Part shown: positions 1 to 64,000 of the stretch, piece by piece | Numbering within the stretch: position 1 is the first letter of the stretch | How the letters are laid out: each line of letters starts with the position of its first letter | IMG/VR virus record: IMGVR_UViG_3300027905_000001 | Location: 15,362 to 79,361 of that record | Length of the DNA: 64,000 nucleotides | Origin: a virus | Reading direction: 5' to 3' (one strand) | The notes under the pieces: generated by a model | What the model saw: the letters and a program-made list of their open reading frames with translations, nothing else | Database searches by the model: none | What the model was told of the DNA's origin: nothing | Made by a program: the position numbers and the translations under genes

Positions 1-284
1 CGTTGGAGGAATTCGAGCAAGTCATCTTTAGTTTCCTCCCCTTTCGCATCAGGTAACATCTTAAGTAGCTTATCCACTAAATTAGCATAAGCCCTAGTCC
101 CGGAGTAGTACATGGTCACGTCTTTAGCCTTTGCTGTGCCGCCGTTTATTTTGGCACTAAGCTTTTTGATGATAATGTTTATGTCTGCCATTTGAGCTAT
201 GAAGTCGCGGGCTATGTTGCGTTGTTCAGGTTGGATTAGGGATAGGAGATCGTCGAGGGGGTTGAGTTCGATTGTTGGTTCCAT
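1..284 (-). CDS. Hypothetical protein, 3' end beyond window start
   Basis: ATG at 282-284 preceded by GGAGG (spacer 7); frame open to position 1. Confidence 0.4.
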   Translation of the reverse strand, partial: MEPTIELNPLDDLLSLIQPEQRNIARDFIAQMADINIIIKKLSAKINGGTAKAKDVTMYYSGTRAYANLVDKLLKMLPDAKGEETKDDLLEFLQ

Positions 285-370
285 ATTTTAGCCTCCGTAT
301 AAAACCAAAAAAGGCGGCTACCAACACATTCCGTTATGGAGTGCATTGATAACCGCCTTTTGCAGGTAGG

Positions 371-622
371 TTATGTTATTAAATTAAATGTTGATTTGAA
401 TTTGCACCACGCAGGAGCCTTGGTCATTAACCCTAATTCGCTAATAACTCTGGCCTTACCGCTCTCTCCCACTTTGCCTATCATGGCATCACTGAAGCTT
501 TCATACGTGGTTGATGCCCATATAATCGTCCTGCCTCTTTTGCTTTCGAAAAAACACTTAGCGCGCCACGTTTTGCGATCGTCCTCTGAGATTGTGTTAT
601 ACTCACAACCAATACAACTCAA
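371..622 (-). CDS. Hypothetical small protein with N-terminal CxxC
   Basis: Track ORF; TTG start with weak RBS. Confidence 0.3.
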   Translation of the reverse strand: MSCIGCEYNTISEDDRKTWRAKCFFESKRGRTIIWASTTYESFSDAMIGKVGESGKARVISELGLMTKAPAWCKFKSTFNLIT

Positions 623-650
623 ATATCATCATCCTCTCGTTTTCGAGTCG

Positions 651-785
651 TTAAATCTTCTCCTTAACAGTCGTCTCTACCGTCTTAACTTTTCCGTCAT
701 GACAGACAATCTTGACTTCTCCATAGTCGGGGAGTGTGATCGTTTTATCCTTGCCGTCGTGGGATAGTGTGATTTTGTTTTGCAT
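651..785 (-). CDS. Hypothetical small protein (44 aa)
   Basis: ATG overlaps stop of upstream gene (TAATG); GGAGG 6 nt upstream; not in track (<60 aa). Confidence 0.4.
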   Translation of the reverse strand: MQNKITLSHDGKDKTITLPDYGEVKIVCHDGKVKTVETTVKEKI

Positions 786-1648
786 TAGTTACCTCCGTTG
801 GGTGATTTCCACAAGTCTCGTTCACGGCACAAAGGACATCTACTCAAGCCGTTATCTTCTTTGCTCTTGCAATTATAGCAGGTTATTGGTCGCCATCTGC
901 TGTATTTAAAGCACCTCAACCCATCGCAACTTTCGCCGATTGCTTCGGCACAATTCTGACATGACTTTTCTTTTACTTTTATTTCGATTGGCTCCCATTT
1001 ATTGAGATTGGTACATTTGTAATATTGTCGGCAACACCCCTCCTCAACATTTCTGCAAGTGGTACAGCCCTTCGCTTGTTTCTCTTCACTGGGCTCACTG
1101 CTTGCCCCCATTTTAATTAGTGCTTGTCCGAGTTCGAGGGCTTCTTGTGGGGTTAATTTTTGATTAAGCACGTAGTACGTGCCATGCATCTGAACACGAA
1201 CGCTGTCAATGCACCCACGGTCAACCTTCAGTGTCATATCATCTTTAGTTATCTCGACATTTTCTATCTCGCCATCCTCATCATTGGCATTGTAGATGGC
1301 GTTTATTTGTTCCATGCACTCATTAAAGGTAATAGCTCCACTATAAAGAAATGCCAGCCATTTAGACGCTTGTCCTTCTTTATCCACTGGCTTATATGTA
1401 ATTTTAACGTTGGACATTTTGGGTTCCTCCTCTAACTTCTTTATTGCTAACTTAAGTTCTTCGAGTACGATTTCAATTCCGTCAAGTGGGTGATGTTTAT
1501 CGAAAACATGATAACAACCGTCTGGAAGTCTTTTGTATCTATTTGCCTTTTTCCGCTTTTCGCTCAAGACTTTTATTAACTTCTCTATTCCGAAGCAAAT
1601 ACAGGTTAGAGACGTGATCGTTATTATGCAAAATGCCAAGGTTAGCAT
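785..1648 (-). CDS. Membrane-anchored Cys-rich protein
   Basis: Hydrophobic N-terminus, many Cys in C-terminal half; track ORF 785-1657, likely ATG at 1648 (GGAGGG 9 nt upstream, TAATG coupling). Confidence 0.5.
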   Translation of the reverse strand: MLTLAFCIITITSLTCICFGIEKLIKVLSEKRKKANRYKRLPDGCYHVFDKHHPLDGIEIVLEELKLAIKKLEEEPKMSNVKITYKPVDKEGQASKWLAFLYSGAITFNECMEQINAIYNANDEDGEIENVEITKDDMTLKVDRGCIDSVRVQMHGTYYVLNQKLTPQEALELGQALIKMGASSEPSEEKQAKGCTTCRNVEEGCCRQYYKCTNLNKWEPIEIKVKEKSCQNCAEAIGESCDGLRCFKYSRWRPITCYNCKSKEDNGLSRCPLCRERDLWKSPNGGN

Positions 1649-1980
1649 TAGTTGCAACCCTCCGATTCCTGCACTATCTCTACTCGCTTATCACAAATAG
1701 GACAGTGAATAGTCGGTCTGCCAACAAGCTTCCTGCTTATGTAAAGTTCAATCTTGCCACACCTTGGGCAGTCGCCGTATGTCATAATTCTAGGGTTTTT
1801 GACGCTTCCGTGGCCTACAGTTGGGATTAGTTGGCCTTCGTTTTTAGCTTTACACTTCTCCTTAGATCTATTTATGAAAATTATCATTGCCCACGAAAAG
1901 GCAACGCAAGATGCCATAAGAAGTATCCACGCAATCTCAAGAAAGAAGTTTGCTATCTGCTGGTTCATGCCGCACCTCAC
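1648..1980 (-). CDS. Small membrane protein with zinc-ribbon (CPRC...CPIC)
   Basis: Track ORF; TM segment then two CxxC pairs. Confidence 0.5.
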   Translation of the reverse strand: MRCGMNQQIANFFLEIAWILLMASCVAFSWAMIIFINRSKEKCKAKNEGQLIPTVGHGSVKNPRIMTYGDCPRCGKIELYISRKLVGRPTIHCPICDKRVEIVQESEGCN

Positions 1981-2498
1981 TTCGACTTCAATAACCTAAA
2001 CTTCTGTTTCGCATATTCAGGGATGAAATTATCTAAATCCTTTTGAAACAATAGGTAGAGATTGAGTGACAATCTATTCGACGAAAAGAAGTAGATCGGA
2101 TTGAAGTACCATTGAGTGATTACATCATCACCAATCTTTACCTCGATCTTAGCCATAATTCTTTTCTTAACCATCCTATTAAGGAATAAAACAGTATGTC
2201 TTTCGGTATCTCGGATTACGTTTGCCATTTGCGGTATGTCCATTGCCTTTATGCCACCATTGCCACGGTAGCCGATCATATTAGTTGTCGAGTAAACTTT
2301 CTTACTTAACAAAAACAGATTAGCTATATCAGACTTGGTTATTTCGTTTGGCAATTCTACATCCTGAAACGTTTTGACGAAACTGCTTTTATTCCAAAAG
2401 AGATAACCTTTTTCTTCGTCGAACATATCTTTGAAGTATGTCTTCTTTGTGCTCACAACGTTACCATGGTCATCTGTTATTTCGGTCGCCCTTATCAT
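1977..2498 (-). CDS. Hypothetical protein
   Basis: Track ORF, 173 aa, no recognisable motif. Confidence 0.45.
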   Translation of the reverse strand: MIRATEITDDHGNVVSTKKTYFKDMFDEEKGYLFWNKSSFVKTFQDVELPNEITKSDIANLFLLSKKVYSTTNMIGYRGNGGIKAMDIPQMANVIRDTERHTVLFLNRMVKKRIMAKIEVKIGDDVITQWYFNPIYFFSSNRLSLNLYLLFQKDLDNFIPEYAKQKFRLLKSK

Positions 2499-2659
2499 CG
2501 AATCACCTCTAAAATCGTGGGTACATTTAAGGCGTTCTATGTACCTGTAAAATTTGACTACCTAAAATGCTGAAACCCTTGGTATAAGCGACTTTAAGGG
2601 TTCTGGATTAAGTAAATCATGCAAACTCACATATATTATATACGTGTGAATCTGCATGA

Positions 2660-2968
2660 TTAGAGTTGTTTTGCGTCTACCTTCTCCACCCAAACTATAT
2701 CCCCATTAGCATCGAACTTCAGCTCATCATCATGCCTAGCTCTAGTTTGTTCGTGGCACTTCCTGCATAGGAGTTCGAGGTTATTCCAGCTATAGCACTT
2801 CTCAGGGTTGTTAACGGTGTCCCATGCTGTTATAGGGTCCTTGTGGTGGACTTCTTCGCCTTTGGATCCGCATTGCTCACAGAGACCGAACTTAGAGGCA
2901 AAGAAAGCTTTGCGGCATTTGATCCAGGCGCTTCGTCCGTAGAATAGTTTGAGTTGGCCTTGACTCAT
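2660..2968 (-). CDS. HNH endonuclease
   Basis: HNH motif EEVHHKDP...NLELLCRKCHEQ with CxxC zinc ligands. Confidence 0.8.
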   Translation of the reverse strand: MSQGQLKLFYGRSAWIKCRKAFFASKFGLCEQCGSKGEEVHHKDPITAWDTVNNPEKCYSWNNLELLCRKCHEQTRARHDDELKFDANGDIVWVEKVDAKQL

Positions 2969-3558
2969 TGGGTATCGTTTGCGATATCAACCGCATAGGG
3001 GAGTATCATTACCTTTAAGTTGGGGCATTGGGATTGTAGATCGTTGCGCAGCCTTTCTATATCGTCACAACGTAGTAATGCACCAAGTTTCAGGACTAAT
3101 GTATCGCTATTCATGATAGTAGCGGTGCTAATGATATAATTAGTCTGAAAACTCATCTTTTTGTTAATCTCTTCAAGCATCGATTTCACATCTCGCTCAG
3201 AGTATTCCTTTTCTCTACGCCATGTTACGGTTATTGCGTCGTTGCTTTCTTGTACTTGGACATTATAAGTTGGTGTAGATTCCGCAAGGCCAAGTAAGTC
3301 AAATCGGTTTGAGTAGCCCCTGTATATCATACTTCTAGTCATAAAGTCGTTCTCAACGGCTACGACAAGAACATCCCTAAGTACCTCAACTACTCCTTCT
3401 GGATTAGATTGCAAAAGGTCTTGGCTTATAGAGAATGTTCCTCTTCTGTCGAGCAGGACGCTTTCTTTGCGCTTGTTTTGGCAGAAAACGTTTTTACCTA
3501 AGTTACCCATTTTCCTCACTCCTTCTTGTTCGGTTAGGTCATCGTCTCTAGTGTTCAT
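2965..3558 (-). CDS. Hypothetical protein
   Basis: Track ORF; probable ATG at 3510 after GTGAGGAAA. Confidence 0.45.
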   Translation of the reverse strand: MNTRDDDLTEQEGVRKMGNLGKNVFCQNKRKESVLLDRRGTFSISQDLLQSNPEGVVEVLRDVLVVAVENDFMTRSMIYRGYSNRFDLLGLAESTPTYNVQVQESNDAITVTWRREKEYSERDVKSMLEEINKKMSFQTNYIISTATIMNSDTLVLKLGALLRCDDIERLRNDLQSQCPNLKVMILPYAVDIANDTQ

Positions 3559-3869
3559 GCAATTACCACCTTTTACCTATACTTACGAGAACATAAAATT
3601 ACTTACCAAGTTTTTGCCGAATTTCTGGGGTGAAATCAAAAAACACCACTCAGTATCACGAGCCTTTGGTACACGGCAGATGGTTTAACCCCCTGGTATA
3701 GGGGTTGGGGGGTGCCTTTATCCCCTCTTTTATACCAGTTTTCGACATAGTTGGGGCATCAATCCGGCATTTAACAACTTCCAGCGCTTGGTTAGCGCAT
3801 CCGGCTGGCTATTCACCGCCTAAGTTATTCTTAGCCTCACATCTCACCCCTGCCTCAGAAGTCTCCTGC
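3559..3869. other. GC-rich structured intergenic region downstream of terS (pac site, terminator or ncRNA candidate)
   Basis: ~310 bp without ORF; imperfect dyad ctggtatagggg...cccctcttttataccag; GC-rich versus flanks. Confidence 0.3.
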
Positions 3870-4769
3870 CTAGATACTATCCTCAGCAGCCTTGCGCCGG
3901 ATCTCTAAGTCAGCCTCATTAACTGCGGTCCTGCGCTCTGCAAGTTTAAGATTAGCGTCATCAACTTTGCGCCGATGCTGATCCGGAGTGAGGTCAAAGA
4001 AGTCCGCCAGCCGGTCAAGTGCCTTATGCTTGTCGTGGAACTTAATAGAGATACCATCCTTAGTCTGCCGAATCTCCTGCACCATCGAAGTGTCCACCTG
4101 GTCGCTGTTTTTGATCCTAACGAAGTTGACATCCTGCACCTGGTACTGACCGTCCGGGCCGACTACGCGCTGGCCGTCGAGATATACCCAATCCTGAGTG
4201 GTCCCGAACTCAAAGAAGTCTCCAGGATCGGACATTGCTATTTTTTCGTAGACCTCCAGTACATCGCGCTTGGTAAGAAAGATGTCCTGAGCTATATCAC
4301 CTTTCAGCCGCCGGATCTCTGCCGCAACCTTAACGTCTCTTAACATCCGGCTGCCCTGGACATGTGCGCCGGCCTTTGGACACCCTGCTTTTATTGCGGC
4401 CATCGTTGCGTTGTGATCCTTGACAAAGTGTAGCGCGAATAGCTGCTGCTTTTCTGTGAGCGGCGAACTCTCTACTATATAATGCGTCTCGCTCCCGGCT
4501 GCTTCTTCCGGCCGTTTCTTTCCCTGGTCCGTTGCCGCTTTCTTCCGGCCGGACTTCTTGTCCGTTGCAACGCTCTTCTTTTGCGTTGCATTGCGTTGCT
4601 TGCCTTGCGTTGCGTTCTGCGTTGCATCGTTGGCCGCTTCTGCTTTGGCCCAGTTCTCTCTGTTCTTCCGGCTGCGGATCGTGCCCGCGCTGATTCCGTG
4701 TTTTGCTGCAAGGTCCCGAAGCGTAATCTCTGTCGTCTCGTATTCTGCGCGTATTACTAGCCAATCCAT
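3870..4769 (-). CDS. terS: Phage terminase small subunit (Terminase_2-like) with N-terminal HTH
   Basis: HTH ITLRDLAAKHGISAGTIRSRK; LTEKQQLFALHFVKDHNATMAAIKAG...SRMLRDVKVAAEIRRL resembles TerS DNA-binding core. Confidence 0.65.
   Translation of the reverse strand: MDWLVIRAEYETTEITLRDLAAKHGISAGTIRSRKNRENWAKAEAANDATQNATQGKQRNATQKKSVATDKKSGRKKAATDQGKKRPEEAAGSETHYIVESSPLTEKQQLFALHFVKDHNATMAAIKAGCPKAGAHVQGSRMLRDVKVAAEIRRLKGDIAQDIFLTKRDVLEVYEKIAMSDPGDFFEFGTTQDWVYLDGQRVVGPDGQYQVQDVNFVRIKNSDQVDTSMVQEIRQTKDGISIKFHDKHKALDRLADFFDLTPDQHRRKVDDANLKLAERRTAVNEADLEIRRKAAEDSI
4582..4625. repeat. Tandem octamer TGCGTTGC (4 copies) inside terS, encoding an NATQ-rich linker
   Basis: Direct count in sequence. 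Confidence 0.7.
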
Positions 4770-4812
4770 TTACATTTTCACAACCCTCCCTACATGTTTG
4801 CTACTATATATC

Positions 4813-4841
4813 TTGCATATGTCTTGACACCATGATATAAT
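4813..4841 (+). promoter_or_regulatory. Sigma-A-type promoter (TTGCAT-17-TGaTATAAT)
   Basis: -35 at 4813-4818, extended -10 at 4833-4841; the motif TATAATAAGTTAAGATC is repeated at 54668-54684. Confidence 0.55.
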
Positions 4842-4875
4842 AAGTTAAGATCTAATTTTGAAGGAGGTAAACGGC

Positions 4876-5271
4876 ATGACAAAGCTCGAAATTGCTAAAA
4901 ACATTAATGCCATCAAGGATTTAGGCCGCATTATTGCAACGAATTGGGAGATGGACTTTGTTGAAGGAGGAATCTATGACAATAAGGGCAATGTCGAAAG
5001 CTGGACTGACCGTGATAATTCAAAAGTGGCCTTTAAGCCCGAAAGCACCGGCACGATAACTTATGTCCTTCAATGCAATAAAGTCCCCTGTCACGTAGTA
5101 GACTACACTAGCACTGATGAAACTCGCGCCCTTGGCGCTACTGGCTGTGAAGATGAAGCTGAATGCCTGGTATTACCTGAAACAAAAATGATAATTACCT
5201 ACGTTTCCACTGAAGATGATTTCAACGAAATGGGATATTACTTAGTGGAAATGGAGATTGTCAATGAGTAA
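4876..5271 (+). CDS. Hypothetical protein (131 aa)
   Basis: ATG after GGAGG; track ORF 4858-5271. Confidence 0.5.
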   Translation: MTKLEIAKNINAIKDLGRIIATNWEMDFVEGGIYDNKGNVESWTDRDNSKVAFKPESTGTITYVLQCNKVPCHVVDYTSTDETRALGATGCEDEAECLVLPETKMIITYVSTEDDFNEMGYYLVEMEIVNE

Positions 5272-5869
5272 TCGCCATGGACACCCCCTTACTTCTGAAC
5301 AAAAGGGAGCGAGGGAGATTGAATATCGGAAAATGGCATTGGAATTTCATAAAGAAACAGGACGTTCGCCCCGGATGGCAGACTTACCTTTTCCTTATAA
5401 AATCTTTAAGGTTCACGACACGTGGAATGCATTTCTTGAAGATTGCGGGCTAGAGGTTAACCGTTTAACCACGGACGTTGAGAAATATTCTTTAATATTC
5501 GATTACAAGGAATTAGCTAAAAACTTAGAACGGACTCCTTACGCATTAGAATTTTATAAAAAATTTGGTTGCCAATACGCAGTCCGCAAATTATTTGGAT
5601 CATGGAATGCATTTGTTAAAGCTTGTGATCTTAAATTAAATAGATTCACAGGAGCAGAAAAAGAAGAACTTGTGGAACGCGTCTTGAAATTAGCTAAGAA
5701 ATTAGGTAAAACACCTACAACTCGTGAATTTAATGCACACGCAAAGAAAAGTAATCTATGCACGACGATGGTTATATGTCGGTATTTCGGAACATGGACG
5801 GAATGCCTTGAGTTTTGCGGGTTAGAGCCTAACCAAAATAAAAATTTTAAGCGTAGAAAGAAGGATTAG
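5264..5869 (+). CDS. Repeat protein with three W-NAF...CGLE units
   Basis: Repeats TWNAFLEDCGLE / GSWNAFVKACDL / GTWTECLEFCGLE. Confidence 0.5.
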   Translation: MSNRHGHPLTSEQKGAREIEYRKMALEFHKETGRSPRMADLPFPYKIFKVHDTWNAFLEDCGLEVNRLTTDVEKYSLIFDYKELAKNLERTPYALEFYKKFGCQYAVRKLFGSWNAFVKACDLKLNRFTGAEKEELVERVLKLAKKLGKTPTTREFNAHAKKSNLCTTMVICRYFGTWTECLEFCGLEPNQNKNFKRRKKD

Positions 5870-5871
5870 CG

Positions 5872-6036
5872 ATGGCAGAAACAACAACCGACGACCGCGA
5901 ACGCATGACACTACGCATCCCCCAGGACATTTGGCGCATGATCAAAATGGACCTGATTGACAAAAAAGAAAAGTCGGCCAATGAGCTTATCACAAACTTA
6001 ATATATGAGCACTACAAAGTACCCCGGCCGCAATAG
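5872..6036 (+). CDS. Ribbon-helix-helix (CopG/Arc-like) small DNA-binding protein (54 aa)
   Basis: MTLRIPQDIWRMIKMDL... beta-strand plus two-helix pattern; not in track (<60 aa). Confidence 0.45.
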   Translation: MAETTTDDRERMTLRIPQDIWRMIKMDLIDKKEKSANELITNLIYEHYKVPRPQ

Positions 6037-6086
6037 CTGGGGGTTTTCTTTACCTAAAAATACTTAATATTTATTGTCTTAATGCC

Positions 6087-6115
6087 TTGACACCACGACA
6101 TAAAAGATGTATTAT
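6087..6115 (+). promoter_or_regulatory. Sigma-A-type promoter (TTGACA-17-TATTAT)
   Basis: Shares CTTGACACCAYGAYATAA with the 4823 region. Confidence 0.5.
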
Positions 6116-6287
6116 TAACACATGGAAAACAGCACTCCAGCCCAATCCAGTGCAACAAACGCTTCCCCCGGCCAATTGCGGTCCGGGTCCGCCAAGAAGC
6201 CGAGAGAGAAAAGTTGACCGTGTGTCAGGGAAGAAGATTAATCCCGACAGGCTACAAAGGGAGCCGGGGAAAAAGGAGTTTTAAATT

Positions 6288-6497
6288 ATGAAACAAACTT
6301 ATTACAGCGTTGGTTATTACTCAGGAAGATCGAACAGCACTAGCACGGCGTTTTTTGATACTAAAGAGGCGGCTGAAAAATTTGCAGATCATGATTACAG
6401 GGATAACGTGGTAGCGCATCACGTGAGCAAGCCTGAGACGATTGCGAAATACGATGAGCTAGTTGCTATGACGGCGTTTGAGCTTAGAGACCGTTAG
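6288..6497 (+). CDS. Hypothetical protein
   Basis: Track ORF; AGGAG upstream. Confidence 0.5.
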   Translation: MKQTYYSVGYYSGRSNSTSTAFFDTKEAAEKFADHDYRDNVVAHHVSKPETIAKYDELVAMTAFELRDR

Positions 6498-6610
6498 GAT
6501 TTGCAGATGGCACCGGCCAGCACCCGGTGTAATGCACTAGCAGGCGTCCAAAGTCGCCGCAAATGCATCCCGACAGCTCGCAAGGAACGGGGAAAAGGAG
6601 GTCAGGACAG

Positions 6611-7057
6611 ATGCTCTATCACAGATTTACTAACTCATCAAACGTAATGTCCAACTGGGGTCACGCAATGTTTGCGGCCAACAGGGACGCGGTCGAAAAT
6701 TACGGTAGTAAAGAGTTTATCTTTAAATCATCTAGGGACAATAGCAAAACGATCAAGTCGCTCAAATCACTGATTATCAAAACTTGGAAGTACGATCAAA
6801 AAAATGGCTTTACCGGGGACTTTGGCAACGGCTGCACAGATGATTACTACTACAACGTCAAGGATAATGCAGTGGACGCTATTAGTATTTACAACAGCTT
6901 TGACCCGTCTAGCGTTGTGGAGAGCGCCGATGCTTGGGACTCCGAGCTTTATCAATGGTTTTGGGAGCGTATCGCGGAGCCTAACGGCATTATGGCAGTT
7001 ACAACTCAAGATGGGGCAATAGTATTTGATGCAGACTTAATTAAGGAGGTATGTTAA
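6611..7057 (+). CDS. Hypothetical protein
   Basis: ATG 6611 after AAAGGAGG; track ORF 6563-7057. Confidence 0.5.
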   Translation: MLYHRFTNSSNVMSNWGHAMFAANRDAVENYGSKEFIFKSSRDNSKTIKSLKSLIIKTWKYDQKNGFTGDFGNGCTDDYYYNVKDNAVDAISIYNSFDPSSVVESADAWDSELYQWFWERIAEPNGIMAVTTQDGAIVFDADLIKEVC

Positions 7058-7318
7058 ATGTCTAATGAGGATGACGTTATGTTTTTCAAAATAGCAAAGG
7101 TTAAAGCCGCTATCAGCAGGGTCCTAGACGGGTGCGTAAACGAGTTGCCGGATATCCAGTTTGGATGGAGCGGATCAGTTATCGAGGTTTATTTATCCGG
7201 CGGTAATTATCAAGTCCGCAACCTTATCGAGTCCCATTTTGTAAATAGCAGGAGGTATAAAGGCGTTACAATTACAAACAACGACACCAAAAAGCGTATC
7301 AGCTTTATTTTAAATTAA
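7058..7318 (+). CDS. Hypothetical protein
   Basis: Track ORF. Confidence 0.45.
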   Translation: MSNEDDVMFFKIAKVKAAISRVLDGCVNELPDIQFGWSGSVIEVYLSGGNYQVRNLIESHFVNSRRYKGVTITNNDTKKRISFILN

Positions 7319-7339
7319 GAAATTGAAGGAGTGTTAAAA

Positions 7340-7558
7340 ATGAAACGATTAGACATTTTTAAAAGCGAAGGTGGATACAGATTAGCATTGGGAATCTACA
7401 ACGACAGCCCCGTAATTGACAAGTCTCCTTGGTTCGAAACCAAGGAAGAGGCCGAAAAAGCAAGGCGCGAAGTCATAGAAGAAGATGAGCGAGAAGCCAA
7501 AATTGAGCAGTATATCCAAGATGGCAATATCGAGGCCCTCGAAAACATGGATAAGTAA
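7340..7558 (+). CDS. Hypothetical protein
   Basis: ATG after GAAGGAG; acidic C-terminus. Confidence 0.45.
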   Translation: MKRLDIFKSEGGYRLALGIYNDSPVIDKSPWFETKEEAEKARREVIEEDEREAKIEQYIQDGNIEALENMDK

Positions 7559-7652
7559 TTGCAGAGGATTAGGAGCCTAAAAACTCCTAATAATGCGCTA
7601 GGCAAGCGGTTCCAAGCCCGCGCCAATCGCAATTTTGAAAGGTGGAGCAATC

Positions 7653-7889
7653 ATGAAATACACCATAGCTGAATACCACGGCATAGACCGGCACCAAATG
7701 CAAGCCCATACCGAGGAAATCATTACCAAGCTTGAATTTATTCGAACAACATGCACGGATGCCGAATCGCTCGAATACACTGACGCCCAACTCGAATTTT
7801 ACCGCGAAGAACTAGCCAGTAAATCCCTGCTTATGTCATCATGGTGGGAAGTTGAGAACTACATGCGGAAAGGTAGGAAAATAGCATGA
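7653..7889 (+). CDS. Hypothetical protein
   Basis: ATG after AAAGGTGGAG. Confidence 0.45.
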   Translation: MKYTIAEYHGIDRHQMQAHTEEIITKLEFIRTTCTDAESLEYTDAQLEFYREELASKSLLMSSWWEVENYMRKGRKIA

Positions 7890-8077
7890 CCATCTACATC
7901 CATGAGTTTTACAAGGACAAGGAAAAGGCGCTCGCATTGGCTGAACTACCGGACGAACTAGATTATCACCGATTTGTCCACGGCTGTGAGCCTAAAAAGG
8001 TGAACATAGTCCCTTATTGGGCAGATTGCGACAAGTACAAGGCGAATAAGTCCACCATGACACTGTTTATTAGCTAA
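7886..8077 (+). CDS. Hypothetical small protein
   Basis: Track ORF, 4-nt overlap with upstream gene. Confidence 0.4.
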   Translation: MTIYIHEFYKDKEKALALAELPDELDYHRFVHGCEPKKVNIVPYWADCDKYKANKSTMTLFIS

Positions 8078-8157
8078 CATCAAGGCTTTTAGCCTTGGCT
8101 CAGCCGCTTTTTGAGCGGTTCAGCGAGGACTAAAAACGAATGAAAGAGGTAATTTAC

Positions 8158-9078
8158 ATGAGCATGATCAACGAACAACTAGCCCAACGATCAAAGGAAA
8201 ACATGAGTTTTTCCGACTACAAACCCGGCAGCGCAACGGCTGAATTCAACCAGGAAATAGCCAACGTCACCACGTTAGTTGAATCGGCCAAGCTCAGGGT
8301 ATCCGACGAAGGGAAAGCCAAGCTAGATCGTTTCCTAGCCTCTTACACCTCTCGTTATGCCGCATGGACCAATAAGCGCAACGCAAATGGTGCAGGACAT
8401 GTTAGTGTTATGATCGCAGGCCCAGCTAACTACAACATGAGAGCGCACGAAAAGTACATGAGCCGTGAAGGTAATCTCTGGAAAGAATACGAGGAATTCC
8501 GAAACCCTGAGTATAAAATTTCCTCCATCGTCGCAGGTGACAGAGTTATAAAATCCAATGATGTCAACGCTATTGAAAAATTGCAGGAGAAAATAGACGG
8601 ACTTGAAAAAATGCAGGAATTAATGAAAGCTTGTAACGCCATCATCCGTAAAAAGAAGCTGACCGACGAAGAGAAGATTGCTGCAATGGTAGAAGCTGGA
8701 GCCAGCGAAAAAGCCGCAAAAGAAACCTTGACCCCTAATTTTATGGGCAGAATAGGTTTTGCCTCTTATTCGCTCAGTAATAACAACGCAACGATCCGAA
8801 ACGCCAAGCAACGAATATCCCAGCTTGAGAAGATCGCTGCACGCGGCACGCAAGAGACTGTCATAGAATCAGACGCGGAGGAAACAAACGGCATACGCAT
8901 AGTTGACAATGTTGAAGCGCATCGGCTGCAAATATTCTTTAATGGCAAGCCATCGGCAGAAGTTCGAACACAGTTAAAGAAAAATGGATTTAGGTGGACG
9001 CCTAGTATTTCCGCGTGGCAGTCGTATCGAAGTGAGAGCGCAAACCGGGCAGCGCGTGAAATAGTGGCAGCAATGTAA
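8158..9078 (+). CDS. Hypothetical protein, C-terminus resembles DUF3560-like domain
   Basis: C-terminal motif LQIFFNGKPSAEVRTQLKKNGFRWTPSISAWQ; assignment from memory. Confidence 0.4.
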   Translation: MSMINEQLAQRSKENMSFSDYKPGSATAEFNQEIANVTTLVESAKLRVSDEGKAKLDRFLASYTSRYAAWTNKRNANGAGHVSVMIAGPANYNMRAHEKYMSREGNLWKEYEEFRNPEYKISSIVAGDRVIKSNDVNAIEKLQEKIDGLEKMQELMKACNAIIRKKKLTDEEKIAAMVEAGASEKAAKETLTPNFMGRIGFASYSLSNNNATIRNAKQRISQLEKIAARGTQETVIESDAEETNGIRIVDNVEAHRLQIFFNGKPSAEVRTQLKKNGFRWTPSISAWQSYRSESANRAAREIVAAM

Positions 9079-9162
9079 TTATATCGCGGGACCATCTTTG
9101 GCCCTGCTCCAAATGTCCGATTATGGGCACTTGGAGGAGAATCAAAATTTAGAGGTGATCAA

Positions 9163-9351
9163 GTGGCGGAAACGTGGTTCTCTCGACTTAAAACAGAGAT
9201 AGAAGATTCGAGAGACTTGCAAGAAATTCTTGGTGTTAAAGTTATCGAGCATCTTTTGTGGAACAATATCTCTCGCGAACAATACGAAACTCTCTCTAGC
9301 CTGCGCGTAAAAAGAATCCTGGAAAATTGGCACGAAGAATTTTTGGCTTAA
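9163..9351 (+). CDS. Hypothetical small protein
   Basis: Track ORF (GTG start). Confidence 0.35.
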   Translation: MAETWFSRLKTEIEDSRDLQEILGVKVIEHLLWNNISREQYETLSSLRVKRILENWHEEFLA

Positions 9352-9406
9352 ATCCACGCCGGACTATTCCGGTTTTTTCCCAACTAAAATTAAGGAGGAA
9401 TAACTT

Positions 9407-10021
9407 ATGTTTCATGCGTTCACGCTCGAACAAGCGAACCTCAGAGAGGTCCAAGGTTGGAAGGTCGGCCAACATGTCCAAGTCAAAGAATGGCGTGGTA
9501 CTTACGAAATCGAAGGCTACCACCAATACGGAAGGCAAAACGAGTACACCACTGTATACCTTGCCAAGCTCAAGAAAGACGGTACTAAGAGCAAATACAG
9601 CGGCGATACACCTATCGCTAACCTCATGCCATTGGGAGCGGCACAACCAACAACAGACAGCGCAGGACGAACAGCACTGCAGGCGGCACAGGAGCTATTC
9701 GGTAGCGGCTTTGCTAAACACGGATGGTATAACACGGATCGCGAATCACTGGTAAAGGTTGAGACGATCAGTAAGACAGGACGCGTCAAGGTGCAAGATA
9801 TAAGCGTCAAGGCTGGAATTACGGCACGTTCAAAGACTGTAGATGGACATAAAGTTTACAGTCAAGAAGATCGCCTGGTAAACTTTGCGGATCTCGAATA
9901 CGGTCTAAGTGGAGATATAAAAACATTCACGCCGCGCCTTTTTTGGGGTGAATGGGGCTTTTGGCATGATGGGGAAATTATCAAGGCCCCAGATATGAAG
10001 CTTACGTGGTTGCTAGATTAA
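9407..10021 (+). CDS. Hypothetical protein
   Basis: Track ORF with AGGAGG upstream. Confidence 0.5.
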   Translation: MFHAFTLEQANLREVQGWKVGQHVQVKEWRGTYEIEGYHQYGRQNEYTTVYLAKLKKDGTKSKYSGDTPIANLMPLGAAQPTTDSAGRTALQAAQELFGSGFAKHGWYNTDRESLVKVETISKTGRVKVQDISVKAGITARSKTVDGHKVYSQEDRLVNFADLEYGLSGDIKTFTPRLFWGEWGFWHDGEIIKAPDMKLTWLLD

Positions 10022-10031
10022 CATAATTTAA

Positions 10032-10055
10032 AGCCGGACATCATCCGGCTTTTTG
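10032..10055 (+). terminator. Rho-independent terminator
   Basis: Stem agccgga/tccggct, loop catca, then TTTT. Confidence 0.7.
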
Positions 10056-10059
10056 GCGT

Positions 10060-10530
10060 TCCCGTTATTATCTTTCCGGCTCCATAGGCTTATACGCCAC
10101 CCTAGCCCATGCAAGCCCTAGAACGCCGTATAAGCCCCCATAATCTCCGTGTGGTCACTATGCAACCTATCGTTATCCAAGGCCCTTATATACCGTTCTG
10201 TGTCCTATCATATCGCAAGCCCTACAAGACGTTTTAAGCCCTCGAAATATCAAAGGCATAACTATGTCAATCCCTAACTATTCAACGCCATACAGGTGCC
10301 ATTCTGCGCCTGTGATAACGCTCTGCGCCTATGTGCCGATACCCTAACGACGGCGGCAAAACGTCCTCTAATTACCTCAATTTGTCGCCTATTGTCGAAG
10401 TTCGCCTGATTTCACCCTGATTTTATGACCATATTTCGACATTCCCAAAATTCTCTCGACATTCCCAAAATATCGGTTTCTTGTAATTTTTATAAAATCG
10501 CTCCACCGAAAAAATATCCCCAGCTTGTAA
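10060..10530. other. GC-rich non-coding region with short direct repeats (ori / pac / ncRNA candidate)
   Basis: No credible ORF; repeated aagccct, ctgcgcct; exact 16-nt direct repeat tcgacattcccaaaat at 10436 and 10456. Confidence 0.4.
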
Positions 10531-10532
10531 AA

Positions 10533-10896
10533 TTATTCGTCCTCGAATCGACAACCGCGGTTACTCTTCATCATCCGATCTCTTGCCATAAACGCCATAC
10601 TGTTCTCGAACTCTTCCCATTTTCGAGCTGTCTCGTATCGCTTGTATGCACTTAGGTATTCGTCGCAATATGAAGCAGGAACATTGGCGCAGCTAGAACA
10701 ACTAGAACTAGAGCGTCCTATATCGCGATATATTCGGGGTTTGTAGCATCTGCATCGAGGCGGTTCTCTCACTAGTTGCTCCCTCCTTAATCCATAGGCA
10801 ATGGTCAACGTCATACTTCCTGCATAAGGCGCAGTTGGTTCGTTCAAGGCTTTTGTCTATTGCGCTGAATTCTTTGCAGCTTCTGTTCTCTCCCAT
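10533..10896 (-). CDS. Cys-rich hypothetical protein(s); two overlapping frames, possible frameshift
   Basis: Track ORFs 10708-10896 and 10533-10847 overlap in different frames. Confidence 0.3.
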
Positions 10897-10933
10897 AAAT
10901 TAGCCCTCATTTTAGGATAATTTTCGAACAATA

Positions 10934-11068
10934 TTAAAGCATGCTTTTTTAGTTTGAATTAAAGCATGCTTTTTTGGTTTTTGTTTATGTAATTAAGGCA
11001 TGCTTTTTCTATGTCTGAAATTAAGGCGTGCTTTTATGTACCACCATCAAGATTAAGGCATGCTTTTT
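10934..11068. repeat. Five direct copies of ATTAARGCRTGCTTTT (palindromic core AAGCATGCTT)
   Basis: Copies starting 10934, 10959, 10993, 11021, 11053, spaced 25-34 bp, in a ~440-bp intergenic region. Confidence 0.75.
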
Positions 11069-11342
11069 GAGTAAAAAAGTGAACACCCTCAATTAAGAAG
11101 GTGTTCGAGTGAGAATAGAGAAGGAGGACAAAATTAAAAGCCCTTGCGAGCTTGTCAAATATTCAAAATAAAGCCGGTTCCAGATCGTAGAACCGGATTC
11201 TCCTTCTACACACGGTAGATGAGTTAAATAAACGAAGCACCGAACGACCACGATACGTAGGTCAATTCGATGCTTCTCAATGTTATAATCATAAACCTTT
11301 TACAGCTCAAATGTGGTAATAAATCGGTAATATTCTGGTAAT

Positions 11343-11915
11343 CTATACGTATTTACTAAAATAAAGGTATCTTTGAAATAATGGCCCTAATATCTCCCAC
11401 AATACTTCAAGCGCTTCTCTGTTAATCTTCCTTAACATTTCGTTTGTGATATAAACTCTACCAACAGAATGGCGCTCGTTAAACACAATCTCAATGTTCC
11501 TCCATGTCATGACTTCAAAGTATTTAGACCTAATAACGGTTTCCTGTTCCCTCGTTAATGCCTTCAGCGCTTCATCAATCTGCTCCATCTCAAGCGTCTT
11601 AAACCTCATCTTCGACCGATCCTCGTCAATCCAAGCCTCAACTAATTCCCTCGTAACCTCTCTGCGCCCTGCTATATGCTCGGTCGGCGAAGTTGTAGTT
11701 GTTGCGTGCGGCATACCGATAATTCTACTTACGCTGTTCTCGAATAACCATAGCTCTCCCGCGCTCAATGCTTGTTCCCATACCAGGATTCTCTGCATAG
11801 TTGTCACGACTTCTGCTTTATGTTTTTTATAGAGTTTCAAGCGTTCTTCGAGTATGTTTTGGGATTCTTTTATCATTGCTATGGTTATTACCTCCTCTCT
11901 ACCGTTTTGCGCCAT
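11343..11915 (-). CDS. Putative sigma-70 region-4-like transcription regulator
   Basis: C-terminal LTREQETVIRSKYFEVMTWRNIEIVFNE HTH pattern. Confidence 0.35.
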   Translation of the reverse strand: MAQNGREEVITIAMIKESQNILEERLKLYKKHKAEVVTTMQRILVWEQALSAGELWLFENSVSRIIGMPHATTTTSPTEHIAGRREVTRELVEAWIDEDRSKMRFKTLEMEQIDEALKALTREQETVIRSKYFEVMTWRNIEIVFNERHSVGRVYITNEMLRKINREALEVLWEILGPLFQRYLYFSKYV

Positions 11916-12258
11916 AACTTCCAGGCAAGCGGTTATTTAAAGCGTCGGAATTTGGATAAAGTTTATTTCTGTTTTTTTCCCAATCAGTGTGATCAACTTT
12001 TCCTGAGAGTTGGCGAGATAGTTCGCGCGTCTTTAAGATATCCTGCATTTTCCCGTTTTCAAATATTTCTATTTCTTCACTTTCAAACATCTCGAACCCT
12101 TCCTCAAAAACCTCGTTGATGAATTTCAACGTATACCCATTATGGTAATCGTGCTTTATCATATTTCCTAACATGTGAACCTTTTTCTCGATTTCCATCC
12201 ATCTGGCAATTCCGCTTCTTACATCATCTGCCTCAGAGCCAAACATTATCTTTTTCAT
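11899..12258 (-). CDS. Hypothetical protein
   Basis: Track ORF. Confidence 0.45.
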   Translation of the reverse strand: MKKIMFGSEADDVRSGIARWMEIEKKVHMLGNMIKHDYHNGYTLKFINEVFEEGFEMFESEEIEIFENGKMQDILKTRELSRQLSGKVDHTDWEKNRNKLYPNSDALNNRLPGSYGAKR

Positions 12259-12434
12259 TTCCTCAATTTCCCCCTATCCCCTAAATACCATCGTTACAAC
12301 AAAATAAAATATCGGAGCTTGCACAATCAAGAGGATGAATCTTTTTAGCGGTTTTTCATTTCCGAAAATGTTCATTAGTACTATTGCCGTGTTTATTCCG
12401 AGTGCGTAGTAGCCACATATTTGTAAGGGTAGGT

Positions 12435-12830
12435 TCATGATTGTTCCTCCCTATACTTTTCTTTCAACCTAAGATATTCTTCGCGCTCGTGCTTCTCATG
12501 GCGTTCCTTCTGCTTTCTATCAGATTCCTCTCTGGCTAACCTTCTAGCCTCGCGAAGTTTATCATAATCGTCTCCTCCGATAACACCGAGTTTCTTAAGC
12601 TCTTCAACTAGCCATTTTTGTCCATCTTTTTCAAAGAGATATTGTTGAACGGAATGTGATTTATAAATCCTTATTTCACTGCTATCTCCGTCATCATCTT
12701 GCTTAGCAACCATCAATCCACCGTCTGTAGTGGCTATGGTTATCGCTTCTGCGAACTGAGCACAATGAATGAATGCGATTGTTTTACCTATGAGATCTTC
12801 ACCTTTTTCGATAAAATACATTTTATTCAA
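12435..12830 (-). CDS. Hypothetical protein with charged coiled C-terminus
   Basis: Track ORF. Confidence 0.45.
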   Translation of the reverse strand: MNKMYFIEKGEDLIGKTIAFIHCAQFAEAITIATTDGGLMVAKQDDDGDSSEIRIYKSHSVQQYLFEKDGQKWLVEELKKLGVIGGDDYDKLREARRLAREESDRKQKERHEKHEREEYLRLKEKYREEQS

Positions 12831-13434
12831 CTTCCTCCGTTTCCCAATAACTCATTTCGGATTCCATTGCTTCGATAAGTTGTTCGATGGTTTCTATGGG
12901 TTCTTCATAACCAGTGAAGGCTTCGAATTCAGATTCGGTGGCCCTGGCTTCGTTGAAAATCTTGATTAACTTTGATAGTTTTATTAGATTTTCTTTCATT
13001 GCTTCATCCATTACCTCGGTTGGTCCGTCCCACTGCCCCAAACTCTTAATATCAAACACGATCCCCACACAGAAAAGCGCATCATCTTCCATAATCTTAA
13101 ACTCGGCATGATGAATATCCGTCTCATATGCCCAGGCCACTTCTCCTTCATTATGCCAAATAGCTTCTATCTGTTTACATTTCTGTTTCGCTAAAGCTGA
13201 ATGAACGCATTCGCAATCACATTCCTCGAAAATTCCGTGTTCATCGAGGTAAATTGTCTTTCCATCAAAACATCCAACTTCTTCGTTAATAGCTCCCCTA
13301 AATTCTGCGTTGTCATCCGAATATCCGAACACTACGACGAACCCGAGTTCCTTAGCCCTTATTGTATCCACTTTGCTTATCTCATTACCCATTTCATTAC
13401 CGTCCAACATCTCGGCAAACTCCTGTATATTCAT
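12823..13434 (-). CDS. Acidic hypothetical protein
   Basis: Track ORF. Confidence 0.45.
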   Translation of the reverse strand: MNIQEFAEMLDGNEMGNEISKVDTIRAKELGFVVVFGYSDDNAEFRGAINEEVGCFDGKTIYLDEHGIFEECDCECVHSALAKQKCKQIEAIWHNEGEVAWAYETDIHHAEFKIMEDDALFCVGIVFDIKSLGQWDGPTEVMDEAMKENLIKLSKLIKIFNEARATESEFEAFTGYEEPIETIEQLIEAMESEMSYWETEEVE

Positions 13435-13664
13435 TACTTTTCCTCCTTAGCCGAATTCAAGTTCCTAATCCTAAATCCCAAACCCCTCAACTTCTCCCTA
13501 ATCTCATTAATCGAAAAGCTGGACATATTCCTTATCTCTGGCAATCCGAGATACGACATCTTAGTCAAATCCTCAAGGGTATTGATTCCTGCATTTCTCA
13601 GGCAACGCAAAGTTCTTGCGGTTAATCCGAGCTCTTCGATTGTTTTATTGAGCGTGTCGTTCAT
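13434..13664 (-). CDS. RNA polymerase alpha-subunit C-terminal-domain-like (HhH) protein
   Basis: IEELGLTARTLRCLRNAGINTLEDL matches alpha-CTD helix-hairpin-helix signature. Confidence 0.5.
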   Translation of the reverse strand: MNDTLNKTIEELGLTARTLRCLRNAGINTLEDLTKMSYLGLPEIRNMSSFSINEIREKLRGLGFRIRNLNSAKEEK

Positions 13665-13674
13665 ACTTTTACTC

Positions 13675-13881
13675 CTATTCCATCTTTTGTTTCGGCTTCA
13701 ATTTGCCGCGCTTCTTATCCCGAACATACTGGATGAACTCCTTCTTGATATACAGTAAATCCAAAACCTTACCGAACATCCATAAATAAGCTTTTATCCC
13801 CAGCGCAACGATAATCATGGCCATAATGAGTAGTGATATCGTGACTATTATCCAAGCTGTCCAGTAGTTAATTGTTGTCAT
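13675..13881 (-). CDS. Small membrane protein
   Basis: Single TM segment. Confidence 0.4.
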   Translation of the reverse strand: MTTINYWTAWIIVTISLLIMAMIIVALGIKAYLWMFGKVLDLLYIKKEFIQYVRDKKRGKLKPKQKME

Positions 13882-14183
13882 TATCCCAGCTCCCTTGGCT
13901 TAATCAACTCAGCCATAACCCCCAACCATATTGCATCCGCTACATTCGATGTTATCCATGCCGTAATACTAGCTGCAACCAGCGTTGCGAATAAGATCAA
14001 CTTAAAATCATTTATCATCGTTGTCCTCTGCCTTCGCCTGGTTATTCACATCCGGCATTTTAAGATAATACAACCATAATATTCTTAGCATCCTGAGCAT
14101 CGTCTCATTAGTCATCGTTGATTACTCTCATTAGTCCGCAAACAATGCAACGCTTTGACTTTTGGTAATAGCTCCACTCGTGC

Positions 14184-14603
14184 TTACATCTTTTCTGTTG
14201 TTTTGTCATACGCTTTCTCCTTTCGATAGTTCAACTCAAGCGTGGCGTAACCAATTATGTCGCGTATGGTGTCTTCTATCGCCTCGTCCTTTACTTGTGC
14301 AGGATTATTATCCAATTGTTCGATGCGGTTCAGCTTGTCCGATATGCGGATATAGAATCCTACCGGGCCATATTTGTCACGAAGTTGATCATAGGAATTT
14401 CCGTAGTCAGTGTTTTTACGTTCGATCAGATCAGCTATTGGATTAAGGATTTCGGAGAATTTGTTTTCCTTCGGAACTTCGATTGGCATCCAACATTTAA
14501 GCCTTGGGATGCATTGATTACATACTATCTGGGCATTATCATACTTACAGGTTTTGCACGTTTTATTGATCATTTTGTTCCCCCTTAGCATCGAATATCT
14601 CAA
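14184..14603 (-). CDS. Hypothetical protein with N-terminal CxxC pairs
   Basis: Track ORF. Confidence 0.4.
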   Translation of the reverse strand: MRYSMLRGNKMINKTCKTCKYDNAQIVCNQCIPRLKCWMPIEVPKENKFSEILNPIADLIERKNTDYGNSYDQLRDKYGPVGFYIRISDKLNRIEQLDNNPAQVKDEAIEDTIRDIIGYATLELNYRKEKAYDKTTEKM

Positions 14604-14766
14604 GCCTCTTCAGCTCCATCTCGCCATTGACAACTCGACTAAATATGTCGCAAAGGATAGCGTTGAGGTCGTTTCGACTTTTGATAGGCGTTGCTTCTGA
14701 TCGCTTACCGCTGGCCGGAATATCTCCTGCGTAGTATTTGCCGTTGATGGCTAGGATTTTATTCAT
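14563..14766 (-). CDS. Hypothetical small protein
   Basis: ATG overlaps MazG-like stop (ATGA); track ORF 14563-14841. Confidence 0.35.
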   Translation of the reverse strand: MNKILAINGKYYAGDIPASGKRSEATPIKSRNDLNAILCDIFSRVVNGEMELKRLEIFDAKGEQNDQ

Positions 14767-15293
14767 ACTTCCACAAAATATCCTTTCGAAATCAATTTCT
14801 TTTCGTGCAATATCCGTTGATCTTCGACCGATATCCCCCACTTATCCGCAATAGTATAGATCATCGTGACCGCACTCTGCGCAACGTCGAATGCCTCTTC
14901 GATTAATCTTAAAGGATTTCCTTCGCCCGTCTTAAGTCTCGGTTTCTCTCCGCTCATTTGATTATTTTTACCGATTACTTGAAGTAATTCCCCTAGCTCC
15001 TCAATCAACTTGTAGGTGCATGATTCGATAGTTGGTAGGAGTCCATTGAGTCGGTCGAAGGATATAAATTCTATGGCATCATCTTCTCTGCCTTTCGCCT
15101 CAAACCACTCCCCATCCAGACAAGTTTTCCCATCGCAATCAGGGTATTTTTTGCAGTTGTTGCAATCCCACTTTTGTTTCCACCCTGTTAAATCATAGAC
15201 CGTACAGGCCATACTACATGCTAATGTTTCGTGCTTGGCACAATTCTCGCATGTCATTTCTCGTTCTTGTCTCATTTCACCGCATTCTTTCAT
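14763..15293 (-). CDS. MazG-like nucleotide pyrophosphohydrolase with Cys-rich N-terminal extension
   Basis: YKLIEELGELLQVIG...LIEEAFDVAQSAVTMIYTIA resembles MazG EExxE helices. Confidence 0.45.
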   Translation of the reverse strand: MKECGEMRQEREMTCENCAKHETLACSMACTVYDLTGWKQKWDCNNCKKYPDCDGKTCLDGEWFEAKGREDDAIEFISFDRLNGLLPTIESCTYKLIEELGELLQVIGKNNQMSGEKPRLKTGEGNPLRLIEEAFDVAQSAVTMIYTIADKWGISVEDQRILHEKKLISKGYFVEV

Positions 15294-15345
15294 TTTGTAC
15301 CTCCAATTTTTATTTAATTATTGCTATTTAGTTAAACTTTACTTA

Positions 15346-15858
15346 TTAAAAATCTCCATATAATTCAAGATAGTCTAAAACTACACCACCACACTGACAA
15401 ACAACATTAAATCCATCAAACTCGCTAATTGGTATACTCTTCCTTCCTCCTGAGAGTGCATCATTCCAAAACCGCATGAGCTCATCTAGTTCCAGCCTGT
15501 AGATTTTATACTTGGTTGTCATTTCGATGAGTAGGAAGGATGTTCCGCCTTGAGCCTGCCAATTCTTTAGAAATTCAATTTGATGTGGTTCGATGTTGGA
15601 TAAAGGGAATCGTTTTTGATCGTGGCATTGTTTGGCATCAAAGGCGACAGGTGCTCGTCCTTTTACTACTCCAATGTAATCTATTGTTGATTTTTCGCTT
15701 GGATAAGCTGACGTAACTTTTCCTTTTGACCAAATAACTTTCCAAGGAACCCAAACTTTTTGGATAAGAGCATCACCTTTGGCTTGGTATTGCTCGTTGG
15801 CATGTTCGATAAGTTGCTCTAGCCCCTTACCCCTATTAGCGTATAGCGTATTACTCAC
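15346..15858 (-). CDS. recU: Holliday-junction resolvase RecU
   Basis: ANRGKGLEQLIEHAN..., DYIGVVKG...FDAK, FPLSNIEPHQIEFL, GGRKSIP match RecU conserved blocks. Confidence 0.7.
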   Translation of the reverse strand: MSNTLYANRGKGLEQLIEHANEQYQAKGDALIQKVWVPWKVIWSKGKVTSAYPSEKSTIDYIGVVKGRAPVAFDAKQCHDQKRFPLSNIEPHQIEFLKNWQAQGGTSFLLIEMTTKYKIYRLELDELMRFWNDALSGGRKSIPISEFDGFNVVCQCGGVVLDYLELYGDF

Positions 15859-15976
15859 TACTTAATTCCCATCCTCCGATCCGTCTTATCCGCCGTTTTC
15901 ACCATCGCTATTGTCACAATGTAAATAATAATGGCAATTGTGGATATTGCGCCTGTCCAAAACCCTTGCCACCACA

Positions 15977-16417
15977 CTAGGAATCACCTCTTTCCATGTA
16001 CAATAAGACAGCCTTGCAAATGGCTCCTGACGCCGTATCGGCTACCACCCAATCATATTCAATAGTGGCTTTATATACAGTTTCGTCGCCGATACCTGAA
16101 TAATGTTGGAGATTAGTTGGATAGAAACGGTCAAATAGTTTCATGGCATCCTCAATACTTCTTGACCAATCTTTTAAGCCATGGACGATATGTTTCATTT
16201 CATCAATTTCGCTAGCCTCTATTTGCCTGTATCTTTCCTTCATGATTTCCGGATTCCTAAAGGCTCTCCACGGTTCCCTATCGTTGGGTTTTTGGAAAAT
16301 GACATAAAGGTAATCACCTCTTTTTTCTTCCCAAATTGTCCAACTTAAGACTTTTGTTGCTATTAATAGATTTAGTTTCGTGCCGGGTTTTAAGGTTAAA
16401 ATCTCATCTCTACTCAC
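15977..16417 (-). CDS. Hypothetical phage protein
   Basis: Track ORF. Confidence 0.35.
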   Translation of the reverse strand: MSRDEILTLKPGTKLNLLIATKVLSWTIWEEKRGDYLYVIFQKPNDREPWRAFRNPEIMKERYRQIEASEIDEMKHIVHGLKDWSRSIEDAMKLFDRFYPTNLQHYSGIGDETVYKATIEYDWVVADTASGAICKAVLLYMERGDS

Positions 16418-16623
16418 TCAACATTCCCCCTCTTCGCCTTTTTCTTCTTATTCAAAATCTTCTCACATACCCAGCTCATACACTCGCCACATGATCCATT
16501 GCACGCTTCTTTCAGCGTTTCACAAACTAAGCCAGCTCCATCTTCGCGAGGTGCAGATTCGGGGCATTGTAGGCACTTACACGGACTTCTTACGCGCAGC
16601 TTCGATTTAGCTATAGTGATCAA
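16414..16623 (-). CDS. Cys-rich small protein
   Basis: Track ORF. Confidence 0.35.
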   Translation of the reverse strand: MITIAKSKLRVRSPCKCLQCPESAPREDGAGLVCETLKEACNGSCGECMSWVCEKILNKKKKAKRGNVE

Positions 16624-16643
16624 TCCTTTCTGTTTGTCGAATT

Positions 16644-16847
16644 TTAGAAGGGTAGCTTAGGTAATTCCTCTAGTAATGGGTTTCTACCATAAACCCTTAC
16701 CTCGCATTCATCGCAGAAGACAGGGTTTATTGGCATCCCCCTGCATCCGCATTGTTCACCTTTACAGCAAAATTCTGGTTCGTATTCGTCGTAGACTTCT
16801 ATTTCTTTGTGGCATCCATCGCATTCGTAGATTTTCAACCGAATCAC
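16644..16847 (-). CDS. Cys-rich small protein (zinc-ribbon-like)
   Basis: CDGC...CCKGEQCGC...CDEC. Confidence 0.4.
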   Translation of the reverse strand: MIRLKIYECDGCHKEIEVYDEYEPEFCCKGEQCGCRGMPINPVFCDECEVRVYGRNPLLEELPKLPF

Positions 16848-16855
16848 TCCTTTTG

Positions 16856-17374
16856 TTAATTGATATAATTTGACATTAATTTTGCCCCGGCTTCTTGTAC
16901 GACCTTAACCGCTTGTTCAAGTTCTTTATATACTCCTAGCCCTATCTGTTTTCGATTAATCATTAAGTAGGCTCGCCATTTTTTGGATGATTTGCGCCAA
17001 CTAACGCCCCTAAATCCTGAATTAGTTTTGCATTCTGCTTTTCTATTTTGCATGTTTACTGAATGAGTTACATTTCTAAGATTCCCTTTTGTATTATTTA
17101 ATGTGTCATGGTCAACGTGATCTACCACTAAATCATCGGGGCAATTGGTTATTAATCGATGTAGGCGTTTTGGTTTCAATCCTTCGCTAATCGACACATT
17201 ACTTATGGCATAAAACGAACTTGTCCCTTCAGACCAAAGAGCATGCCACTTTGCACCACCTTTTTGGGCTATCTCTAAATCCTCCCTATCAATTAAAGTT
17301 TCCATCACAGATCCATCTTCTCTATCTAAAAATATTGCCACTTTATCCCCTCTAAATTCGAATCTGTTTTTCAT
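16856..17374 (-). CDS. HNH homing endonuclease with AP2 DNA-binding domain
   Basis: HNH block LVVDHVDHDTLNNTKGNLRNVTHSVN; AP2-like FRGVSWRKSSKKWRAYL. Confidence 0.7.
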   Translation of the reverse strand: MKNRFEFRGDKVAIFLDREDGSVMETLIDREDLEIAQKGGAKWHALWSEGTSSFYAISNVSISEGLKPKRLHRLITNCPDDLVVDHVDHDTLNNTKGNLRNVTHSVNMQNRKAECKTNSGFRGVSWRKSSKKWRAYLMINRKQIGLGVYKELEQAVKVVQEAGAKLMSNYIN

Positions 17375-17422
17375 ATTCTCACCTCCTTTTCTTATCTATA
17401 TTATACCATAAGCTTACCTAAG

Positions 17423-17451
17423 TTGCACTAAGGTTAAGCATGGTATATAAT
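17423..17451 (+). promoter_or_regulatory. Sigma-A-type promoter (TTGCAC-17-TATAAT)
   Basis: Consensus-like hexamers with 17-nt spacer. Confidence 0.6.
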
Positions 17452-17469
17452 ATAATTCGAGGTGAGGAA

Positions 17470-17631
17470 ATGGGAGATTTAAAAAACAGGCAAAGATATA
17501 CAACTTCCTTGGATAATGAGCTAGTGGAAAAGCTCAAAAAGTTATCAGAGAAGACGAAAATTGCCCAATCAAAGTTACTGGATGAAGCAATAGAATTAGT
17601 TCTTAAGAAATATGGGAAGCCTGATAAGTAA
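17470..17631 (+). CDS. Ribbon-helix-helix-like small regulator, paralog of 23632-23811
   Basis: RBS GAGGTGAGGAA; shares NRxR...D..L...L.KLS..T.I..SKL.DEA...LKKYG with its paralog; antisense to flanking operon. Confidence 0.5.
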   Translation: MGDLKNRQRYTTSLDNELVEKLKKLSEKTKIAQSKLLDEAIELVLKKYGKPDK

Positions 17632-17670
17632 GGGTTTCCCTTCCTTTCTGGTATTTAATTAGAATGATTA

Positions 17671-18085
17671 TCAAAAAGGAATGTCATCATCTAAGGAAAC
17701 TCCGTGACCAAATGAGCCTTTAGCCTCACTTGAGCTATTCGAGGATTCCGATAAGTTGCTATTCTTCGGGCTAAGGAATTCCACTTCGTCGGCAATCACG
17801 TCGTATGACCTTTTTTTTATTGCCATCCTTATCCGTGTAATCACTAATCTGTAGCGACCCTGTGACAAGGGCCTTATTTCCTTTTGCTAATGCGTTTGCA
17901 CATAGCTCTGCAAGCTGTTTAAAACATTTCACGTTAATAAAATCTGTCTCTTTCTCGCCTGCGGAATTCTTAAACCTTCGCCCGACCGCTAGTGTGAAGT
18001 TGGAAATAGCAACGCCCGAAGTTCCATAGCGTAACTCACAATCCCTCGTTAAATTCCCTGACAAAATAATCTTATTCATGCTCAC
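17671..18085 (-). pseudogene. ssb: Single-stranded DNA-binding protein, reading frame broken in an A8 run
   Basis: N-terminal OB-fold in one frame; SSB tail ...DDDIPF in the next; shift at T8 run 17811-18. Confidence 0.7.
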
Positions 18086-18254
18086 TTACCTCTTTCTGCT
18101 CAATCTCGAACTTAGCCCATAACCACACAATGATATTTAACAGATCATCCTTGGTTGTTCCGTTGTGAGTTACTAGGTCTAACTCGTTTTGCACAACTTT
18201 AATCTTTTGATATTCTTCTAGCTCATCCCAATTTGGATATTTCATTTTTGGCAC
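18072..18254 (-). CDS. Hypothetical small protein
   Basis: Track ORF. Confidence 0.35.
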   Translation of the reverse strand: MPKMKYPNWDELEEYQKIKVVQNELDLVTHNGTTKDDLLNIIVWLWAKFEIEQKEVSEHE

Positions 18255-18266
18255 ATCCTCATCCTT

Positions 18267-18671
18267 TTAGATCAAGTATCCTTTTCCCTTGCAACATTCG
18301 CACACCTTCCATTGAGTACACATACCCAAGTCGATAAACCAACCCTCAAGAACCTCGGTTACCTTTAGCCCCATGCCTTTGTCACCCACCTCTTTTGGCT
18401 GTTTCGAACAAGGACTTATATTGCTATCACACTCACATTCATCGCACTCTTCACAGGCAGTAACCATCGGCATCTTGTCCCACAATATGGATTCCGGCGT
18501 TGCTGTGCATTTTTGCTCACCAAGCATTTGCTTTATCGCTGGATTAAGATTAATTGACCAAAAAAGCATAGCCTTGTTATCCTCATCGTGCCTTAGTGGA
18601 TGCTTGCCTAAGTAAATGTGAGTCGGTCCACCTTCGAATTCGTTGATTATTCTTGGATTCATTTTAAACAC
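18267..18671 (-). CDS. Cys-rich hypothetical protein
   Basis: Track ORF; CEECDECECD and CECCKGKG clusters. Confidence 0.4.
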   Translation of the reverse strand: MFKMNPRIINEFEGGPTHIYLGKHPLRHDEDNKAMLFWSINLNPAIKQMLGEQKCTATPESILWDKMPMVTACEECDECECDSNISPCSKQPKEVGDKGMGLKVTEVLEGWFIDLGMCTQWKVCECCKGKGYLI

Positions 18672-18687
18672 ACATCCTCATTATTTT

Positions 18688-19383
18688 CTATTGTCCTATT
18701 GGTTCGCTTATTTTCTCGAATTCCAGTACATACACCCACGGATTTAAGCCCCATCCGTAGCCTCGTTTTTTGTTTAAATTATCCCAAAGTTCACTAAATG
18801 CATCCCTGGCCGTGAGATCAAATTCGGCAACATCGTCAAATTTTCCATCACCTATTTTGTCGTGAAAATCAATACAACCTTCGCTTCTTGCGTCTTCCTC
18901 AGTTATGATCTGCAACCTCTCGGCTCTAATATTTGTCACCTTCAGGAATAACCTAGCGGCTTTGCGTGGCATATAGATCGATGGCCGCCAGTAGTTAAAA
19001 TGCTCAGGGTTATCATCTGCCCTGTATACTATTGGGCAACCTTCAAAATCGTCGATATCAAGTTTTCCAGTTACTACCCGATAGTCCATATCAAGCTGTG
19101 ACCACGTTTCTCGAACCCAAAGGATATCTCCGACATCACGGGGTATTTTGCAATAATGACTTACCCGCCCATTATCCGACTCCCAGCACACGCACCCCTC
19201 GTTTTTGGAATTTGTCGAACTCGTGATTCTGCCAATAATATGATAATTTTCAGGCGGTTGATATTTAACTACTCGCCTTGTTTGAGTTTTCCTCCCTTCC
19301 AGAATCGCATTAATGGACTCACTAGAAAAAATTATCGGCTTTTCTTTAATCATTTTTTGCTCCTTTCTAGGCCCTCTATCCAT
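18688..19383 (-). CDS. ASCH/PUA-like domain protein (putative)
   Basis: IIFSSESINAILEGRKTQTRR ... GDILWVRETW; assignment from memory. Confidence 0.35.
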   Translation of the reverse strand: MDRGPRKEQKMIKEKPIIFSSESINAILEGRKTQTRRVVKYQPPENYHIIGRITSSTNSKNEGCVCWESDNGRVSHYCKIPRDVGDILWVRETWSQLDMDYRVVTGKLDIDDFEGCPIVYRADDNPEHFNYWRPSIYMPRKAARLFLKVTNIRAERLQIITEEDARSEGCIDFHDKIGDGKFDDVAEFDLTARDAFSELWDNLNKKRGYGWGLNPWVYVLEFEKISEPIGQ

Positions 19384-19469
19384 CTCGCCTTATAGTTTTG
19401 TACCTATTTTAATTTATCCAAGCCCTAGCACCACTCTATGGCCCTCTCATAGGATTATGCTCACTCCCA

Positions 19470-20129
19470 TCATGCGCGGATTACTCGCAATAACATCTCC
19501 TCAAATTCAATCTCCCTCAGCTCTCGAAGCGACCTTATGTTATCTCCCACGACAACCCATGCTTGCTTTATTTTTTCTTCAAGGCCAAAGTTCTCGTCAA
19601 TATTTGCCATGATTCTGTCCATGACTTCTTCCGTTTCCTCGACTTCTCGCGCGGTCCATGTTGGTTCTGGTTCGGCTAGGTCGCCAACATCATGATACAA
19701 ATATGATTCATCCTCAACTTTTTCGTCGAAACATTCTGCTTCATATGTCCCGTAACATTCTGAAACTTCGCTTTGTGATGTTTTAGGTTCGACTTTACCA
19801 ACTTCCGCACAATCATCCACCCCCTCACTCTCCAACGCCTCAGACACATCTTCTCGCTCTTCTACGGCAACCTCAGCCACTTCCTCCGCACTCTCTTTAA
19901 CTTGCTCGATGACCACCTTTCTTATCTTGATCTTCGCGTTAGCCTCCAACCCTTTTTTAAGCAAATAAGCTACACTTGTGCTAACGTCATACTTTCGCGC
20001 TACGTCGATGGTTAGCCCAATCGCGTTAAACTGTTCTATTGTTGTTATTTCTGCTCGCAATTTGTTTGCATTTTCAGATATTTTTGACATGTTCAGCCTC
20101 CTCATTCTTGTTATAGTTGCGTTTTCCAT
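19470..20129 (-). CDS. Acidic hypothetical protein with N-terminal HTH-like segment
   Basis: Track ORF. Confidence 0.4.
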   Translation of the reverse strand: MENATITRMRRLNMSKISENANKLRAEITTIEQFNAIGLTIDVARKYDVSTSVAYLLKKGLEANAKIKIRKVVIEQVKESAEEVAEVAVEEREDVSEALESEGVDDCAEVGKVEPKTSQSEVSECYGTYEAECFDEKVEDESYLYHDVGDLAEPEPTWTAREVEETEEVMDRIMANIDENFGLEEKIKQAWVVVGDNIRSLRELREIEFEEMLLRVIRA

Positions 20130-20340
20130 TGTCTGAGTATCCTAATTCGTCCCAATCGAAGATACCCACGTTCGAGCCCATGTCATGTTTGGCTCTAAAA
20201 TTGCAGATCCTTTTGGTGTTGCATCGTAATTCCTCCGCTATTTGCCTGTCTGTAAGTCCGTTTAGCCATAGTTGCTCGATAGCTTCAGCTTCCATAGGGC
20301 TTATTGATTGTGCCATTTTCATTTTGTACCTCCCTAACAA
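20074..20340 (-). CDS. Small HTH protein (sigma-70 region-4 / LuxR-like)
   Basis: LTDRQIAEELRCNTKRI. Confidence 0.4.
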   Translation of the reverse strand: MLGRYKMKMAQSISPMEAEAIEQLWLNGLTDRQIAEELRCNTKRICNFRAKHDMGSNVGIFDWDELGYSDNGKRNYNKNEEAEHVKNI

Positions 20341-20668
20341 GTTTTACTCCATAAAAATCCATCAACTTCGCACATGTAGGGCAAGGTATAGGATCAACCT
20401 CATCAGCGCATACTAGATACAACTCTGCACCTTCAAGGCTTTCCCTCGCATTAATGAGTGCCATTTGCTCTGCATGCACACTAGAACATTCGGCGTAATC
20501 TCCTACGTTATGCTCTATATCCAATCTGGAGCACGTAACGCATGTTGTAGGGCTTGTATTCCATCCCTTTGATATAATCTGACCATGCAGGACGATTACG
20601 CATGCGTAGCGACGCTTGAGGCAGTTCGAGCAGGGTAATAGTTTTCGTGCTTCGTCGAAGTAGTTCAA
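20285..20668 (-). CDS. Cytidine/dCMP deaminase-fold zinc enzyme
   Basis: VHAEQ (H-A-E) and PCPTC (PCxxC) about 28 residues apart; start overlaps radical-SAM stop by 4 nt. Confidence 0.6.
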   Translation of the reverse strand: MNYFDEARKLLPCSNCLKRRYACVIVLHGQIISKGWNTSPTTCVTCSRLDIEHNVGDYAECSSVHAEQMALINARESLEGAELYLVCADEVDPIPCPTCAKLMDFYGVKLVREVQNENGTINKPYGS

Positions 20669-21390
20669 ATGTTACCCTCCATAGCTTTTCTCAAATCATC
20701 CTTGATGTAATAATTGCACCCGTGCATCTTAAGTACCATTTCGACATTCTCGCCAGTCTGTTTCCAGTCAATCTGATTCGCTCTTGAATCGTAATTCCAG
20801 CGACCAACTTTCCAAAGGTCAACGTGTTTATGGAGAATATGGATAAAGTCAAGTGCATCGGCAGGAATGATGATAGGCTCAAGACTTACCCATGTTTTTA
20901 TTCCAAGCGTTCTTGCCGTTATGATGGCAGCTATTCGATCATCTACGGGTGCTGCGCCTTTTTCCCACCGTTCAGAGCATTTGCGGACAGTCAAGGTTGT
21001 CCCGAACGAATCACCCTTTTCGTACAAGCTAAAATCTCTACTCGCCCTCATGCCGCCTTTTGTTAGAACGGTGAAGTTTGCTCCTGCGTTTTTGATGGCT
21101 TCGATAATTTCTTTGGTTGGAGTTGTGTCAATATCGCAATAAGGATCTGTTGAAAAGCATAGAAGGATATTCTTGCCTTTGAACTTACCGCTTGATAATT
21201 GCTTTTTGGTCGCTTCAACTATTCCTTCGCGCGGTTTAACGTCAGCGAAATCTTCGTTTGGTTTCCATCTGTCGTGCATCTTTTTGGCAAAGCAATAAGT
21301 ACATAAATGTGAACATCCCTCGTAGATATTAAGAGCTAAGGGTGCATATTCAAGAGCTTTTCCGCTCGGCTTATAAATCGGATTGATCAT
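20665..21390 (-). CDS. Radical SAM enzyme (SplB/COG1533-like N-terminus)
   Basis: CxxxCxxC within LNIYEGCSHLCTYCFAKK. Confidence 0.65.
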   Translation of the reverse strand: MINPIYKPSGKALEYAPLALNIYEGCSHLCTYCFAKKMHDRWKPNEDFADVKPREGIVEATKKQLSSGKFKGKNILLCFSTDPYCDIDTTPTKEIIEAIKNAGANFTVLTKGGMRASRDFSLYEKGDSFGTTLTVRKCSERWEKGAAPVDDRIAAIITARTLGIKTWVSLEPIIIPADALDFIHILHKHVDLWKVGRWNYDSRANQIDWKQTGENVEMVLKMHGCNYYIKDDLRKAMEGNI

Positions 21391-21405
21391 ATTCTTCCTC
21401 CTCTA

Positions 21406-21588
21406 TTAGTCCCTATAGGCTTTTATACACTTCCCGATATCCATTTGCGTACCTGCACTTTTTGCAAGAACTGAACCCACTAACACGGAATCAAGGAATT
21501 CCCTAGCCTTCTTAGCTTCGTCGGGCGTTAGGTAATCTCTATATGTTTTTCGTGGCTTTTTGAATTGTCGGGCTGTTTTACCGAGCAT
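21406..21588 (-). CDS. Hypothetical small protein
   Basis: Track ORF. Confidence 0.3.
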   Translation of the reverse strand: MLGKTARQFKKPRKTYRDYLTPDEAKKAREFLDSVLVGSVLAKSAGTQMDIGKCIKAYRD

Positions 21589-21600
21589 GGCTTGCCCCTC

Positions 21601-22455
21601 CTAATCTTTTTTTGTCCTGTGGTCAAAATCTTTGGCAAATAATAAATGATCTACCGTCATGCCTAAAATCCTAGATACTGTAGCCTCGCCGTAATCTCCT
21701 AATCTTTCTTCAAGTGGTTTGGGGTAGTAGTTCGTCGTAAACCCCGTCAATAGATTGGCGCGATACCTTAGATCAATCAGCCGGTAATACATCGCTTGCA
21801 CCCATTCTGTGGGTTTTTCCTTGCCGACATCGTCCAAGATCAGAGCTTGAGCCTTGGCTAAAGTTTCAATCTTTGCCTCCATGCCACTTTCGTTTTTCCT
21901 GAACTGAGCATCCCTTAACTCTGCAAGTAAGTCGGCAGACGATACAAACACAACCTGCACCCCTTTATCAAGCATGTCCTTGGCGATAATGCTGGCTAAC
22001 ATCGTTTTCCCTACTCCTGGATTTCCGAGCAATAAAAACCCTTTGGCGTCCGATTCACTTTTGATTAATTCAGGCCATAGCTTTAAGTAATTAATTACAC
22101 CCTTGTGCATGTTTCGGTTTCCGTCGTTGACTTTATAATTAGCAAGGCTGTATCTGAGCTGTTGAGATGTTAGCCCGGATGATTTTAGTTTTCTGGCCGC
22201 GTTCTTCTTAATCTTACAAACACACTCCTTGTAAAGCGTTAGTCCGTATAAGTCTTTTTCATCAGTGGCAACTATCTCCCGATCTTCACAATCAGAGCAG
22301 TTATATTTCTTTTCGACAGGTTTTAAACTGTATCCAGATGTTCCAGTGTTGAAAAGGTTAAGTCTGTTCCTAACTTCTTCCTCTGAGGATTTCGGAGAGT
22401 ATGGGGTCCGTTTCCCAAGGTTTAGAATCTCCTTGATCGATTGAATTGCTTCCAG
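21601..22455 (-). CDS. DnaC/IstB-like AAA+ helicase loader; canonical start missing
   Basis: Walker A GNPGVGKT, Walker B LILDD; first ATG at 22110, but frame stays open upstream to 22477 with no ATG/GTG/TTG; AGGGAGG precedes CTG at 22455. Confidence 0.6.
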   Translation of the reverse strand: MEAIQSIKEILNLGKRTPYSPKSSEEEVRNRLNLFNTGTSGYSLKPVEKKYNCSDCEDREIVATDEKDLYGLTLYKECVCKIKKNAARKLKSSGLTSQQLRYSLANYKVNDGNRNMHKGVINYLKLWPELIKSESDAKGFLLLGNPGVGKTMLASIIAKDMLDKGVQVVFVSSADLLAELRDAQFRKNESGMEAKIETLAKAQALILDDVGKEKPTEWVQAMYYRLIDLRYRANLLTGFTTNYYPKPLEERLGDYGEATVSRILGMTVDHLLFAKDFDHRTKKD

Positions 22456-23290
22456 TTTTGTTACCTCCCTTGGCTTTTAAGTTCTTGCCCCATTTAACAC
22501 AATTTCCCAGCCACGTATTAATCTGTGATCTTGGTTTACTTTTTACATCAAGCGGCTTATCTAGTTTGTCGAAAGACCAGTCCTTAATCGCTCCCAAGAT
22601 ATCTATGGTTGGGTATCGTTCTTGAAGCTCTCGGTACATTTTCAATTCCTTCGCCCTGTCAATCGGATAATCCTTAACTTTTTCAAGTGTGCGAATTAGG
22701 TCTATTTCATCAGGCAGAAGAATGAGATCATTTTCTTTTCTTTCTTTTACTTCCTTTCCTTTACTATTCTCTTCTTTAGGGATTTCTGTAGGAAATAATC
22801 CATCTTCAAGAGGATTAATGTCTACATTAACTACAGATGGTAGGTTGTTACCGTCAACATAAACCATATTTACAGTAAAATTATCAGTTTGCTTAGGTGG
22901 AGAAATAAGTAGATATTCAGATATGAGCGTTATCTCTTTGCGTCTTTCTACAGATTTGAAGTATCTTTTTTGGATTCCTCCGCTAGTAAGTATTTCGTAT
23001 TTTAGATACAAGGATGAATTGAAAAATTCCCACTTAATGCAATCAGAAACTATCTCGGTGATAATATTAATGTCTACATTAACCTTACTGGAGAGTAGTA
23101 ATTGTTCGCGCTCTGTCCATTTATAGAAATATCCTTCCTTATATATTTTCATAAGAAGTTTGATTAAAACCGCAAATCCAGTGATCTTATGCTTTGCTTC
23201 AATAAGCAAAACTTTGTCGTCTTGGTCCATGTCAATATCGAGGGGAAAATAATCCAATCCCTCTTTTTGCGGTCTTGCCAAGTCATTCAC
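22370..23290 (-). CDS. Replication initiation / replisome-organiser protein (DnaD-like)
   Basis: N-terminal DYFPLDIDMDQDDKVLLIEAKHKITGFAVLIKLL typical of phage replisome organisers. Confidence 0.55.
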   Translation of the reverse strand: MNDLARPQKEGLDYFPLDIDMDQDDKVLLIEAKHKITGFAVLIKLLMKIYKEGYFYKWTEREQLLLSSKVNVDINIITEIVSDCIKWEFFNSSLYLKYEILTSGGIQKRYFKSVERRKEITLISEYLLISPPKQTDNFTVNMVYVDGNNLPSVVNVDINPLEDGLFPTEIPKEENSKGKEVKERKENDLILLPDEIDLIRTLEKVKDYPIDRAKELKMYRELQERYPTIDILGAIKDWSFDKLDKPLDVKSKPRSQINTWLGNCVKWGKNLKAKGGNKTGSNSIDQGDSKPWETDPILSEILRGRS

Positions 23291-23501
23291 CTTCCACTAA
23301 AGAAAAAATATCATCATATGGAATATCAAGCTCCTCAGCTATCTTCTTGGCTGTAGCAGGACTAGGGTTGAATCTGCCCTTTTCGATTGCATAAATACTT
23401 TCCTTGGACACTCCAACCTTCTTGGCTAAATCTGCAATTGACACGCCTTTTCTTATCCTTAACTCCGCTAATTTAGCTCGGTCGGTTTTAATTTTTAACA
23501 C
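23283..23501 (-). CDS. HTH XRE-family transcriptional regulator
   Basis: ELRIRKGVSIADLAKKVGVSKESIYAIEKG. Confidence 0.65.
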   Translation of the reverse strand: MLKIKTDRAKLAELRIRKGVSIADLAKKVGVSKESIYAIEKGRFNPSPATAKKIAEELDIPYDDIFSLVEGE

Positions 23502-23581
23502 TTACTTACCTCCGTTTCCTTAATCATCCTACTTATACATTATAACATATACTTGTACAAGTAACAATCAATAGGTATAAA

Positions 23582-23610
23582 TTGAAATAACTTTGTGTAG
23601 ACTGTATAAT
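23582..23610 (+). promoter_or_regulatory. Sigma-A-type promoter (TTGAAA-17-TGTATAAT)
   Basis: Extended -10 TGn at 23602-23604. Confidence 0.6.
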
Positions 23611-23631
23611 ACAAAGTTGGGAGGAGATATT

Positions 23632-23811
23632 ATGACTGGCGAATTAAGAAATAGAGAACGTTTTGGCGCTGCTTATGATAAAGATTTACTGGCCGGATTA
23701 CGCAAATTATCAAAAGATACACGAATTCCAGCCAGTAAGTTGATTGATGAGGCGTTAGAGGATTTATTGAAAAAATATGGAGTTGAGGTGAAGAGAGAAA
23801 GCCAGGAGTGA
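23632..23811 (+). CDS. Ribbon-helix-helix-like small regulator, paralog of 17470-17631
   Basis: RBS GGGAGGAG; antisense orientation. Confidence 0.5.
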   Translation: MTGELRNRERFGAAYDKDLLAGLRKLSKDTRIPASKLIDEALEDLLKKYGVEVKRESQE

Positions 23812-23829
23812 TTCCCTGGCTATTTTTTT
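23800..23829. terminator. Hairpin terminator between convergent genes
   Basis: agccagg/cctggct stem followed by TTTTTTT. Confidence 0.55.
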
Positions 23830-23852
23830 ACTCCCAATACATCTGACTTTTC

Positions 23853-25079
23853 TTACTCGACCCCTATTCTAGCCCTTGCAATACCCGCATAAGCTTTTTC
23901 TTTGTCAATTCCGATAAAATGGCAACCTACACCCTTTGCGGCCAATGCGGTTGTGCCTGATCCAATAAAGGGGTCTAGCACCGTACCGCCTTGAGGTGTG
24001 ACAAGTTTAATTAAGTACTTCATGAGATCAAGGGGCTTTACGGTAGGGTGATTATTACCTTCGCCCCGTTCCCTCTTGGAGGCCTTAGCACAATAAAAGA
24101 ATCTACTTGCCCCTCCCGAATCGCCATAACTAATCATTTCCGTTCCCTCTGGACGACTTTCTCTTGCGTAAGCATTAGCCTGATAACCTTTACTTGATAC
24201 TCCCTTTTTAGCTCCAGTTCCACTTTTCAGTATGCCTGTTTGCTCATCCAGAACTGCAGCTGCTACTTCATCAAAAATTATGTTTGCGGGAAATCTTCCC
24301 AATGGATTACTTTGGCTTTCTGTTAAGTTGGTTCCCTTTCCGTTTCCATATACTGTATTTGGTGTACGTGGTGGTCTACCTCTATCGTCATTGGTCCCTA
24401 TTCGGCTATCGTTGATATTGATCCCACCTGTTCCCCATTTAAGAACATTAGCCGCCACTGTCTTTTCGCTTAATGGTTTTCTGGCAACTACAATAGGTTC
24501 ATGCGCAGGTTTTAGAGCCGTACCCCAACCGTCCCATTGCTTTGCTTCATCAGTTTGAGCATCTAGATCGAATGTTCCACCCAACTCATACGATGCTGGC
24601 CTATCTCCCTGCTCTAAATGGATGTTATTGAAACCCATCCCTTGCTGCTGAAAATTAGTCTTTTCCAGCTTGCAGTAATCCTTTGTATTAGCTGACCCGT
24701 AAAGCAGTTTACCTTCAATACCCTTGGCAATGTTGTAAGACTTAGGGAATCCACTGCCATAAATCCACATGATCTGATCCCTGATCTCGAATCCAGCGTC
24801 TTCAATAGCACAAGCCATTCGGTGGTATGTTCTGCTCCCACCGAAGGATAGTAGATATCCCCCAGGCTTTAGTACACGTAAAAATTCTTTCCACATTGCA
24901 ACGTTGTAGGCAATTCCGGTATTGTCCCAAGACTTCCCCATGAATCCCAATTCATAAGGCGCATCCGTTACGCCAGAATCTATACTATTTGCGGGTATTC
25001 CCTTCATAACTTCCAGGCAGTCACCTAAAATAATTGAATCAAGCAAACTTTTACCCCTCCCTTTACTCAGCCTGTCCAC
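23853..25079 (-). CDS. DNA methyltransferase (N6-adenine / N4-cytosine beta-class)
   Basis: N-terminal TDAPY (DPPY-like) and C-terminal VLDPFIGSGTT (FxGxG), in beta-class order. Confidence 0.65.
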   Translation of the reverse strand: MDRLSKGRGKSLLDSIILGDCLEVMKGIPANSIDSGVTDAPYELGFMGKSWDNTGIAYNVAMWKEFLRVLKPGGYLLSFGGSRTYHRMACAIEDAGFEIRDQIMWIYGSGFPKSYNIAKGIEGKLLYGSANTKDYCKLEKTNFQQQGMGFNNIHLEQGDRPASYELGGTFDLDAQTDEAKQWDGWGTALKPAHEPIVVARKPLSEKTVAANVLKWGTGGININDSRIGTNDDRGRPPRTPNTVYGNGKGTNLTESQSNPLGRFPANIIFDEVAAAVLDEQTGILKSGTGAKKGVSSKGYQANAYARESRPEGTEMISYGDSGGASRFFYCAKASKRERGEGNNHPTVKPLDLMKYLIKLVTPQGGTVLDPFIGSGTTALAAKGVGCHFIGIDKEKAYAGIARARIGVE

Positions 25080-25162
25080 CCAGCATCAATAACCCATCCA
25101 ACTTATAGATAAAATAATCCTTCTGCTCCTTTTTGTTTTTATTCAAATGCCCAGCTTTGGCA

Positions 25163-25531
25163 TTATTCTATGAACCATTTACCGTACTTTAATTTTTGTC
25201 TAGTTACCGTCCATGTTCGCTCATTATCCTGCAAGCACTGATTGTCGGTATCCCTACCACGATAAGTACTTTTATCATTACCGCTCAATGTAACTATGAC
25301 AGTTTTACCTTCGATCCATGCCGAAAGAGCTTCTTGCCAAGTGACTTCTTGAGGCACCGGCTCCCAATCCTCATCAAATAGCAGCTGTGTAGGCTCGTCG
25401 GTTGATCCTTGTCTCTGGAGCCTCTTGAATGAATTAAAGAAATATATTTCCCCGTTCTTCATCCTTTTATAAGGAGTTATTGCTTCTGGATTATTTAAGG
25501 CAAGTGTATATAATTCTCCAGTTTTAAGCAT
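25163..25531 (-). CDS. Hypothetical protein
   Basis: Track ORF. Confidence 0.4.
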   Translation of the reverse strand: MLKTGELYTLALNNPEAITPYKRMKNGEIYFFNSFKRLQRQGSTDEPTQLLFDEDWEPVPQEVTWQEALSAWIEGKTVIVTLSGNDKSTYRGRDTDNQCLQDNERTWTVTRQKLKYGKWFIE

Positions 25532-25563
25532 TTAATCACACTCATTTCTCTCTATTATTATCT

Positions 25564-26210
25564 CTAAATGTAATCATTCACGTTTTTCCTAAACAATCCA
25601 CCCATACTCTTCTGCCATACTGACTTATTATTTTTGCCAATTTCCTGCTTGGTCATGACAGGTTTTGTCGCTGCTTCGAGTTCTGGCATGCCGGATTTTA
25701 TTCTGGCGTTGAAGCATTTCCTTGAGATGTTATTGGATTGTGCGAGTTGGATGTAGCTCGTGGTCATAAGGCGCATCTCTTGGAAAATCTAGTATCAATT
25801 GGAGTAGTGGCTGCTATTTCGGCGCTCCATCCCCTGCCCATTCTGGTAACAAAAGTACCCTTTGATATTCCGTTTCTCACAGCTATGTCCTCATATTCCT
25901 TGGGATATTTGCGCTTCTTTTCAGCCATGATCTTAATGATCGTATCTCGCTCAATAGAAGGTATCTCTGACGCTTCTTTAGGTGACATGCCCCCTCTCGT
26001 TACGCGAGAATAAAACAATGACCTGCTTATGCCGTTTCGTTCTGCTATGATTAGCCATTCACCCCATTTGTGGTAGTTGACAGGGGTTGTTATAGCTCGC
26101 TCAATACTCCACGCTAGGTCACGCACTCTTGCTGTGACTACTCTTTCGTTGATGCCATTTTGTGCCGCCATAGCATACTTGTCAGGATTGATATAGAAGG
26201 AGTAAGACAT
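25564..26210 (-). pseudogene. Protein with four HTH-like repeats (NGIS...GWS...TTP), split by a -1 frameshift
   Basis: Fourth repeat LAQSNNISRKCFNARIKSG continues in the second frame; shift maps to a T4 run near 25785. Confidence 0.45.
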
Positions 26211-26261
26211 ATTTACCTGCTTTGATTAATGGGGCGGCCTTTCAACCGCCCCTATATTTAA

Positions 26262-26501
26262 TTACTCAATCACTATGACCTTGCCTGATTCTAGCCACGT
26301 TTTTACACCTTCACATTCCGAACCTCCATTTATAGATTCATAGAGGTATCCTTCGCAAAAACCATCGCCATCGTCACAGTTTTTGCAACCAAAGCAGTAT
26401 TCTTCGGTTACTTCCCAGCACTCAGGATGGAGATGTACGCTAGATACTGTTCTGCCATCTGTTGATACCCACTCGACAGACTTGCTTCCTTTTTCAATCA
26501 T
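26262..26501 (-). CDS. Cys-rich small protein
   Basis: Track ORF. Confidence 0.35.
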   Translation of the reverse strand: MIEKGSKSVEWVSTDGRTVSSVHLHPECWEVTEEYCFGCKNCDDGDGFCEGYLYESINGGSECEGVKTWLESGKVIVIE

Positions 26502-26625
26502 CTCATTGCACGCGAAACATCGTCGGGTCTTTCTGGTCCTTAAAATAGGTGAGCTCCTTATAAATGTGGCTATTTTACTCCCTCCTCGAATGAGGCAAGT
26601 GTGAGTTGCCGTTGTGTTTGGTTAC

Positions 26626-27219
26626 TTAAAAAGGATAAAGTTCTAGTGGAATATTTCTTCCAGCCTCCGCGATTACAACAATTTTTCCTGTCAACTCTTC
26701 GATTTCTCTAACCATTCTTTCTGCGTTGGAATTGCTGTCTGATAAATGAAGTAGCACTATCTTCTTCACTTGCGACAAATCATTAGCTCGCAAAAACTCT
26801 TTGACATGCTCAAGTGAAAAATGGCTTTCGAGTAGTCGGTTTTTCATGCTTTGGGGGATGTAGCCAGCTTCAATGTTTGCGTCAAGGGTATCTTTGCAGT
26901 AGTTTGATTCTACAAGGATATAATTTAGTGAATTAAAACGATTGCGAATATAGTAGGTATCCGTACAAAAAATAAGTTTTTCGCTGGTTGGTTTGTATTG
27001 AATTAGGTAGCCGAAAGGCTGATCGCAATCATGTTGAGTGTCGAACGGTAAAACGATGAAATCTCCAACTTGAAACTGTACGCCAGCGTCAACCATTTGT
27101 GTTCTGTGGCTCTGAGATATGCCTATTTGCTTGGCTGTTCCGGAAGAGGTATAAATATCTACACCCGCCTTAATAACGTCCTTTGCGCTTCGTGAATGGT
27201 CAAAGATGTTCGTGGGTTA
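26626..27219 (-). pseudogene. MBL-fold (YycJ-like) metallo-hydrolase missing its N-terminus
   Basis: Frame open 37 codons upstream of first ATG (27096) with no RBS; starts ...NIFDHSRS where HxHxDH is expected; downstream blocks ESHFSLEH, LLHLSDSNSN. Confidence 0.5.
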
Positions 27220-27318
27220 TTAGGCACCCACGGATACGAGATAGATTAAAATCTAGGGATTGTTGTATTTTTTTAAAAGAAACTCCACATTCAATTAAAA
27301 GAGAACCGGTGTCGCTTT

Positions 27319-27939
27319 CTAAAACATAGCCATTTGCCCTTGATGACGAACTGATAACCTTGAGGTGCATTGTACTTTCCCCTTTCTCTCTTTAAATCTC
27401 CAAATGAATCCTCCAGCTTGTTTCCTAGTTAATCCTGGTTTGTATTCTGTCTCGCTTGCAACTTGAAGAATGTTCCTTCCGCATACTCCAGTTAACCTAA
27501 AGGCCTCTTGAGCGTTGGGATATTCGGCTAGTAGCTCGCCATTTAGGTTGTATTGTTGAATGGCATTAGGTCTTATGAATTTGTTGTATTTATTCATTCC
27601 TTTTAGCATGTTTGGATGAATAGATATTGCATGGATAACATTTTCGCTCCCAGATACCCACTCTAGGTTTTCAACCTTGTTGTTTTGCTTATTGCCATCC
27701 TTGTGATTTATCTGAGGCTTATTATTGACGTTGGCTATAAAAGCTTCAGCAACAAGTTTGTGAATTCTCGCATACCTTACACGTCCTTTATGAGTAAGGA
27801 CTACGGAAAGATAATCCTTTTTACTGTTTTTATTAGACAAGATAAACCCTTCCCTTAATTTCTTGAAGCTTTTCAACCTACCCTTGGTTGATATTTGATA
27901 TACACCCTCAAATCCCTCAATATCTTTCCATAGTTCCAA
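27319..27939 (-). CDS. HNH homing endonuclease (NUMOD4-like N-terminus)
   Basis: WKDIEGFEGVYQIS; HNH block INHKDGNKQNNKVENLEW; TTG start after GGGAGGTG. Confidence 0.7.
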   Translation of the reverse strand: MELWKDIEGFEGVYQISTKGRLKSFKKLREGFILSNKNSKKDYLSVVLTHKGRVRYARIHKLVAEAFIANVNNKPQINHKDGNKQNNKVENLEWVSGSENVIHAISIHPNMLKGMNKYNKFIRPNAIQQYNLNGELLAEYPNAQEAFRLTGVCGRNILQVASETEYKPGLTRKQAGGFIWRFKERKGKVQCTSRLSVRHQGQMAMF

Positions 27940-27996
27940 TTTTCACACCTCCCTAATTTACTTACTCCCTGAATTTATAACCTTTAAGTTCATAGC

Positions 27997-29019
27997 CTAA
28001 AACCCTGGGCCAGTGGTTTGATTATTCGCTTCCTCGGCCTTTTTATCCATCTCAACTATTTCAGCATCAGTAATCCCTTCTGGTTCCGTAACTGCTTCTC
28101 GGTCGCTTGAAACTTCCTCGCCTTGGATATCCACAACATCTCCCTTATTAGCGTTTTCGGCAATGACCTGCTCGACCTCGGCTTCTTTAAATTCGTGTTC
28201 GAGCTGATTTAGTCGCATGTAATCATCATCAATCTTTTGACTGTCAATGGTAATGTCTTTGTAGGCGGCAATAAAAACAGTTTTGAAGCACATTTTATCG
28301 AACCATCCCTCGACTTGCTCTTTACCGGCCGGCTTACCATTTTTCCAGATTGTCTTTTCTCCGCCCCAAAACTCGGCAGAAGCTTTATCCGGTTTCCTCT
28401 TCTCGATATCCTTACGCGGCATAACAACAAGTTTGTTTTTCTCAGGATGATCAAAATAGATATGATAATAGAAACCTCCTACAATATCACCACGCTCAAA
28501 GTCGTTGGTGATCTCAAACTCATAATGTTCAACTTTATTGGCGTGGGATTTTTTATGCGATTTGAATTTATCCGTCGAATAAACAAGTTCGACCACAACG
28601 TCATCTGGCACATCTAAGCCATATTTAACTGCCTTGAGCTGCCTACCTCTGTATCCCGGCATGAAGGTAATGCCATATTTATTGAGTGCCCCTTGCTTGA
28701 AGGGGATTAGGCTAACGTGGTTCTCTTGTGTCGGGTCCCAGCCAATCCTAGCTGCCGCCACAACGCTCTGAGCAAGTTCCTCCATATTGATATTCCCCCA
28801 GGTGTAGGATAGTTGTTCCTGGTAATCTCCGGTCTTCTTGAGGCGCTTTTCCTCTGCCTTCTTGAGCATGGAATCGGCAACAATAAAGTAGTTTTGCGCT
28901 AAACGCTTCTGAAAGTTAGTTAGTGCAATATCGCCAACGCTACCTTTAAATTCAGCTAATACCTTGTTCATAAATCGTTCCGACATTGGTTGCTCTTTTA
29001 CCGCTACTTCATTTGCCAT
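27997..29019 (-). CDS. recT: RecT-family single-strand annealing recombinase
   Basis: NKYGITFMPGYRG block; acidic C-terminus; adjacent to SbcC-like ATPase. Confidence 0.7.
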   Translation of the reverse strand: MANEVAVKEQPMSERFMNKVLAEFKGSVGDIALTNFQKRLAQNYFIVADSMLKKAEEKRLKKTGDYQEQLSYTWGNINMEELAQSVVAAARIGWDPTQENHVSLIPFKQGALNKYGITFMPGYRGRQLKAVKYGLDVPDDVVVELVYSTDKFKSHKKSHANKVEHYEFEITNDFERGDIVGGFYYHIYFDHPEKNKLVVMPRKDIEKRKPDKASAEFWGGEKTIWKNGKPAGKEQVEGWFDKMCFKTVFIAAYKDITIDSQKIDDDYMRLNQLEHEFKEAEVEQVIAENANKGDVVDIQGEEVSSDREAVTEPEGITDAEIVEMDKKAEEANNQTTGPGF

Positions 29020-31019
29020 TATTCTTGTACCTCCACTCTCAAAATAGGATCTTCCACACTGACGATCAACTTAATAACCTGCGAATTTACCCCCACAAAA
29101 CTGCTCAAGCTTTCCGCGTTATCGACAAAAATAGGGCAACTAACTCCATAAAACTCTGACAGCAAATTGATAATTTCTAATCCGGTATTAATTTTTCCAC
29201 CGTTATTAGCACCATCGAATTCAACGAGCACTCCGTTCGTATCTACCAGTGTCCGACAAACTTCTTTCTCCGTCCCATCGTTCAGGGTGTCAAACAACTT
29301 GAACTTGACTGTTTCGAACTTGCTATTAATCCTATCTTCCAGCATTTTCACTTTCGCACTTGTGAACTGTTTAATCAGGAAATCGTGTCGTTCGTATTCG
29401 CTGAGTTCTTGTGCAAGTTTGCTTTCCTCTGCCTTTAGCTCATTAATGCGAATATGGGCCTTTTCGACTACTTCCTTCTGATTCAAGGTTTTGTTCAGGG
29501 CTTCAATTGTGTCTGCAATTTCTTGCTTTCTGGCTAGGATTTCGGTTGTTGTATCTTCGACGGGCTTGTCCAGTTCGACGTTAATCCTGTCTAGAGTGGC
29601 TTTAAATACAGAATAAGTGCTGTCTGCATCATAATTAACGACTGTCGGTTGTTGCTGCTCTGTTATTGCGGTTTCTAATTCGGAAAGGCGAATATTGATT
29701 CTTTTCAAAGATTCTTCCAACGTGCTGAGACTCGCAGAATCTATTTCCTTTTCCTCGTTAAGAACTTCGGCCCTAGCCGCCTTATCTTTGCCCTTGGCGC
29801 GAATAGATGCCAATGCCTGAACTTTGTCCTTGTCGAAATTCTCTTTCAGCTTATCTATCTTTTCTTGAGTTTTTCCTTCGGGCAAAGGTTGTTCGCAAGT
29901 TGGACAATTAAAGCCTTCTGGAGCTACAAATTGCCTCGAATTTTCTTCGCTCCACTCTTTGCGAAGTTCGATAATTTTTCCAGCAATTGCATCAAGTTCC
30001 GCAATTCTTACAAGGGAATTAGAGCCTAACCTCGATACTTCCTTGGAAATGGAATACTTTTCACCTTCAAGATTTGCTTTTTCGTCAACCAACTTTTTGG
30101 ATTCAGCCCCAGCTTTTACTTCAAGTTCTAACTTCCGCCCATTAATCTGATTCTGTAATGCATACGCCTGTTGCTGTTTCTGACGATACAAACTAGCCCC
30201 TTGAGCGTTTGTAGCTAGCTCTAATTCAATGCCCTGTAAAGTGGCTTTCTGCTCCTGTAGCGAGGTTTCTATAGCTGTGTAGTCAACCTCATCTACGGAT
30301 ATCGACCGTTGCTGTTCACTGATTCTGGCAGGTATCCCATCAAGATCCTTTTTGGTGTTTTTGATCTTCTCGGCTATGACTAATTTGTGATTTTCGATTG
30401 TTCTGCCCGAATTGATTACGGTTAAAAGGTCCAACATGCTTTTATCGGATGCTGTTACGCATGAATCAATAACGCCTGAGTCTGATAAATTACCTGATAT
30501 TTCGAACAGAATCTTGCGCCGTTCTTGCCAAGTCCAGCCCTTGCCATCCGTATTGAAAAAGAGGGGATTCGTTAGGAGTTTGAAGATATTTTCTTTTATG
30601 AGAAGGTTAATTTCTAGGACATAATCCTTGGCTTTCACAGGGACGTCGTTTACCCAGTAGGACGTTTCATTTCCGTCAAAGATGGTTTCTTGCGAACCTC
30701 TTTTTTTAACCCATTTTTCTGAGAGTTGGCGCTTTAGTTTTAGAGACTTGCCGTTTACAAGAAAGATTCCCTCGACGCTTGATTCAAGATGATGGATTTC
30801 GTTGCCGTCTTTGTCTTGTGGTTTTATTTGGTAGTCTGATCTTCCGTCCGAATCCTTTCCAAATAAAAGCCACTGACTAGAGTTATAAATCGTGGATTTA
30901 TAAGTTGCATTTCTTCCGTAAACATCAGCATTTTTTCCGTTTAACTCAAGGGTAAAATCCTCTACGCCTTTGAAATTAATTAGGTGCAGTGATTGTAATT
31001 GAATAATAGTTTGATTCAT
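29019..31019 (-). CDS. SbcC/Rad50-like recombination ATPase
   Basis: N-terminal P-loop-like GRNATYKST; CPTC zinc-hook-like motif in coiled-coil; C-terminal IFVDNAESL. Confidence 0.65.
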   Translation of the reverse strand: MNQTIIQLQSLHLINFKGVEDFTLELNGKNADVYGRNATYKSTIYNSSQWLLFGKDSDGRSDYQIKPQDKDGNEIHHLESSVEGIFLVNGKSLKLKRQLSEKWVKKRGSQETIFDGNETSYWVNDVPVKAKDYVLEINLLIKENIFKLLTNPLFFNTDGKGWTWQERRKILFEISGNLSDSGVIDSCVTASDKSMLDLLTVINSGRTIENHKLVIAEKIKNTKKDLDGIPARISEQQRSISVDEVDYTAIETSLQEQKATLQGIELELATNAQGASLYRQKQQQAYALQNQINGRKLELEVKAGAESKKLVDEKANLEGEKYSISKEVSRLGSNSLVRIAELDAIAGKIIELRKEWSEENSRQFVAPEGFNCPTCEQPLPEGKTQEKIDKLKENFDKDKVQALASIRAKGKDKAARAEVLNEEKEIDSASLSTLEESLKRINIRLSELETAITEQQQPTVVNYDADSTYSVFKATLDRINVELDKPVEDTTTEILARKQEIADTIEALNKTLNQKEVVEKAHIRINELKAEESKLAQELSEYERHDFLIKQFTSAKVKMLEDRINSKFETVKFKLFDTLNDGTEKEVCRTLVDTNGVLVEFDGANNGGKINTGLEIINLLSEFYGVSCPIFVDNAESLSSFVGVNSQVIKLIVSVEDPILRVEVQE

Positions 31020-31415
31020 CTATTTCCCATCCTTTTCAGTTTTATTTTTCCACCACAACGGAAGATTTCTCCTAAACAAGGGCTTATCTCCATCCCAACC
31101 GTCGATATTATAAATCGGTATCATCTCCATTAACGCGACATTATGCTCCCTATTGCACCCTTCCGACTGCTCCCAAGCCCCGCATAAAAATATTGCATCG
31201 CAGCTACTTACAAGCTCCTCGCAAAAGGTCAGAGCTAATGCTCGTTGTTCTGGTACTTTGTCGCTGAGATAGGAAAAAGAGTGAACTGGCGAGATTGGGA
31301 TAACGCCGAACTTTGTTAATGCTTGGCAGATGTGCGTGATGGCTTGGAGGTTTTGCTTTTTGCCGTTGAAGGGGTGGCAGATATACACTTTTTTCATAAT
31401 TGTCCTCCTTCGCAT
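31020..31415 (-). CDS. Nucleoside 2-deoxyribosyltransferase-like fold protein (putative)
   Basis: KKVYICHPF ... AIFLCGAWEQSEGCNREH; weak similarity from memory. Confidence 0.3.
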   Translation of the reverse strand: MRRRTIMKKVYICHPFNGKKQNLQAITHICQALTKFGVIPISPVHSFSYLSDKVPEQRALALTFCEELVSSCDAIFLCGAWEQSEGCNREHNVALMEMIPIYNIDGWDGDKPLFRRNLPLWWKNKTEKDGK

Positions 31416-31822
31416 TCACACGGTCCGACCTGTTCTAAATCTCCCTCGCATGGTCTATAATAGGGTTGAGATATTTTTTCTTCGTCCGGGGTTCCCTCTG
31501 CAAAGGGAGCCTCTTCTTTTTGCATAACTAAGCTAATAAGCGTTTCTCCTTCGTAATCGATAAAGTACAACTCACATTCAGCACCATTCATGGGGTCAAC
31601 ATAAGTAGTAGATGGTCCATGATAACAAAGCTCGGGAAAAACAAAGTCTAACTCGCTGTTAATGATGGCATCTACTTTGTCCCAACTCACATTCGGCATA
31701 GAAACTACTCTGATCACTGATGTTCCGTCGTTAAGGAATTCAAGGCCAGATCTATGGATTAAGCTTGGATATTCGGCTAACCCTTGGACCGCTTGAAGTT
31801 GTTCGATTGTAAGTCTTTTCAT
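31394..31822 (-). CDS. Hypothetical protein
   Basis: Track ORF. Confidence 0.4.
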   Translation of the reverse strand: MKRLTIEQLQAVQGLAEYPSLIHRSGLEFLNDGTSVIRVVSMPNVSWDKVDAIINSELDFVFPELCYHGPSTTYVDPMNGAECELYFIDYEGETLISLVMQKEEAPFAEGTPDEEKISQPYYRPCEGDLEQVGPCECEGGQL

Positions 31823-32042
31823 TTACTCACTCCCCTTCATTCTTCATCATCCAGAAAACTCTCAAAAATCAACGTGTCTTCATACGTGTTGTCCGCCTTA
31901 CCGTATAACCACCAATCCATCATTACGTTATACTACCTCTTTTCTTTAAAGATGCTTTATCCTAGCAATTTAAAGAAAGAGATATAACACATAATATGCT
32001 CTAGGTGGTTCGAGCTTTAGTTAACTAAAGCGTTTAAGTGAA

Positions 32043-32990
32043 TCATGTTAGTTTTTTACCAATTTCCAAGATAACTTTGGTAGTGCAAGCGTCACCAGCT
32101 CCTCGATACATTTGTGTGTCGCTAATTCCTGCAAGCATGACCTTATCTATGATTAAGTCAGATATGCTCTGAAGCCTCCAAAACTCACGAGGAGTTAGCC
32201 TTCTTAATCTTCCTTCAATAAGTATCTTGGGTTGCCTATTCCCGCCTTCACAGGGGGTTATGCAAGGACTTAAGCCATCAATTCCATATACTCTGCGAAT
32301 ATTGTCTTGACCATGTATATCCAGCATCCCGATGACATTAATCATTGTCATACCGCTGTGATTTCCCCCGCTATGTCCCCCTGCCGTTAATGTTCTAGCA
32401 ACTGTGGTTTTTGTTGACTTGCCGATTGTAGAATATTCGTTAACTTCGTATTCGAGAGGAAATACTTTTCCAGTACCTCGTCCTCTAAGATGTCCGACAG
32501 TGAACACCCTCTCCCGATTTTGTGGGACTCCGAAGTTTTTGCTGTTGAGCAGTTCCCACTCCACGTCATACCCCAGTGCGTCCATTTGATAGAGTATTTC
32601 GAGGTAGTCAAATCCTTTATTGCTGGATAGCATTCCCTTAACGTTTTCATAGAGAATATACTTGGGTCGATATTCTTCTGGAGTCTCCCTGACGAGTCTA
32701 AATACTTCTGAAACAAGAGAACTTCTGTCTCCCTCAAGCCCTGCTCGCTTTCCTGCAATACTAAAGTCTTGGCAAGGTGCTCCGAAGCACCACATGTCTG
32801 CCCTTGGAATGTCTGTAGCATTAGTTGCTCTAATGTCTGCACCTTCTGGCTCCTTCCCAAAAATTATTTTGTATATTTGTCGTTTGTGCTTGTCCCATTC
32901 AACCGAGTAAACACATTTATGTCCAGCTTGCTCCATGCCCATTCGGATTGTGCCGATTCCACAGAAGAGATCGATGAAGGTTAAATTCAT
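32043..32990 (-). CDS. DNA (cytosine-5)-methyltransferase
   Basis: Motif I DLFCGIG, motif IV PCQDFS, ENV, QNRERVF. Confidence 0.85.
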   Translation of the reverse strand: MNLTFIDLFCGIGTIRMGMEQAGHKCVYSVEWDKHKRQIYKIIFGKEPEGADIRATNATDIPRADMWCFGAPCQDFSIAGKRAGLEGDRSSLVSEVFRLVRETPEEYRPKYILYENVKGMLSSNKGFDYLEILYQMDALGYDVEWELLNSKNFGVPQNRERVFTVGHLRGRGTGKVFPLEYEVNEYSTIGKSTKTTVARTLTAGGHSGGNHSGMTMINVIGMLDIHGQDNIRRVYGIDGLSPCITPCEGGNRQPKILIEGRLRRLTPREFWRLQSISDLIIDKVMLAGISDTQMYRGAGDACTTKVILEIGKKLT

Positions 32991-33406
32991 ACGATTAACC
33001 CCTCTTTTATCAACATATCTTCTAAACTACGTCCAGTTGGCGTATACTGTTGGTGTATCGTTTCCTTTATGTCTTGGCTGTCCGTTGGCGCGGATAGCCT
33101 TTCTTCGCGTCCGGGTGCCCTCTTCAAGAAAAAGGTAATACTCGCTCCACTTGGATCATCAATGCCATACGCCTCATTAAATGTTCCATCTTCATCAAGA
33201 AGCACACTTGGCTTTCTGTAAACCGCGTCAGGGAATATCTTGTCTATTTCTACATCACACTCGTTGTAGTCGGCATTTGGTTGAGAGATGAAGTTAACCG
33301 TCCGCGAAATTCCTATGCCGCTGATGCTTGAATAAATGAACAGTGATGGTACACGTTCACTGAGATTGACAATGGATAAAACTTGGTTATTGGTTAAGCC
33401 TCGCAT
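32987..33406 (-). CDS. Hypothetical protein
   Basis: Track ORF. Confidence 0.4.
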   Translation of the reverse strand: MRGLTNNQVLSIVNLSERVPSLFIYSSISGIGISRTVNFISQPNADYNECDVEIDKIFPDAVYRKPSVLLDEDGTFNEAYGIDDPSGASITFFLKRAPGREERLSAPTDSQDIKETIHQQYTPTGRSLEDMLIKEGLIV

Positions 33407-33566
33407 TTCCCTAACCCCCTCATATTCAGCGTTCTGACCTTTTCTGTGACACGATGCACTATCACCAAGCGGTCGGGGCAGTCAATTGAGATCAGCCACG
33501 CTTCGGGGTTAATGCCAAGCGCTTTGAGCTTTATCTTTTGTGAGCGAGTTGGACATTTTGCATTTT

Positions 33567-33824
33567 TCATCGTTCAATCCCCCACTGACAGCTATCCACA
33601 TAAAGCGGTACAACCTGCCTCTGCGCCATCATGCGCGTATCTACATAATCAACAACCTTATCCATCTCTGTATCCCTCATGCCCTGCATGATCAGTTGCC
33701 AGTCGTGATGATGCTCCTGCTTTTTAACCTTAGCTCGCTGACTGAGTTTTTCGCGCTTGTACGCTTCGATTTCGCGTCTGATGATGCTGCGCTTAAGGAT
33801 CCAGCGCAGTAGTTTTTCTAGCAT
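33567..33824 (-). CDS. Hypothetical small protein
   Basis: Track ORF. Confidence 0.3.
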   Translation of the reverse strand: MLEKLLRWILKRSIIRREIEAYKREKLSQRAKVKKQEHHHDWQLIMQGMRDTEMDKVVDYVDTRMMAQRQVVPLYVDSCQWGIER

Positions 33825-34018
33825 TTTGATGCTCTCCTTTTTCGTTTATTTCTCACCTTTGCCCCTTTAGTAGCAAATGGGATAACAAGTTGAGAAAACC
33901 ATACGCCGCCTTCATCCATCTCCCAAATTGTCCCGCATGGGCATGTAGTTTTTATCTGTCCATCGGGGAAATTCATCACTTTGCCGCAAGTGCAGATTTG
34001 GTCCTTTTGTTTGGTCAT
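33818..34018 (-). CDS. Zinc-ribbon small protein
   Basis: CTCG...CPCG. Confidence 0.4.
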   Translation of the reverse strand: MTKQKDQICTCGKVMNFPDGQIKTTCPCGTIWEMDEGGVWFSQLVIPFATKGAKVRNKRKRRASKC

Positions 34019-34031
34019 AAAGGATGCCTCC

Positions 34032-34322
34032 TTAAATCCTTATACTTTCACCAAGCTCCTTTTCAATGCGCTCAACTTCAGACATCAGTTCTCTAAACCC
34101 CGACGCTCTGCTTTCGCGAATCTGACGATGGAGCAAGAACTTATAGGCTTGATTGATCGTGCTCACTGAACCCTCAAATACTAACCTTTCATCCCCGGCC
34201 TTAGCTCCCTCGCGTGTCTCTGTACCCTTTTGATCGTTTTTGTGTGTGCTTTTGCTATACACCGTCCATTGGTAAGGGTCTGAGATGACGCAATACTTTT
34301 CGTTGACATCGATTCTTGCCAT
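34032..34322 (-). CDS. Hypothetical protein
   Basis: Track ORF. Confidence 0.4.
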   Translation of the reverse strand: MARIDVNEKYCVISDPYQWTVYSKSTHKNDQKGTETREGAKAGDERLVFEGSVSTINQAYKFLLHRQIRESRASGFRELMSEVERIEKELGESIRI

Positions 34323-34576
34323 TAGTAACTCCTTCCACCCAACAGATTCTTCATTTGCGATAAAAACCTCATTCTTGGATTTGTGCTACGAGCCATAGCA
34401 GAGTTCATAACATCTTGGGATTCGCGCTTTTGCTTGCGGGTTTCTTTCTTGGACCCCCACACAAAATGACGAACGCAATGATAGGTTTTCTCCATGTAAT
34501 CCCAATAGGATAGCCCTTGCTTTCTTGCAGCTTGACTGGCTTGGTTTGCCGTGTTATTGCTTTTCATTTTGTTCAA
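34322..34576 (-). CDS. Hypothetical small protein
   Basis: Track ORF. Confidence 0.35.
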   Translation of the reverse strand: MNKMKSNNTANQASQAARKQGLSYWDYMEKTYHCVRHFVWGSKKETRKQKRESQDVMNSAMARSTNPRMRFLSQMKNLLGGRSY

Positions 34577-34811
34577 CCTCTTTCTCGTCTTCGATGGCCT
34601 CGCTTAAATCAATCTGCCCCTTGGCTAATTCGATCAACTTGGCATTTTCAGCCTTGAGTTGGTCGAGTTCGTTTACTGGTTCATCTTTCCATCCAACTAA
34701 CGTTTCGCCAGTTCCGGCACATTCATAACAAACCGCGTTATATCCAGTTCCATAACCGAAAAATCCTCCACCATTACATTTTGAGCAAGGCGTTGTTATC
34801 GGTTTTTTCAT
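34554..34811 (-). CDS. Small protein with DnaJ-type zinc finger (two CxxCxGxG)
   Basis: CSKCNGGG and CYECAGTG. Confidence 0.45.
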   Translation of the reverse strand: MKKPITTPCSKCNGGGFFGYGTGYNAVCYECAGTGETLVGWKDEPVNELDQLKAENAKLIELAKGQIDLSEAIEDEKEVEQNEKQ

Positions 34812-34825
34812 GAACTATCTCCTTT

Positions 34826-35014
34826 CTACGCTACCTGATATCTCCTGATTAATCCGAGCGTAATCTCCGCCACTTGGACCGCATACGCCATGCTTGTCAT
34901 CTTTCCAAGGTTGACATTATTAGCTCGTATGTCATTAGTGGTTAACGCCATGACTTCGCGAAATTCTGCGTTAGTCATTGAGCCTAATTTGGCTTCTAGG
35001 GTTTTTCTGAGCAT
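34826..35014 (-). CDS. Hypothetical small protein
   Basis: Track ORF. Confidence 0.3.
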   Translation of the reverse strand: MLRKTLEAKLGSMTNAEFREVMALTTNDIRANNVNLGKMTSMAYAVQVAEITLGLIRRYQVA

Positions 35015-35235
35015 GTTTTCGCCTCGCTTTCCTCGTTCTTGCGGTTAGCGAATTGGCAATTACCTACGCCAACCATCCCACCACATTCCTTTTCGCAATA
35101 ATACTCAGTAGTCGGAGCTAAGACATGGCATTTGGGTAGATTGCCGCATACCGCACATTGGCACTCCTTGCATGCTGGACCGCGTTCAATCCTCATTAAT
35201 CTACTCCTTTCTACACAATCCTCAGCGGACACCAT
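34996..35235 (-). CDS. Cys-rich small protein
   Basis: CKECQCAVCG...CEKECGG. Confidence 0.35.
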   Translation of the reverse strand: MVSAEDCVERSRLMRIERGPACKECQCAVCGNLPKCHVLAPTTEYYCEKECGGMVGVGNCQFANRKNEESEAKTCSEKP

Positions 35236-35493
35236 TCCGGGCTTGTCCTGGTATTAATCGACGGTATGCGGGTTGCACACTTCTTCGTGGACTGTGGCGC
35301 TTTAGGGTGATTGCAAAGGCTCTTTCTGCCTGAGCGTATGAGCCATGGGCAGGTCTTGCATCTTGGTAGGATCATGGGGTTATCTCCTTTCGTCATCTAG
35401 TGATCCCATAAAAAACGAACGCCACCGCGAGGATAACAACTATTAGGCTTATCACTTTTGTTCTCACCTCCCTTCGTGCCAACGTTTTCACAA

Positions 35494-36333
35494 TCACTCA
35501 TTGGCTTTCACAAACCGTTCGCGCATATCGTCGATAAGTTTCAGATCGTTTTCGGTTAGTTGGGCATCATCAGGGACCTTCTCTGTCAACGCCTCCATAA
35601 CGCTCTCATTCCACCTAATCTGATAGCCGCTATGCCCATTCTTCACATAAGGGAATTCTTCGCCATAAGGTTTTCCAGCTTCCGTAATACGCCAATCCTT
35701 ATTGCCTTTGGCATCTACTTGTTGTTCCAGTAATCCTTTAGCGAGTAATGCCTTATTCGCATTGACCGCACTAATTCCAAGACGTTTACCAACTTCGGTA
35801 GGATTTAAGTATCCGGTTTCGTGTTCGGCAGCAGGGAGACATTTCGCAATATCCTGTAAATTTAGGCCGCTGTTTGTTTCTACTGCGCGAATACATGCGG
35901 CCTGGGCTATGCCGATACTTATACCTAGCTTTTCTTTGAGATATTCCGCTGTGTCAAATGCGTCTTTGATTGCTGGCCGGACGCGGGAAGATGTTCTCTT
36001 TTGCTTTGGCGCGGTTAACGTCTTCTCCATTTCCTCAAACTTGGTCACGTAAGTTGCTGTGAAGAGTACGCCCTTTTCGCCTGTCATTTTGTTGGCTACC
36101 ATGTCGCAGCCTTTGCGGGTTAGGAGGTAGCAGGGGCGGCTTTCGCCTTTGGCATCAATGTAAGTACTCGGGATGAAGAAATCTAACGAACGGAATTCTC
36201 CGTTGGTTAAGTGGGTTTCATACGTAGCGATCTTAGCGAGTAGGTCAGAATGCCTAACGTCTGTCATTTCGGCGGCATCCCGGCTGTCAATTACATAAAC
36301 CCCGTCTTGGTTGATAACTTGCAATTTGTTCAT
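35494..36333 (-). CDS. Phage antirepressor (Rha N-terminal domain plus Ant/KilAC-like C-terminus)
   Basis: VINQDGVYVIDSRDAAEMTDVRHSDLLAKI. Confidence 0.65.
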   Translation of the reverse strand: MNKLQVINQDGVYVIDSRDAAEMTDVRHSDLLAKIATYETHLTNGEFRSLDFFIPSTYIDAKGESRPCYLLTRKGCDMVANKMTGEKGVLFTATYVTKFEEMEKTLTAPKQKRTSSRVRPAIKDAFDTAEYLKEKLGISIGIAQAACIRAVETNSGLNLQDIAKCLPAAEHETGYLNPTEVGKRLGISAVNANKALLAKGLLEQQVDAKGNKDWRITEAGKPYGEEFPYVKNGHSGYQIRWNESVMEALTEKVPDDAQLTENDLKLIDDMRERFVKANE

Positions 36334-36336
36334 ATT

Positions 36337-37002
36337 TCACCCCCTCGCTAACCGCTTTTTGGCGATATTTGACTTTTTAATCAATAAGTCTCTAATTTGG
36401 TAGTAATCGAATCCAAGTTCATAAAGTACAGCAATCTTATGTGTTTGATTCTCAACAAGTTCCATTTCGCCAGAAGTCATAAAGTCGAGTGCGACAGCCT
36501 TTTTATCCGCTCCACGTTCCTTACGGATACTTGCGGCAATTTTACCAAGAGCCGCTTTGTAGGATAGGTCGATAAAAAGTTTGTAATCCCACTCGCTACG
36601 ATTTGGATTTTCCTTAATCCTATCTAGCAAAGGTTTGCGAGTTGGTTTGAGTGTCATTTTACCGATTTGGCGTTTTTGAAGTTCGGTTCGCATTTCGTAG
36701 AATTGGCGAACGAGTTCGGTTTTGAAATCAATTACAGTTTCGGTATTTCTCAGGAAGGTAACTAAGAGTGTTGCTTGCTCCTCGTTCAGGTGATAAACCT
36801 TTCTAATTTGCGTACCACCTTTTGTTTCAAAGGGTGTCATTTCAAATGATACCCTTCCGAACTTTTCGAGCCGTTGCTGATGCTTTTCAATCAATAGATA
36901 AACTGAACGGTTTGCAATTTTTGCATACTCAGCGATTACATCACTCGTTGTAAATGGTATAGCCTTGATAGAGTTCGGTTCAAGAAAAACTAAGTCACCC
37001 AT
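36337..37002 (-). CDS. Phage regulatory protein Rha family
   Basis: NSIKAIPFTTSDVIAEYAKIANRSVYLLIEKH. Confidence 0.65.
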   Translation of the reverse strand: MGDLVFLEPNSIKAIPFTTSDVIAEYAKIANRSVYLLIEKHQQRLEKFGRVSFEMTPFETKGGTQIRKVYHLNEEQATLLVTFLRNTETVIDFKTELVRQFYEMRTELQKRQIGKMTLKPTRKPLLDRIKENPNRSEWDYKLFIDLSYKAALGKIAASIRKERGADKKAVALDFMTSGEMELVENQTHKIAVLYELGFDYYQIRDLLIKKSNIAKKRLARG

Positions 37003-37192
37003 TAAAATCCTCTCCTTGATTTAGTTGGCCGCTTTTTGATTCGACTCTTGAGCTTGAACCAAATTGATAATCGCGATAACTCCTTCACGAATCTTCTTAG
37101 AGCTATAAATTGGAGGAAGATACGTGACTTTATTTTTTGATGCCAAATAATTTCTCTCCTTTTCGTTTTATGTGTATAATACTTTCGCAAAT

Positions 37193-37208
37193 AGTAAATA
37201 ATATTAAC
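37193..37208. promoter_or_regulatory. Operator-like motif GTAAnTnATATTAACG, copy 1
   Basis: Copies at 37193, 37293, 37583 around the cro/cI pair. Confidence 0.5.
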
Positions 37209-37292
37209 GTCGAGATCAAATAAAAAGGAATTGCTTAGAAAAAGCGTGGACAAGTATTGCGTAAATGTAAATACAATTTATAATGTAACGTG

Positions 37293-37308
37293 TAAGTAAT
37301 ATTAACGC
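37293..37308. promoter_or_regulatory. Operator-like motif, copy 2 (overlaps cro-like stop codon)
   Basis: gtaagtaatattaacg. Confidence 0.5.
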
Positions 37309-37544
37309 AATGCGTCCAACACCGCCTCGGATTGGGCTTCCATTTCTACGTCTGGGAACAACTCGTTAACTGGAGTATCAAACAAGAAAGATAGCTTCAG
37401 CATTAACTTGCCACTAGGCGTTGCGTTGCCGTTCTCAATATACCTTATCATGGTCCCAGTAACTCCGACGGCAGCGCCTACTTTATCCTGTGTGCCATAG
37501 GCTCTTCTTAGTTGTTTGAATCTTTCTCGTTTATGTCTTGTCAT
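37302..37544 (-). CDS. Cro-like HTH XRE-family regulator (first gene of leftward early operon)
   Basis: AYGTQDKVGAAVGVTGTMIRYIENG; divergent from CI-like gene. Confidence 0.6.
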   Translation of the reverse strand: MTRHKRERFKQLRRAYGTQDKVGAAVGVTGTMIRYIENGNATPSGKLMLKLSFLFDTPVNELFPDVEMEAQSEAVLDALR

Positions 37545-37582
37545 TCTGTATCACCACCTTTGTCCTTGATAGAATATTATCA

Positions 37583-37598
37583 CGTAAATCATATTAAC
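37583..37598. promoter_or_regulatory. Operator-like motif, copy 3, in divergent promoter region
   Basis: gtaaatcatattaacg; -10-like TATACT at 37612-37617. Confidence 0.5.
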
Positions 37599-37645
37599 GC
37601 AATATGTAAATTATACTTTCTTTTATGGAAATGAGGAAAATATTT

Positions 37646-37984
37646 ATGATTATCGGTATGGGCAGTAGAATTAGAGTTCTTCGACTTGAACGAGGGTTAA
37701 CACAGGACCAAATGGCATATAAACTGGACATGAATCGTGCGAATTTCTCACATTACGAAAGAGACACATCTTCCCCACCGTGCGAAGTTCTGGTCAAAAT
37801 AGCTGATATTTTAAATACAACTACAGATTTCCTTCTTGGACGCACAGATACTAATCCACCCGATGCTGCAACAATCAAACAACTACAAGGAATTAATGAA
37901 TTACCGCAAGACAAGAGAAGATTTGTAATAAATATAATAAATTCGATTATTTCAGAAATAATCGAAGAGGCTAAGGAGGAATAG
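37646..37984 (+). CDS. CI-like HTH XRE-family repressor, coupled to integrase
   Basis: RBS GAGGAAAA; VLRLERGLTQDQMAYKLDMNRANFSHYERD; stop 3 nt before integrase ATG. Confidence 0.6.
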   Translation: MIIGMGSRIRVLRLERGLTQDQMAYKLDMNRANFSHYERDTSSPPCEVLVKIADILNTTTDFLLGRTDTNPPDAATIKQLQGINELPQDKRRFVINIINSIISEIIEEAKEE

Positions 37985-37986
37985 GT

Positions 37987-39465
37987 ATGCATGGAATACT
38001 ATACCTGCGCAAAAGCAGAGAAGATGAGCAATATGAAAAAAATACTGGCGAAGATGTTCTGCAAACCCATCGCGAACGTTTGGTTATGCTCTGTAAGTCG
38101 CGGGAAATTACCTTCGACGAACGCGCAGAGGTACGAAGCGGTGATACGATCGCAGGTCGGCCTAAATTTCAGAATATACTAGATACGGATCTCCCCTCTG
38201 GTCAATACTCTTGTATCATTGTTACTGAAATTTCTCGACTTGGCAGAGGGGACATGGAGGATGCAGGAAGAATATACAAAACCATAATCCACAACGAGAT
38301 TAAGATTGTCACGCCGAATAAAATATATGATCCGTTAAACCCTTCCGATCTTCGCCAGCTAAGGTTCGAGCTATTCATGTCTCGGGAGGAATACGAAAGC
38401 ATTAAGGAAAGACTATGGAATAATAGAAATTACCGGGCAACACAAGGTTATGCCGGCAATTATATTGTCACGCTCGGTTTTCGCCAGTCCAGGGGGATAG
38501 TCGAGATAATCCCCGAAGAGGAAAAATTAGTGCTTGAAATATTTACGATGCGCTCTGAAAATTACTCCTATCAAGAAATAGCGGATTACTTTAATTCCAG
38601 AAATTTAAAGACAAAACGCGGAACAAAGTATCATGAATCTACAATATATAAGATATTAAAAAATCCCAGGTATATAGGAGTGGCTAAGTGGCAAGGCAAG
38701 GAATATATAGCTAAGCACCCTGCGATAGTCTCATTGGACCTATGGAACTCTGCGCAGGATATCAACGCTGAAAGACATCACAAGAGACGAGGGTCAAAAA
38801 ACGATAACCCTTATCTAGTAGAGCTATACTGTCGAGAATGCGGGCAAAGGATGTACGGGGAACGCTCTACCCCGCAAAGGGTAATAGATGGTGTTCGAAA
38901 GCTATATAAAAGCAGAGACATCTATATTTGTAGGGGCAGAAAAAGCATCCCTAAATGTTGGCACCACATAGGAGCCAGCGTTGTTCACTCGACCATCCTT
39001 GATGAGCTTGGGAAGATAATATCAGATCCGCAGATTTTTCTTGAGTTAGTCAACGAGAGAGAATCAAGACTTGGCGTCGATACTAATGGTTTATCAGATC
39101 AAGTGGATGAATTAAATAAGCAAGTCAAGGATAAAAACATCCTTTTGGTAAAAATAGAGAACGATTATGAAAAAGGCGACCTATCCGCTTTGCTATATAC
39201 TAAACACGTTGAAAAAATATCCAAAGAAATAGCATCTATTGAAGGTAGGATAAAAAAAATTAAGGCCGATTTATTAAAATCAGCCATTAAGATTAGTCCT
39301 CCTATGGAATTACAATCAATTTTGAAAACATTCCTAAATAACTGGAACGCCTATCCTAATAGTGACAAGAAGCTCATCATTAGATCATTTCTTCCCAGGG
39401 TTGAGGTGAACAAGCAGGGTGAATTCTTTATCGCTATTACTTTGCCTGATTCTATCGAAATTTAG
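37987..39465 (+). CDS. Large serine recombinase (phage integrase, serine type)
   Basis: N-terminal resolvase-type catalytic domain (YLRKSREDE), recombinase domain, Cys-rich zinc ribbon, C-terminal coiled coil; 492 aa. Confidence 0.8.
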   Translation: MHGILYLRKSREDEQYEKNTGEDVLQTHRERLVMLCKSREITFDERAEVRSGDTIAGRPKFQNILDTDLPSGQYSCIIVTEISRLGRGDMEDAGRIYKTIIHNEIKIVTPNKIYDPLNPSDLRQLRFELFMSREEYESIKERLWNNRNYRATQGYAGNYIVTLGFRQSRGIVEIIPEEEKLVLEIFTMRSENYSYQEIADYFNSRNLKTKRGTKYHESTIYKILKNPRYIGVAKWQGKEYIAKHPAIVSLDLWNSAQDINAERHHKRRGSKNDNPYLVELYCRECGQRMYGERSTPQRVIDGVRKLYKSRDIYICRGRKSIPKCWHHIGASVVHSTILDELGKIISDPQIFLELVNERESRLGVDTNGLSDQVDELNKQVKDKNILLVKIENDYEKGDLSALLYTKHVEKISKEIASIEGRIKKIKADLLKSAIKISPPMELQSILKTFLNNWNAYPNSDKKLIIRSFLPRVEVNKQGEFFIAITLPDSIEI

Positions 39466-39515
39466 CAAACGGGAAACCTTCCGACAATTTCAAAATAGGG
39501 AAGGTTTCCCGTTTG
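39466..39515 (+). terminator. 17-bp perfect inverted repeat after integrase stop (terminator or att-site candidate)
   Basis: caaacgggaaaccttcc / ggaaggtttcccgtttg around a 16-nt loop. Confidence 0.5.
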
Positions 39516-39520
39516 CGGTT

Positions 39521-39784
39521 TTATATCTTTCCTTCATATAATAAGGATTTCAAGAGTTCTATTCCGTCATTGAATCCCTGCTTATATGTATTTTCCAGAA
39601 GAGCATCCACTCTTGATGTTGATAATTCTTCATAGCGATCAAAAATATTTCTTTCCTTACCCAGTAATCTTATTATGTCAACGCTCAAGGAAATGGATTC
39701 TTTTATCCACTCACTGTAATCAGTTGTTTCTTTTGTTTTTTGATAAGCAACGCCAAAGATTCTTTCCGGCATCAGCTTGTCCAT
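39521..39784 (-). CDS. Hypothetical protein
   Basis: Track ORF. Confidence 0.3.
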   Translation of the reverse strand: MDKLMPERIFGVAYQKTKETTDYSEWIKESISLSVDIIRLLGKERNIFDRYEELSTSRVDALLENTYKQGFNDGIELLKSLLYEGKI

Positions 39785-40194
39785 GATAATATCAAGTATT
39801 TTTTCAGTCGGAATATTTTTTTCAATATCTATATCCTCATCTCCTGCCTGAATTTATGTTTTACCAGTCTCTATATACTAGAACGTGTGTTCTTAATTTT
39901 CAAGGGGTAATTTGTCGCAAAAGAAATAAATCGTTTCTCTTCCCCTTTCTCTCGCTACCCGTAGGAACAAAGTCCTACAATCAGTCCTAGATATAATTCA
40001 GAATATTTATTTAAGTTATTGACAGTATACGCTATAACGTTTGTCGAAATCGCGTGAAATAAAGGAGGCCAAATGTGAATATTTTGTGATTATAAATTAT
40101 ACTTAAGTCTACATATTATAATACCTGCTACATTTTTGTGTTAGCAGGATTAATCCTATCCTCTGTGGAAGTATTTTCCTATGGTGGTGAGGCG

Positions 40195-40416
40195 ATGGAT
40201 TTAGAAGATAAGTTAAAGGATAACAAAATACAATACATACTAGACAAGCGTGATATGTCGCAAAAAGACCTTGCCGCAACGCTCGGGTGGTGGCCGAGTG
40301 ACATAAGCGACATCGTTAACGGTAAGGTTAAGCGCCTTACGCTCATTCGCGCTTCGATGATATCCGTTGCTCTCGGGTATTCGGTTGAGTATATTTGGCC
40401 TACTTTATTCAAGTAG
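40195..40416 (+). CDS. HTH XRE-like regulator
   Basis: ATG after GGTGGTGAGG; MSQKDLAATLGWWPSDISDIVNGK. Confidence 0.5.
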   Translation: MDLEDKLKDNKIQYILDKRDMSQKDLAATLGWWPSDISDIVNGKVKRLTLIRASMISVALGYSVEYIWPTLFK

Positions 40417-40431
40417 GCCAAATATTTTTTT
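40396..40431 (+). terminator. Rho-independent terminator overlapping gene 3' end
   Basis: 9-bp stem tggcctact/agtaggcca then T-run. Confidence 0.65.
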
Positions 40432-40553
40432 ATATTTTTTTAGTCATAAAATTAGACTTTCGTCTATATACTTTATCACACCCAGTAAGCCACCGTCACA
40501 CCACGTCTTACACTATACTACGCCAGTCAGACAAAATTTTGAGAGGTGAGAAT

Positions 40554-40760
40554 GTGAAGAAAAGAAGAACTTTTTGGGACGGAGATGATCTTTGCTCAAA
40601 GCTAGACGCAATACCAGAAAATGAACTAAGTACCATAATCCGCATGGCACTACGAGCATGGTTTAAGATCGACAGCAAGCCCGAACTAACCGTTACCGAC
40701 GCAAGGCAGATAGCGCAGGAGCTGGTAAGGCAACGCAAAGTTGAAAGGAGCGAACGCTAA
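40554..40760 (+). CDS. Ribbon-helix-helix-like small protein
   Basis: GTG start after GAGAGGTGAG; RRTFWDGDDL...STIIRMALRAWF. Confidence 0.4.
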   Translation: MKKRRTFWDGDDLCSKLDAIPENELSTIIRMALRAWFKIDSKPELTVTDARQIAQELVRQRKVERSER

Positions 40761-40921
40761 TGTTCTGGAAGAAATCCATTAAAGCCTCCAAACTCTCAGG
40801 GCTTATCAAGGAAATAGCTAAGGCGGCATCATTAGTACCTTATGGGGATGGCGCGCTGGACTTAGGTTGGGAGGAACTAACCGTCAGTGATCTACTCGAA
40901 TGGATGGAGGAAAGTTTATAG
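40760..40921 (+). CDS. Hypothetical small protein (53 aa)
   Basis: TAATG coupling to upstream gene; not in track. Confidence 0.35.
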   Translation: MFWKKSIKASKLSGLIKEIAKAASLVPYGDGALDLGWEELTVSDLLEWMEESL

Positions 40922-40938
40922 GAAGTGAGGTTGAAATA

Positions 40939-41166
40939 ATGGACATAACTAAAATCCAAAAAATCGTTCGCAAGGCTATCAAGGACTACGCCATTACCGC
41001 AAAGTACGATGAGGAAATTCTAGTATCATTTCTCAGCGTGGATATTTTCCGGGAGATCAACGAGGATTCCCCGGCACCTCTCTCGGATCCCAAGGCTCCC
41101 CCTCGCCGCAATACTAACCAGAATGCATTAGGTCTGGTAAATCACGAAGCAGGTGAAACGCCATGA
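40939..41166 (+). CDS. Hypothetical small protein
   Basis: ATG after GTGAGG. Confidence 0.4.
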   Translation: MDITKIQKIVRKAIKDYAITAKYDEEILVSFLSVDIFREINEDSPAPLSDPKAPPRRNTNQNALGLVNHEAGETP

Positions 41167-42491
41167 GTGAAAAATCATCGTCCGTAAAGCCCGACCTGAT
41201 CGGCTTGACATCCTCTACTCTGGTCAAACTTGGACGCTTTGCCCTACGTCATATCGGCAGTCCCAACAACTCCTATGCGAACAAGATAATGCTGAACTGG
41301 AAACGCAATGACATATGCACCGAAACCAAAGAGCGAGGCAAGGATTACACAGAGAAGAAATACCCTACGCTAGTGGAAAAGACAATGAAGGGTCATAATC
41401 GAGTACTTAGATACAAGATACCCACCGGTCTAAATCCGCAGAAAGTCATGAAATCCCTCTACGACATCGAGTTCGATCTCAAGTCAGAAGTCCTATTCAA
41501 GCGACTTGAGAACGATCCCAAAGCGCACTTCTCACTCACTATCTTATCCGGCAAACTGTTAGACATTATCAACTACTCCAACGAGGCCAGTATTACTCCA
41601 GATGGCAAGGAGTTAAGCAAAGGTCTATGGATACCTCTAGGGTGGTCAAGAAGGGGCTTGGAACAACTTAATTTAGCCTCTAGCAACAGCCCTCATCTTA
41701 TGATCGGAGGGGCTACAGGAGGCGGCAAGAGCATCCTTGGCAGGCTTATCCTTGCTACCCTCCATATCCGCTATAACCGTGATGAATGCCGACTATGGCT
41801 CTGTGACCTTAAACATGGCAACGGCACAGCAAGGCTAGGGAAAAACCCTCTCCTTGTAGATAGGACTATTTCTGATCCGGGCGAAGCAGAACAAATGATG
41901 GACGATCTCTCTGTGATTATTGGCGAGCGATATAATTTATTTAAGGAGTATGAGTGCGACGATTTACAGGCGTTTAACGAGGAATATCCAAGATTGAGAT
42001 TGCCGCGCATTGTGGTTTATGTGGATGAATTAACCAAACTTGAGGGCAAGGAGTTCTCCAGGGCTCGTGAAAAGATGACTAAAGTCACGGGGGAATCCAG
42101 GGGTGCAGGAGTGCATGTTATTATCTCTTGTCACAGGCCCACAGCTAACCTTGTGTCCGGCACGATGAAGAACAATATCTCTGCCGTTGTCGCGTTTAAT
42201 TGCAACGCTGTATCGGCTCGTGTGTTGCTTGGAGAAGATCCGGAGGATTACAAGGCAGCCAGCATGATTGATCCAGATATCGAAGGTCGAGCATTGTTTA
42301 AATTTAAAGATGAGGTATTGCTGCAGGTCCCCTACATCGACAACCATGCAATCAAGTCCCTTATGGCCAACTATCAAAAAGCGATAATTAAAGGTAAGGT
42401 CGAGCCAGTGATACAGGCTGTTATTTCCACTAGGGTGGTTGAGCACTCAGTCGGGCACTCACTCGGTCATACTATTGAGCACCCCCAGTGA
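41163..42491 (+). CDS. FtsK/SpoIIIE-family DNA translocase-like ATPase
   Basis: Walker A GGATGGGKS, Walker B VVYVDE. Confidence 0.75.
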   Translation: MSEKSSSVKPDLIGLTSSTLVKLGRFALRHIGSPNNSYANKIMLNWKRNDICTETKERGKDYTEKKYPTLVEKTMKGHNRVLRYKIPTGLNPQKVMKSLYDIEFDLKSEVLFKRLENDPKAHFSLTILSGKLLDIINYSNEASITPDGKELSKGLWIPLGWSRRGLEQLNLASSNSPHLMIGGATGGGKSILGRLILATLHIRYNRDECRLWLCDLKHGNGTARLGKNPLLVDRTISDPGEAEQMMDDLSVIIGERYNLFKEYECDDLQAFNEEYPRLRLPRIVVYVDELTKLEGKEFSRAREKMTKVTGESRGAGVHVIISCHRPTANLVSGTMKNNISAVVAFNCNAVSARVLLGEDPEDYKAASMIDPDIEGRALFKFKDEVLLQVPYIDNHAIKSLMANYQKAIIKGKVEPVIQAVISTRVVEHSVGHSLGHTIEHPQ

Positions 42492-42614
42492 TTGTACTCA
42501 ACGATTCAATGCGCTTTATAGGCTCCTTTGGTCATGCCGTGCGGTCCGTAAAGTGCTTTATTATCCTTACTTTTTTATTTTGTATTTATTTTATATTTTT
42601 GCGAGGTGAAAATT

Positions 42615-43244
42615 GTGAACTTAGTGGCATATGGCAAGCAACGAGACGAACGAATTATGGGGCTAGTAGGGCTTGGGACAGCCTTTACGCGAAGCCAAAT
42701 AGAGCGAGTTATATTTAAGGGAAGTAAGCGTAAGGCTCAGACTAGACTGCAGGTGCTATCCGATTCAGGGCGACTAAAAAAGATTATCCGCAGTCCCCAC
42801 GAACCAGCCATCTATTGCCTCAAAAAACCCCGAAATATCGATCATTATTTACTTATCAATGAAATCTATTGTGCCGTAATGTCTCAGAAAAAGTCTTGGC
42901 ATATCGTCAAGTGGCAATGGTCATATCCAATTATGGAAGGTAAGATTTGGGCAGACGCAATGGTTGATATTTACGACCAACTCAATAAGCGTAGGCATGT
43001 TATATTTGTTGAGGTTGAGCGTTACGCAGACCGTAAGTTCGAGAAGGATAAAAAGTATTCAGCCATTACCAGCGCGAACTGGACGAAAGAAGAGTGGGCG
43101 ATTAAGGAGCCTACAAGGATATTGTTCCCGGCAATCCTAGTTGTCACCGAATGCAAATTAGAGGTCAAAAGCGAGTTGGATTTCTTTGTTGCCACGATGG
43201 ACCAAGTCAAAAAAGACATTTACTCTATTATCTTAAGGAGGTAA
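42615..43244 (+). CDS. Replication-relaxation family protein (putative)
   Basis: GTG after GAGGTGA; N-terminal winged-helix-like segment; assignment from memory. Confidence 0.4.
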   Translation: MNLVAYGKQRDERIMGLVGLGTAFTRSQIERVIFKGSKRKAQTRLQVLSDSGRLKKIIRSPHEPAIYCLKKPRNIDHYLLINEIYCAVMSQKKSWHIVKWQWSYPIMEGKIWADAMVDIYDQLNKRRHVIFVEVERYADRKFEKDKKYSAITSANWTKEEWAIKEPTRILFPAILVVTECKLEVKSELDFFVATMDQVKKDIYSIILRR

Positions 43245-43248
43245 CACC

Positions 43249-43467
43249 ATGGGTAAACTAGGAAAAGTGACCACAAAGGCCACCTATGGAATCCTGAATC
43301 TGGCGATGAAACCTATTTACGATCAGATGAAAAAAGAGAGAAAAGAAGAAGTTAAAAGATGGAACAAATCGCTAGATATAGCTTCTCAGGATGCAATGGC
43401 CGAGGCTAGATATTTTGAAGTAAGGCAGCCGTTTGATTCGATTATCCACAAGCACCCATTGTGGTAG
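43249..43467 (+). CDS. Hypothetical small protein
   Basis: Track ORF. Confidence 0.4.
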   Translation: MGKLGKVTTKATYGILNLAMKPIYDQMKKERKEEVKRWNKSLDIASQDAMAEARYFEVRQPFDSIIHKHPLW

Positions 43468-43490
43468 TAATGACAATAGTAATGACTTTT

Positions 43491-43570
43491 AGCCCCTTCG
43501 TAAACCGAGGGGCTATTTTAATGCCCTGACATAACGAAACCCCAGCATTTGCCGGGGGTTAGTTTTTATT
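43491..43570 (+). terminator. Two tandem hairpin terminators
   Basis: agccccttcg...cgaggggct + ATTTTAAT; aaccccagc...gccgggggtt + AGTTTTTATT. Confidence 0.55.
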
Positions 43571-43645
43571 CTCTATTATTTATGGCTATTCGGATTATAT
43601 GGTGGAAAATGAGTTTGGAATTTCCAGTTTTATAATAAATAATTA

Positions 43646-43700
43646 CTACTATTATAGCGTTATCGCTTGACAAATTATAGCGATAACGCTATAATAGTAG
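43646..43700. promoter_or_regulatory. Perfect 22-bp inverted repeat enclosing a consensus promoter (TTGACA-17-TATAAT)
   Basis: ctactattatagcgttatcgct (43646-43667) is the exact reverse complement of 43679-43700; -35 at 43667-43672, -10 at 43690-43695. Confidence 0.75.
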
Positions 43701-43763
43701 TAACAGCTAAAGATTACATGAACCCGACAGCCCATAAGGGGCGGGGCGAGAGGAGAATATAAA

Positions 43764-44624
43764 ATGGCAAATGAAGTCGTCAAGGAATACTACAAATGGG
43801 ATGAAACAGGTGAAGCTTTTGGCATAAGTATAAGCTACGATGCCGGAGATGACTGTGGTCCAGTTGCTGGGCTTAAACTAAGTGGTGGACAACCAAAAGA
43901 AGTCAACGGTCAAAATGTCGTTTGGTTCGAAAAAACAACCAAAGGTCAGCCCGTCGCCATAAAGTATAACAGCCGTCCCGATTTAGCAGCCCTTGTGAAC
44001 GAGTATAAAAAGTTTCAGGCTGAGCAACAAACAAGGCATAATACCCGGGCTGCTGCACATCAAGCCGAGCGGGAAGCCATAGACAACCCTCTACTTGAGG
44101 ACATGGAAGCAGAAGCTGTTGAATTGCGGAAAAAGATTCCGACCGGGCATATCGAGGTTGATGTCGAGGATAATGGCAATCTTGACGGCTATCCTAATTT
44201 AAAATACTCAGTAAACGGCGTTGAATTGCCTTGGGATAAGGTCAACCATATTGGCACTGCGAGTGCGATTCGCCCAGGCGCATTAGGTTCTTTTGCTCAA
44301 ATTTATGTCGTATCTATCGCCAAGGATCAAATCGAACAAATCAAAAAAGAGCAGGAAGAGAAATCGGCAATCAACCAAGCTAAAAAAGAGGCTTACCAAA
44401 GAGAATTAACTGGGACTATAATCCCTCCGGCGGCCTTAGAGGCTTACAACTATTACCACGGTGACGCAGAACTAGCATGGGAAAAAGAAGATGAATCCTC
44501 TTGGGCTCTTATTGAACGATGGACCACTTATATCGAGGCACAACATGGGATTGCCCCTCGTAAATTACAGCACATGGTTTCGGAATCCGCGCGCGAAGAG
44601 AATTATGGGATCAATGAGGGTTAG
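43764..44624 (+). CDS. Hypothetical protein (286 aa) under the palindromic operator
   Basis: RBS GAGAGGAG; track ORF. Confidence 0.5.
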   Translation: MANEVVKEYYKWDETGEAFGISISYDAGDDCGPVAGLKLSGGQPKEVNGQNVVWFEKTTKGQPVAIKYNSRPDLAALVNEYKKFQAEQQTRHNTRAAAHQAEREAIDNPLLEDMEAEAVELRKKIPTGHIEVDVEDNGNLDGYPNLKYSVNGVELPWDKVNHIGTASAIRPGALGSFAQIYVVSIAKDQIEQIKKEQEEKSAINQAKKEAYQRELTGTIIPPAALEAYNYYHGDAELAWEKEDESSWALIERWTTYIEAQHGIAPRKLQHMVSESAREENYGINEG

Positions 44625-44645
44625 TGGAGAGAGTGTTTGAAAAAA

Positions 44646-44680
44646 GAAAGAGCCGTAATCAATCGGCTCTTTCTGGATAA
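44646..44680 (+). terminator. Rho-independent terminator
   Basis: gaaagagccg / cggctctttc stem then T-rich. Confidence 0.6.
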
Positions 44681-44784
44681 CTTTTTATTTCAATCCACGC
44701 CTTACGGCGACAATCCTTGATGGGATTTATTACCCATAATATAATCCAAATAGCAGTATATGTCAAGACTAAGGAGGGCATTTC

Positions 44785-45492
44785 GTGAAAAAGAAACATC
44801 GGTCTATTTCGCAGATACTTGATAGATCGAAATCTGCCGAATCAAGAAGAGCTATCACTATAAATTGGTCAAAGTCATGGGAAAATGAGACCATGGAACT
44901 CATACGTAACCTTGAACAGGCTGTAAGGGCCATGGATTACGATCAGCTATGCATTAATACCAGGCAGCTTAAGGCGGTTACTCAAAAACGTTTTGGAGCC
45001 CTGCCAAATATATTTATGCACCTCACTAAGGCTGGTGCCGCAGAGAAAAACCCGGAAAAAGAACCCGAACCATTAGCCAATGCAGCTGTACAAGATATAC
45101 ACAAAAAGCAGGATGTCCCAAAAGAACCAGATGAGCCGAGCCATGCGGAGGAGCAGCATGTGCCCGGAATCTGCATAGACTGTGGTGTCAGTTTTAATGC
45201 TAAAACCAGCCGCCAAAAGCGGTGCCCCGAGTGCCAAGTTGAACACAACAAGGCGTTACGGTTAGCCGCGGCCAAGGCAACTCAAGATGTCAAAAGAGAT
45301 AGGCCTCTTTTGGATATCATGGAGGGATACATTACGGTAAAAGAATGGGCGAGCAAGCACGGTAAGAGTCCGTCCAGCGCTCAGAATATATTGTCCAATT
45401 CCCCTACTCTTGTACCAGCTGCCAGAAAGGTGCGCAATCCTCGCGGCGGCGTGGATATCTGGGTCGTACCAAAAGAGACAATATGGCCTTAA
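44785..45492 (+). CDS. Hypothetical protein with C-terminal zinc ribbon
   Basis: GTG start after AAGGAGGG; CIDCG...CPEC. Confidence 0.45.
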   Translation: MKKKHRSISQILDRSKSAESRRAITINWSKSWENETMELIRNLEQAVRAMDYDQLCINTRQLKAVTQKRFGALPNIFMHLTKAGAAEKNPEKEPEPLANAAVQDIHKKQDVPKEPDEPSHAEEQHVPGICIDCGVSFNAKTSRQKRCPECQVEHNKALRLAAAKATQDVKRDRPLLDIMEGYITVKEWASKHGKSPSSAQNILSNSPTLVPAARKVRNPRGGVDIWVVPKETIWP

Positions 45493-45513
45493 TAAAATAA
45501 AGGAATGATAGCG

Positions 45514-45693
45514 ATGGAACTTAAAGACGTACTAACAGGTCCCGAAGCTGCGCAACTTTGGAGCATTGGAGAGTCAACAGTCCGCAATGCAGCTGCGGCG
45601 GGTAAATTCAACGAAGACGAAGCTCGAAGGGCAGGGAAAAACTGGCTAATCACCAGAGAAGGCATGAAAAGAGTATTTGGTGATCCTAACTAA
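45514..45693 (+). CDS. Small HTH DNA-binding protein (excisionase-like)
   Basis: LTGPEAAQLWSIGESTVRNAAAAGKF...WLITREGMKRVFG. Confidence 0.45.
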   Translation: MELKDVLTGPEAAQLWSIGESTVRNAAAAGKFNEDEARRAGKNWLITREGMKRVFGDPN

Positions 45694-45800
45694 ATGGTCC
45701 ATACCATTTAGTTACAATTATGGAAACAGGGTTTTGATCATTCCACCATAAAATCCGCAGAGCCTATATTTCTTGGCTTTTAGGATATCTTCTGTATTTT

Positions 45801-46055
45801 TCACGCCTTATTCCTCCCATACTTCTTTTCGTACATTGGCTTAAGAATTGCATAAAAGTCGCAATCCTCCAATTTATTCCCATACTTATCCCTGAATTCA
45901 GCTTGCAGTTTTTGTCTAGGAATGTGGCAACTCCCTTTGTAAGGGCATTCGCAAGGCCCCTTGACCATCGTGTCGCCATAGCATTCTTTTTCTTTACAAT
46001 CGTGATGTCCTTGGCAGATAGGATATTCCATGTAATGGCCCGAGCATTCTTTCAT
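45801..46055 (-). CDS. Cys-rich small protein
   Basis: Track ORF. Confidence 0.4.
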   Translation of the reverse strand: MKECSGHYMEYPICQGHHDCKEKECYGDTMVKGPCECPYKGSCHIPRQKLQAEFRDKYGNKLEDCDFYAILKPMYEKKYGRNKA

Positions 46056-46420
46056 TATTTCATCTCTCTCCTAAAAATCTCATTAATCCTACCGACCATC
46101 TCCACCGGCAACGCAACCCGACACATCTCATAATTACTATAATCCGAAGGAGATATACCAAGTGACTTAGCCATCTTTGAGATAGTTATCTGTAACTCTT
46201 TTCTCTTAGCCCTAATCGATATCATTTGTACTTCATTCCTACTATTTGCCTTGACCACTTCTCTTATTTCTTCTTCTCGGTATTCCCTGATCGATTCCTT
46301 GGTCTGCTTTGTTAAGCAACTGAGGTTACGGCAATCGTATGTCCCGCCATGAGTTCCGTTCGGACCATCCCATAAGGCGAAAACGTATTTAGTCGGGTCG
46401 TTGCAGGTTTGACAGTTCAT
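46055..46420 (-). CDS. Zinc-finger plus HTH-like protein
   Basis: N-terminal CQTC...C..C; C-terminal ISKMAKSLGISPSDYSNYE. Confidence 0.4.
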   Translation of the reverse strand: MNCQTCNDPTKYVFALWDGPNGTHGGTYDCRNLSCLTKQTKESIREYREEEIREVVKANSRNEVQMISIRAKRKELQITISKMAKSLGISPSDYSNYEMCRVALPVEMVGRINEIFRREMK

Positions 46421-46606
46421 CTACTCATCCTCCTTCGTGCATCTTTTACCATTCCAGAACGCGCAATCAGCATAGCAACTCCAATTGTCTACACTAAATC
46501 CCATATAGCAATTCAATCGCTTCTGTTTATCTTGGGAAGATTCCAATATTGGTTCTCTATCTTCCACCGACCCATTTATCGCATGCCAATTTTCCTTCAT
46601 GTTCAT
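46421..46606 (-). CDS. Cys-rich small protein
   Basis: Track ORF. Confidence 0.35.
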   Translation of the reverse strand: MNMKENWHAINGSVEDREPILESSQDKQKRLNCYMGFSVDNWSCYADCAFWNGKRCTKEDE

Positions 46607-46805
46607 TTATTTAACCTCCCTACATGTTCGCAAGTATTGCACATCCACCCTTGAAAGTAAGAATTCCAATACGATAAGCAACCACATTTTGGACAGAGTT
46701 TCATTTATTTCCCCTCTTTCTTCTTCTTTTTGAGTTCTCTAATGCAATCCTGCCTCAAATATCAGATTGGCCATTATTCCGTTGCGAAGTGGTTGGGGGT
46801 ATTCT

Positions 46806-47060
46806 CTAAAATACACACTCGCACGGAAGTTCATCAAAAAAGCTCAATTGCTTACCATGCGTCTTGGCTAACTTCCAAAACTGAGCCGATGCAATATGCT
46901 CTGTCGCGGGAACATCATTACGCTTCATTTCTTCAAACATTGGTTCCATTTCATCGAGATACATATCCGACTTTATGGAGTGACCTATTTCATTTTCTGC
47001 CTCTTTTGCCTTTAACCATATGTCGGGTCGCGTCATATAAACGATGTACCAATGTTGCAT
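46806..47060 (-). CDS. Hypothetical protein
   Basis: Track ORF. Confidence 0.35.
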   Translation of the reverse strand: MQHWYIVYMTRPDIWLKAKEAENEIGHSIKSDMYLDEMEPMFEEMKRNDVPATEHIASAQFWKLAKTHGKQLSFFDELPCECVF

Positions 47061-47085
47061 CCCCGCCTTTAAACACCCAATGCAA

Positions 47086-47630
47086 TTAGCGTGTTTGAAT
47101 GTGCCGTAGGTCCCAGGGGGGAGTTATTCCTATTTCTTTTGTGCTTTTTATTGTGTGATCCCAAAGAATAAGAGGGTAGTCCGTCTTGTATCCCCTTATG
47201 CCTAATATTGACGAACGTCTTTGCGCTCTGCCTTTTTCCTTCTCCGACTTGTCGAATCCGTAGTATATGGTAACTTCTTCGCAAATTCCGTCTTTGACAG
47301 GGAAATTTTCCTTGAGGTATTTATCGAAGGGAACCGTTTTTATTCTGTTTGTGCAAAGTATTTGTCCTGCTCCAAACTTGAACCCTCCTACTTCTCGGCA
47401 TACATCGAATTGGTCTTTTACTTCCCATCCGTCCATATTTGCGTAGGTAATCGGAACGCCTATATAATTTGCTACATCACCCTTGAACCGTTTTATATCC
47501 GCATCCTCTACCCTTTTATTAATATCGTGATTAAGGAGGATTAAATCTTTAGTTCCGTATTTCCTAGCTACTTCTATTGCTGTTTTTGCCGAACTATGTC
47601 CTCCAGAGTAACAAATCAAGCGTTTTATAA
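47086..47630 (-). CDS. PP-loop ATP-pyrophosphatase-like protein (PAPS-reductase/QueC-like superfamily, putative)
   Basis: SGGHSS P-loop-like motif in LICYSGGHSSAKTA; start uncertain (track 47697 overlaps upstream HTH ORF). Confidence 0.35.
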
Positions 47631-47635
47631 TTATT

Positions 47636-47815
47636 TTACCTCCCCTTCTCGATCCATTCAAGGACCGAATTTCTCTCAATTCTCCAATCTCTGGCAATCT
47701 TAAACGCCCTTAGTCCTCCACTTTTAATTGCCCTCTTGACCGTTTGTTCGCTCACTTTTAAAAATGTTGCAAGTTCTTTAGGGGTTGTGATTTCTGGTAA
47801 ATTATCAAGTACCAA
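47636..47815 (-). CDS. Excisionase-family HTH DNA-binding protein (59 aa)
   Basis: TTG after GGAGG; TPKELATFLKVSEQTVKRAIKSGGLRAFKIARDWRIERNSVLEWI; not in track. Confidence 0.45.
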   Translation of the reverse strand: MVLDNLPEITTPKELATFLKVSEQTVKRAIKSGGLRAFKIARDWRIERNSVLEWIEKGR

Positions 47816-48051
47816 CTATATCTAACCTCCATTCTATTATATCTAAGTATATCACAAAATAGCATAGTTGTACATGTTAGCAAGGTAAAAAATGGTCAAT
47901 ATTTCTAGATACTTAGCCATTGTTGATAGTGACTTGCTTCGTCGTTCTTGCTTCGTTTATGGTTCGCGTATAGTTGTGATTTAGTAGCTCAACTTCGTCG
48001 TTCCCTTATAATCCGGTAAGAGGGAACGGAAACGTTTAGATAGTTACCCCC

Positions 48052-48597
48052 TTACGCCACGCCTTGTACTCTTAACACTTTCATAATCTCATCCTCAAGG
48101 TTTTCTAGTTTTCCAAATTTGTAATTTATCCTATAGAGCCTTATGTTATTGTCCCTACAATACCTGTTCTTTAGGACATCATGAGCTACCGTATTCCCTC
48201 CCCACTCATCACCCTCTTTATGCTGCGCCCCGTCAATTTCGATTAAAAAGGGCCTTAATTCTCCTTGGATATAGAAATCGAACCTCAATAATTTACCGTT
48301 TAAGCCCTTTAACCCTTTAAATGTTTTTTCTTTCTGGAATATAGCATTATACCTTGTTAATATTTCTATAGCCTTTTCTTCGCCGAATGATTTTCCCGTC
48401 ATGCAATTTCGACAAATAGGGTTTTTGATTAATAGCTTTCTTTTAACAAGCATGGTGTTGTTGCATTTAGGACATAGGCATTCGATCTTGCCATATTTCT
48501 TACCTAGATTTATAAGTCCACTAACTTTTAACTTCTCTTGATTTCGTTCAAAGTTAATTTGATTAGTTATGGCTTTCTGTGCCTTAGATTTACTCAA
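48052..48597 (-). CDS. DUF559/Vsr-like PD-(D/E)xK endonuclease with N-terminal zinc ribbon
   Basis: CLCPKC...CRNC; LRFDFYIQGELRPFLIEIDGAQH; probable TTG 48597 after AAGGAG (track ORF extends to 48765). Confidence 0.5.
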   Translation of the reverse strand: MSKSKAQKAITNQINFERNQEKLKVSGLINLGKKYGKIECLCPKCNNTMLVKRKLLIKNPICRNCMTGKSFGEEKAIEILTRYNAIFQKEKTFKGLKGLNGKLLRFDFYIQGELRPFLIEIDGAQHKEGDEWGGNTVAHDVLKNRYCRDNNIRLYRINYKFGKLENLEDEIMKVLRVQGVA

Positions 48598-49074
48598 CCA
48601 CAAACACTCCTTATATACGTTCTTAAAGAAGATCCGGTAGAGGGGCCGGAGGAAGGACAAAGTTATGCCCCTCATTCGAAGAAAATGGACTGTTTTAGTC
48701 CAAAATCCAAGAATGAGAGAAGCATATTTTAATTTATCCGTGTGTCGGTTCCTCGGATATCTCAAACCTAGTTGATATGTTGCTCTCGCAAATATACGCT
48801 ACTCTACTAACGCGCCCATAGAGTGGAATGTGCGTACACCCCGTCAACACGTCACATGCTGACCGCTATTTTAACCTCCTGTATGCCGTTTAAGGGCCGC
48901 CATCGCCCAACGCAAGGTCATAGACAAAACTAGGAATTATCTCGCTTGCGCCACCAGTTTGGTTATAAGCAGCCGGTAACTGCATATAGTTTATAGTGTG
49001 TTTATACTTCCACTAGACAAACACAAAGCGACAAACCCTTGACGGCCTGTCGCTGAAAATTCCTTAATTTACAC

Positions 49075-49103
49075 TTGTCCTAAGTTGCCTTAGAATGTAT
49101 AAT
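49075..49103 (+). promoter_or_regulatory. Sigma-A-type promoter (TTGTCC-17-TGTATAAT)
   Basis: Extended -10; no downstream ORF. Confidence 0.45.
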
Positions 49104-49183
49104 AGTATTAAGTGTTTTTCCTGCTGATTCAGGTAAACGCCAGAAGTCCTCAACTTGTCCAAGAGTTGGGGGCTTTGTTTATG
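49104..49183 (+). ncRNA. Candidate small RNA (promoter to terminator, ~80 nt, no ORF with RBS)
   Basis: Promoter at 49075-49103; terminator hairpin cctcaact/agttgggg (49148-49171) plus U-tract. Confidence 0.3.
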
Positions 49184-49251
49184 TAATTACCTATAGTATA
49201 TCAGGTAATTTATGGCTTGTACAGAGTTTCTTTCATATAAGAGTAAATAAA

Positions 49252-49292
49252 AAAGCCGCCCTCTCCAATTAAGGAAAGAACGGGCTTTTATT
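49252..49292 (-). terminator. Terminator-like hairpin after holin gene
   Basis: aaaagccc...gggcggctttttt then T-run on minus strand. Confidence 0.4.
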
Positions 49293-49299
49293 ATGTCAA

Positions 49300-49812
49300 T
49301 TATGCAGTTTGTTCTTCCTTCTCTTCGACAACAGGAGTAACCACAACAGGCTTAACAACAGGAGCCCATTGTATCTTACTCAACTCCTGCTGTACAACAC
49401 TAACAATACCGAGTGCATCAGGAGCAATCTTCTGTACTGCAGCCGTAATCATGGCGTTAATTTTTTCCTCAGTATAAGGTGTAGCGGTCCCAACTAACTG
49501 TGCAAGTTCATCTTTAGCTTTTTTGTACGCACTCTCGATAAGTGTTTCCCATTGCGAATCTGTAAGGCTAATTCCTGCTTTTTTAGCAAGTTCCTTGACC
49601 GATGCAAGTGCAGCAACATATTTTCCTGAGCCCAGTGTTACACCGTGCTTTTCTGCGTATTGAGCGGCGAAGTTGACCGCTTCTGTTGCGAGTTCTCCTG
49701 CTGTGGCGAGTTGTTTGGATGAGATGTGTAGCTTGCCGATGATGGCGACGATTACGGCTACGGCGAGACTTGCGGCGATGTTTACACCTTGAGTTATTGT
49801 TGTCATATCCAT
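49300..49812 (-). CDS. Holin, LL-H-like family
   Basis: N-terminal TM (NIAASLAVAVIVAIIG), then amphipathic region resembling LL-H-type holins; ATG 49812 after AAGGGGGA. Confidence 0.55.
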   Translation of the reverse strand: MDMTTITQGVNIAASLAVAVIVAIIGKLHISSKQLATAGELATEAVNFAAQYAEKHGVTLGSGKYVAALASVKELAKKAGISLTDSQWETLIESAYKKAKDELAQLVGTATPYTEEKINAMITAAVQKIAPDALGIVSVVQQELSKIQWAPVVKPVVVTPVVEEKEEQTA

Positions 49813-49897
49813 ATTAAAGATATCCCCCTTTTGTTTTAATAAGAGTTGGTGTGATGGGTTGTTATTAAAGCGACTAGGTATTATGCACAAAGGCTAT

Positions 49898-50107
49898 TTA
49901 TTCGCGCCGAGCTATGCTCGCATTTCCCCACATAACTGCTTCTTCAATAGCGGTTATGGCTAAGGATTGTTCTCTTGAGGGTGGGCATAACGTTAAAATT
50001 ATCTCAGCAAATGCTTTGCCCATGCCCCTAATTTCCTCGAACCTTTGTGCTTGCCCATCTTTCGGGTCATGATAAGTAAAACGGTTTTCCAATTCATTCT
50101 CATCCAT
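49898..50107 (-). CDS. Conserved small phage protein, unknown function
   Basis: RFTYHDP...SREQSLAITAIEEAVMWGNASIA; family not identified. Confidence 0.45.
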   Translation of the reverse strand: MDENELENRFTYHDPKDGQAQRFEEIRGMGKAFAEIILTLCPPSREQSLAITAIEEAVMWGNASIARRE

Positions 50108-50209
50108 GATAATTCCTCCTTAAATTTAATTTCGGCAAATATAAAAGCAGGCCATTACGACCTGCTTTGTTTTTATAAATCCCAATATGCCGGGATTGGG
50201 AAAGGTTGC

Positions 50210-50680
50210 TTATTCGATTATGGTCCAGTCTTCGACGAGCATATCGGTTTGTGACGCTAACCAGCCCATAAGAATTTTATTATCTGCCGTTTTCATGATG
50301 ATGTATGGCAAAACGTCCGCGCTCCCGCCATTTTCCTCAGCGAATTTCCGACTGTGTTTATTCCAGAATCCTTCAGCTTTCAAGCTGTTGGCTTCGGGGT
50401 GAGAAATTGCAATCCACATTGCTTTACCGTTCCAACCCTGACGAGCAACCTTAAAACCCTTTTTCATGGCTTCAATCGCCAATCCAAACGTCATACCATC
50501 AGTTTGGCGGTAGGCCGCCTCGAACACATCTTTAGGCGACCAACTTACATAATCATCCTCGCAAATAACCTTGTAGCCGTCTTGGCATTCTCCAGAATAA
50601 ACCAGGGGTCTTACTTGCTCGTTATACTCCGCAACAGTCATTGGTTCGGCATGAATAATTTTTACTCCAATATATTGCAT
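50210..50680 (-). CDS. DUF2829-like protein (Tad2-like candidate)
   Basis: MTFGLAIEAMKKGFKVARQGWNGKAMWI ... WLASQTDMLVEDWTII; internal ATG would give ~94 aa. Confidence 0.45.
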   Translation of the reverse strand: MQYIGVKIIHAEPMTVAEYNEQVRPLVYSGECQDGYKVICEDDYVSWSPKDVFEAAYRQTDGMTFGLAIEAMKKGFKVARQGWNGKAMWIAISHPEANSLKAEGFWNKHSRKFAEENGGSADVLPYIIMKTADNKILMGWLASQTDMLVEDWTIIE

Positions 50681-50867
50681 TTGCTTTTCCTTCTTTCAGT
50701 TTTTCATTTCGACAAATGCATACCTAATTATAGCCCCATCGACCATTTCACTAATCTAAAAATCCCATAGCAGGTTGCCCCGCCCCCAATCATCCCAAGA
50801 GCAATAACAACCTTGATGAGAGTATCAATTATTTTGGCATCTTTATCGGTTATCCCCCACATACTCA

Positions 50868-51671
50868 TTACCCCACCACTCCCAACACAGCTTTCATCGT
50901 TGCCCACCGATCAGCACCAGCCAGCAACGCAACCCCACTGGGTGCACTAGAACCCCCAACCTGATACTTAGTTGTCGCCATAGCTAACAATGCAGGAGTC
51001 GCAAAACTAGCCTGTACAATCGGGCAATTAAGCTTCAATGCCAAGTCTGCCGCAATCGGTAAATCTGCGTCTCCATAATAAAGCACTAAGTAATTCATAC
51101 TTCCTCCAATCTCCGGCCAACAGCCAGAACCGTAATTAATTTCGTTTAGGTCAACACTGATACCCGCTATTTGAGTATCGTTTTGATACTGATAAATGTC
51201 ATTGCCCTCGTGTATCTCACCGCCTGACCACGCATATGTCTGCCAATAGCGGTCAACGTCAAGGGCTTGCATGACCGCGTAAGAGCCGTAAACTCCTAAG
51301 AGGTATTTGCTCCCTAATCCATCGCCCACGCCCTGGAAATAGTCCACTATGGCTCCCATATCAGTAGATTGTGCGTCGAAGTCAACCGTGAAATATATCG
51401 CTATGCCGTTTGGTGCTCTGAGGTTGACGGCAGCTGTTATGGCTTGTGCTGCGTCTGATATGCCTTGATTGTAGGTGAAATAGGATGCGGTTGTGGGATT
51501 TGTTTCAAAGATGAGGAATACGGATAAGCTTGCATTGTGGATGGCTGTGAGTTCGGTTGGAGTTAATGCGTAATCGCCAGTGAGGTAGCGGCCTACGGCC
51601 ACTACTCCATCAGCTTTTAGGACTGTTACTATTGCCGCGGTTAAAGTTGCTGCACAATCTATCGCTTCCAT
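50868..51671 (-). CDS. Endolysin candidate: glycoside-hydrolase-like (DUF1906-type) domain plus cell-wall-binding-like C-terminus
   Basis: GVVAVGRYL, YFTVDFDAQ blocks; C-terminal LLAGADRWATMKAV resembles CWB2 repeats. Confidence 0.5.
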   Translation of the reverse strand: MEAIDCAATLTAAIVTVLKADGVVAVGRYLTGDYALTPTELTAIHNASLSVFLIFETNPTTASYFTYNQGISDAAQAITAAVNLRAPNGIAIYFTVDFDAQSTDMGAIVDYFQGVGDGLGSKYLLGVYGSYAVMQALDVDRYWQTYAWSGGEIHEGNDIYQYQNDTQIAGISVDLNEINYGSGCWPEIGGSMNYLVLYYGDADLPIAADLALKLNCPIVQASFATPALLAMATTKYQVGGSSAPSGVALLAGADRWATMKAVLGVVG

Positions 51672-52648
51672 TACTTTTGCCCCGTCTCGACCTTATAACC
51701 TTCGTTTTCAAGATTAGTTACCACAAAATCAGCTTGATCCTTCGTGATCCCGTTCACTTCGACGTAAAATGTAACCCCAGTTGCTTCCTCGGGCCCTTCC
51801 TCCACTCCCATTGTCGCCAATCCAGCCGCAACGCTGTCTGCTTGTGCTTTTGTTAAGCCTGTTACACGGACAAAGTAATCCACTAGTGCGGGTGCAGGAG
51901 TTACACTTGTCAGCGCTGCGAGATCAGCCTGCAGTTGTGTGAGATTAAAACCTTCGAGCGACAGGCCCTGACCGTTCAGCATTTCCGTCGAAAGTTGAGC
52001 CCAAGCCTCATCGCAATAAGTCTCGAAAAACTCCTTGGACATTTTTTGTACTGCACCCCACGTTATAACGCTTATCCAAGTTCCATCCCAGCCGTCAAAC
52101 TCTACGTCATGACCGCCTTCGATCGTCGCACCCGGAACGACTGTCCATGGTTGTCCAGCGCTAAACTGGTCCTGCGCTGTGGATGGCACTTGTATGCCCA
52201 GTTTTACATCTGACAGCAAGAAAGCCGCTTCGAGAATTTCATTGAAATTAGTTTGGTCTAAGGCGAGATAAGCGCCGATCTTATGGCGTATGCCGTTCGC
52301 GTCGATCATACCCGTTGTCCGCATGTATTCGAGCGCTGTCCTAATATCGGTGCCCTGGTCAGAGTTTGGATCATTCGGGTTATATCCCGTGATGGCCGAA
52401 TAGTCAGCAATTGCGTTGGCATCGGTAAATTGTGCTTGCTTACTTCCTTCTGCTGTCCAAAGCTCTACGGCATGGTCGCTACCTGCGATAACACAATCTC
52501 CAAGGGTGTCATTCGCCAACATGCCGTAATTACTTACGAGTGCTTGATGTCCGAATGTTGCAGGGATAGGTGGTAAGGCAGTACCTCTGTAATTTTTATA
52601 GAGCAGGTCTTTGTGACTTGGTTTAAATGGTTTTTTACCTAGTTTCAT
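51671..52648 (-). CDS. Lysis-cassette protein with possible Cys/His peptidase motif and two C-terminal repeats
   Basis: GDCVIAGSDHAVE; repeats VTGLTKAQADSVAAGL / VNGITKDQADFVVTNL. Confidence 0.35.
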   Translation of the reverse strand: MKLGKKPFKPSHKDLLYKNYRGTALPPIPATFGHQALVSNYGMLANDTLGDCVIAGSDHAVELWTAEGSKQAQFTDANAIADYSAITGYNPNDPNSDQGTDIRTALEYMRTTGMIDANGIRHKIGAYLALDQTNFNEILEAAFLLSDVKLGIQVPSTAQDQFSAGQPWTVVPGATIEGGHDVEFDGWDGTWISVITWGAVQKMSKEFFETYCDEAWAQLSTEMLNGQGLSLEGFNLTQLQADLAALTSVTPAPALVDYFVRVTGLTKAQADSVAAGLATMGVEEGPEEATGVTFYVEVNGITKDQADFVVTNLENEGYKVETGQK

Positions 52649-53031
52649 TTTGATACACCATCCTTTAAACTTTTAAGCATCTCCGTTTGCAGGTCTAATG
52701 TATGGGCAATATGCGTCAACGCTTTATGGTCCACATCTGCCTTAGCATCCTGACGGGCCTGAGCTTTGTTCTGGCTTCTCTGTAATGCTGGAAGCGCCCA
52801 CCACTGTATCCAGTTTGACGAGATTACAGCGAGCAGTACCTTCGTCCAGTCGGGCAGGGGCAGGACCATCAACGGCAGGATAAATGCTAAGTTAAACATT
52901 ATCCGACTAGCCAAGATGTGATCTGTAAGCCAGTCGATTAGATGGTCATTCAAGCGAGCGATCTTCTTTTCGCATTGCTTGGCTTCATTGATTAATTCAT
53001 TGGGGTGTGTCACCGCATGGTGCTGATTCAA
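52645..53031 (-). CDS. Membrane protein (holin-like candidate)
   Basis: Hydrophobic core IMFNLAFILPLMVLPLPDWTKVLLAVI. Confidence 0.35.
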   Translation of the reverse strand: MNQHHAVTHPNELINEAKQCEKKIARLNDHLIDWLTDHILASRIMFNLAFILPLMVLPLPDWTKVLLAVISSNWIQWWALPALQRSQNKAQARQDAKADVDHKALTHIAHTLDLQTEMLKSLKDGVSK

Positions 53032-53527
53032 TATCTTTTAACACCTTCTCTGCTGTTTCTCCACATTCTGGTACTGGATTTTCGTTATCCTTTGCCAATT
53101 TCTGCATAATCCAAGACGGAAACGTCATGTCATGGATGCCTGTTCCACTACCACCATCCTCATGATCTACGCCAGTGTGATGGCTCTGGCAGAGACAAAC
53201 GAGGCACCTAACATCATCCACGGTGGTTAGTGGTTGATTCTTCAGGAGCCTCCCGTAGCCATAAATGTCCCACTCTTCGACGAATGTTTTCAGCTTGTCA
53301 AAATTTATAATGCTGGAAAACATCCATTCTGCCTGATGATGAGACTGAAGATCCTCGGTTGTGCCGCAAATATAGCAAAAGTAATGCCCATCCTCTTTCA
53401 GACGGGCTTTTGACTTGCGAAATTCTGCGCTCTCAGTGCGTTCGATTGTGTTGGGGTCAATGATAACCTCGTGTAGCGTTCGTTTCATTTCGTGTGCAAT
53501 CATTGCCCATTCCCCTTCTCGTTGCAC
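52997..53527 (-). CDS. Zinc-binding HNH-like protein (putative)
   Basis: CYICG...SHH and CLVCLCQSHHTGVDHEDGG. Confidence 0.3.
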   Translation of the reverse strand: MQREGEWAMIAHEMKRTLHEVIIDPNTIERTESAEFRKSKARLKEDGHYFCYICGTTEDLQSHHQAEWMFSSIINFDKLKTFVEEWDIYGYGRLLKNQPLTTVDDVRCLVCLCQSHHTGVDHEDGGSGTGIHDMTFPSWIMQKLAKDNENPVPECGETAEKVLKDIESAPCGDTPQ

Positions 53528-53823
53528 AACTGATTCAGCCGCAAATGAGCCGACTTGGTAGATTCATCGATTCGCGCAATTGCTACGGCATGATCAGAGA
53601 GTTGGGTGGAATGACCTTCCAGCTTGCGGTTTGTGTCCCGCTGTTCGAGGAGTATGTCGTCTGTGCGTTGCTTGATGTAAGTAATATCAGCCTGTTGCTC
53701 CCCGGTCTTAGCCCCTGCTGAGTATGTGTCTTTTTTTGCGCCCCGAGAATATCCCCAATAGGCAGATATGATGCCACAAATCGACCCTGCGGCTACAATG
53801 TACGAGACGGTTGTTTGATCCAC
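53500..53823 (-). CDS. Membrane-anchored coiled-coil protein
   Basis: N-terminal TM then charged region. Confidence 0.35.
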   Translation of the reverse strand: MDQTTVSYIVAAGSICGIISAYWGYSRGAKKDTYSAGAKTGEQQADITYIKQRTDDILLEQRDTNRKLEGHSTQLSDHAVAIARIDESTKSAHLRLNQLCNEKGNGQ

Positions 53824-53861
53824 TTGATCATCCCCTTTTCACCTCTTTTACTTGCTACCTG

Positions 53862-54341
53862 TTAGAATGATCCGATATAAGTTAAGAGTTTTGACCCCGA
53901 GACATCCTTTGGCGTTGGGTACTTGATCCCCGGGCAGAGATCAATGTCAGTATCGCTGTAGATACCGGCCCATAAGTTCGAGCAAATCCTCAAGTTCGGC
54001 GGTTCGCGATACGGCACAATCACGCCAAACGTGTATCTCATAAACTCGATAAAATCTAACCACCAGTCATATCTCTCGCCGACGCTGTATGTGGCTAATT
54101 CGAGTATTCTCCATCGTTGCTCGCGGGTTAGGTTGTTGTAACGAAACACGTCCGCACAGCCCTTGTACTTGCTCACGCGGGCATAACCCGTACGCCTAAG
54201 ACCTTCGGCTTCTATAAGCTCGCCGTGTCCTACATAGCCCGCCACGTGGCTATAACAGGAGTTTTCGACGCGTTCTATTGCTTCGCTGATTATACCCTTG
54301 CCGCGAACAAGGACGAGATCGCCTATGTGTAAATCTAACAT
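53862..54341 (-). CDS. Permuted papain-fold (NlpC/P60 superfamily, YiiX/C92-like) putative cell-wall peptidase
   Basis: GDLVLV...SCYSHVAGYVG and C-terminal RICSNLWAGIY; ATG 54341 after GGGAGGGAAG. Confidence 0.5.
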   Translation of the reverse strand: MLDLHIGDLVLVRGKGIISEAIERVENSCYSHVAGYVGHGELIEAEGLRRTGYARVSKYKGCADVFRYNNLTREQRWRILELATYSVGERYDWWLDFIEFMRYTFGVIVPYREPPNLRICSNLWAGIYSDTDIDLCPGIKYPTPKDVSGSKLLTYIGSF

Positions 54342-54360
54342 CTTCTTCCCTCCCTTCAGA

Positions 54361-54388
54361 CAATAAAAATAACCCCGTGTTGGGGTTA
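54361..54388 (-). terminator. Rho-independent terminator (minus strand)
   Basis: taacccc/ggggtta stem with U-run. Confidence 0.6.
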
Positions 54389-54412
54389 AGGTGTAAACGA
54401 CCAACGCCAGGG

Positions 54413-54580
54413 TTAATTCCCGGCGTTCTTTTCTTTTTCAATCAAAATATTAACAATCACGCTCACTGTGCGCCTTTGCTTCTCAGCTTTTTCCTGTAAC
54501 CAAGCCAATATTTCTGGTTCAAAGTAAATTGCCTCACGAATTTTCTTATCTGACTTAATTGGCCTCCCTCTCTCAGCCAT
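54413..54580 (-). CDS. Ribbon-helix-helix (CopG-like) small regulator (55 aa)
   Basis: ATG after AAGGAGTG; KKIREAIYFEPEILAWLQEKAEKQRRTVSVIVNILIE; not in track. Confidence 0.45.
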   Translation of the reverse strand: MAERGRPIKSDKKIREAIYFEPEILAWLQEKAEKQRRTVSVIVNILIEKEKNAGN

Positions 54581-54644
54581 ATCGATCACTCCTTAAAGTA
54601 ATTATACAGCATTAAAAATATTTTGCAATACCTTAAATTATCTA

Positions 54645-54673
54645 TTGTAAAGCATTTTGAGGCATGTTATAAT
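54645..54673 (+). promoter_or_regulatory. Sigma-A-type promoter (TTGTAA-17-TGTTATAAT)
   Basis: Downstream motif TATAATAAGTTAAGATC identical to 4836-4852. Confidence 0.55.
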
Positions 54674-54706
54674 AAGTTAAGATCAAAAACAGAGGAGGAA
54701 GCAAAG

Positions 54707-54910
54707 ATGGTAAAGAGCGACAAGGAATTCCATGACCTAATGATTCAGTTTGAGAAAAATGCAAAAGACATAACCTACGGACACATTGTAGAAAGGGACA
54801 ACTCAGGAATAAAGGGCGTTTGGTATACCGATGGGTACATAAACACTTTATTTGACGCATATATGCACGGATACGAATACGCAAAATGCTTGGTTAACCA
54901 ACTCGACTAA
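54707..54910 (+). CDS. Hypothetical small protein (moron module)
   Basis: ATG after GAGGAGGAAG. Confidence 0.45.
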   Translation: MVKSDKEFHDLMIQFEKNAKDITYGHIVERDNSGIKGVWYTDGYINTLFDAYMHGYEYAKCLVNQLD

Positions 54911-54951
54911 AAAGGCCAGCTGGACAAATACCGGCGCAAGGAGTAAACCTC

Positions 54952-55107
54952 ATGAAACAACTAACCTGCACCTGTAGTCATACACCAAAGCAACCCAAGT
55001 GTAATCAAAACTGCACCTGCAATAAATGTGGCAAAGAGTACTACTACTCTAAGCCGCTCGATAAATGGATGTTTGCCCACAGAACGCACAGTGCGAAGGA
55101 GGAATAA
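54952..55107 (+). CDS. Cys-rich small protein (51 aa)
   Basis: CTCSH...CNQNCTCNKCG; not in track. Confidence 0.35.
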   Translation: MKQLTCTCSHTPKQPKCNQNCTCNKCGKEYYYSKPLDKWMFAHRTHSAKEE

Positions 55108-55109
55108 TT

Positions 55110-55298
55110 ATGGATTACGAAAAATTATGGAGCGAACTCAGGGAGCGTTTATTTACTGACGCAGAGAAGGATATCAGCAATGACTTAAAGGTCCATATCT
55201 GTATACACGTTACCGAGATGATGGGCGAAATGGAGCAAGATAAAAAGCACGAATCGTACCGTAGCGAGTTGAACGCACAGGAAAGCACCCGTCCTTAG
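55110..55298 (+). CDS. Hypothetical small protein
   Basis: ATG after GAAGGAGG. Confidence 0.4.
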   Translation: MDYEKLWSELRERLFTDAEKDISNDLKVHICIHVTEMMGEMEQDKKHESYRSELNAQESTRP

Positions 55299-55418
55299 CC
55301 TGGCAGCCGAACGAGTGCTTAAGATAACACCGGAGTGTCGCGGTTATTATACCATGGCGCTCTGGTTTTTGCGTTGTTAATACAGGACTTTACTTATATC
55401 GTGTCTTTAGCGAACCAC

Positions 55419-55871
55419 TTATTGAACCATAACAGCTACCGTAGCAACAAAATTACCGTCAACGGTTGCAATCATCACATCGACCGTACCTATCGCTACA
55501 GCAGATATTAACCCTGAACTCGACACAGTTGCAATAGCTGTATTTGTACTGATATAAATTAACCCTTGATTGGTTGCATTGGTAGGCGTAACAACAGGTG
55601 TAAGTTGTTGTGTCGTGCCATCTGCGATTGTAAATGTTGGAGGGGAAACGCTTACGCCCGTTACTGGCACTGTCGCTACTTCTGCATAATTACCGCTTTG
55701 GTAATCTACGCCTATTTTAAAAACGTCTAAAGCAGTAGGCAGGGTTACGAACACTCCCGAACATTGTAGGTGTATAGTTCCTGTTGGGTCAACGATAGAC
55801 GGTGTAAATGAGATTGAAGTTGTACCATTTTCGTTTGTTACTTTTTGAGTTACGTGTAAATTTACAATCAT
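55419..55871 (-). CDS. Tail-associated protein with bacterial Ig-like (Big_2) domain
   Basis: VTGVSVSPPTFTIADGTTQQLTPVVTPTNATNQ...TVSSSGLISAVAIGTV. Confidence 0.55.
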   Translation of the reverse strand: MIVNLHVTQKVTNENGTTSISFTPSIVDPTGTIHLQCSGVFVTLPTALDVFKIGVDYQSGNYAEVATVPVTGVSVSPPTFTIADGTTQQLTPVVTPTNATNQGLIYISTNTAIATVSSSGLISAVAIGTVDVMIATVDGNFVATVAVMVQ

Positions 55872-55890
55872 TTTTAGTTGCCTCCTAAAT

Positions 55891-56649
55891 TTATTTTGAA
55901 GCGTTATAGTTTTTAAGCACTTCTGATGCGCTTAATGCCCTGTTATACAGACGGTTCATATAAATATTTCCGTACCAAAAATTAGCAGGCCTATCGGCTG
56001 CGTAACCCAAACAATAATTATTAGTTGGAGTAAGAAATGTCCCTGTAGCTAATGCAGACGATATCAATATGCCATTACTATAAATACTCAATGTATTGCC
56101 ATCATAAGTTACAACGATATGTGTCTTGACCCCTGTAATTAAGTTAGCGCCGGATATATTAGTCGCTACACCGTTAGTAAACACTCTTACGGTAGGTACT
56201 AACCCTGATTGTGCCATATAAAGTACAAAACCATTATTGTAATCATAACCTCCGATTGTATCAAAAGCTGCCCCTGATGTTCTCTTCGTGGATAACATAA
56301 TTTCAAATGTAAAAGTTTGAGGCATAGCCGTATTAACAAGAGATGGTATCGGGATGTTGTCGTCTACTCCGTCAAACGCTACACCATTGCCCCCATCTGA
56401 ACCACTTGTCGATGTGTAACCGAAGTTAGCAGGGATGCCGTTGTGGTTATTACCACTGTTATCCACCCATGTAGTAGTTGGTGGGGAGTTTGAAAACGAA
56501 TGACCATCCAACCACAACACCAAACCGTTTGTGACAATAGGTGGTTTTTGGTTTTCTCCAATCAGTCCAAAAAACATATCATCACCCGCCTTACATCGCG
56601 CCAAAGGCGATATTAGCAGTCGTAACAACACCTGTACCGCCAGCATCAA
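55891..56649 (-). CDS. Tail-associated protein with LamG/ConA-like lectin domain
   Basis: VAFDGVDDNIPIP...FTFEIM...HIVVTYDGNTLSIYSNG; likely start ATG 56577. Confidence 0.5.
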   Translation of the reverse strand: MMLAVQVLLRLLISPLARCKAGDDMFFGLIGENQKPPIVTNGLVLWLDGHSFSNSPPTTTWVDNSGNNHNGIPANFGYTSTSGSDGGNGVAFDGVDDNIPIPSLVNTAMPQTFTFEIMLSTKRTSGAAFDTIGGYDYNNGFVLYMAQSGLVPTVRVFTNGVATNISGANLITGVKTHIVVTYDGNTLSIYSNGILISSALATGTFLTPTNNYCLGYAADRPANFWYGNIYMNRLYNRALSASEVLKNYNASK

Positions 56650-57145
56650 TGACGAGAGTTAAGCTATCACCAATAGCGGTCATTTTTACAGGTATTGCAG
56701 ATTCCCACCCACACCTAGTGCCACTACTTGCACCACTGCCGATAACTTCTTTCCAGTTTATAGCCGATCCATCTTTGATTAATGCTTTTATGTCATTTCC
56801 TGCGCTACCTCCTGAGATTACTACCTCAATAGCTGTTACGTAGATGCTTTTACCTGTTACGCTTGCGATTGTAAGAGTTTGCGGAGAGTTTGATGAGCTA
56901 TCTTGAGTTACGCAAGAGACGTTCGTTAAACTCCCAGTAATGGTCATTTGCTGAGGAACAGGCGGTTGCCATGCTGTTCCATCGAAATTCCATGTGCCGC
57001 CTACGCCGTCTAGTACCTTACAGGTTGATCCTGCTTGCAACGGATGCCCATTCGCATCGACAAGAGGCTTAGTGTCTGCCGTATAGCATTCGTAATCACG
57101 CGGATAGAGCACGCCTCCACTACGAACTACTTCAATCACTGCCAT
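56591..57145 (-). CDS. Tail fibre-associated protein
   Basis: Track ORF, context. Confidence 0.4.
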   Translation of the reverse strand: MAVIEVVRSGGVLYPRDYECYTADTKPLVDANGHPLQAGSTCKVLDGVGGTWNFDGTAWQPPVPQQMTITGSLTNVSCVTQDSSSNSPQTLTIASVTGKSIYVTAIEVVISGGSAGNDIKALIKDGSAINWKEVIGSGASSGTRCGWESAIPVKMTAIGDSLTLVIDAGGTGVVTTANIAFGAM

Positions 57146-57191
57146 ATAATCATCTCCTTTTTATCTAGCGTTCGGCACCATCCAAGGTGTT

Positions 57192-58127
57192 CTACCACGT
57201 CACTATAATTGCACCGTTGCCGCCAGCTACCCCATTTGTTCCTACATTGTTATTTTGACCACTCCCACCTTGCCCACCTTCCCCATAAGTATATGCTCCA
57301 TTAGCGGCATTGCCACCTAGGCCGCCTGGTGGAGTGGATACCTGATTGCCTGTTTGTCCTTGCGTAATGAGTGGGGCACCCAAACCTAGTCCGCCCACAC
57401 CTGCCGTGGATGCCGCGCCTGCCCCTGGAAGTGATTGATTTCCCCCATACGCAGTGAAGGTCAAGAAAGTTGTGCTCCCTCCAACTCCCCCAGCTGCCCC
57501 GATCCCTGTCGAGCTACCATTTCCTGCCGTTCCTCCCGCTCCAATGACACCAGTTATTACCTGTAGTGGCGTTACATGTAGCCATCCAGCCACGTAGCCC
57601 CCAGCGCCTGCTCCAGCTGCGCCCTGTGCGTATATTCCGCCTGTTGCTCCTGCCCCGCCACCTCCGCCACCGATGAGTTCAACATAAATGCAAACAATCC
57701 CGAGAGGCACGATAAATATTCCAGTAGAAGTAATTATTTGATACCCTGTATTCCCTGGCTTCGCCCATGTTCCGGGTGTTCCTGCCGTGACGCATATCCA
57801 AATAAATCCGGATTGATCGATCGCCCAGTCCCCAACTAAGAATGTTCCCGTTGTCGGCGCTCCGCTTGTAGTAGCTCCAACATATCGGCTTGTTGCCGTT
57901 GCGCCTGCTATCCCAACTGTGGAAATAGGACCGGTTATATTCCCTTCGTCAAGTGCCGCTATCCCTGATTCGATATTGTTCATATGCGCCGCTGTAAATT
58001 GCGTCCCTGCCTGTGTCGGGCTGTCATTCAGAGATAGAATTACATTGCCAGGTACACTTCCAGTTGCCGTAAATTGTCCAGGATTTGCTGATATTCTATC
58101 GAGCCAATTGGTAGGGTTATAACTCAT
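57192..58127 (-). CDS. Glycine-rich tail fibre protein
   Basis: Long GGxGxxG tracts. Confidence 0.55.
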   Translation of the reverse strand: MSYNPTNWLDRISANPGQFTATGSVPGNVILSLNDSPTQAGTQFTAAHMNNIESGIAALDEGNITGPISTVGIAGATATSRYVGATTSGAPTTGTFLVGDWAIDQSGFIWICVTAGTPGTWAKPGNTGYQIITSTGIFIVPLGIVCIYVELIGGGGGGAGATGGIYAQGAAGAGAGGYVAGWLHVTPLQVITGVIGAGGTAGNGSSTGIGAAGGVGGSTTFLTFTAYGGNQSLPGAGAASTAGVGGLGLGAPLITQGQTGNQVSTPPGGLGGNAANGAYTYGEGGQGGSGQNNNVGTNGVAGGNGAIIVTW

Positions 58128-58139
58128 ATCTTCTCCTTT

Positions 58140-58622
58140 CTAGTTGTGCCAACCCAAACCGCATATAGCTAAGTTCTGACCGCAGAATAGGGATTCCACC
58201 ATTGCGCCGGTCACTAAGTTATAAAGGGCCAACTCGTTTCCTTCAATTCGATTTGTGTCTACGTAAGAAAAGGGTTGATTAAACGTCCAAGTTGTTTTAG
58301 GTGTAATCCATCCAGGAGGAGCAATTCCATAGCAGTTAAAAAGCGCCAAGATATTACCCTCGATTCGGTTTAGGGAATCGTAGAAGTCGAGAGTGCTTCC
58401 GTCTGTGCGATTGGTTATCGTTGTTAGATTTAAAGTGTAGCCTCGTTTTTGCAGGAGTGCCGCGATAGAGACAATATTACTTTCTATATAATTCCAGTCG
58501 GAGTAGTTGAAATAATCTTGAGCCGTCCAAGGAGTGCCGGGAACGTGTCCTCCTCCTCCTACTGATAGTACTGCATCTAATTGAGTTGTGTTTAATTGAG
58601 ATGTGTTTAGCACTTGTCCCAC
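58140..58622 (-). CDS. Tail fibre-associated protein
   Basis: Track ORF, context. Confidence 0.4.
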   Translation of the reverse strand: MGQVLNTSQLNTTQLDAVLSVGGGGHVPGTPWTAQDYFNYSDWNYIESNIVSIAALLQKRGYTLNLTTITNRTDGSTLDFYDSLNRIEGNILALFNCYGIAPPGWITPKTTWTFNQPFSYVDTNRIEGNELALYNLVTGAMVESLFCGQNLAICGLGWHN

Positions 58623-58634
58623 CTCGCACGAACG

Positions 58635-59969
58635 CTAATAAGTAGTAACCCCGTTGTTACCGCAATTACCTATTACCTCATAGTTGGTAACAGAACCACT
58701 GGCCATTGCGACTGGAGTAGCGCCTGTATATCCATTAAAACTGTTGCCTATAATAGTTACTCCAACTACATTTGTAAGATTAACCGCGTATCGGACATCG
58801 TTACTCGAATTGTCCTTATACATTTGATTGCCCGAAATAACTATTTCAGTGGAAGTATCCGTGAGCGATGCCGCCGCAATGTAAATCAAGTCATAAACCG
58901 CTCCAGACGTTCCACAATTCCTGATTATGTTATTTACAAATGATATTTTATGATTAGTGGCACCTGCCCAAGCGCCGATAGGTAAGTATATTGAATGTTG
59001 CTGTGCATTTTCAAAAATATTATTGGCAAATAGTAGGCAAGTAGCCCCATTTTGGATTAACAAATTATTGACTGGATTGCCATCGAAATGATTTCCAATA
59101 AACCTGCACGACCCGCCTTGGATACTAAGATTTGCGCCTGAAGATCCTATATTATTGTAGCAAAACCAAGAATCAGTAGTTCTGTATCCCCACAAAACCC
59201 CTTCGAGCGTACTAGCCTCGAAATTACAATATTGGATTCTGTTTAAATAACCGAGGTTGTTTGACGCGGTAGCATCCCAATTTAGCAACAGACTATGAAC
59301 CGTACCTTGAGTAGTAACGTTGTTAACAGTAGATTGAGACATTGTTAGGTATAGAGCAACGCCGCCATTAACAAAGGTATTGACACCGTTATTCATGTTA
59401 ATTACAAAGTTAAGCATTGCCGCATTAATCATCATAGCCGTATTCTGAAATGCGTTTATGTCTCCTACGGCTAAAAATACAGTTGCCGTTCCTGAACCCT
59501 CAAGGACTATATTTGACATCATATTAATGGGAGCGTGCAAGTTAATTGTTCCATCTAGAAAAAATAACTTACCGCCATTAGTAAGCGAACTAATAATGCC
59601 ATTAATCACAGCGGTGTCAGTTGTACCATCTAAAATGTAGTTAGCCCTACTCTTCTGCAAAGAATTAGAAGGAGCGATAAGTATCGCCCCTCCGTTCTGT
59701 AATTCTAAAATATGGCCTGATGTTAATAATAATTGAACCTTCGTTCCACTGGCAAACGTTTGCGCCGCGGTGCCCTGTTGCGCACGATTAATCCCCGTTG
59801 CTGTTACCTCGACTATCTCACAGGCGCTAGGGCTGTTAAGCGGGTCTACCCCAATGGTTAGATAGTAGGGATACGCTAAGGAAGGGCTTGTTGTCAGCGT
59901 CAAGGTCGTCTGTGATGAAGTCATAGCGGAGGATAGAGTTGTTGAAAAGTTGTTGGCTACTGAATGCAC
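58635..59969 (-). CDS. Tailspike-like protein with right-handed beta-helix (pectate-lyase fold) pattern
   Basis: Periodic N/G/I-rich repeats (NNIIRNCGTSG, IGNSFNGYTG). Confidence 0.6.
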   Translation of the reverse strand: MHSVANNFSTTLSSAMTSSQTTLTLTTSPSLAYPYYLTIGVDPLNSPSACEIVEVTATGINRAQQGTAAQTFASGTKVQLLLTSGHILELQNGGAILIAPSNSLQKSRANYILDGTTDTAVINGIISSLTNGGKLFFLDGTINLHAPINMMSNIVLEGSGTATVFLAVGDINAFQNTAMMINAAMLNFVINMNNGVNTFVNGGVALYLTMSQSTVNNVTTQGTVHSLLLNWDATASNNLGYLNRIQYCNFEASTLEGVLWGYRTTDSWFCYNNIGSSGANLSIQGGSCRFIGNHFDGNPVNNLLIQNGATCLLFANNIFENAQQHSIYLPIGAWAGATNHKISFVNNIIRNCGTSGAVYDLIYIAAASLTDTSTEIVISGNQMYKDNSSNDVRYAVNLTNVVGVTIIGNSFNGYTGATPVAMASGSVTNYEVIGNCGNNGVTTY

Positions 59970-59987
59970 TTCGTCACCTCATCCTGA

Positions 59988-60440
59988 TTAAGTTAGCGTT
60001 ACGGTAAGTTGACCAGCGTTGAAGGTTAGAGTTTCGCCTGTTGTTATGGTTGTTGAAGACAGGGTAGAGTTCACTTGGCCAAAAGCAATCAACGTACCCG
60101 TACTAAATATTCCCCAATACGTAACAGGAGCATTCCAGTTCGAAGTGGCAACAGGGAAACTGATAGCGTTTTTGTTTGATACACTAGCGGGACTTACCGG
60201 ATTACCGCCAGTCCAATTTGGGTTCCAATTTGCTTGAGTGCCTGGGCAAGATACTCTGGCATAACCGCCCGTAGTTGGTTCGTTGAAATTCCAAGCTTCG
60301 TAAGTCGGTACTGGTGTTGTGGTTGATAGTGCTATACATAGAGTGGGTGGTGTTAAGGTAAACTCTTCAGCGTATATAACATTATCACTATTAAAAAATG
60401 ACCCCAAAAACATAACATCCAAGGTGGCTGCAAAGCCCAT
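59988..60440 (-). CDS. Tail fibre-like protein
   Basis: ATG after AAGAAGGGGTG. Confidence 0.45.
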   Translation of the reverse strand: MGFAATLDVMFLGSFFNSDNVIYAEEFTLTPPTLCIALSTTTPVPTYEAWNFNEPTTGGYARVSCPGTQANWNPNWTGGNPVSPASVSNKNAISFPVATSNWNAPVTYWGIFSTGTLIAFGQVNSTLSSTTITTGETLTFNAGQLTVTLT

Positions 60441-60659
60441 TTAATTTCACCCCTTCTTAATTAAATCGTTGATCCTGAATTCGTTAGGCTACTCACGGAA
60501 TTAATTGACCCCGATCCGTAGACGGTTGAATATACCACAGGCGCGGTAACCGTAACTAAACAAGCACCTGCGTAACCACCATCAAAAGTATGAACGCCAA
60601 CTGATACGACCCCGGCACTAACCGCTGCAAAATGGCATTTATATACATCCTTTCTTGGA
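60441..60659 (-). other. Non-initiated coding relic: extra Big_2 C-terminus plus YGSGSINSVSSLTNSGS repeat in +1 frame
   Basis: Translates to ...HTFDGGYAGACLVTVTAPVVYSTVYGSGSINSVSSLTNSGSTI, matching internal repeats of the 1041-aa protein. Confidence 0.5.
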
Positions 60660-63600
60660 CTAAATTACTGTAACGGTAGTTCCCGCGGAGGGACTTCCTC
60701 CATAGGCTAGTACGTATACAAAACAATAAGCTCCGCTAGTTCCAACAGCGGTTATCAATCCCGTACTCGACACCGTTGCTATGGATGTATTCGAGCTTAA
60801 ATAGGTTACATTTTGATTAGTGGCATAGGTAGGGGCTATGGCATAGGTCATTTGACTTGTACTTCCATAGGAGAGGCTAATATTTGAAGATGAGGTAAGG
60901 GTTATCCCTGTTACTTGAGCACCTACATTTGCCGAACTAGAAGCAGTATATCCTCCGTCTGAGGTTCTAACCGTTATTGAAGGAATACCTGTCTTACCTC
61001 CTACTGCTGTCACGAATCCTGTGCTTGATACTGTTGCCACAGTAGTATCTGTACTCGACCACGTCACGCTTTGATTTGTAGCGTTCGACGGGGATACTGT
61101 AGCTGTATACTGCCCTGTGTTCGGACTACCGTTACACACTAGATTGATATTGGAAGGACTTATGGTTACTCCCGTTACTGAAATAGTAGCCGCACTGACC
61201 GTAACATAGCAATTGCTATTAAATCCACCATCATATGATCTTACATATACATTTACGGAGCCGGGGCTTACAGCCGTTATTAATCCTGAGCTGGATACAG
61301 AAGCTATGGCTGAATTATCAGTAGTGTAATAAACCGAAGGATTGGTTGCGTTAGAGGGTGTTAAGGTGTAATAAAGCTGCTGTGTTCCCCCGACAGTTAG
61401 ATTCGCAGATCCCGGGGTTACGCTTACCCATGTTACTGGAATGTTTATACTAGAGCCTGAATTTGATAGAGAACCAAAGGAAGATATTGAACCCGAACCG
61501 TAAACAGGTACTACAGCCGCGCTCACAGTAACATAACAATTACAATTAAATCCGCCATCATTAGCCCTCGCATACACATTTACCGAACCAGTTCCAACAG
61601 CGGTTATCAATCCCGTACTCGATACCGTTGCTATAGCTGAATTATCGGTTGTATAGTATATAGTTGGGTTAGTTGCATTAGATGGAGTAACCGTAGTTGT
61701 TAGTTGCTGAGTGCCCCCTACTGTAAGATTTGAAGTAGCTGGAGTTACCGTAACACCTGTAACATGGATATTGGTCGATATGCTAGAACCGCTGTTAGTT
61801 AAACTACCCACGGAACTAATGGAGCCAGAACCATATACCGTACTACTGGCGCCGTTATCAACTAAACTACTCACGGCGCTAATTGATCCTGATCCATATA
61901 CCACGTTACCCGCTCCGTTATCAACCAAACTGCTAGTTGAGCTTATTGAACCTGATCCATTAATAGTCCTAGCTCCCCATCCCTTACCGTTTAGCGTCCC
62001 TGACAGAGTTCCGTTAAACCTAAATTCCTGCCGAATAATCTTCGCTTGCTTCTGAGCTGTTGCATATTGCGAATCCCAAAACATTACGTCTCCGCACTCA
62101 AGGGATGGGTCCATCCAGCTTTCAACTTCGTACAGATAAACATTACTACATTCGGCGGCATACCAATTTAGTATATTTGTCGCCATGGTTGCATCTGTGA
62201 CAAGAGGGTTATCGAGATCAACTTCATTACTGGGTTGGCTTCCCGAATTATTGACAATTTGCTGAATGGATGTACCCGTGATCGTAAGTCCTGAAATGGA
62301 TATACCGACTGAACCGGACCCGGTTATAGTTAACTGGGCTGCATTGGCGTAATACGTGGCGCCTACAAGCGTTCCGCCCGTTATCGTACAGTTGCCAGGC
62401 TCCGCACATGACGCAGGAGTAGCAGGAGTGGTATAAGTTACCCATGTTGTGATAGTGCTGTTAACTGTCACGTTGCCCGTATAAACATTACTTACTGCAC
62501 TATCCACAGTGTTCGAGTAGATATTCAGCGTAAAGTAATTGTAAGGGTCCTGAATTGCAATCTTGGGATAGGTTTCTTGCATAGACAACGTTAGTTCTTC
62601 TGTGTAAGGCATCGTATTTAATGGCATCTGACTTGCCGATTGTCTAATATGCAGGACATTGTACCTATCCACATAAACAACCGCCATGCCCGCCTGAGCA
62701 ATATACATTAAGGCGTCATGGTGAGACATAGCCGATAGCACTCCGCTCGTACTGATACCTTGTAGTGCCGTGTCGATCTGATAGGCTATTTTCATGCCCG
62801 CCTGAGACTGAAAATCCGTAATTACTGCCACGGCTAATGCATAAAGCGTTATGGGGCTGCCTGTGTATCCAAAGGCATAATAGGTTGTTCCATCGGCAAT
62901 GTCGAGCAGGTCCCTTGCGTAGAGGGTCGATGATAGATAGTTGGCATCGTTTAACCAGTTATATAGATAGAAAGTACCCAATGGCACTGTCTCTGTTGCT
63001 CCATTGGCGTATATGAGGTTAAGCGATGGTTTAAGAGGCTGTTTCTTCTGCAAATTACCAAGATAGAGATTGAAATTATTTAAGTTGTTGGCAATGCTCG
63101 CATGAGCCTCTTTAGGCGGAGCGCTGTTGCCTAATGGGTCAAGTTCTTCTAACACATCAAGATCAAAGAGGTTGTTGCCTGTCCAGAGAAATTGTTCTCC
63201 GAATAATACCTCGGATAAATGTACACGGCGCAAGGGAGCGTTCGTGCTGTTAAAAGTAATAACTACTTGAACGATGTTATTAAGTTGTTGCGAGAAGAAG
63301 TAGTTCGCCGATGTTGGATTGACGTTATAGGTGACTTGATTAGAGCTACTATCGGTAGTCACAATCTGAATTGAATTGCAATAATCCCCAGTGAGTGGGG
63401 AAAACACGAAGGTTAGCCCAAGGCTTGTAAACGGCGCTGATTGCGTCAAGGTAAGCACTGGAGGTGTGGCGAAGTTACCGTTTGCATCCGAGAGGACCGC
63501 GCTCCACCATCCGACCGAATCCGATGTATCAACATCTGTCGGCTTTGGGGGCGTAAAAAAACTACCGTCCAAAAGGAGGTAGTTGTTCTCTTCACTCATA

Positions 63601-63785
63601 TATTTACGGATTTGAGATAGGCCATCTGTGACTTCTGCAACGCCTCCTACGCCCGCTATTGATGTGGCTGTTGGTGTGCAGTTATTTTGTGCTGCCACAT
63701 CCACCATGTCGAATTCAACGAGCGCCGACATTGTGCGTGGGAAAGCAGAAATAGAGTTGTTGAAGTTTTGAGATACGTTTAGCAC
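60660..63785 (-). CDS. Large tail protein (receptor-binding / host-specificity candidate) with four Big_2 domains
   Basis: 1041 aa; four Big_2-like units (TVGGTQQL...TPSNATNP...DNSAIATVSS.GLITAV); tandem YGSGSISS repeats. Confidence 0.65.
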   Translation of the reverse strand: MLNVSQNFNNSISAFPRTMSALVEFDMVDVAAQNNCTPTATSIAGVGGVAEVTDGLSQIRKYMSEENNYLLLDGSFFTPPKPTDVDTSDSVGWWSAVLSDANGNFATPPVLTLTQSAPFTSLGLTFVFSPLTGDYCNSIQIVTTDSSSNQVTYNVNPTSANYFFSQQLNNIVQVVITFNSTNAPLRRVHLSEVLFGEQFLWTGNNLFDLDVLEELDPLGNSAPPKEAHASIANNLNNFNLYLGNLQKKQPLKPSLNLIYANGATETVPLGTFYLYNWLNDANYLSSTLYARDLLDIADGTTYYAFGYTGSPITLYALAVAVITDFQSQAGMKIAYQIDTALQGISTSGVLSAMSHHDALMYIAQAGMAVVYVDRYNVLHIRQSASQMPLNTMPYTEELTLSMQETYPKIAIQDPYNYFTLNIYSNTVDSAVSNVYTGNVTVNSTITTWVTYTTPATPASCAEPGNCTITGGTLVGATYYANAAQLTITGSGSVGISISGLTITGTSIQQIVNNSGSQPSNEVDLDNPLVTDATMATNILNWYAAECSNVYLYEVESWMDPSLECGDVMFWDSQYATAQKQAKIIRQEFRFNGTLSGTLNGKGWGARTINGSGSISSTSSLVDNGAGNVVYGSGSISAVSSLVDNGASSTVYGSGSISSVGSLTNSGSSISTNIHVTGVTVTPATSNLTVGGTQQLTTTVTPSNATNPTIYYTTDNSAIATVSSTGLITAVGTGSVNVYARANDGGFNCNCYVTVSAAVVPVYGSGSISSFGSLSNSGSSINIPVTWVSVTPGSANLTVGGTQQLYYTLTPSNATNPSVYYTTDNSAIASVSSSGLITAVSPGSVNVYVRSYDGGFNSNCYVTVSAATISVTGVTISPSNINLVCNGSPNTGQYTATVSPSNATNQSVTWSSTDTTVATVSSTGFVTAVGGKTGIPSITVRTSDGGYTASSSANVGAQVTGITLTSSSNISLSYGSTSQMTYAIAPTYATNQNVTYLSSNTSIATVSSTGLITAVGTSGAYCFVYVLAYGGSPSAGTTVTVI

Positions 63786-63814
63786 CTATTCACCTTCTCT
63801 CACCACCTCCTATT

Positions 63815-64000
63815 TTATATCTCAATCAGATCACATTTTATCTGCTGGAAAGTGACTACTTGATAAGCGTCGATTTTAACGTCCTCATAAGTTATATCTC
63901 CAGCATAGAATTGTCCTGTGTAACTTCCTCCACTTACACCTGGGTCAAGGATCGTTGCGGTGAATTGGGGAGTGCTGGATTTTACGAGCGCGATCATGGA
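63815..64000 (-). CDS. Structural-module ORF, possibly 5'-truncated by window edge
   Basis: Track ORF 63815-63997; frame open to window end. Confidence 0.3.
   Translation of the reverse strand, partial: SMIALVKSSTPQFTATILDPGVSGGSYTGQFYAGDITYEDVKIDAYQVVTFQQIKCDLIEI

Follow-up and report, generated by a model that had tools for sequence, protein, structure and literature searches.

The intergenic region behind the sigma-like regulator gene of this phage raises the question of what a row of near-palindromic repeats does at the entrance of an operon, and whether it serves the regulator, replication or something else. In the window, that is, the whole stretch of 64,000 nucleotides that was analysed, ATTAARGCRTGCTTTT occurs five times on the plus strand, with starts at 10933, 10958, 10992, 11020 and 11052 (array 10933-11068). 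The preliminary description had reported five such repeats, 25-34 bp apart, in an intergenic region of some 440 bp. The repeats are real, each starting one base below the position given there; the copy-to-copy distances are 25, 34, 28 and 32 nt; and the region measures 446 bp, from the regulator stop codon at 11343 to the next minus-strand start at 10896. Dinucleotide shuffles of the window gave no match to ATTAARGCRTGCTTTT, and none is expected by chance. Outside the array, the 64-kb window holds no further copy at one mismatch or less, and allowing up to three mismatches added a single match, at chance level. When the five copies were aligned with their flanks, a conserved block of 16-17 nt with sharp borders stood out from unrelated flanks and spacers.

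Transcription on the minus strand meets copy 5 (11052..11068) first; on that strand this copy reads AAAAAGCATGCCTTAAT, as does copy 3 (10992..11008). Copy 4 (11020..11035), which reads AAAAGCACGCCTTAAT, is the only one with a variant core (GCACGC). Copy 2 (10958..10975) reads AAAAAAGCATGCTTTAAT and contains a perfect 12-bp palindrome, AAAGCATGCTTT, and copy 1 (10933..10950) is nearest to the gene, its core ending 43 nt before the ATG of ORF-A. The core had been described as a perfect palindrome. This is so in copies 1 and 2, where the 10-bp AAGCATGCTT is intact, but not in copies 3 and 5, which keep nine of the ten positions (AGGCATGCTT), nor in copy 4, which keeps eight (AGGCGTGCTT). Copy 1 overlaps a weak -35-like hexamer (TTAATA, 17-nt spacer, TAAAAT). 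An independent Logan assembly contig (L024) is 100% identical over four copies, its end falling inside the array; it represents the same phage and is the sole contig with an exact protein match.

Most of the window belongs to a temperate, siphovirus-type phage of a Desulfosporosinus-like host and is read on the minus strand. The phage order begins with a cI-like gene and a serine recombinase (37.6-39.5 kb) and proceeds through cro-like, anti-repressor, SbcC-like and RecT-like genes to a DnaD-like initiator, a DnaC-like loader, SSB and a Holliday-junction resolvase, followed by the sigma-like regulator (11343..11915, minus strand). The regulator shows weak similarity to DUF722 and to sigma-70 region 4 and fits the LtrA-type family of late activators (PMC3753634). 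Its 177-aa form, whose start would lie at 11876 judging from the protein length, matches a protein of Candidatus Desulfosporosinus infrequens with 100% identity. In the leader, four terminator-like hairpins are found on the minus strand (11256-11237, 11196-11174, 11153-11138 and 11106-11081), and the T-run of the last one abuts the array. The first gene past the array is ORF-A (10708..10896, minus strand), which encodes 62 aa, is Cys-rich (CxxCx7C) and has a homologue in the related phage L026. ORF-B (10533..10772, minus strand; 79 aa, also Cys-rich) has its own AAGGAGG site, and its L026 homologue lies directly upstream of terS. A terminator hairpin with T-runs on both strands (10030..10052) closes the ORF-A/ORF-B transcript as well as a convergent plus-strand block.

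Several other features of the window were recorded. The 470-nt non-coding stretch downstream of ORF-B (10053-10530) carries short direct repeats, namely TCGACATTCCCAAAAT twice (Spo0A-box-like TGTCGAA on the reverse strand), AAGCCCTAGAA three times and TCTGCGCCTGTG twice, and has a fold z-score of about -3.6 on both strands; it gave no Rfam match, and the relatives hold no homologue of it. The plus-strand block (about 4810-10530, 5.7 kb) has its own promoter-like site, TTGACA-N17-TAAGAT, and encodes an HNH_repeat protein, a phrog_19458 'primase' and a 204-aa ORF. Since a homologue of one of its genes adjoins a tyrosine integrase in L010, the block may be a satellite-like or mobile module. Between its small ORFs lie two plus-strand matches to the Twister-P5 ribozyme (6502-6558 and 7560-7621; 39.7 and 44.1 bits), both above the Rfam gathering score. 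A plus-strand module by the serine recombinase (40138-45693) includes a FtsK/SpoIIIE-family ATPase (41163-42491), an unusual lysogeny cargo for a phage. A 148-aa protein (phrog_1065; 25764-26210, minus strand) has three tandem HTH-like segments (NGIS..F..R...GWS.E.A.TTP) and may bind DNA repeats; no link between it and the array was made.

The regulator gene has a candidate binding site of its own. Immediately after its stop codon, the minus strand carries the 7-nt direct repeats ATTACCA, ATTACCG and ATTACCA with an 11-nt period (11314..11342), the only cluster of the ATTACCR motif in the window. Next comes a conserved block, AAAAGGTTTATGATTATAAC, which contains a -10-like TATAAC (11282..11300, minus strand), is invariant in the window, L001, L013 and L026 and would form the core of the late promoter; in other relatives the block is TRTGnTAYAAT-like. 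Fifteen phages whose regulators are 75-83% identical (L001-L014 and L026) were taken as relatives, and they share one layout: the regulator stop codon; direct repeats with an 11- or 22-nt period and a sequence that varies by phage; the conserved block (AAAAGGTTTAT..TTATAAC or TRTGnTAYAAT-like); then a leader with a terminator hairpin, an SD and a small Cys-rich ORF. For RinA, LtrC and ArpU, experiments showed that 7-nt direct repeats immediately distal to their own genes are needed (PMC3753634, Quiles-Puchalt et al. 2013). On this precedent, and given the conservation in the fifteen relatives, the ATTACCR element, and not the five-repeat array, is taken to be the binding site of the Ltr-type regulator.

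The preliminary description had also suggested that the array could be an activator-dependent late promoter served by the sigma-like protein. Its position downstream of the regulator gene and upstream of the ancestrally late ORF-A, ORF-B and terS agrees with this, and the TP901-1 late activator Alt is reported, in a reference cited in PMC3753634, to bind several direct repeats. However, an Ltr site comprises 2-4 direct repeats, each about 7 nt long, just past the activator gene, which is the form and place of the three ATTACCR copies with their -10-like box (11342-11282), whereas the array consists of 16-17-nt units that begin 275 nt past the regulator stop codon, with the ATTACCR element 240-400 bp upstream. 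Nor does the array go together with its supposed activator: at up to three mismatches its motif occurs in none of the fifteen relatives, which keep the regulator-linked repeats with their -10-like block. The late-promoter suggestion is therefore not supported for the array, for which it is very improbable.

Comparison with L026 shows where the array stands in the late operon. In that phage the regulator, the short direct repeats, the -10-like box, a terminator, the SD and the ORF-A homologue are followed on one strand, without interruption, by a small membrane ORF, the ORF-B homologue and terS. It follows that the plus-strand block of the window is an insertion between ORF-B and terS, and that the array and its surroundings represent about 160 nt of extra DNA, reaching from the T-run of the last terminator to the SD of ORF-A. 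The insertion cuts the late operon, and terS is now 6 kb off. The array is thus lineage-specific within this phage group. Searches for close relatives that bear it gave no match among GenBank phages (megablast, blastn and tblastn) or plasmids. A two-copy 16-mer pattern found nothing in viral contigs and, in genome and metagenome contigs, only unrelated matches in Zoogloea, in Saccharibacteria and in a 47-nt tandem repeat. A k-mer search with ORF-A returned no homologue other than itself, and none of ORF-B was found in viral contigs. In the collections searched, then, no close relative keeps the array of the window. In every relative a terminator intervenes between the putative late promoter and the late gene that comes first, so that one may ask how late transcription gets past it. 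The relatives examined usually carry a single terminator in this leader, L026 maybe two, against the four hairpins of the window.

Two of the unrelated matches deserve a description. The 47-nt tandem repeat (L019 1141-1325, L023, L029-L031 and L056, from peat-type metagenome and IMG/VR contigs) has about four copies, each with an 18-mer identical to AAAAAAGCATGCTTTAAT, and is faced by the 3' ends of both its neighbours, an RHH-like ORF and a gene for a C5 DNA methyltransferase of 508 aa. The Zoogloea match (L016 3568-3612, L018, L020 and L022) is a pair of 18-bp palindromes, ATTAAAGCGTGCTTTAAT and ATTAAAGCATGCTTTAAA, 31 nt apart. It is intergenic, lies between GC-rich flanks, looks like an operator and has a motif related to that of the window.

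Although the close relatives have no such array, many unrelated phages do. IMG/VR was scanned with the relaxed pattern GCATGCTTTT-N12-42-RGCATGCTTTT, which yielded 44 viral loci representing 35 DNA-level lineages of 32-66% GC. At least three copies are present in 25 of the 35 lineages; the class includes 22 irregular arrays of 3-6 copies with unrelated spacers and six exact tandem repeats. Three control motifs were scanned alongside, and about 7 kb of flanking sequence per locus was considered. Swapping the polarity of the flanks left 8 loci, a CAGCTG core gave 13 and a GCTAGC core 7, the last being a weaker control because it contains CTAG, which is generally avoided in bacterial genomes. The multi-copy cases with GCTAGC or CAGCTG cores were tandem or apparently coding repeats. 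The array of the window thus belongs to a motif class that is enriched over the three controls and has an invariant core.

A consensus was drawn from 44 sites in 11 arrays, oriented by the downstream gene, and in that direction reads A5-GCATGC-TT(T/A)TT. The core is invariant in these sites except in copy 4 of the window, and conservation is higher in the upstream A-run than in the downstream T-run. Core variants are single and asymmetric (ACATGC twice, and GCACGC in copy 4 of the window), with no compensating second change. Spacings of 24-27 nt are commonest in the class, followed by 28-35 nt. The array of the window has GCATGC in four copies and GCACGC in one, an upstream run of A4-6 in all five, a spacing of 25-34 nt and the same polarity relative to the downstream gene. 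Its 3' arm is YTTAAT rather than TTTTT, an arm common to the 47-nt tandem-repeat group (L019, L023, L029-31 and L056), and 43 nt separate its last core from ORF-A, against 18-25 nt in most class members.

The surroundings of these arrays are partly recurrent. In nine of them, the last copy ends 18-25 nt ahead of the next start codon on the same strand. The next gene is a Cys-rich ORF of 55-65 aa in L033, L045, L046, L048 and L069, and the primase itself in L038; in L037 an excisionase-like HTH gene begins 87 nt past the array. A DNA primase or helicase gene lies in the fetched flank of 11 of the 25 lineages with at least three copies, in several directly beside the array, and these enzymes fall into three families (AAA_25, DUF3987 with NrS-1 HBD, and DUF5906). 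Within the AAA_25 group the primases are 55-67% identical, and every member keeps the array while spacers and copy number differ. The order in L045 (promoter-like sequence, GC hairpin, four copies, SD, 57-aa Cys-rich ORF, primase) mirrors that of the window (late promoter, hairpins, five copies, SD, ORF-A). At least three members of the class (L043, L042a and L044), and the tandem-repeat array of L019/L029, lie between convergent genes. No protein family common to the window and the other array loci was found by BLAST of the ORFs within the fetched flanks; a search for a shared binder by clustering these BLAST results likewise gave lineage-specific families only. PaMx25, a characterised phage with a primase 53% identical to the L037 enzyme, does not carry an array. 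In the literature searched there was no paper with the motif in a relevant context, and the A5-GCATGC-T5 class, common to phages with unrelated neighbours and hosts, appears to be undescribed.

Taken together, the invariant core, the near-palindromic units, the unrelated spacers and the recurrence in unrelated phages over the controls point to sites recognised by a sequence-specific, probably dimeric, DNA-binding protein. The view of the array as a binding array for a dimeric protein, already put forward in the preliminary description, is upheld to that extent, as a deduction from these four features. The core variants likewise fit protein recognition rather than a hairpin, since they are single, asymmetric and uncompensated. 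We tentatively propose, at somewhat less than even odds, that the array is a multi-site operator for a dimeric protein that gates entry into the operon. The five repeats would be a lineage-specific copy of a recurrent phage cis-element made of near-palindromic sites of about 16 bp, each bound by a dimer, and the row of occupied sites, which reaches nearly to the ribosome-binding site, would gate transcription into ORF-A and ORF-B. It might act as a roadblock, as a repressor array that occludes a promoter, or, if a weak local promoter is used, as its upstream sites. Also in favour are the arrays that persist upstream of homologous primase genes despite their divergence, the consistent position ahead of the next start codon, the polarity and spacing of the copies in the window, which agree with those of the class, and the separate site that accounts for the regulator. 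The array stands in the late-operon leader, after the Ltr repeats, the late promoter core and the four terminator-like hairpins, and before ORF-A, ORF-B and, ancestrally, terS. Arrays of the class usually fill the space from an upstream hairpin or gene end to the next SD, so that gating of operon transcription is the role to which their placement most readily points.

Several observations weigh against this operator. No binding protein was found in the analysis. Since no BLAST-level family links the window to the other array loci within the fetched flanks, nothing speaks for one binder encoded by all these phages, and it is difficult to name a host factor that hosts so different would have in common. 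For the members that lie between convergent genes, an operator in a leader makes little sense. The frequent primase and helicase neighbours fit an origin at least as well, and the sigma-A-type promoter beside the array is weak, its start being predicted inside the SD.

The reading to which those neighbours lead, that the array is a replication origin, a replisome-loading site or an iteron-like element whose sites are bound by an initiator and whose A/T tracts aid bending or melting, is rather unlikely on balance but is the most serious rival; an origin was also among the suggestions of the preliminary description. It would account for the primase or helicase genes of three families near 11 of the 25 lineages and for arrays that persist while the neighbouring primases diverge, and it has precedents in the iteron arrays upstream of rep genes and the palindromic iterons of lambda ori. 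Yet three unrelated primase families and a phage of the DnaD/DnaC type would all need one common site. In the window the array lies 11 kb from the DnaD-like gene, and its motif is absent from the replication module. The nearby phrog_19458 'primase' is unrelated to the primases of the class and is without Pfam, NCBIfam or PDB support. The array adjoins neither a DnaA-box cluster nor an AT-rich unwinding element, an AT content of 65-78% being reached only within the array itself; the spacing is irregular, at about 2.5 turns; and the array is absent from the fifteen relatives and from PaMx25. It is therefore probably not the main origin of this phage. The DnaD-like gene module has an exact repeat pair of its own: the 18-nt direct repeat ATTAATGTCTACATTAAC, an imperfect palindrome, occurs twice inside the initiator gene (22814-22831 and 23066-23083), adjoined by a purine-rich run (22731-22777), and this pair is a candidate for the canonical origin.

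An action through nucleic-acid structure, with paired copies serving as terminators, insulators or RNA processing and stability elements at operon boundaries, is improbable. Because each unit is self-complementary, neighbouring copies can pair into long hairpins flanked by A- and T-runs; copies 1 and 2 give a perfect 12-bp stem followed by U6GGU5 on the plus strand, and the variant bases of the window would still pair as G-U in plus-strand RNA. In the window, as in L045, the array also adjoins terminator hairpins; some members of the class are found at convergent junctions; and only the terminator-like flank polarity (5' A-run, 3' T-run) is enriched. A purely structural element, however, predicts no preference for GCATGC, whereas 44 loci were found with this core against 7 with GCTAGC and 13 with CAGCTG, and no compensatory core variants were seen. 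A single unit cannot fold as an intrinsic terminator, paired units would leave loops of 13-35 nt, ill suited to intrinsic termination, and a terminator scan marked the neighbouring hairpins only. On the minus strand the array shows no unusual folding (z = -1.7). It is more improbable still that the small terminase recognises the array as a pac or cos site, or that the array arose by local duplication and has no function. The ancestral position between the late regulator and terS and the N-terminal HTH of the terS protein would suit packaging, and copies 1 and 2 do look like a recent 25-nt duplication. But L026 has a homologous terS and no array upstream of it, and in the window terS now lies past the inserted block; a better pac candidate is found inside terS itself, in both phages. 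This is a run of TTGCG/AACGCAA pentamers and heptamers in the 5' part of the gene (4581-4627 in the window; about 4415-4455 in L026, where it is seen at the DNA level), which is possibly the pac site. Lack of function, for its part, leaves an invariant core among diverged spacers and the recurrence in 35 lineages unexplained.

Further candidates were tried and set aside. As had been said at the outset, the array is not CRISPR-like: its units are 16-17 nt and its spacers 7-17 nt, where a CRISPR array has repeats of about 24-40 nt and unique spacers of comparable length, and no cas gene is among the annotated ORFs. Operators of the CI/Cro type were rejected, the immunity region having ATATTAACGCAAT-type repeats and no GCATGC motif. 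Three direct copies and an inverted one lie around the cro-like gene and the intergenic region of cI and cro (37200-37610) and are probably the immunity operators. A transposon end or MITE does not fit, since the window has neither a second, inverted end nor terminal inverted repeats, and restriction-site avoidance does not fit a GCATGC frequency in the window that is about as expected. Rfam searches of 9900-11400 gave a single match, at chance level (E = 0.13), and the folding z-scores are driven by the terminators and the self-complementary repeats. Tandem sigma-A promoters were rejected as the main reading because the extended -10 register (cATGcTTTAAT) has T at the critical -11 and the alternative register has no TG. 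The Cox-box, CtrA-box, boxA, ComK-box and sigma-54 motifs presumably each fail to match the array unit, on register or at conserved positions.

For the class as a whole, it is a possibility, put forward with slightly greater reserve than the operator proposed above, that the A5-GCATGC-T5 arrays form a widespread, undescribed cis-element recognised by a single conserved factor. This would be a phage protein, small and fast-evolving, or else a host protein found in very different bacteria. Such an element would mark or insulate replication and late-operon entry, as a gate, an insulator or a replisome-loading site. If the arrays are bound by a specific factor, they would be a portable control or replication element used across unrelated replication proteins and very different hosts. 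They would then open a new way into the question of how replication and late gene expression are timed in temperate phages, and operon boundaries or origins in the genomes of uncultured phages could be annotated by a simple sequence signature.

Repeat arrays that bind proteins are already known as a kind of element, and the present one can be set beside several. Iteron-type origins, such as lambda ori with its four palindromic iterons bound by O dimers and the iterons of plasmids and P4, resemble it in their several direct copies, internal dyad symmetry and A/T tracts, and the class often lies beside a primase or helicase gene. The array of the window differs from them in its irregular spacing, in having no adjacent unwinding element or DnaA boxes and in its distance from the replication module, and the class differs in that one motif is common to phages with unrelated replication proteins. 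The palindromic sites of ParB, KorB and Noc (14-16 bp; for instance the Noc site ATTTCCCGGGAAAT and the KorB OB TTTAGCSGCTAAA) are likewise built on a palindromic, GC-rich core of 6 bp with A/T arms and occur several times per replicon. They are dispersed, whereas the array units are packed 25-35 nt apart, and no ParB-like gene was identified in the window, where annotation is partial beyond 39.5 kb. The REP/BIME elements of bacterial chromosomes share clustered, short palindromic units in intergenic positions between co-directional or convergent genes. Those elements are host-specific, dispersed genome-wide and of alternating orientation, while the array occupies one locus in the window and its motif recurs in phages of very different GC content.

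The nearest comparison by position is with the Ltr sites of Gram-positive temperate phages (RinA, ArpU and LtrA-C; PMC3753634). In both cases short direct repeats lie in the leader of a late operon, and the neighbourhood is the same, with the end of the early or replication module, the activator gene, a terminator and terS. Ltr sites, however, are 2-4 repeats of 7 nt placed directly after the activator stop codon and specific to that activator (PMC3753634), whereas the array is made up of near-palindromic 16-bp units spaced 25-34 nt, follows the terminators and is missing in phages that have the same regulator. Two elements that are easily merged can thereby be told apart in this leader, a conserved Ltr activator site with a precedent and a lineage-specific array.

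Follow-up and report, generated by a model that had tools for sequence, protein, structure and literature searches.

[quoted passage not shown] The features with defined positions that matter for its interpretation are given here in the order in which the region is read.

37987–39465, plus strand: large serine recombinase
13672–13676, minus strand: Shine-Dalgarno sequence AGGAG, read from the sequence, 7 nt 5' of the ATG at 13664–13662
13434–13664, minus strand: alpha-CTD-like ORF of 76 aa with an ATG start (ORF listing of the window, Pfam, PDB, AlphaFold2 with Foldseek)
12823–13434, minus strand: 203-aa gene, phrog_25176, directly downstream of the alpha-CTD gene (ORF listing)
11343–11915, minus strand: 190-aa ORF for an Ltr-like putative late transcriptional activator with a sigma-70 region-4-like C-terminal part
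11282–11342, minus strand: three ATTACC direct repeats with 11-bp spacing, then a TATAAC -10-like element, directly after the Ltr-like stop codon
3870–4769: small terminase subunit (terS) of the prophage, beyond an island of opposite-strand genes

The translation of the 76-aa ORF is MNDTLNKTIEELGLTARTLRCLRNAGINTLEDLTKMSYLGLPEIRNMSSFSINEIREKLRGLGFRIRNLNSAKEEK. It contains, as an exact match, the motif IEELGLTARTLRCLRNAGINTLEDL, which a sequence-only reading of this DNA had compared to the helix-hairpin-helix of the alpha-CTD. The resemblance is far beyond chance: the Pfam family PF03118 (RNA_pol_A_CTD) matches the protein over profile positions 8–66 of 67, with an E-value of 1.6e-17 and a score of 63.4 bits at a curated gathering cut-off of 23.8 bits. 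When the protein was searched against PDB sequences with phmmer, 51 of the 54 matches with E ≤ 1 were RNA polymerase alpha subunits. The best match is the alpha-CTD of Bacillus subtilis (1z3e_B, E = 1.1e-10), and the top chains were crystallised with Spx. The protein is identical to SPF51162.1 (UniRef100_A0A2U3LH07) from Candidatus Desulfosporosinus infrequens, which UniProt names an alpha-CTD-domain protein, and the protein cluster of this exact sequence has one member.

The same reading had proposed that a predicted structure be compared with the RpoA CTD. We obtained an AlphaFold2 model (pLDDT 80.2, pTM 0.67), which superimposes on the B. subtilis alpha-CTD with an rmsd of 1.1 Å over 67 columns. 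This domain (1z3e_B) is the best Foldseek match in the PDB, with TM scores of 0.84 (query) and 0.95 (target), and the top 50 matches are all alpha-CTDs; identity to the B. subtilis domain in the Foldseek alignments is ~37%. The N-terminal domain of alpha (alpha-NTD), which serves dimerisation and assembly, is absent from the 76-aa protein, and since it is lacking the protein is not RpoA. Of the NCBIfam rpoA equivalogs only the C-terminal ~65 positions align, scoring at most 57 bits against cut-offs of 228–523. The term "free-standing" used in the earlier reading is therefore apt: the protein is a complete alpha-CTD on its own, without the alpha-NTD, encoded among phage genes. It also matches NCBIfam PRK07758 weakly (E = 0.006), and neither the 76-aa protein nor eight of its relatives matched any PHROG family.

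The gene has a strong predicted Shine-Dalgarno site. The TAG stop codon of the ORF directly upstream (13675–13881) falls within this site, so the genes are closely packed within one operon. At the other end, the TAA stop codon of the alpha-CTD gene and the ATG of the gene that follows share bases in the sequence TAATG (13436–13432), which suggests translational coupling between the alpha-CTD gene and the 203-aa gene. Read together, the Shine-Dalgarno site and the stop and start overlaps represent the packing expected of a real gene in an operon. The 203-aa product had no match in Pfam, NCBIfam or the PDB. Its homologues (cluster 4) occur at six loci, which correspond to four distinct phages after duplicate contigs were merged; every locus with a homologue has an alpha-CTD ORF as well, with the homologue invariably placed between that ORF and the Ltr-like gene. 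A 185-aa ORF overlapping on the plus strand (13201–13758) is low in complexity and hydrophobic and has no support.

Judged by its gene content, the DNA around the alpha-CTD gene is phage-derived. The prophage, which belongs to a peat-soil Desulfosporosinus, extends from ~37.5 kb down to ~3.9 kb of the window and is read leftwards on the minus strand. Next after the serine recombinase in reading order are two Rha regulators and then a C5 methylase, followed by SbcC-like and RecT-like recombination proteins with an N6/N4 methylase, and after these a Lin1244_N protein, an IstB/DnaC-like ATPase and a radical-SAM protein. We read the Lin1244_N and IstB/DnaC-like ATPase genes as probable replication genes. 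The upstream neighbours of the alpha-CTD gene encode HNH-AP2, RecU and DUF1599 proteins. Beyond it come four small genes, the Ltr-like gene (phrog_36, "transcriptional regulator"; the alpha-CTD gene lies 1.5 kb upstream of it), the opposite-strand island and terS.

The island (4858–10021, plus strand) separates the late activator from the terminase genes; among its products are a homing-endonuclease-like protein with HNH repeats and one that resembles a primase (phrog_19458). Similar opposite-strand islands are present in L005–L010 and L013–L017 of the related loci described below. Among the minus-strand ORFs downstream of terS (785–3558), we recognised no gene for a large terminase subunit, a portal or a capsid protein, and the only match was to phrog_31110; the prophage could be defective or could have had its structural module replaced. 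When the 10–25 kb region of the window was compared with 50,697 phage records by Megablast, nothing matched.

The Ltr-like protein is called as 177 aa in public records, with a start at 11876. It shows weak similarity to DUF722, sigma-70 region 4 and ECF sigma factors, and the Sigma70_r4_2 match in one homologue is also weak (E = 0.0035). The structures closest to its model (pLDDT 83.5) are isolated sigma region-4 domains, with TM scores to the target of 0.63–0.82 and Foldseek E-values of 0.2–3, which are not significant. PDB sequence searches with two neighbouring proteins were uninformative. In L021 and L024, homologues of the Ltr-like gene lie upstream of the terminase genes, with 0–3 small or accessory genes between them. 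Such a position and domain signature have been described for the Ltr superfamily, the late activators of Gram-positive phages (PMC3753634). RinA-like proteins have ~130 aa (PMC3753634), whereas the protein described here is longer, with 177–190 aa. We call it "Ltr-like", a putative member of the superfamily: its position fits, and the sigma region-4 similarity is weak. In L021, the Ltr-like gene is separated from the terminase genes by an inserted HicA/HicB toxin-antitoxin pair (6111–6711).

The repeats and the TATAAC element at 11282–11342 probably represent activator boxes followed by the late promoter and leader. Most of the related loci have two or three short direct repeats and then a TATAAC/TATAAT-like element within ~60 nt after the Ltr-like stop codon, an arrangement that is clearest in L002, L004, L016, L021 and L024. 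Repeats present in three copies are ~11 bp apart (ATTACC in the window and in L004, AAAAGTACC in L021), and those present in two copies (L016, L002 and L024) are 21–28 bp apart. In most loci the -10-like element is followed by a hairpin and then by a small Cys-rich ORF.

A separate repeat array occupies 10933–11066 on the minus strand. Here AAAGCAYGCYTTAAT is directly repeated five times, with 25–34 bp from one start to the next (0.06 expected by chance), and the core of the repeat, AAAGCATGCTTT, is a 12-bp palindrome. The array follows two terminator-like hairpins (11196–11174 and 11106–11081), and a TAAAAT -10-like element and a small Cys-rich ORF (10708–10896) come shortly after it. None of the 25 related loci has the array, which looks like an operator array for a dimeric regulator. 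We considered the array as a target site for the alpha-CTD-like protein and rejected this, given that absence and a core palindrome typical of dimeric helix-turn-helix regulators.

An exhaustive HMMER search with the 76-aa protein returned 2741 representatives with E ≤ 0.001. The best 150 of these are mostly long proteins, bacterial or metagenomic, of 200–2200 aa with 2–10 tandem alpha-CTD repeats. One close single-domain relative is found among these 150: P0086, with 75 aa and 51% identity, whose gene lies 71 bp upstream of a gene for a protein 74% identical to the Ltr-like protein of the window. Since the Ltr-like protein is better conserved than the alpha-CTD-like proteins, we used it as a handle for finding related loci. 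The search yielded 14 IMG/VR loci with 75–82% identity and more distant homologues on longer contigs (63–71%). We then scanned the loci for alpha-CTD ORFs in six frames, using phmmer and a family HMM, and merged duplicate contigs.

In 11 of the 14 distinct testable loci (the window, L002, L006, L007/9, L008/10, L011/12, L013, L014, L016, L017 and L024/25), the Ltr-like gene is preceded on its own strand, at a distance of 0.07–3.1 kb, by an alpha-CTD-like ORF. L005 and L015 stand outside this tally, as they have too little upstream sequence. The six-frame scan found no alpha-CTD ORF in three loci that carry the activator (L004, L021 and L022/23). The ORF is therefore accessory, and we rejected the idea that the activator depends on its product as an obligate partner. 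When the genes of these mosaic loci were clustered all against all, the alpha-CTD family proved to be the activator's most widespread neighbour.

The dN/dS ratio of the alpha-CTD-like genes is 0.07–0.33 in the four pairs with estimable dS, and the family is under purifying selection. The alpha-CTD-like proteins diverge faster than the activator, with a median pairwise identity of 43% versus 76%, and between the distances of the two proteins there is only a weak correlation (Mantel r = 0.34, p = 0.02). [quoted passage not shown] Shared ancestry may account for part of the synteny, since all loci belong to one lineage; the synteny is suggestive of functional coupling and does not amount to proof.

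In L008 (6150–6909, equivalent to L010 7–766), two alpha-CTD-like genes are arranged in tandem. The first encodes an 84-aa "SW-type" copy and the second a 167-aa protein, in which a ~95-aa N-terminal domain without assignment precedes a canonical-looking alpha-CTD (VRNMGRRC hairpin). This layout recalls the two domains of most annotated phage alpha-CTD proteins.

Other searches added little to the family. An IMG/VR scan with the alpha-CTD profile gave no match, a word-indexed protein search returned the 76-aa protein only, and a two-sequence profile added two relatives. Tblastn searches of the phage collection with the 76-aa protein and with one relative found 13 and 17 records, respectively, which are unannotated except for those of phages Goe8 and Mazun. 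One of them, L018, is host rpoA contamination within a ribosomal operon (rpsK-rpsD-rpoA-rplQ). We assume that the others are alike, and these records therefore provide no evidence that the gene is common in phages.

To compare the interaction surfaces, we aligned the phage family with the alpha-CTDs of B. subtilis and Escherichia coli; counts refer to 13 phage proteins. The E. coli alpha sequence and numbering used here agree with the published determinants. Arg17 of the 76-aa protein aligns with the minor-groove residue R265 of E. coli (R261 of B. subtilis), whose equivalent is kept in 12 of the 13 proteins. Position 293, at the entry of the hairpin, is occupied by R45 and is an arginine in all 13. 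These DNA-facing residues are the most conserved positions of the family outside the core, and the core activity conserved across it is probably to bind DNA by means of the minor-groove arginine. The equivalents of C269 and S299 are also retained. The net charge of the protein is +3, and that of most relatives is +3 to +8.

Other DNA-contacting positions differ from the host domain. In the second hairpin, G296 is replaced by S48 (glycine is present in only 3 of the 13 family members), K297 by S49 (mostly arginine in the relatives) and K298 by F50 (lysine or arginine in 7 of 13, otherwise varied). The DNA contact N268 is R20, and the other 12 members have asparagine (five) or histidine (five) in most cases. 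In B. subtilis, R261 and G292 (R265 and G296 in E. coli) are reported to be the two non-substitutable alpha-CTD residues (PMC4495994). The 76-aa protein keeps the equivalent of R261 and has lost that of G292. Since G292 is reported to be essential, UP-type DNA binding may be weak, and strong binding of UP elements by the protein is doubtful.

The surfaces through which the host domain contacts proteins have diverged as well. We take the "261 determinant" to comprise D259 and E261, which contact sigma region 4, and the "287 determinant" to comprise T285–L289 together with G315, R317 and L318, which contact CAP. E261 is a glycine in the 76-aa protein and is not conserved in the relatives. Residues 285–289, TEVEL in E. 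coli, are SYLGL in the 76-aa protein and SW.[DE]L in most relatives, so that the position of E286 carries a surface aromatic residue (Trp in 8 of 13, Y38 here). B. subtilis Y263, which is important for Spx binding, corresponds to a leucine. As the 261 and 287 determinants are not conserved, it is doubtful whether the protein mimics the known surfaces for protein docking. Judging from this alignment, it is unlikely to match the host domain in affinity for UP elements or to reproduce the surfaces on which other proteins are known to dock. Of the "alpha-CTD mimic" proposed earlier, homology, fold and free-standing architecture thus hold, whereas the host interaction surfaces are not faithfully copied: several DNA contacts other than R265 and the 261 and 287 determinants have diverged. 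The conserved exposed aromatic residue hints at a protein partner specific to the family.

As the best-supported reading, we tentatively propose that the 76-aa protein is a trans-acting modulator of initiation by host RNA polymerase, which would compete with the tethered host alpha-CTDs. Since it has no alpha-NTD, it cannot assemble into the polymerase and could act only by occupying the DNA or protein targets of the alpha-CTD in trans. A temperate Desulfosporosinus phage would express it from the distal end of the early/replication operon, at the same time as the sigma-region-4-like Ltr-like activator or slightly earlier. Its DNA targets would be A/T-rich minor-groove sites beside promoters, contacted through Arg17 and the R45-N46 hairpin entry, and proteins that dock on the alpha-CTD may be further or alternative targets. 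Competition for these targets would damp host or early-phage promoters that depend on UP elements or activators during the switch to late transcription.

A decoy or competitor of this kind is a plausible candidate mechanism. The isolated alpha-CTD is generally regarded as a weak DNA binder, and a monomeric competitor may therefore be inefficient. There is precedent for phages that act on this very interaction: G1 gp67 blocks contacts between the alpha-CTD and UP elements, and phage T4 ADP-ribosylates R265 (PMC3694059). The conserved place of the gene upstream of a sigma-region-4-like activator supports a general role in the timing of transcription, and not a decoy specifically. On a further, rather improbable reading, the phage would encode separate small copies of both RNA polymerase modules that read the DNA upstream of promoters, an alpha-CTD and a sigma-region-4-like activator. 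The free alpha-CTD would in that case represent a new class of takeover factor, a subunit-domain decoy, which would either deprive host and early promoters of help from UP elements or activators or act as the partner of the sigma-region-4-like activator on late promoters.

The protein might instead be a generic small helix-hairpin-helix DNA binder for replication, recombination or packaging, in which the alpha-CTD fold is reused as a module. Such reuse is widespread outside RpoA, as the multi-repeat proteins that make up most of the best 150 of 2741 matches illustrate, and the genes upstream code for RecU, the DUF1599 protein and HNH endonucleases. Moreover, one phage protein with the domain, gp26 of Microbacterium phage Mazun, is annotated only as a "DNA binding protein". 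However, across the mosaic loci the position of the gene follows the late activator and not any replication or recombination gene, and the family has no conserved recombination or packaging partner. We regard a generic binder as rather unlikely, and the finding would be ordinary if the protein were nothing else.

A role as a co-factor of the late activator is a little less likely still. Here, the alpha-CTD-like protein would bind beside or to the sigma-region-4-like Ltr protein at the late promoter, so that the pair of alpha-CTD and sigma region 4 found on normal UP/-35 DNA would be recreated in trans and RNA polymerase would be recruited to, or stabilised on, the late genes. The repeated occurrence of the gene ahead of the Ltr-like gene (11 of 14 distinct loci), the sigma region-4-like part of the Ltr-like protein, the probable activator boxes and promoter directly after its gene, and the conserved aromatic at the E286 position, which lies in a known protein-contact patch, are all consistent with this. 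The distances of the two proteins also correlate, but a correlation this weak would be expected from linkage alone. In the three phages without the alpha-CTD ORF, the activator is 63–82% identical to that of the window, which indicates that the activator works alone; the presence or absence of the ORF is independent of the type of repeat box. In addition, divergence is far greater among the alpha-CTD-like proteins than in the activator, and the D259/E261 contacts to sigma region 4 are not conserved.

That the ORF is spurious or a dead fragment of host rpoA caught by the prophage, as its short length and single-member protein cluster might suggest, is very improbable and largely refuted by its intact start, Shine-Dalgarno site and whole domain, by homologues under purifying selection in 10 other distinct phage loci, by a locus unlike the rpsK-rpsD-rpoA-rplQ contamination seen in a "phage" record, and by ~37% identity to Firmicutes alpha-CTDs (B. 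subtilis, Foldseek), which together with the family-wide selection led us to reject recent capture of host rpoA.

With the alpha-CTDs of RpoA from B. subtilis (1z3e_B) and E. coli (1lb2, 3n97), the 76-aa protein shares the PF03118 domain and the compact predicted helix-hairpin-helix fold, whose structured parts are helical. The host domain is tethered to the alpha-NTD, whereas the 76-aa protein is untethered; the host domain has G-K-K in the second hairpin and N268, whereas the phage protein has S-S-F and Arg. The rpoA gene resides in the rpsK-rpsD-rpoA-rplQ operon (L018 for comparison), and the 76-aa gene resides among prophage genes. Outside RpoA, the same domain occurs in bacterial multi-repeat alpha-CTD proteins and in the small PRK07758-type family, but there it belongs to cellular proteins, most of which are much longer and have 2–10 repeats. 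We know of no assigned function for the large family of non-RpoA repeat proteins and of no link between them and late regulation in phages.

Phage proteins with an alpha-CTD domain have been annotated before. Among them are gp005 of Bacillus phage vB_BmeM-Goe8 ("RNA polymerase subunit alpha"), about a dozen BFVD entries, including proteins of Rhodococcus phage Finch and Mycobacterium phage Mithril, several "uncultured Caudovirales" proteins, and ORF40 of Erythrobacter phage vB_EliS-L02, in which the domain is known by annotation only (PMC9127768). No PHROG family matches any of these annotated proteins, and literature searches on phage alpha-CTD proteins found no experimental or functional study. 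The annotated proteins mostly have 105–240 aa with an extra N-terminal domain, whereas the 76-aa protein is the bare domain and belongs to a separate phage lineage of the Desulfosporosinus/Desulfitobacterium type, in which it is encoded upstream of an Ltr-like activator. By sequence comparison, it is a new, minimal and divergent member of this annotated group. What is new here is the recurrent position of the gene upstream of the activator, the purifying selection and the residue-level case against a faithful mimic. The recurrent position beside a late activator leads to a concrete hypothesis that is inexpensive to test.

The closest functional parallels act on the same contacts by other means. 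G1 gp67, from a Staphylococcus aureus phage, binds sigma region 4, and the T4 proteins that ADP-ribosylate R265, Alt and ModA, modify alpha covalently, whereas the 76-aa protein is proposed to compete as a copy of the domain. Neither G1 gp67 nor the T4 enzymes have any sequence or fold relationship to it, and the analogy is functional only: the proposed outcome, a selective loss of UP-element- or activator-dependent transcription, would be the same (PMC3694059). If the proposal of a trans-acting modulator is correct, the 76-aa protein would offer a small tool with which to dissect alpha-CTD-dependent regulation in Firmicutes, and a domain copy acting in trans would represent a third, very simple strategy beside binders such as G1 gp67 and covalent modification as in T4.

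Follow-up and report, generated by a model that had tools for sequence, protein, structure and literature searches.

Two Arc-like ribbon-helix-helix genes in the early array of a Desulfosporosinus prophage are probably local repressors in divergent-promoter cassettes

What are two small plus-strand genes doing in a long gene array that otherwise reads from the minus strand? The 64,000-nt stretch analyzed here (the window) contains a minus-strand array of ~27 kb (~10.4-37.5 kb), comprising the early genes of a Desulfosporosinus infrequens prophage, in which the only solid plus-strand genes are RHH-A and RHH-B (Table 1). An earlier note had taken them for Arc/Mnt-like regulators or antitoxin-like proteins. 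We consider them probably to be local, autoregulated Arc-like repressors, housed in ~300 bp cassettes with back-to-back sigma-A-type promoters.

RHH-A and RHH-B are real genes. They match Pfam RHH_3 (PF12651; E 2.1e-20 and 2e-16) with scores of 72.8 and 60.1 bits, far over the 21.6-bit cutoff, and both match the 'Arc-like repressor' family phrog_3180 (E 1.4e-16 for RHH-A). The common pattern that the earlier note saw in the two plus-strand ORFs reflects paralogy, with 25/48 residues identical (52%, E 2e-17) and a differing beta-strand (NRERFGAAY in RHH-B, NRQRYTTSL in RHH-A). Identity to orthologues is ~0.9 at codon position 2 against ~0.5 at position 3, indicating purifying selection on both. 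RHH-B has an identical counterpart in Candidatus Desulfosporosinus infrequens and orthologues at 63-84% identity. Orthologues of RHH-A (75-89% identity) all begin MGDL or MSDL, and its true start is the one tabulated rather than the 17440 of the NCBI 63-aa model. The top Foldseek matches were all RHH repressors (CopG, SvtR, StnY, and Arc), at fold-search E-values >1, and the AF2 monomer is of moderate confidence (pLDDT 69.6) with its N-terminus modelled as a helix, not a strand.

The family has two members in the window rather than the five counted earlier. None of the three additional ORFs matches the RHH_3 profile: 5872-6036 has only a weak phrog_582 match (E 0.002), 54413-54580, on the minus strand, has only weak RHH_5 (E 0.0027) and CdbA (E 0.059) matches, and 40554-40760 gave no RHH match in Pfam and PHROG profile searches.

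The suggestion of antitoxins without visible toxin partners fares poorly. RHH folds are common among antitoxins, and weak matches to Antitox_RHH (E 2e-4, 21.9 bits vs a cutoff of 27.2) and a RelB-like antitoxin (E 0.0014, 18.8 bits vs a cutoff of 50) were detected, both below cutoff. However, the genes are monocistronic, with a terminator and then a convergent gene beyond RHH-B and the convergent SSB gene beyond RHH-A, which leaves no co-transcribed downstream gene. Both proteins end 5-11 residues past helix B and so have no toxin-binding tail, and no toxin family occurs among the 55 upstream neighbours in our survey of 57 viral loci (near-duplicate loci counted). A role for the two proteins as orphan type II antitoxins or as anti-defence decoys, instead of as dedicated transcription factors, is scarcely credible.

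Table 1 Features of the two RHH loci and related genes in the window
Feature	Position	Strand	Remarks
RHH-A	17470-17631	+	53 aa, ribbon-helix-helix (RHH_3, Arc-like)
RHH-A cassette, similarity edges	17380-17682		
RHH-A bidirectional control region	17375-17469	.	Predicted promoters and candidate operator
RHH-A plus-strand promoter (predicted)	-35 TTGCAC 17423-17428; -10 TATAAT 17446-17451	+	
RHH-A minus-strand extended -10 (predicted)	TGGTATAAT 17408-17400	-	
RHH-A RBS AGGTGA	17460-17465	+	GAGGTGA conserved in orthologues
Candidate RHH-A operator	17409-17438		Five TAAG/CTTA boxes, three spaced 10 bp
20-nt inverted repeat	17397-17416 / 17435-17454		RHH-A control region
Weak hairpin	17630-17642	+	3' of RHH-A stop codon; unconvincing as a terminator, whichever strand is read
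HNH-AP2 homing endonuclease gene	16856-17374	-	First gene downstream of RHH-A cassette minus-strand promoter
RHH-B	23632-23811	+	59 aa, ribbon-helix-helix (RHH_3, Arc-like), paralogue of RHH-A
RHH-B cassette, similarity edges	23527/23539-23833		With L002, 23287-23813, through XRE gene
RHH-B bidirectional control region	23502-23631	.	Predicted promoters and candidate operator
RHH-B plus-strand promoter (predicted)	-35 TTGAAA 23582-23587; -10 TATAAT 23605-23610	+	11/12
RHH-B minus-strand promoter (predicted)	-35 TTGTTA 23567-23562; extended -10 TGTTATAAT 23547-23539	-	10/12 with TG
Candidate RHH-B operator	23551-23562		Perfect palindrome ACTTGTACAAGT; in minus promoter spacer, one-base overlap with -35
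Related half-site AACTTTGT	23589-23596		Plus promoter spacer
Two-way intrinsic terminator	23800-23821	both	Between RHH-B and methyltransferase gene
Convergent methyltransferase gene	23853-25079	-	
XRE/Cro-type HTH gene	23283-23501	-	72 aa; Pfam HTH_3 E 3.3e-16; first gene of unit diverging from RHH-B
Replication and nucleotide-metabolism unit	17671-23290	-	Downstream of XRE gene; Pfam, PHROG, tblastn
Lin1244_N replication initiator	22370-23290	-	
DnaC-like loader	21601-22110, open to 22467	-	
Radical SAM protein; dCMP deaminase	within 17671-23290	-	
SSB	17671-18085	-	Frameshifted
Rha-like gene	36337-37002		
Main CI-like/Cro-like pair	37302-37984		

The near-consensus promoters and good ribosome binding sites (RBSs) reported earlier are upheld in part. 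The RBSs (GGAGG, conserved in orthologues, for RHH-B) and TATAAT elements are present, and the predicted plus-strand promoter of RHH-B is the top site in the 11 kb scanned. However, the RHH-A -35 agrees with TTGACA at only 3/6 positions, hence its absence from the consensus scan list, and promoter-like matches are not above chance (24 found vs 26 expected); sites scoring at least 11/12 number four in the window vs 1.7 expected. The evidence for promoters is position and conservation rather than match counts. In an alignment of ten related cassettes, the -10, -35, and RBS positions do not change with the cargo, be it TnpB, HNH, or uncharacterized (the -35 is nearly constant, as TTGCAC or TTGCAA), and they are likewise constant among B-type cassettes. 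The stretches between promoter elements co-vary with the beta-strand type of the RHH protein.

Placing the genes inside a minus-strand operon is misleading: each lies at a boundary with a predicted divergent minus-strand promoter, followed in the case of RHH-B by the two-way terminator. DNA similarity to other phage contigs ends at the edges of the cassette, which consists of the RHH gene and the back-to-back promoter region, and the RHH-A control region retains 69-84% nucleotide identity vs ~50% at synonymous sites. Orthologues of both genes are always lone opposite-strand genes in phage early arrays, and the upstream neighbour is divergent in 50/55 viral cases. The earlier note did not mention the divergent minus-strand promoters, the partners of the two genes (at RHH-B the XRE gene with the replication module, at RHH-A the HNH gene), or the family's link to TnpB and homing endonucleases.

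The TAAG/CTTA boxes and the palindrome ACTTGTACAAGT are candidate operators of RHH-A and RHH-B, respectively, and a five-locus B-type alignment keeps ATTATAACA..ACAAG..ACAATC..TGTATAAT. Both assignments are tentative because the left half of the palindrome is degenerate in two of the surveyed loci (L036 and L041) and the TAAG boxes are only partly kept across the ten-cassette alignment. The palindrome occurs as one exact copy in the window, and a search of the window for further operator copies found none, which points to local action.

The unit diverging from RHH-B passes from the XRE gene into the replication and nucleotide-metabolism genes, the presumed target of RHH-B. Control of the region shared by XRE and RHH-B could rest mainly with the XRE protein. 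A stronger version of this arrangement would make the divergent pair a second two-repressor bistable switch (CI/Cro or Mnt/Arc style) deciding the firing of the replication module, with XRE binding the palindrome and RHH-B serving as a lysogen maintenance repressor. Divergent RHH-XRE pairs occur in 8/55 viral loci, the XRE-intergenic-RHH-B block is conserved with L002 (79% nt; XRE 88% aa identity) where the replication initiators differ, and pCD-WTSI plasmids carry an XRE protein at the RHH position (bioRxiv 10.1101/198473). The main CI-like/Cro-like pair of the prophage lies elsewhere, so a second checkpoint is plausible. Yet the palindrome region is kept in three B-type cassettes that have no XRE gene and instead adjoin a 55-aa non-HTH protein (L003), a directly placed DnaD-like initiator (L041), or an HNH gene (L036), which suggests that the site tracks RHH-B and not XRE. 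RHH-A has no HTH partner, and sequence alone cannot give bistability. We regard such a switch as rather unlikely.

The two genes could also act mainly at the RNA level, if plus-strand transcription collided with early transcription from the minus strand or produced RNA antisense to it; the protein would then be secondary. Both genes converge on upstream minus-strand genes. Between SSB and RHH-A, terminator listing and folding revealed no convincing minus-strand terminator (the weak hairpin has z-scores of -0.55 (+) and -0.89 (-), neither significant), making read-through antisense to RHH-A plausible. Nevertheless, purifying selection on the protein sequence is strong, plus-strand transcripts would stop ~40 nt before the convergent genes without overlap, and an RNA family search of the region gave no match. 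The strong two-way terminator (-16.3 and -17.1 kcal/mol; z-scores -3.65 and -3.39) ends both transcription units and insulates RHH-B. A chiefly RNA-level function is very unlikely. Modulation of the early operon by convergent transcription, also raised earlier, is unlikely at RHH-B, where this terminator separates the upstream unit, and possible at RHH-A.

The HNH-AP2 gene (Pfam HNH_3 E 3.5e-6, AP2 E 1.8e-5; phrog_99 HNH endonuclease E 5.5e-34) is likely the regulated cargo of the RHH-A cassette. Nucleases are common beside such genes: the 55 upstream neighbours include 11 TnpB and ~15 homing endonucleases (~13 HNH, one GIY-YIG, and one LAGLIDADG) along with the 8 XRE genes, and in L024, L025, and L043 an RHH_3 gene likewise accompanies a homologue of the window's HNH. 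Cassettes adjoining OrfB_IS605 TnpB genes in L016 and L018 share 70-75% nucleotide identity with that of RHH-A (RHH proteins 64-70% identical), and the RHH proteins of Bacillus phages LY4, IEBH, and 250, 48-60% identical to RHH-B, also adjoin OrfB_IS605 TnpB genes. L002, which has an RHH-B orthologue, carries neither RHH-A nor HNH after its homologous SSB, and two preprints report the same Arc clade beside homing endonucleases (bioRxiv 10.64898/2026.09.24.754181; bioRxiv 10.1101/2023.11.20.567912). RHH-A and HNH might therefore be a selfish two-gene unit, a homing endonuclease with its own repressor as in arc-tnpB, with no role in phage development, or the endonuclease may home beside the RHH cassette as its recognition target. 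Against this, the closest RHH-A orthologues (L005, L008, and L011) occupy the matching early-array position with cargo that bears no nuclease signature, and neither flanking repeats nor a clean empty site were found when sought. No terminator is listed 3' of HNH, suggesting that transcription from this cassette's minus-strand promoter continues into phage genes farther along. We give the selfish reading some weight but lean against it.

Under the preferred reading of local repression, each RHH protein would dimerize and bind repeats between and within both promoters, and so hold down transcription from the divergent minus-strand promoter, probably also from its own. Some RHH proteins are activators; here we infer repression. 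RHH-B would gate the promoter of the XRE gene and phage replication module via the palindrome, while RHH-A, acting through the boxes around its own -35, would gate the promoter ahead of the HNH-AP2 gene and those that follow, among them the genes for RecU and a putative late regulator. Most of the difference between the paralogues lies in the N-terminal strand that reads DNA, as would fit distinct operators. The cassettes may thereby divide the long early array into separately controlled transcription units, with otherwise constitutive internal promoters held quiet, for example in a lysogen.

Arc and Mnt of the P22 immI region are small RHH repressors of a temperate phage that form a secondary point of control at a distance from the main repressor, with overlapping divergent promoters and an operator between -35 and -10. 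The RHH-B palindrome has this geometry. Unlike P22 Arc, RHH-A and RHH-B belong to RHH_3 and have no Pfam Arc match; unlike immI, no antirepressor gene lies downstream (the Rha-like gene is 13 kb away), and the window RHH genes are monocistronic and face away from their target. The pMV158 plasmid protein CopG, one of the best Foldseek matches, keeps RNA polymerase from reaching the rep promoter and so represses it (PMC2724298). Like RHH-B, CopG and CDP09 of Clostridioides difficile pCD630 are RHH proteins at a replication-module promoter (bioRxiv 10.1101/198473). Unlike RHH-B, which is divergent, copG is co-transcribed with repB, and CopG belongs to Pfam RHH_1. CDP09, a predicted regulator, is a PF12651 protein 56% identical to RHH-B whose gene diverges from a helicase replication module.

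The closest parallel is with IS605 transposons, whose Arc-like proteins were first noted in bioRxiv 10.1101/2023.11.20.567912. Moon, Zedaveinyte, Wiegand & Sternberg 2026 showed by ChIP-seq, reporter assays, and mutants that IS605 RHH 'Arc' proteins bind and repress the bidirectional arc/tnpB promoter (bioRxiv 10.64898/2026.09.24.754181). Unlike them, RHH-A and RHH-B lie neither beside tnpA/tnpB nor inside an IS, are partnered with an HNH-AP2 gene and the XRE-replication module of a prophage, and are two diverged paralogues in one element. The tested IS605 Arc contacts N5, N7, and T9 are not obviously common to RHH-A and RHH-B, Arc being compared by description. The shared features are a stand-alone RHH protein of ~50 aa, a gene divergent from a nuclease gene with two opposing promoters in the short stretch between them, motifs overlapping promoter elements, and proposed autoregulation. 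Together with the family assignment and the conserved bidirectional cassette, the published IS605 Arc experiments bear out the Arc/Mnt-like regulator family proposed earlier, and by analogy the two prophage cassettes may be instances of a type of switch that is already known.

The two paralogous ribbon-helix-helix (RHH) genes claimed by the earlier note, RHH-A and RHH-B, were found where it had placed them and resemble one another as it had reported (52% identity over 48 residues, E 2e-17). Both proteins score above the curated gathering score of 21.6 for Pfam RHH_3 (PF12651; RHH-A 72.8 bits, E 2.1e-20; RHH-B 60.1 bits, E 2e-16) and match phrog_3180, ‘Arc-like repressor’ (E 1.4e-16 and 4.1e-12, respectively), so the proposed assignment to an Arc-like regulator family was right. 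Codon identity to orthologues is about 90% at position 2 and about 50% at position 3 in both genes, a contrast indicating that RHH-A and RHH-B are expressed, selected genes; a reading of the two as spurious ORFs was rejected. The proposed RHH-A start at 17470 was retained; the 63-aa NCBI model would start upstream of the gene’s own -10 box. An AF2 monomer of moderate quality (pLDDT 69.6) has helices at residues 16-29 and 33-48, but residues 5-12, where the strand-helix-helix fold would have a strand, are modelled as helix. Its top Foldseek matches in the PDB were all RHH repressors, yet their E-values were above 1 and none was significant, and neither RHH-A nor the family profile had a significant match when searched by sequence against the PDB. 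Neither megablast of 16800-24000 against phage records nor tblastn of RHH-A against phages gave a match.

The family does not have the five members first ascribed to it. Three further small ORFs were found not to be relatives by hhalign against the family profile and hmmsearch of six-frame ORFs, and RHH-A and RHH-B were the only members when the profile was compared with all six-frame ORFs of the window. PDB and NCBIfam searches with the three ORFs gave no backing for membership; ORFs 5872-6036 and 54413-54580 showed weak, sub-threshold RHH hints only, and ORF 40554-40760 showed none in profile searches. The last lies inside a plasmid- or ICE-like block that adjoins the integrase and also contains a perfect (12/12) consensus promoter.

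A Candidatus Desulfosporosinus infrequens protein encoded on a 123.5 kb contig matches RHH-B at 100% identity, and the window contains a temperate-phage-like element. Its CI-like/Cro-like locus (37302-39465) is the prophage’s main lysogeny switch, so primary immunity repression does not fall to the RHH genes. From the Cro/Rha region down to about 10.4 kb, about 55 minus-strand genes form an array that includes recombination genes, methyltransferases, a replication module, SSB, RecU, and a putative regulator, with RHH-A and RHH-B as the only solid plus-strand genes of this early array.

Several other features of the region were recorded. A frameshift in an A8 run breaks the SSB gene in two, with its OB-fold part in one frame and a C-terminal tail ending DDDIPF in the other; both frames are covered by the SSBs of three orthologue loci (L002, L008, and L011), and the frameshift could be a sequencing error, prophage decay, or slippage. 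A DnaC-like helicase-loader frame runs for about 290 codons without a stop and shares 78% identity with a 289-aa protein from another family locus (L041); about 100 nt of it lie over the end of the replication initiator gene. Within this frame no ATG, GTG, or TTG precedes codon 120, and an AGGGAGG RBS stands ahead of a CTG at about 22455. No origin repeats were found in the 22090-22400 gap, which is the N-terminal part of this ORF. A plus-strand array of small genes, including a primase, holds two Twister-P5 ribozyme matches (39.7 and 44.1 bits; Rfam gathering score 37.6).

Features of the window discussed in the text, in window coordinates
Feature	Coordinates	Strand	Remarks
ORF of earlier note	5872-6036		not a family member
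Twister-P5 match	6502-6558	+	39.7 bits
Twister-P5 match	7560-7621	+	44.1 bits
Primase gene	8140-9078		in plus-strand array
HNH-AP2 gene	16856-17374	-	homing endonuclease
Mirror-image extended -10	17408-17400	-	before HNH gene
Predicted promoter pair, RHH-A	17400-17451 (-10 elements: 17400-17408, minus; 17446-17451, plus)	both	divergent
RHH-A	17470-17631	+	53 aa
SSB gene	17671-18085	-	OB-fold part 17771-18085; tail 17671-17868; A8 run about 17816-17823
DnaC-like frame	21601-22467	-	helicase loader
XRE gene	23283-23501	-	heads replication unit 17671-23290
Divergent promoter at RHH-B	23567-23539	-	predicted
Predicted promoter pair, RHH-B	23539-23610 (-10 elements: 23539-23547, minus; 23605-23610, plus)	both	divergent
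RHH-B promoter	23582-23610	+	predicted
RHH-B	23632-23811	+	59 aa
Hairpin	23800-23821	both	terminator candidate
Rha gene	36337-37002
Cro-like HTH gene	37302-37544	-
CI-like HTH gene	37625-37984	+	diverges from Cro-like HTH and Rha genes
Serine integrase	37987-39465	+	beside CI-like HTH gene; diverges from Cro-like HTH and Rha genes
Plasmid- or ICE-like block	39500-45500	+	adjoins integrase
HTH gene	40138-40416	+	in 39500-45500 block
ORF of earlier note	40554-40760		not a family member; in 39500-45500 block
FtsK/SpoIIIE-like ATPase	41163-42491	+	in 39500-45500 block
Replic_Relax protein	42606-43244	+	in 39500-45500 block
Consensus promoter, 12/12	43667-43695		in 39500-45500 block
Tail and lysis genes	50.8-63.8 kb
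ORF of earlier note	54413-54580	-	not a family member

Each RHH gene is preceded by a predicted pair of divergent promoters that is kept across cassettes, the cassette being the roughly 300 bp occupied by the gene and its back-to-back promoter region. At RHH-B the TTGAAA-17-TATAAT promoter singled out previously scores highest (11/12) in the 11 kb that were scanned, and the same scan found TTGTTA-17-TATAAT, extended by a TG, pointing the other way. The hairpin overlapping the end of the gene could act as a terminator on either strand (z-scores -3.65 and -3.39). Given this divergent promoter and two-way terminator candidate, RHH-B separates two minus-strand transcription units and is not, as had been supposed, internal to an operon. 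The description of the RHH-A promoter as near-consensus holds for the -10, which is perfect, but not for the -35 TTGCAC, which is only 3/6 to consensus. On the opposite strand of this cassette, a mirror-image extended -10, TGGTATAAT, stands 26 nt before the HNH start codon. The hairpin 3' of RHH-A was not significant by folding z-score, so read-through of the SSB transcript, antisense to RHH-A, is possible. Consensus promoter matches by number alone were at chance level, and the promoter argument rests on conservation instead.

Nucleotide similarity to orthologue contigs ends at the cassette borders (17380-17682 for RHH-A, 23527/23539-23833 for RHH-B). Every orthologue, whether of RHH-B (L001-L004) or of RHH-A (L005-L012), stands alone on the opposite strand in a long early array of a phage-like contig. 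Upstream regions of 90-100 nt are 69-84% identical, on a level with the coding sequence and well in excess of synonymous sites, and the -10, -35, and RBS columns are invariant in the cassette alignments. The sequence between the promoter elements varies with the N-terminal strand type of the protein: RYT(T/N)S strands go with TAAG/CTTA boxes, RFGAA strands with ACTTGTACAAGT, and RIGSA strands with a different core. Both cassettes offer candidate operators, the TAAG/CTTA boxes at 17409-17438 for RHH-A and ACTTGTACAAGT at 23551-23562 for RHH-B, and a search of the window for more copies gave only chance-level near matches, so a wider regulon is not supported and local action is favoured. One RHH-A orthologue locus, L011, encodes a different, CopG-like RHH (KRKRFNIEFSDEIVNIIDDY...; 8698-8919, plus strand) as the lone plus-strand gene before its replication module. 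This looks like a non-orthologous replacement at an equivalent position, and selection accordingly seems to act on the architecture, not the gene alone.

Family neighbours were counted at 55 viral loci, several of them near-duplicates, so that the counts are not independent; 80 genome loci (55-65% GC) were left out because ORF calls are unreliable there. The upstream gene was divergent in 50 of the 55 and the downstream gene convergent in about two thirds. Upstream partners included TnpB (OrfB_IS605) at 11 loci, HNH_3-type endonucleases at 7, HNH/HNH_5-type endonucleases at 6, and GIY-YIG and LAGLIDADG at one each. An XRE protein held this position at 8 loci, and similarity of the RHH-B cassette with L002 reaches on through the XRE gene; RHH-B and XRE may form a toggle. 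The B-type conserved core is kept at three loci that have no XRE gene (L003, L041, and L036), which ties the core to RHH-B rather than XRE. Homologues of the window’s HNH protein are again paired with RHH_3 genes, and RHH-A and HNH may be a selfish unit that plays no part in phage development; no clean empty site for the pair was discernible among relatives, whose synteny is too mosaic. An Rfam search of 16-25.5 kb around the cassettes found no group I intron and no omega RNA.

In Bacillus phages LY4, IEBH, and 250 an RHH-B homologue is divergent from a TnpB ‘transposase’. LY4 and IEBH carry the RHH and TnpB genes at identical offsets (4773-6153 in each) between differing flanking genes, which fits an arc-tnpB element that travels as a whole. 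In C. difficile pCD630 (L152, 3464-4077) the RHH protein CDP09 (PF12651), 56% identical to RHH-B, diverges from a helicase replication module, and in an IncL/M plasmid another RHH diverges from a parM-like gene. The 7.9 kb pCD630 also carries genes for an HNH endonuclease and for a phage capsid.

The most economical reading is that RHH-A and RHH-B are two local, probably autoregulated Arc-like repressors. RHH-B would gate the promoter of the XRE-replication unit, and RHH-A would gate the one that precedes the HNH-AP2 gene and the gene block following it. The suggestion that they are antitoxin-like was not upheld: there is no toxin and no C-terminal tail, antitoxin HMM hits are below cutoffs, and no toxin families were found among the 55 neighbours. 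A type II antitoxin was rejected given convergent downstream neighbours, a terminator after RHH-B, and proteins that end shortly past helix B; a partition protein was rejected given no ParA nearby.

A broader reading, which we consider possible but rather doubtful, is that the RHH gene and its promoters are a self-contained, horizontally exchanged control module that moves among IS605 arc-tnpB elements, free-standing homing endonuclease genes, and plasmid and phage replication modules, and that two diverged copies were co-opted here as independent checkpoints with their own operator specificity, gating replication and the middle gene block separately from CI/Cro. If so, transposon-style self-restraint would have been reused as phage developmental control. 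If the model of local repressors is true, the long ‘early operons’ of Clostridia-type temperate phages would be several units, each with a small local repressor, changing predictions of timing, lysogenic silencing, and mosaic module exchange, and the control logic of IS605 Arc would also hold for homing endonucleases and for the replication modules of phages and plasmids. RHH-A and RHH-B differ in reading strand, with R7/R9/T11 in the former and R8/R10/G12 in the latter, and in candidate operators, making them a natural pair for RHH specificity divergence. This is a well-documented instance of a known principle, not a new one; what modest interest it adds comes from the passage of the cassette between transposons, homing endonucleases, plasmids, and phage replication modules.

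Among known systems, Arc/Mnt of the P22 immI region controls ant from overlapping Pant/Pmnt, whereas no ant-like gene adjoins RHH-A or RHH-B, and the only Rha-type gene is the one at 36337-37002. CopG-type RHH genes share a transcript with rep and repress its promoter, while RHH-B points away from the replication unit; the match to RHH_1 falls below the cutoff (16.1 versus 20.5 bits), and by analogy a CopG-like function for RHH-B, control of a replication promoter, is possible. IS605 RHH ‘Arc’ proteins bind and repress the arc-tnpB bidirectional promoter, based on ChIP-seq, RFP reporters, and protein and site mutants, and their clade also adjoins homing endonucleases (Moon et al., bioRxiv 10.64898/2026.09.24.754181), with the same associations in an earlier preprint. 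The experimentally tested Arc proteins are WP_094548610.1 and WP_003367503.1 (Moon et al. 2026, bioRxiv 10.64898/2026.09.24.754181). Our scan of genome contigs gave mostly Oscillospiraceae and Enterobacterales and a further protein search metagenome proteins only, with no P. xylanilyticum or C. botulinum entries in either. IS605 arc lies within an IS605-family element beside tnpB/tnpA, whereas the window genes have no TnpB or TnpA nearby and are partnered instead by HNH-AP2 (RHH-A) and by XRE and replication genes (RHH-B); TnpB adjacency is seen in homologues only (L016, L018, L037-38, L062-64, L067-70, LY4 as L013, and IEBH as L014). What both window genes share with IS605 Arc is a short intergenic region with two opposed promoters, here predicted.

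Follow-up and report, generated by a model that had tools for sequence, protein, structure and literature searches.

The poly(A) pseudogenes of endosymbionts, as Tamas et al. reportedly found in 2008, are disrupted at the tract and partly rescued by transcriptional slippage. Programmed transcriptional slippage has been described at the A9 of Thermus thermophilus dnaX, the T9 of Shigella mxiE and the A9 of the Firmicute IS1447 (PMC1088944, PMC6211511). At programmed sites of this kind, the run and the frame transition are conserved, and both products, or the ratio between them, are functional. For the A9 of Clostridium thermocellum IS1447, 9 of 52 cDNA clones carried A8 and 8 of 52 carried A10, and A7 was sufficient for slippage (PMC6211511). 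A mutant allele of human apoB with an A8 run yields about a tenth of the full-length product; selection against such runs is evident from about 9 nt in many bacteria, and functional use is recognized by the conservation of both the run and the extended frame among homologs (PMC1088944). Another class consists of open reading frames disrupted at poly(A) or poly(T) (PMC1088944). In this class, a one-base indel lies in an A run of at least eight within an otherwise intact and conserved coding sequence, the frame downstream is undamaged, and some of the transcripts could regain the frame through polymerase slippage. A different route is the -1 frameshifting of the E. coli dnaX type, at an A AAA AAG heptamer in the zero-frame register with a stem-loop downstream.

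The gene described here, a prophage ssb in the 64,000-nucleotide stretch of viral DNA that was analysed (the window), has something in common with each of these systems. As at the programmed slippage sites, an A run lies in a coding sequence and the longer product needs an mRNA with an altered number of A residues; the run, however, occurs in this sequence alone, and a core strand is missing from the unshifted product. The indel, the length of the run, the conserved intact coding sequence and the undamaged downstream frame are all those of the disrupted reading frames, and polymerase slippage could restore the frame here likewise. The difference is that this is a silent prophage gene, occurring once and dispensable to the host, and that A8 is at the low end of the efficient range. 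The dnaX heptamer is present in identical form and in the correct register, but in this gene the -1 frame ends (GHTT*), it is the +1 frame that holds the SSB tail, and no stem-loop follows. We interpret the locus, with a probability of roughly 0.6, as a real and recent one-base frameshift that inactivates the prophage ssb, most likely through replication slippage from A7 to A8.

The ssb gene occupies 17671-18085 on the minus strand. Its reading frame opens with the ATG at 18079 and is normal from MNKIILSGNL to ...YTDKDGNKK, after which it runs into eight A residues. The coding strand at the break is GAT AAG GAT GGC AAT AAA AAA AAG GTC ATA CGA CGT GAT TGC CGA CGA AGT GGA ATT CCT TAG. The parts of the gene are the following:

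17771-18079, minus strand: 5' part of ssb in the zero frame; authentic SSB sequence extends over residues 1-89, residues 90-102 (KVIRRDCRRSGIP) come from read-through out of frame, and the frame ends at the TAG at 17771-17773.
17811-17818, minus strand: homopolymer of eight A residues in the coding strand (T8 in plus-strand terms), with GG after it; the extra base is located here, and in the zero frame the run forms an A AAA AAG heptamer.
17671-17811, minus strand: 3' part of ssb, read in the +1 frame; its first codon is AGG (R90) and its stop the TGA at 17671-17673, as placed by alignment to relatives.

In the zero frame, the stop comes 13 codons past the A8 run; the open reading frame from 18079 to 17771 encodes 102 amino acids from the ATG, or 104 if a GTG at 18085 is taken as the start, its last residues being ...DKDGNKKKVIRRDCRRSGIP*. 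In the +1 frame, no stop interrupts the reading from 68 nt before the run as far as the TGA, and the translation is ...KKRSYDVIADEVEFLSPKNSNLSESSNSSSEAKGSFGHGVSLDDDIPF. Past the run this frame continues AGG TCA TAC GAC GTG ATT GCC..., that is R-SYDVIADEVEFLSPKNSNLSESSNSSSEAKGSFGHGVSLDDDIPF, to 17671, and it carries ...SYDVIADEVEFL...DDDIPF to the same end. Thus the acidic tip typical of the SSB family is present, in the +1 frame only, and no single uninterrupted frame spans the OB fold and the tail, the surplus base lying at 17811-17818 or in the GG that follows. A preliminary description of this DNA had placed the break within the A8 and the canonical tail, down to DDDIPF, in another frame; both the sequence and the open reading frames of the minus strand agree with it, the tail being found in the +1 frame and ending at 17671. 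The same description spoke of an OB-fold N-terminus upstream and of a mere tail downstream. This anatomy is right in outline, but it understates the damage, because the final OB strand is also in the tail frame. Indeed, the 3' part encodes most of the last beta-strand of the fold (SYDVIADEVEFL), a Ser/Asn-rich disordered linker and the tip DDDIPF.

Deletion of one base restores an SSB of 135 amino acids whose spacing is that of every relative. With PF00436, the Pfam profile of the homotetrameric SSBs of bacteria and phages (gathering cut-off, 26 bits), the truncated product scores 94.6 bits (E 4.3e-27) over profile positions 1-93 of 104, and the repaired product 106.5 bits (E 9e-31) over positions 1-104 of 104, both being above the cut-off. 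Intact relatives of 74-80% identity match the repaired protein over residues 1-135 without a gap, as do SSB cores of solved structure through residue 111 (7d8j, E 5e-28; 5yyu, E 2e-26). The division of this ssb between two frames is not a matter of chance.

Which base is in excess can be asked by DNA alignment with three intact relatives. Ten bases (AAAAAAAAGG) separate the conserved AAT (Asn) from TCA TAC in the window, against nine (for example AAG AAA AAC) in the relatives. Dropping one A gives KKR-SYDV and dropping one G of the GG gives KKK-SYDV, either of which has the length seen in relatives. The residue altered by this choice is variable among them (Y or N), so that both repairs fit. 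The earlier proposal that removal of one A makes the SSB contiguous holds, with the reservation that the surplus base is not uniquely an A. On mutational grounds, slippage from A7 to A8 would be far more likely than the duplication of a lone G.

To place the lesion in the fold, an AlphaFold model was made of the closest intact homolog, P0002, whose residues are numbered as in the window protein as far as 102 and whose sequence around the site is GNKKNSYDVIADEVEFL. Mean pLDDT is 82.5 (about 86-92 in the core). Strands are modelled at residues 3-10, 15-18, 24-37, 43-53, 69-82 and 88-101 (pLDDT of about 90 in the last) and a helix at 54-63, and from residue 102 on the tail is disordered. The two frames of the window part at residue 90, inside the strand modelled at 88-101, and the zero-frame product consequently replaces 12 of the 14 residues of this strand. 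As modelled, the OB barrel is closed by a long hairpin of which the last strand forms the returning arm; the linker and the acidic tip are lost together with this strand. The zero-frame product is very probably non-functional. It could be compared with Bacillus subtilis SsbB, likewise a short SSB (about 100-115 amino acids) without an acidic C-terminal tip. SsbB, however, keeps a complete OB fold (PDB 3vdy aligns to query residues 2-106), whereas the window product diverges at residue 90; a functional, tail-less SSB of this type was rejected since the last OB strand is lost.

The relatives of this gene are uninterrupted. A protein search returned 803 homologs; three of the 120 listed fall short of full query coverage (97-100% in the others), and the closest of these 120 are 128-136 amino acids long. 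Two of the three incomplete entries are 123-residue forms that start later, and the third, the window's own entry, is the sole one in this list without the C-terminal part. Loci with homologs, 145 in number, were taken from genomes, metagenomes and Logan assemblies; one of them, the Logan contig L001, is from the same organism, which leaves 144 for comparison. L001 alone shows a second tblastn segment in another frame, and none of the 144 homologous loci does. Nor does any of the 144 carry an A run of seven or more in a 14-codon window around the site: the maximum is six, reached in 14 loci, and the run is of three or fewer in 108. The closest intact relatives read AAC AAG AAA TAC TCG, AAT AAG AAA AAC TCA or GTG AAA AAA TAC TCG at this place, the nearest ones breaking up the A run with G, C or T. 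At the C-terminus, 92 of the 145 fetched loci (L001 included) end in LPF and 27 in IPF.

Further copies of the locus were sought in several collections. The DNA had no match among 50,697 phage records (blastn in 'distant' mode), and an exact-pattern scan of metagenome and genome collections, with A6 to A12 and G or GG variants, found no other copy. The three possible intact alleles (KKR, KKK and KKKR) are absent as exact sequences from a collection of about 15 billion proteins, which likewise has no exact entry for the GTG-start truncated form or the 65-residue tail reading frame. Protein-seeded scans of the metagenome and genome collections gave relatives of at most 80% identity, all uninterrupted, and no copy of this phage at more than 80% identity was found in the collections searched. 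Since neither a frame change nor a long run nor a second copy was found in relatives and collections, this one sequence is, as far as these comparisons reach, the sole carrier of the long A tract with its frame shift.

The source of the DNA is the metagenome-assembled genome (MAG) SbF1, 'Ca. Desulfosporosinus infrequens', a peat-soil bacterium, and the ssb lies inside a prophage. The zero-frame product is identical to SPF51175.1, whose gene lies on a contig of 123,551 bp; both GenBank and MicroScope already carry it under the name 'SSB (fragment)'. The ssb sits in the early recombination/replication module of a temperate phage integrated in this host. The landmarks are the following:

37987-39465, plus strand: serine integrase (PHROG 95).
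17440-17631, plus strand: Arc-like repressor, in the opposite orientation to ssb.
16856-17374, minus strand: HNH endonuclease.
3870-4769: small terminase.

Further genes of the module are Rha/anti-repressor genes, two DNA methyltransferases, an SbcC-like protein and a RecT-like annealase, as well as a replication initiator, a DnaC-like loader, a radical-SAM protein, a dCMP deaminase and a Holliday-junction resolvase.

Several features of the surroundings deserve mention in their own right. The 64-kb window contains three genes for HNH/homing-type endonucleases, at 16856-17374, 48052-48765 and 52997-53527, all on the minus strand. The first of them is directly downstream of ssb, where the relatives L003 and L004 have an unrelated gene of 120 amino acids; just downstream of it in turn, at 16644-16847 (minus strand), is a 67-residue, Cys-rich open reading frame with multiple CxxC-like motifs. 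The radical-SAM gene overlaps the dCMP deaminase gene (20285-21390, minus strand). Together with 31020-31415 (minus strand), in an early module that has a nucleoside 2-deoxyribosyltransferase-like gene and two methyltransferases, this region could be a cassette for nucleotide or DNA modification. The window also holds more than one mobile element: 41163-45492 (plus strand), with an FtsK/SpoIIIE-like gene and a weak match to a replication initiator, may be an integrative element, and 50868-63785 (minus strand), a block with tail genes, an Ig-domain protein of 1041 amino acids and an endolysin, resembles the end of a second prophage, beside the integrase of the prophage that carries ssb.

In the metatranscriptomes of the source study, a supplementary table gives 'no detected expression' for SBF1_50059, which is this ssb, and for two neighbours on its scaffold. 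The early module was silent under all the conditions sampled. The host's own ssbA_1 (137 amino acids) was highly expressed in the same study. With the prophage ssb silent and a host ssb expressed, the lysogen does not depend on the former, and the mutation is thus free of cost to it.

The age of the lesion can be approached through the tail frame. Synonymous sites are saturated with respect to the nearest relatives, a state in which most dN/dS ratios are not computable, and raw counts of differences were used. Over the 16 codons that follow the shift, there are 9-11 synonymous differences from the nearest relatives against 1-2 nonsynonymous ones; the tail frame is without a stop and the DDDIPF tip is intact. 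The scarcity of nonsynonymous changes and the intact tip argue that the tail frame has been under purifying selection for nearly all its history. This pattern suggests either that the lesion is recent or that the tail is still translated, and the undamaged frame fits just as well with a tail that is still being translated by way of slippage.

It is unlikely that the lesion is an artefact of sequencing, library preparation or assembly, the true DNA having A7, or A8 with a single G, and the gene being intact. The break does sit in one of the window's two longest homopolymers, the repair of a single base yields a perfect SSB, and the MAG was assembled from DNA-SIP heavy fractions with an older assembler. 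SbF1 was sequenced on the Illumina HiSeq 2000 and co-assembled with CLC, at about 34x in the DNA-SIP sample (PMC6372793). The same A8 is present in a Logan assembly of SRR6195974, which matches the window at 100% identity across 5,497 bp, with 0 gaps. At about 34x, an Illumina HiSeq consensus seldom miscalls an 8-mer. The second assembler is unrelated to the first and gives 0 differences in 5.5 kb, but the two assemblies probably share one read set, and a library-level artefact or a mixed A7/A8 population therefore keeps some probability. Also against an artefact, the intact allele is absent as an exact sequence among the 15 billion or so proteins.

The window itself provides an internal control. 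It has 14 homopolymers of at least seven, two of them of at least eight, and among these the ssb run is the only one with the signature of a frame change; the other A8 and all the runs of seven are in frame, and no second frame break was found in the 64 kb at homopolymers of six or more. The other A8 (39252-39259, plus strand) is in frame within the serine integrase, at about residue 422, and the PHROG 95 alignment, which covers integrase residues 2-479, crosses it, so that A8 runs are not systematically miscalled. Among ten open reading frames tested from overlapping or adjacent same-strand sets, no split gene pair was detected, the members matching different families or none. We found no error-prone platform, no disagreement between assemblies and no set of genes broken at homopolymers. 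Pervasive homopolymer errors were rejected on the grounds that the integrase A8 is in frame and no other broken gene was detected, which also count among the reasons for considering an artefact unlikely. An error specific to one assembler can practically be dismissed, and the homopolymers show no sign of a systematic problem.

The Logan contig L001 (32.6 kb) ends at 17583, 88 nt past the ssb stop, inside the Arc-like repressor frame and just before the HNH gene. This end may be a branch in the assembly graph, caused by strain heterogeneity or by a repeated or mobile HNH gene.

Another explanation, which we regard as quite improbable, is that the allele is polymorphic and reversible, the A tract acting as a phase-variation switch by replication slippage and the consensus having caught the 'off' state of a mixed population. 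Homopolymers of seven to eight are hypermutable by replication slippage (PMC1088944), and the strain heterogeneity of the MAG is estimated at 10% (PMC6372793), a degree of mixture to which the end of the Logan contig, as a hint of a graph branch, could be added. The undamaged tail frame would agree with a gene that is at times switched on. Phage SSBs are reported as triggers of several abortive-infection defence systems, and given such SSB sensing, the loss of SSB could sometimes benefit the phage. Both assemblies, however, come from the same sample and both have A8, no A7 or A9 allele appears in any assembly or protein collection searched, and the relatives keep no long tract at the site, unlike classical contingency loci. 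In one population at one time point, such a switch has the same appearance as a simple mutation.

A selected, programmed recoding of the gene is very unlikely. Full-length SSB would then be made on purpose and in a fixed proportion, whether through transcriptional slippage on the A8 or through a +1 or -2 ribosomal shift on A AAA AAA AGG; the corollary would be a low, regulated dose of SSB or the making of two products, the ribosomal shift being one of tRNA-Lys. The A8 stands at the frame junction and is of the length expected of slippage sites (about 7-9 or more), the tail frame is intact and conserved, the A AAA AAG heptamer is in frame, and both the slippage at A9 and A7 in C. thermocellum and the partial rescue of the apoB A8 allele are precedents (PMC6211511, PMC1088944). 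In a Firmicute, a run of eight A residues suffices for RNA-polymerase slippage to be measurable, so that the ssb may not be fully dead. The conservation that marks functional sites is nevertheless lacking, since the run with its frame transition is found at 0 of 144 loci, where A runs reach six at most. Furthermore, the zero-frame product, without its last OB strand, is implausible as a second isoform.

The signals of ribosomal frameshifting do not favour recoding either. The heptamer fits X XXY YYZ in the zero-frame register, but an efficient -1 shift would lead to GGT CAT ACG ACG TGA, or GHTT*, a dead end (KKKGHTT*) after four codons, for which reason a dnaX-like -1 frameshift was rejected. 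Access to the SSB tail needs a +1 or -2 ribosomal shift, or an mRNA with A7 or A10. Folding of the downstream sequence over 71 and 111 nt revealed no stimulatory RNA structure (z of -0.02 and -0.29 relative to shuffled sequence), and this candidate was rejected as well, since the region folds no better than its shuffles. The AAGGA upstream is explained as part of the D-K-D-G codons, and it is common to unshifted relatives. The broader idea of the A8 as a functional switch, whether for a slippage-dosed SSB or for a reversible on/off state that evades SSB-sensing abortive infection, is highly improbable, nothing speaking positively for it.

The preliminary description had set an error, a pseudogene and slippage-dependent expression side by side and chosen none of them. 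The true answer is very probably among the three, and they can now be ranked: an error is disfavoured by the agreement of the assemblies and the in-frame state of the other A8, programmed slippage is unsupported (0 of 144 loci, no RNA structure), and a real frameshift fits everything.

For a real, recent frameshift, the following course of events can be proposed. Replication slippage would have lengthened a lineage-specific A7, turning AAA AAA AGG into AAA AAA AAG G. The resulting frameshift truncates the SSB in the hairpin that closes the OB barrel, 13 unrelated residues taking the place of the last strand, and removes the linker and the partner-binding DDDIPF tip, leaving a zero-frame product that very probably does not function. 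The lysogen would tolerate this lesion, the module being silent and the host's own ssb expressed. On induction of the prophage, RNA-polymerase slippage on the A8 with the loss of one A could give a minority of mRNAs for full-length SSB; such a rescue would be incidental and unselected rather than designed. The direction of the mutation, the loss of function and the rescue by slippage are what we infer from the DNA and its relatives.

Beyond the existing label of a fragment, the lesion is now located precisely, as one base too many at A8/GG within the hairpin that leads into the last OB strand, and there are indications that it is probably real rather than an assembly error and that it is not a conserved recoding site. 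Frameshifts at homopolymers are commonplace in prophages, and the significance of this one is small beyond annotation. If the A8 were a switch after all, slippage would control the expression of a core protein of phage replication, a new case of its kind that might bear on SSB-sensing anti-phage defence.
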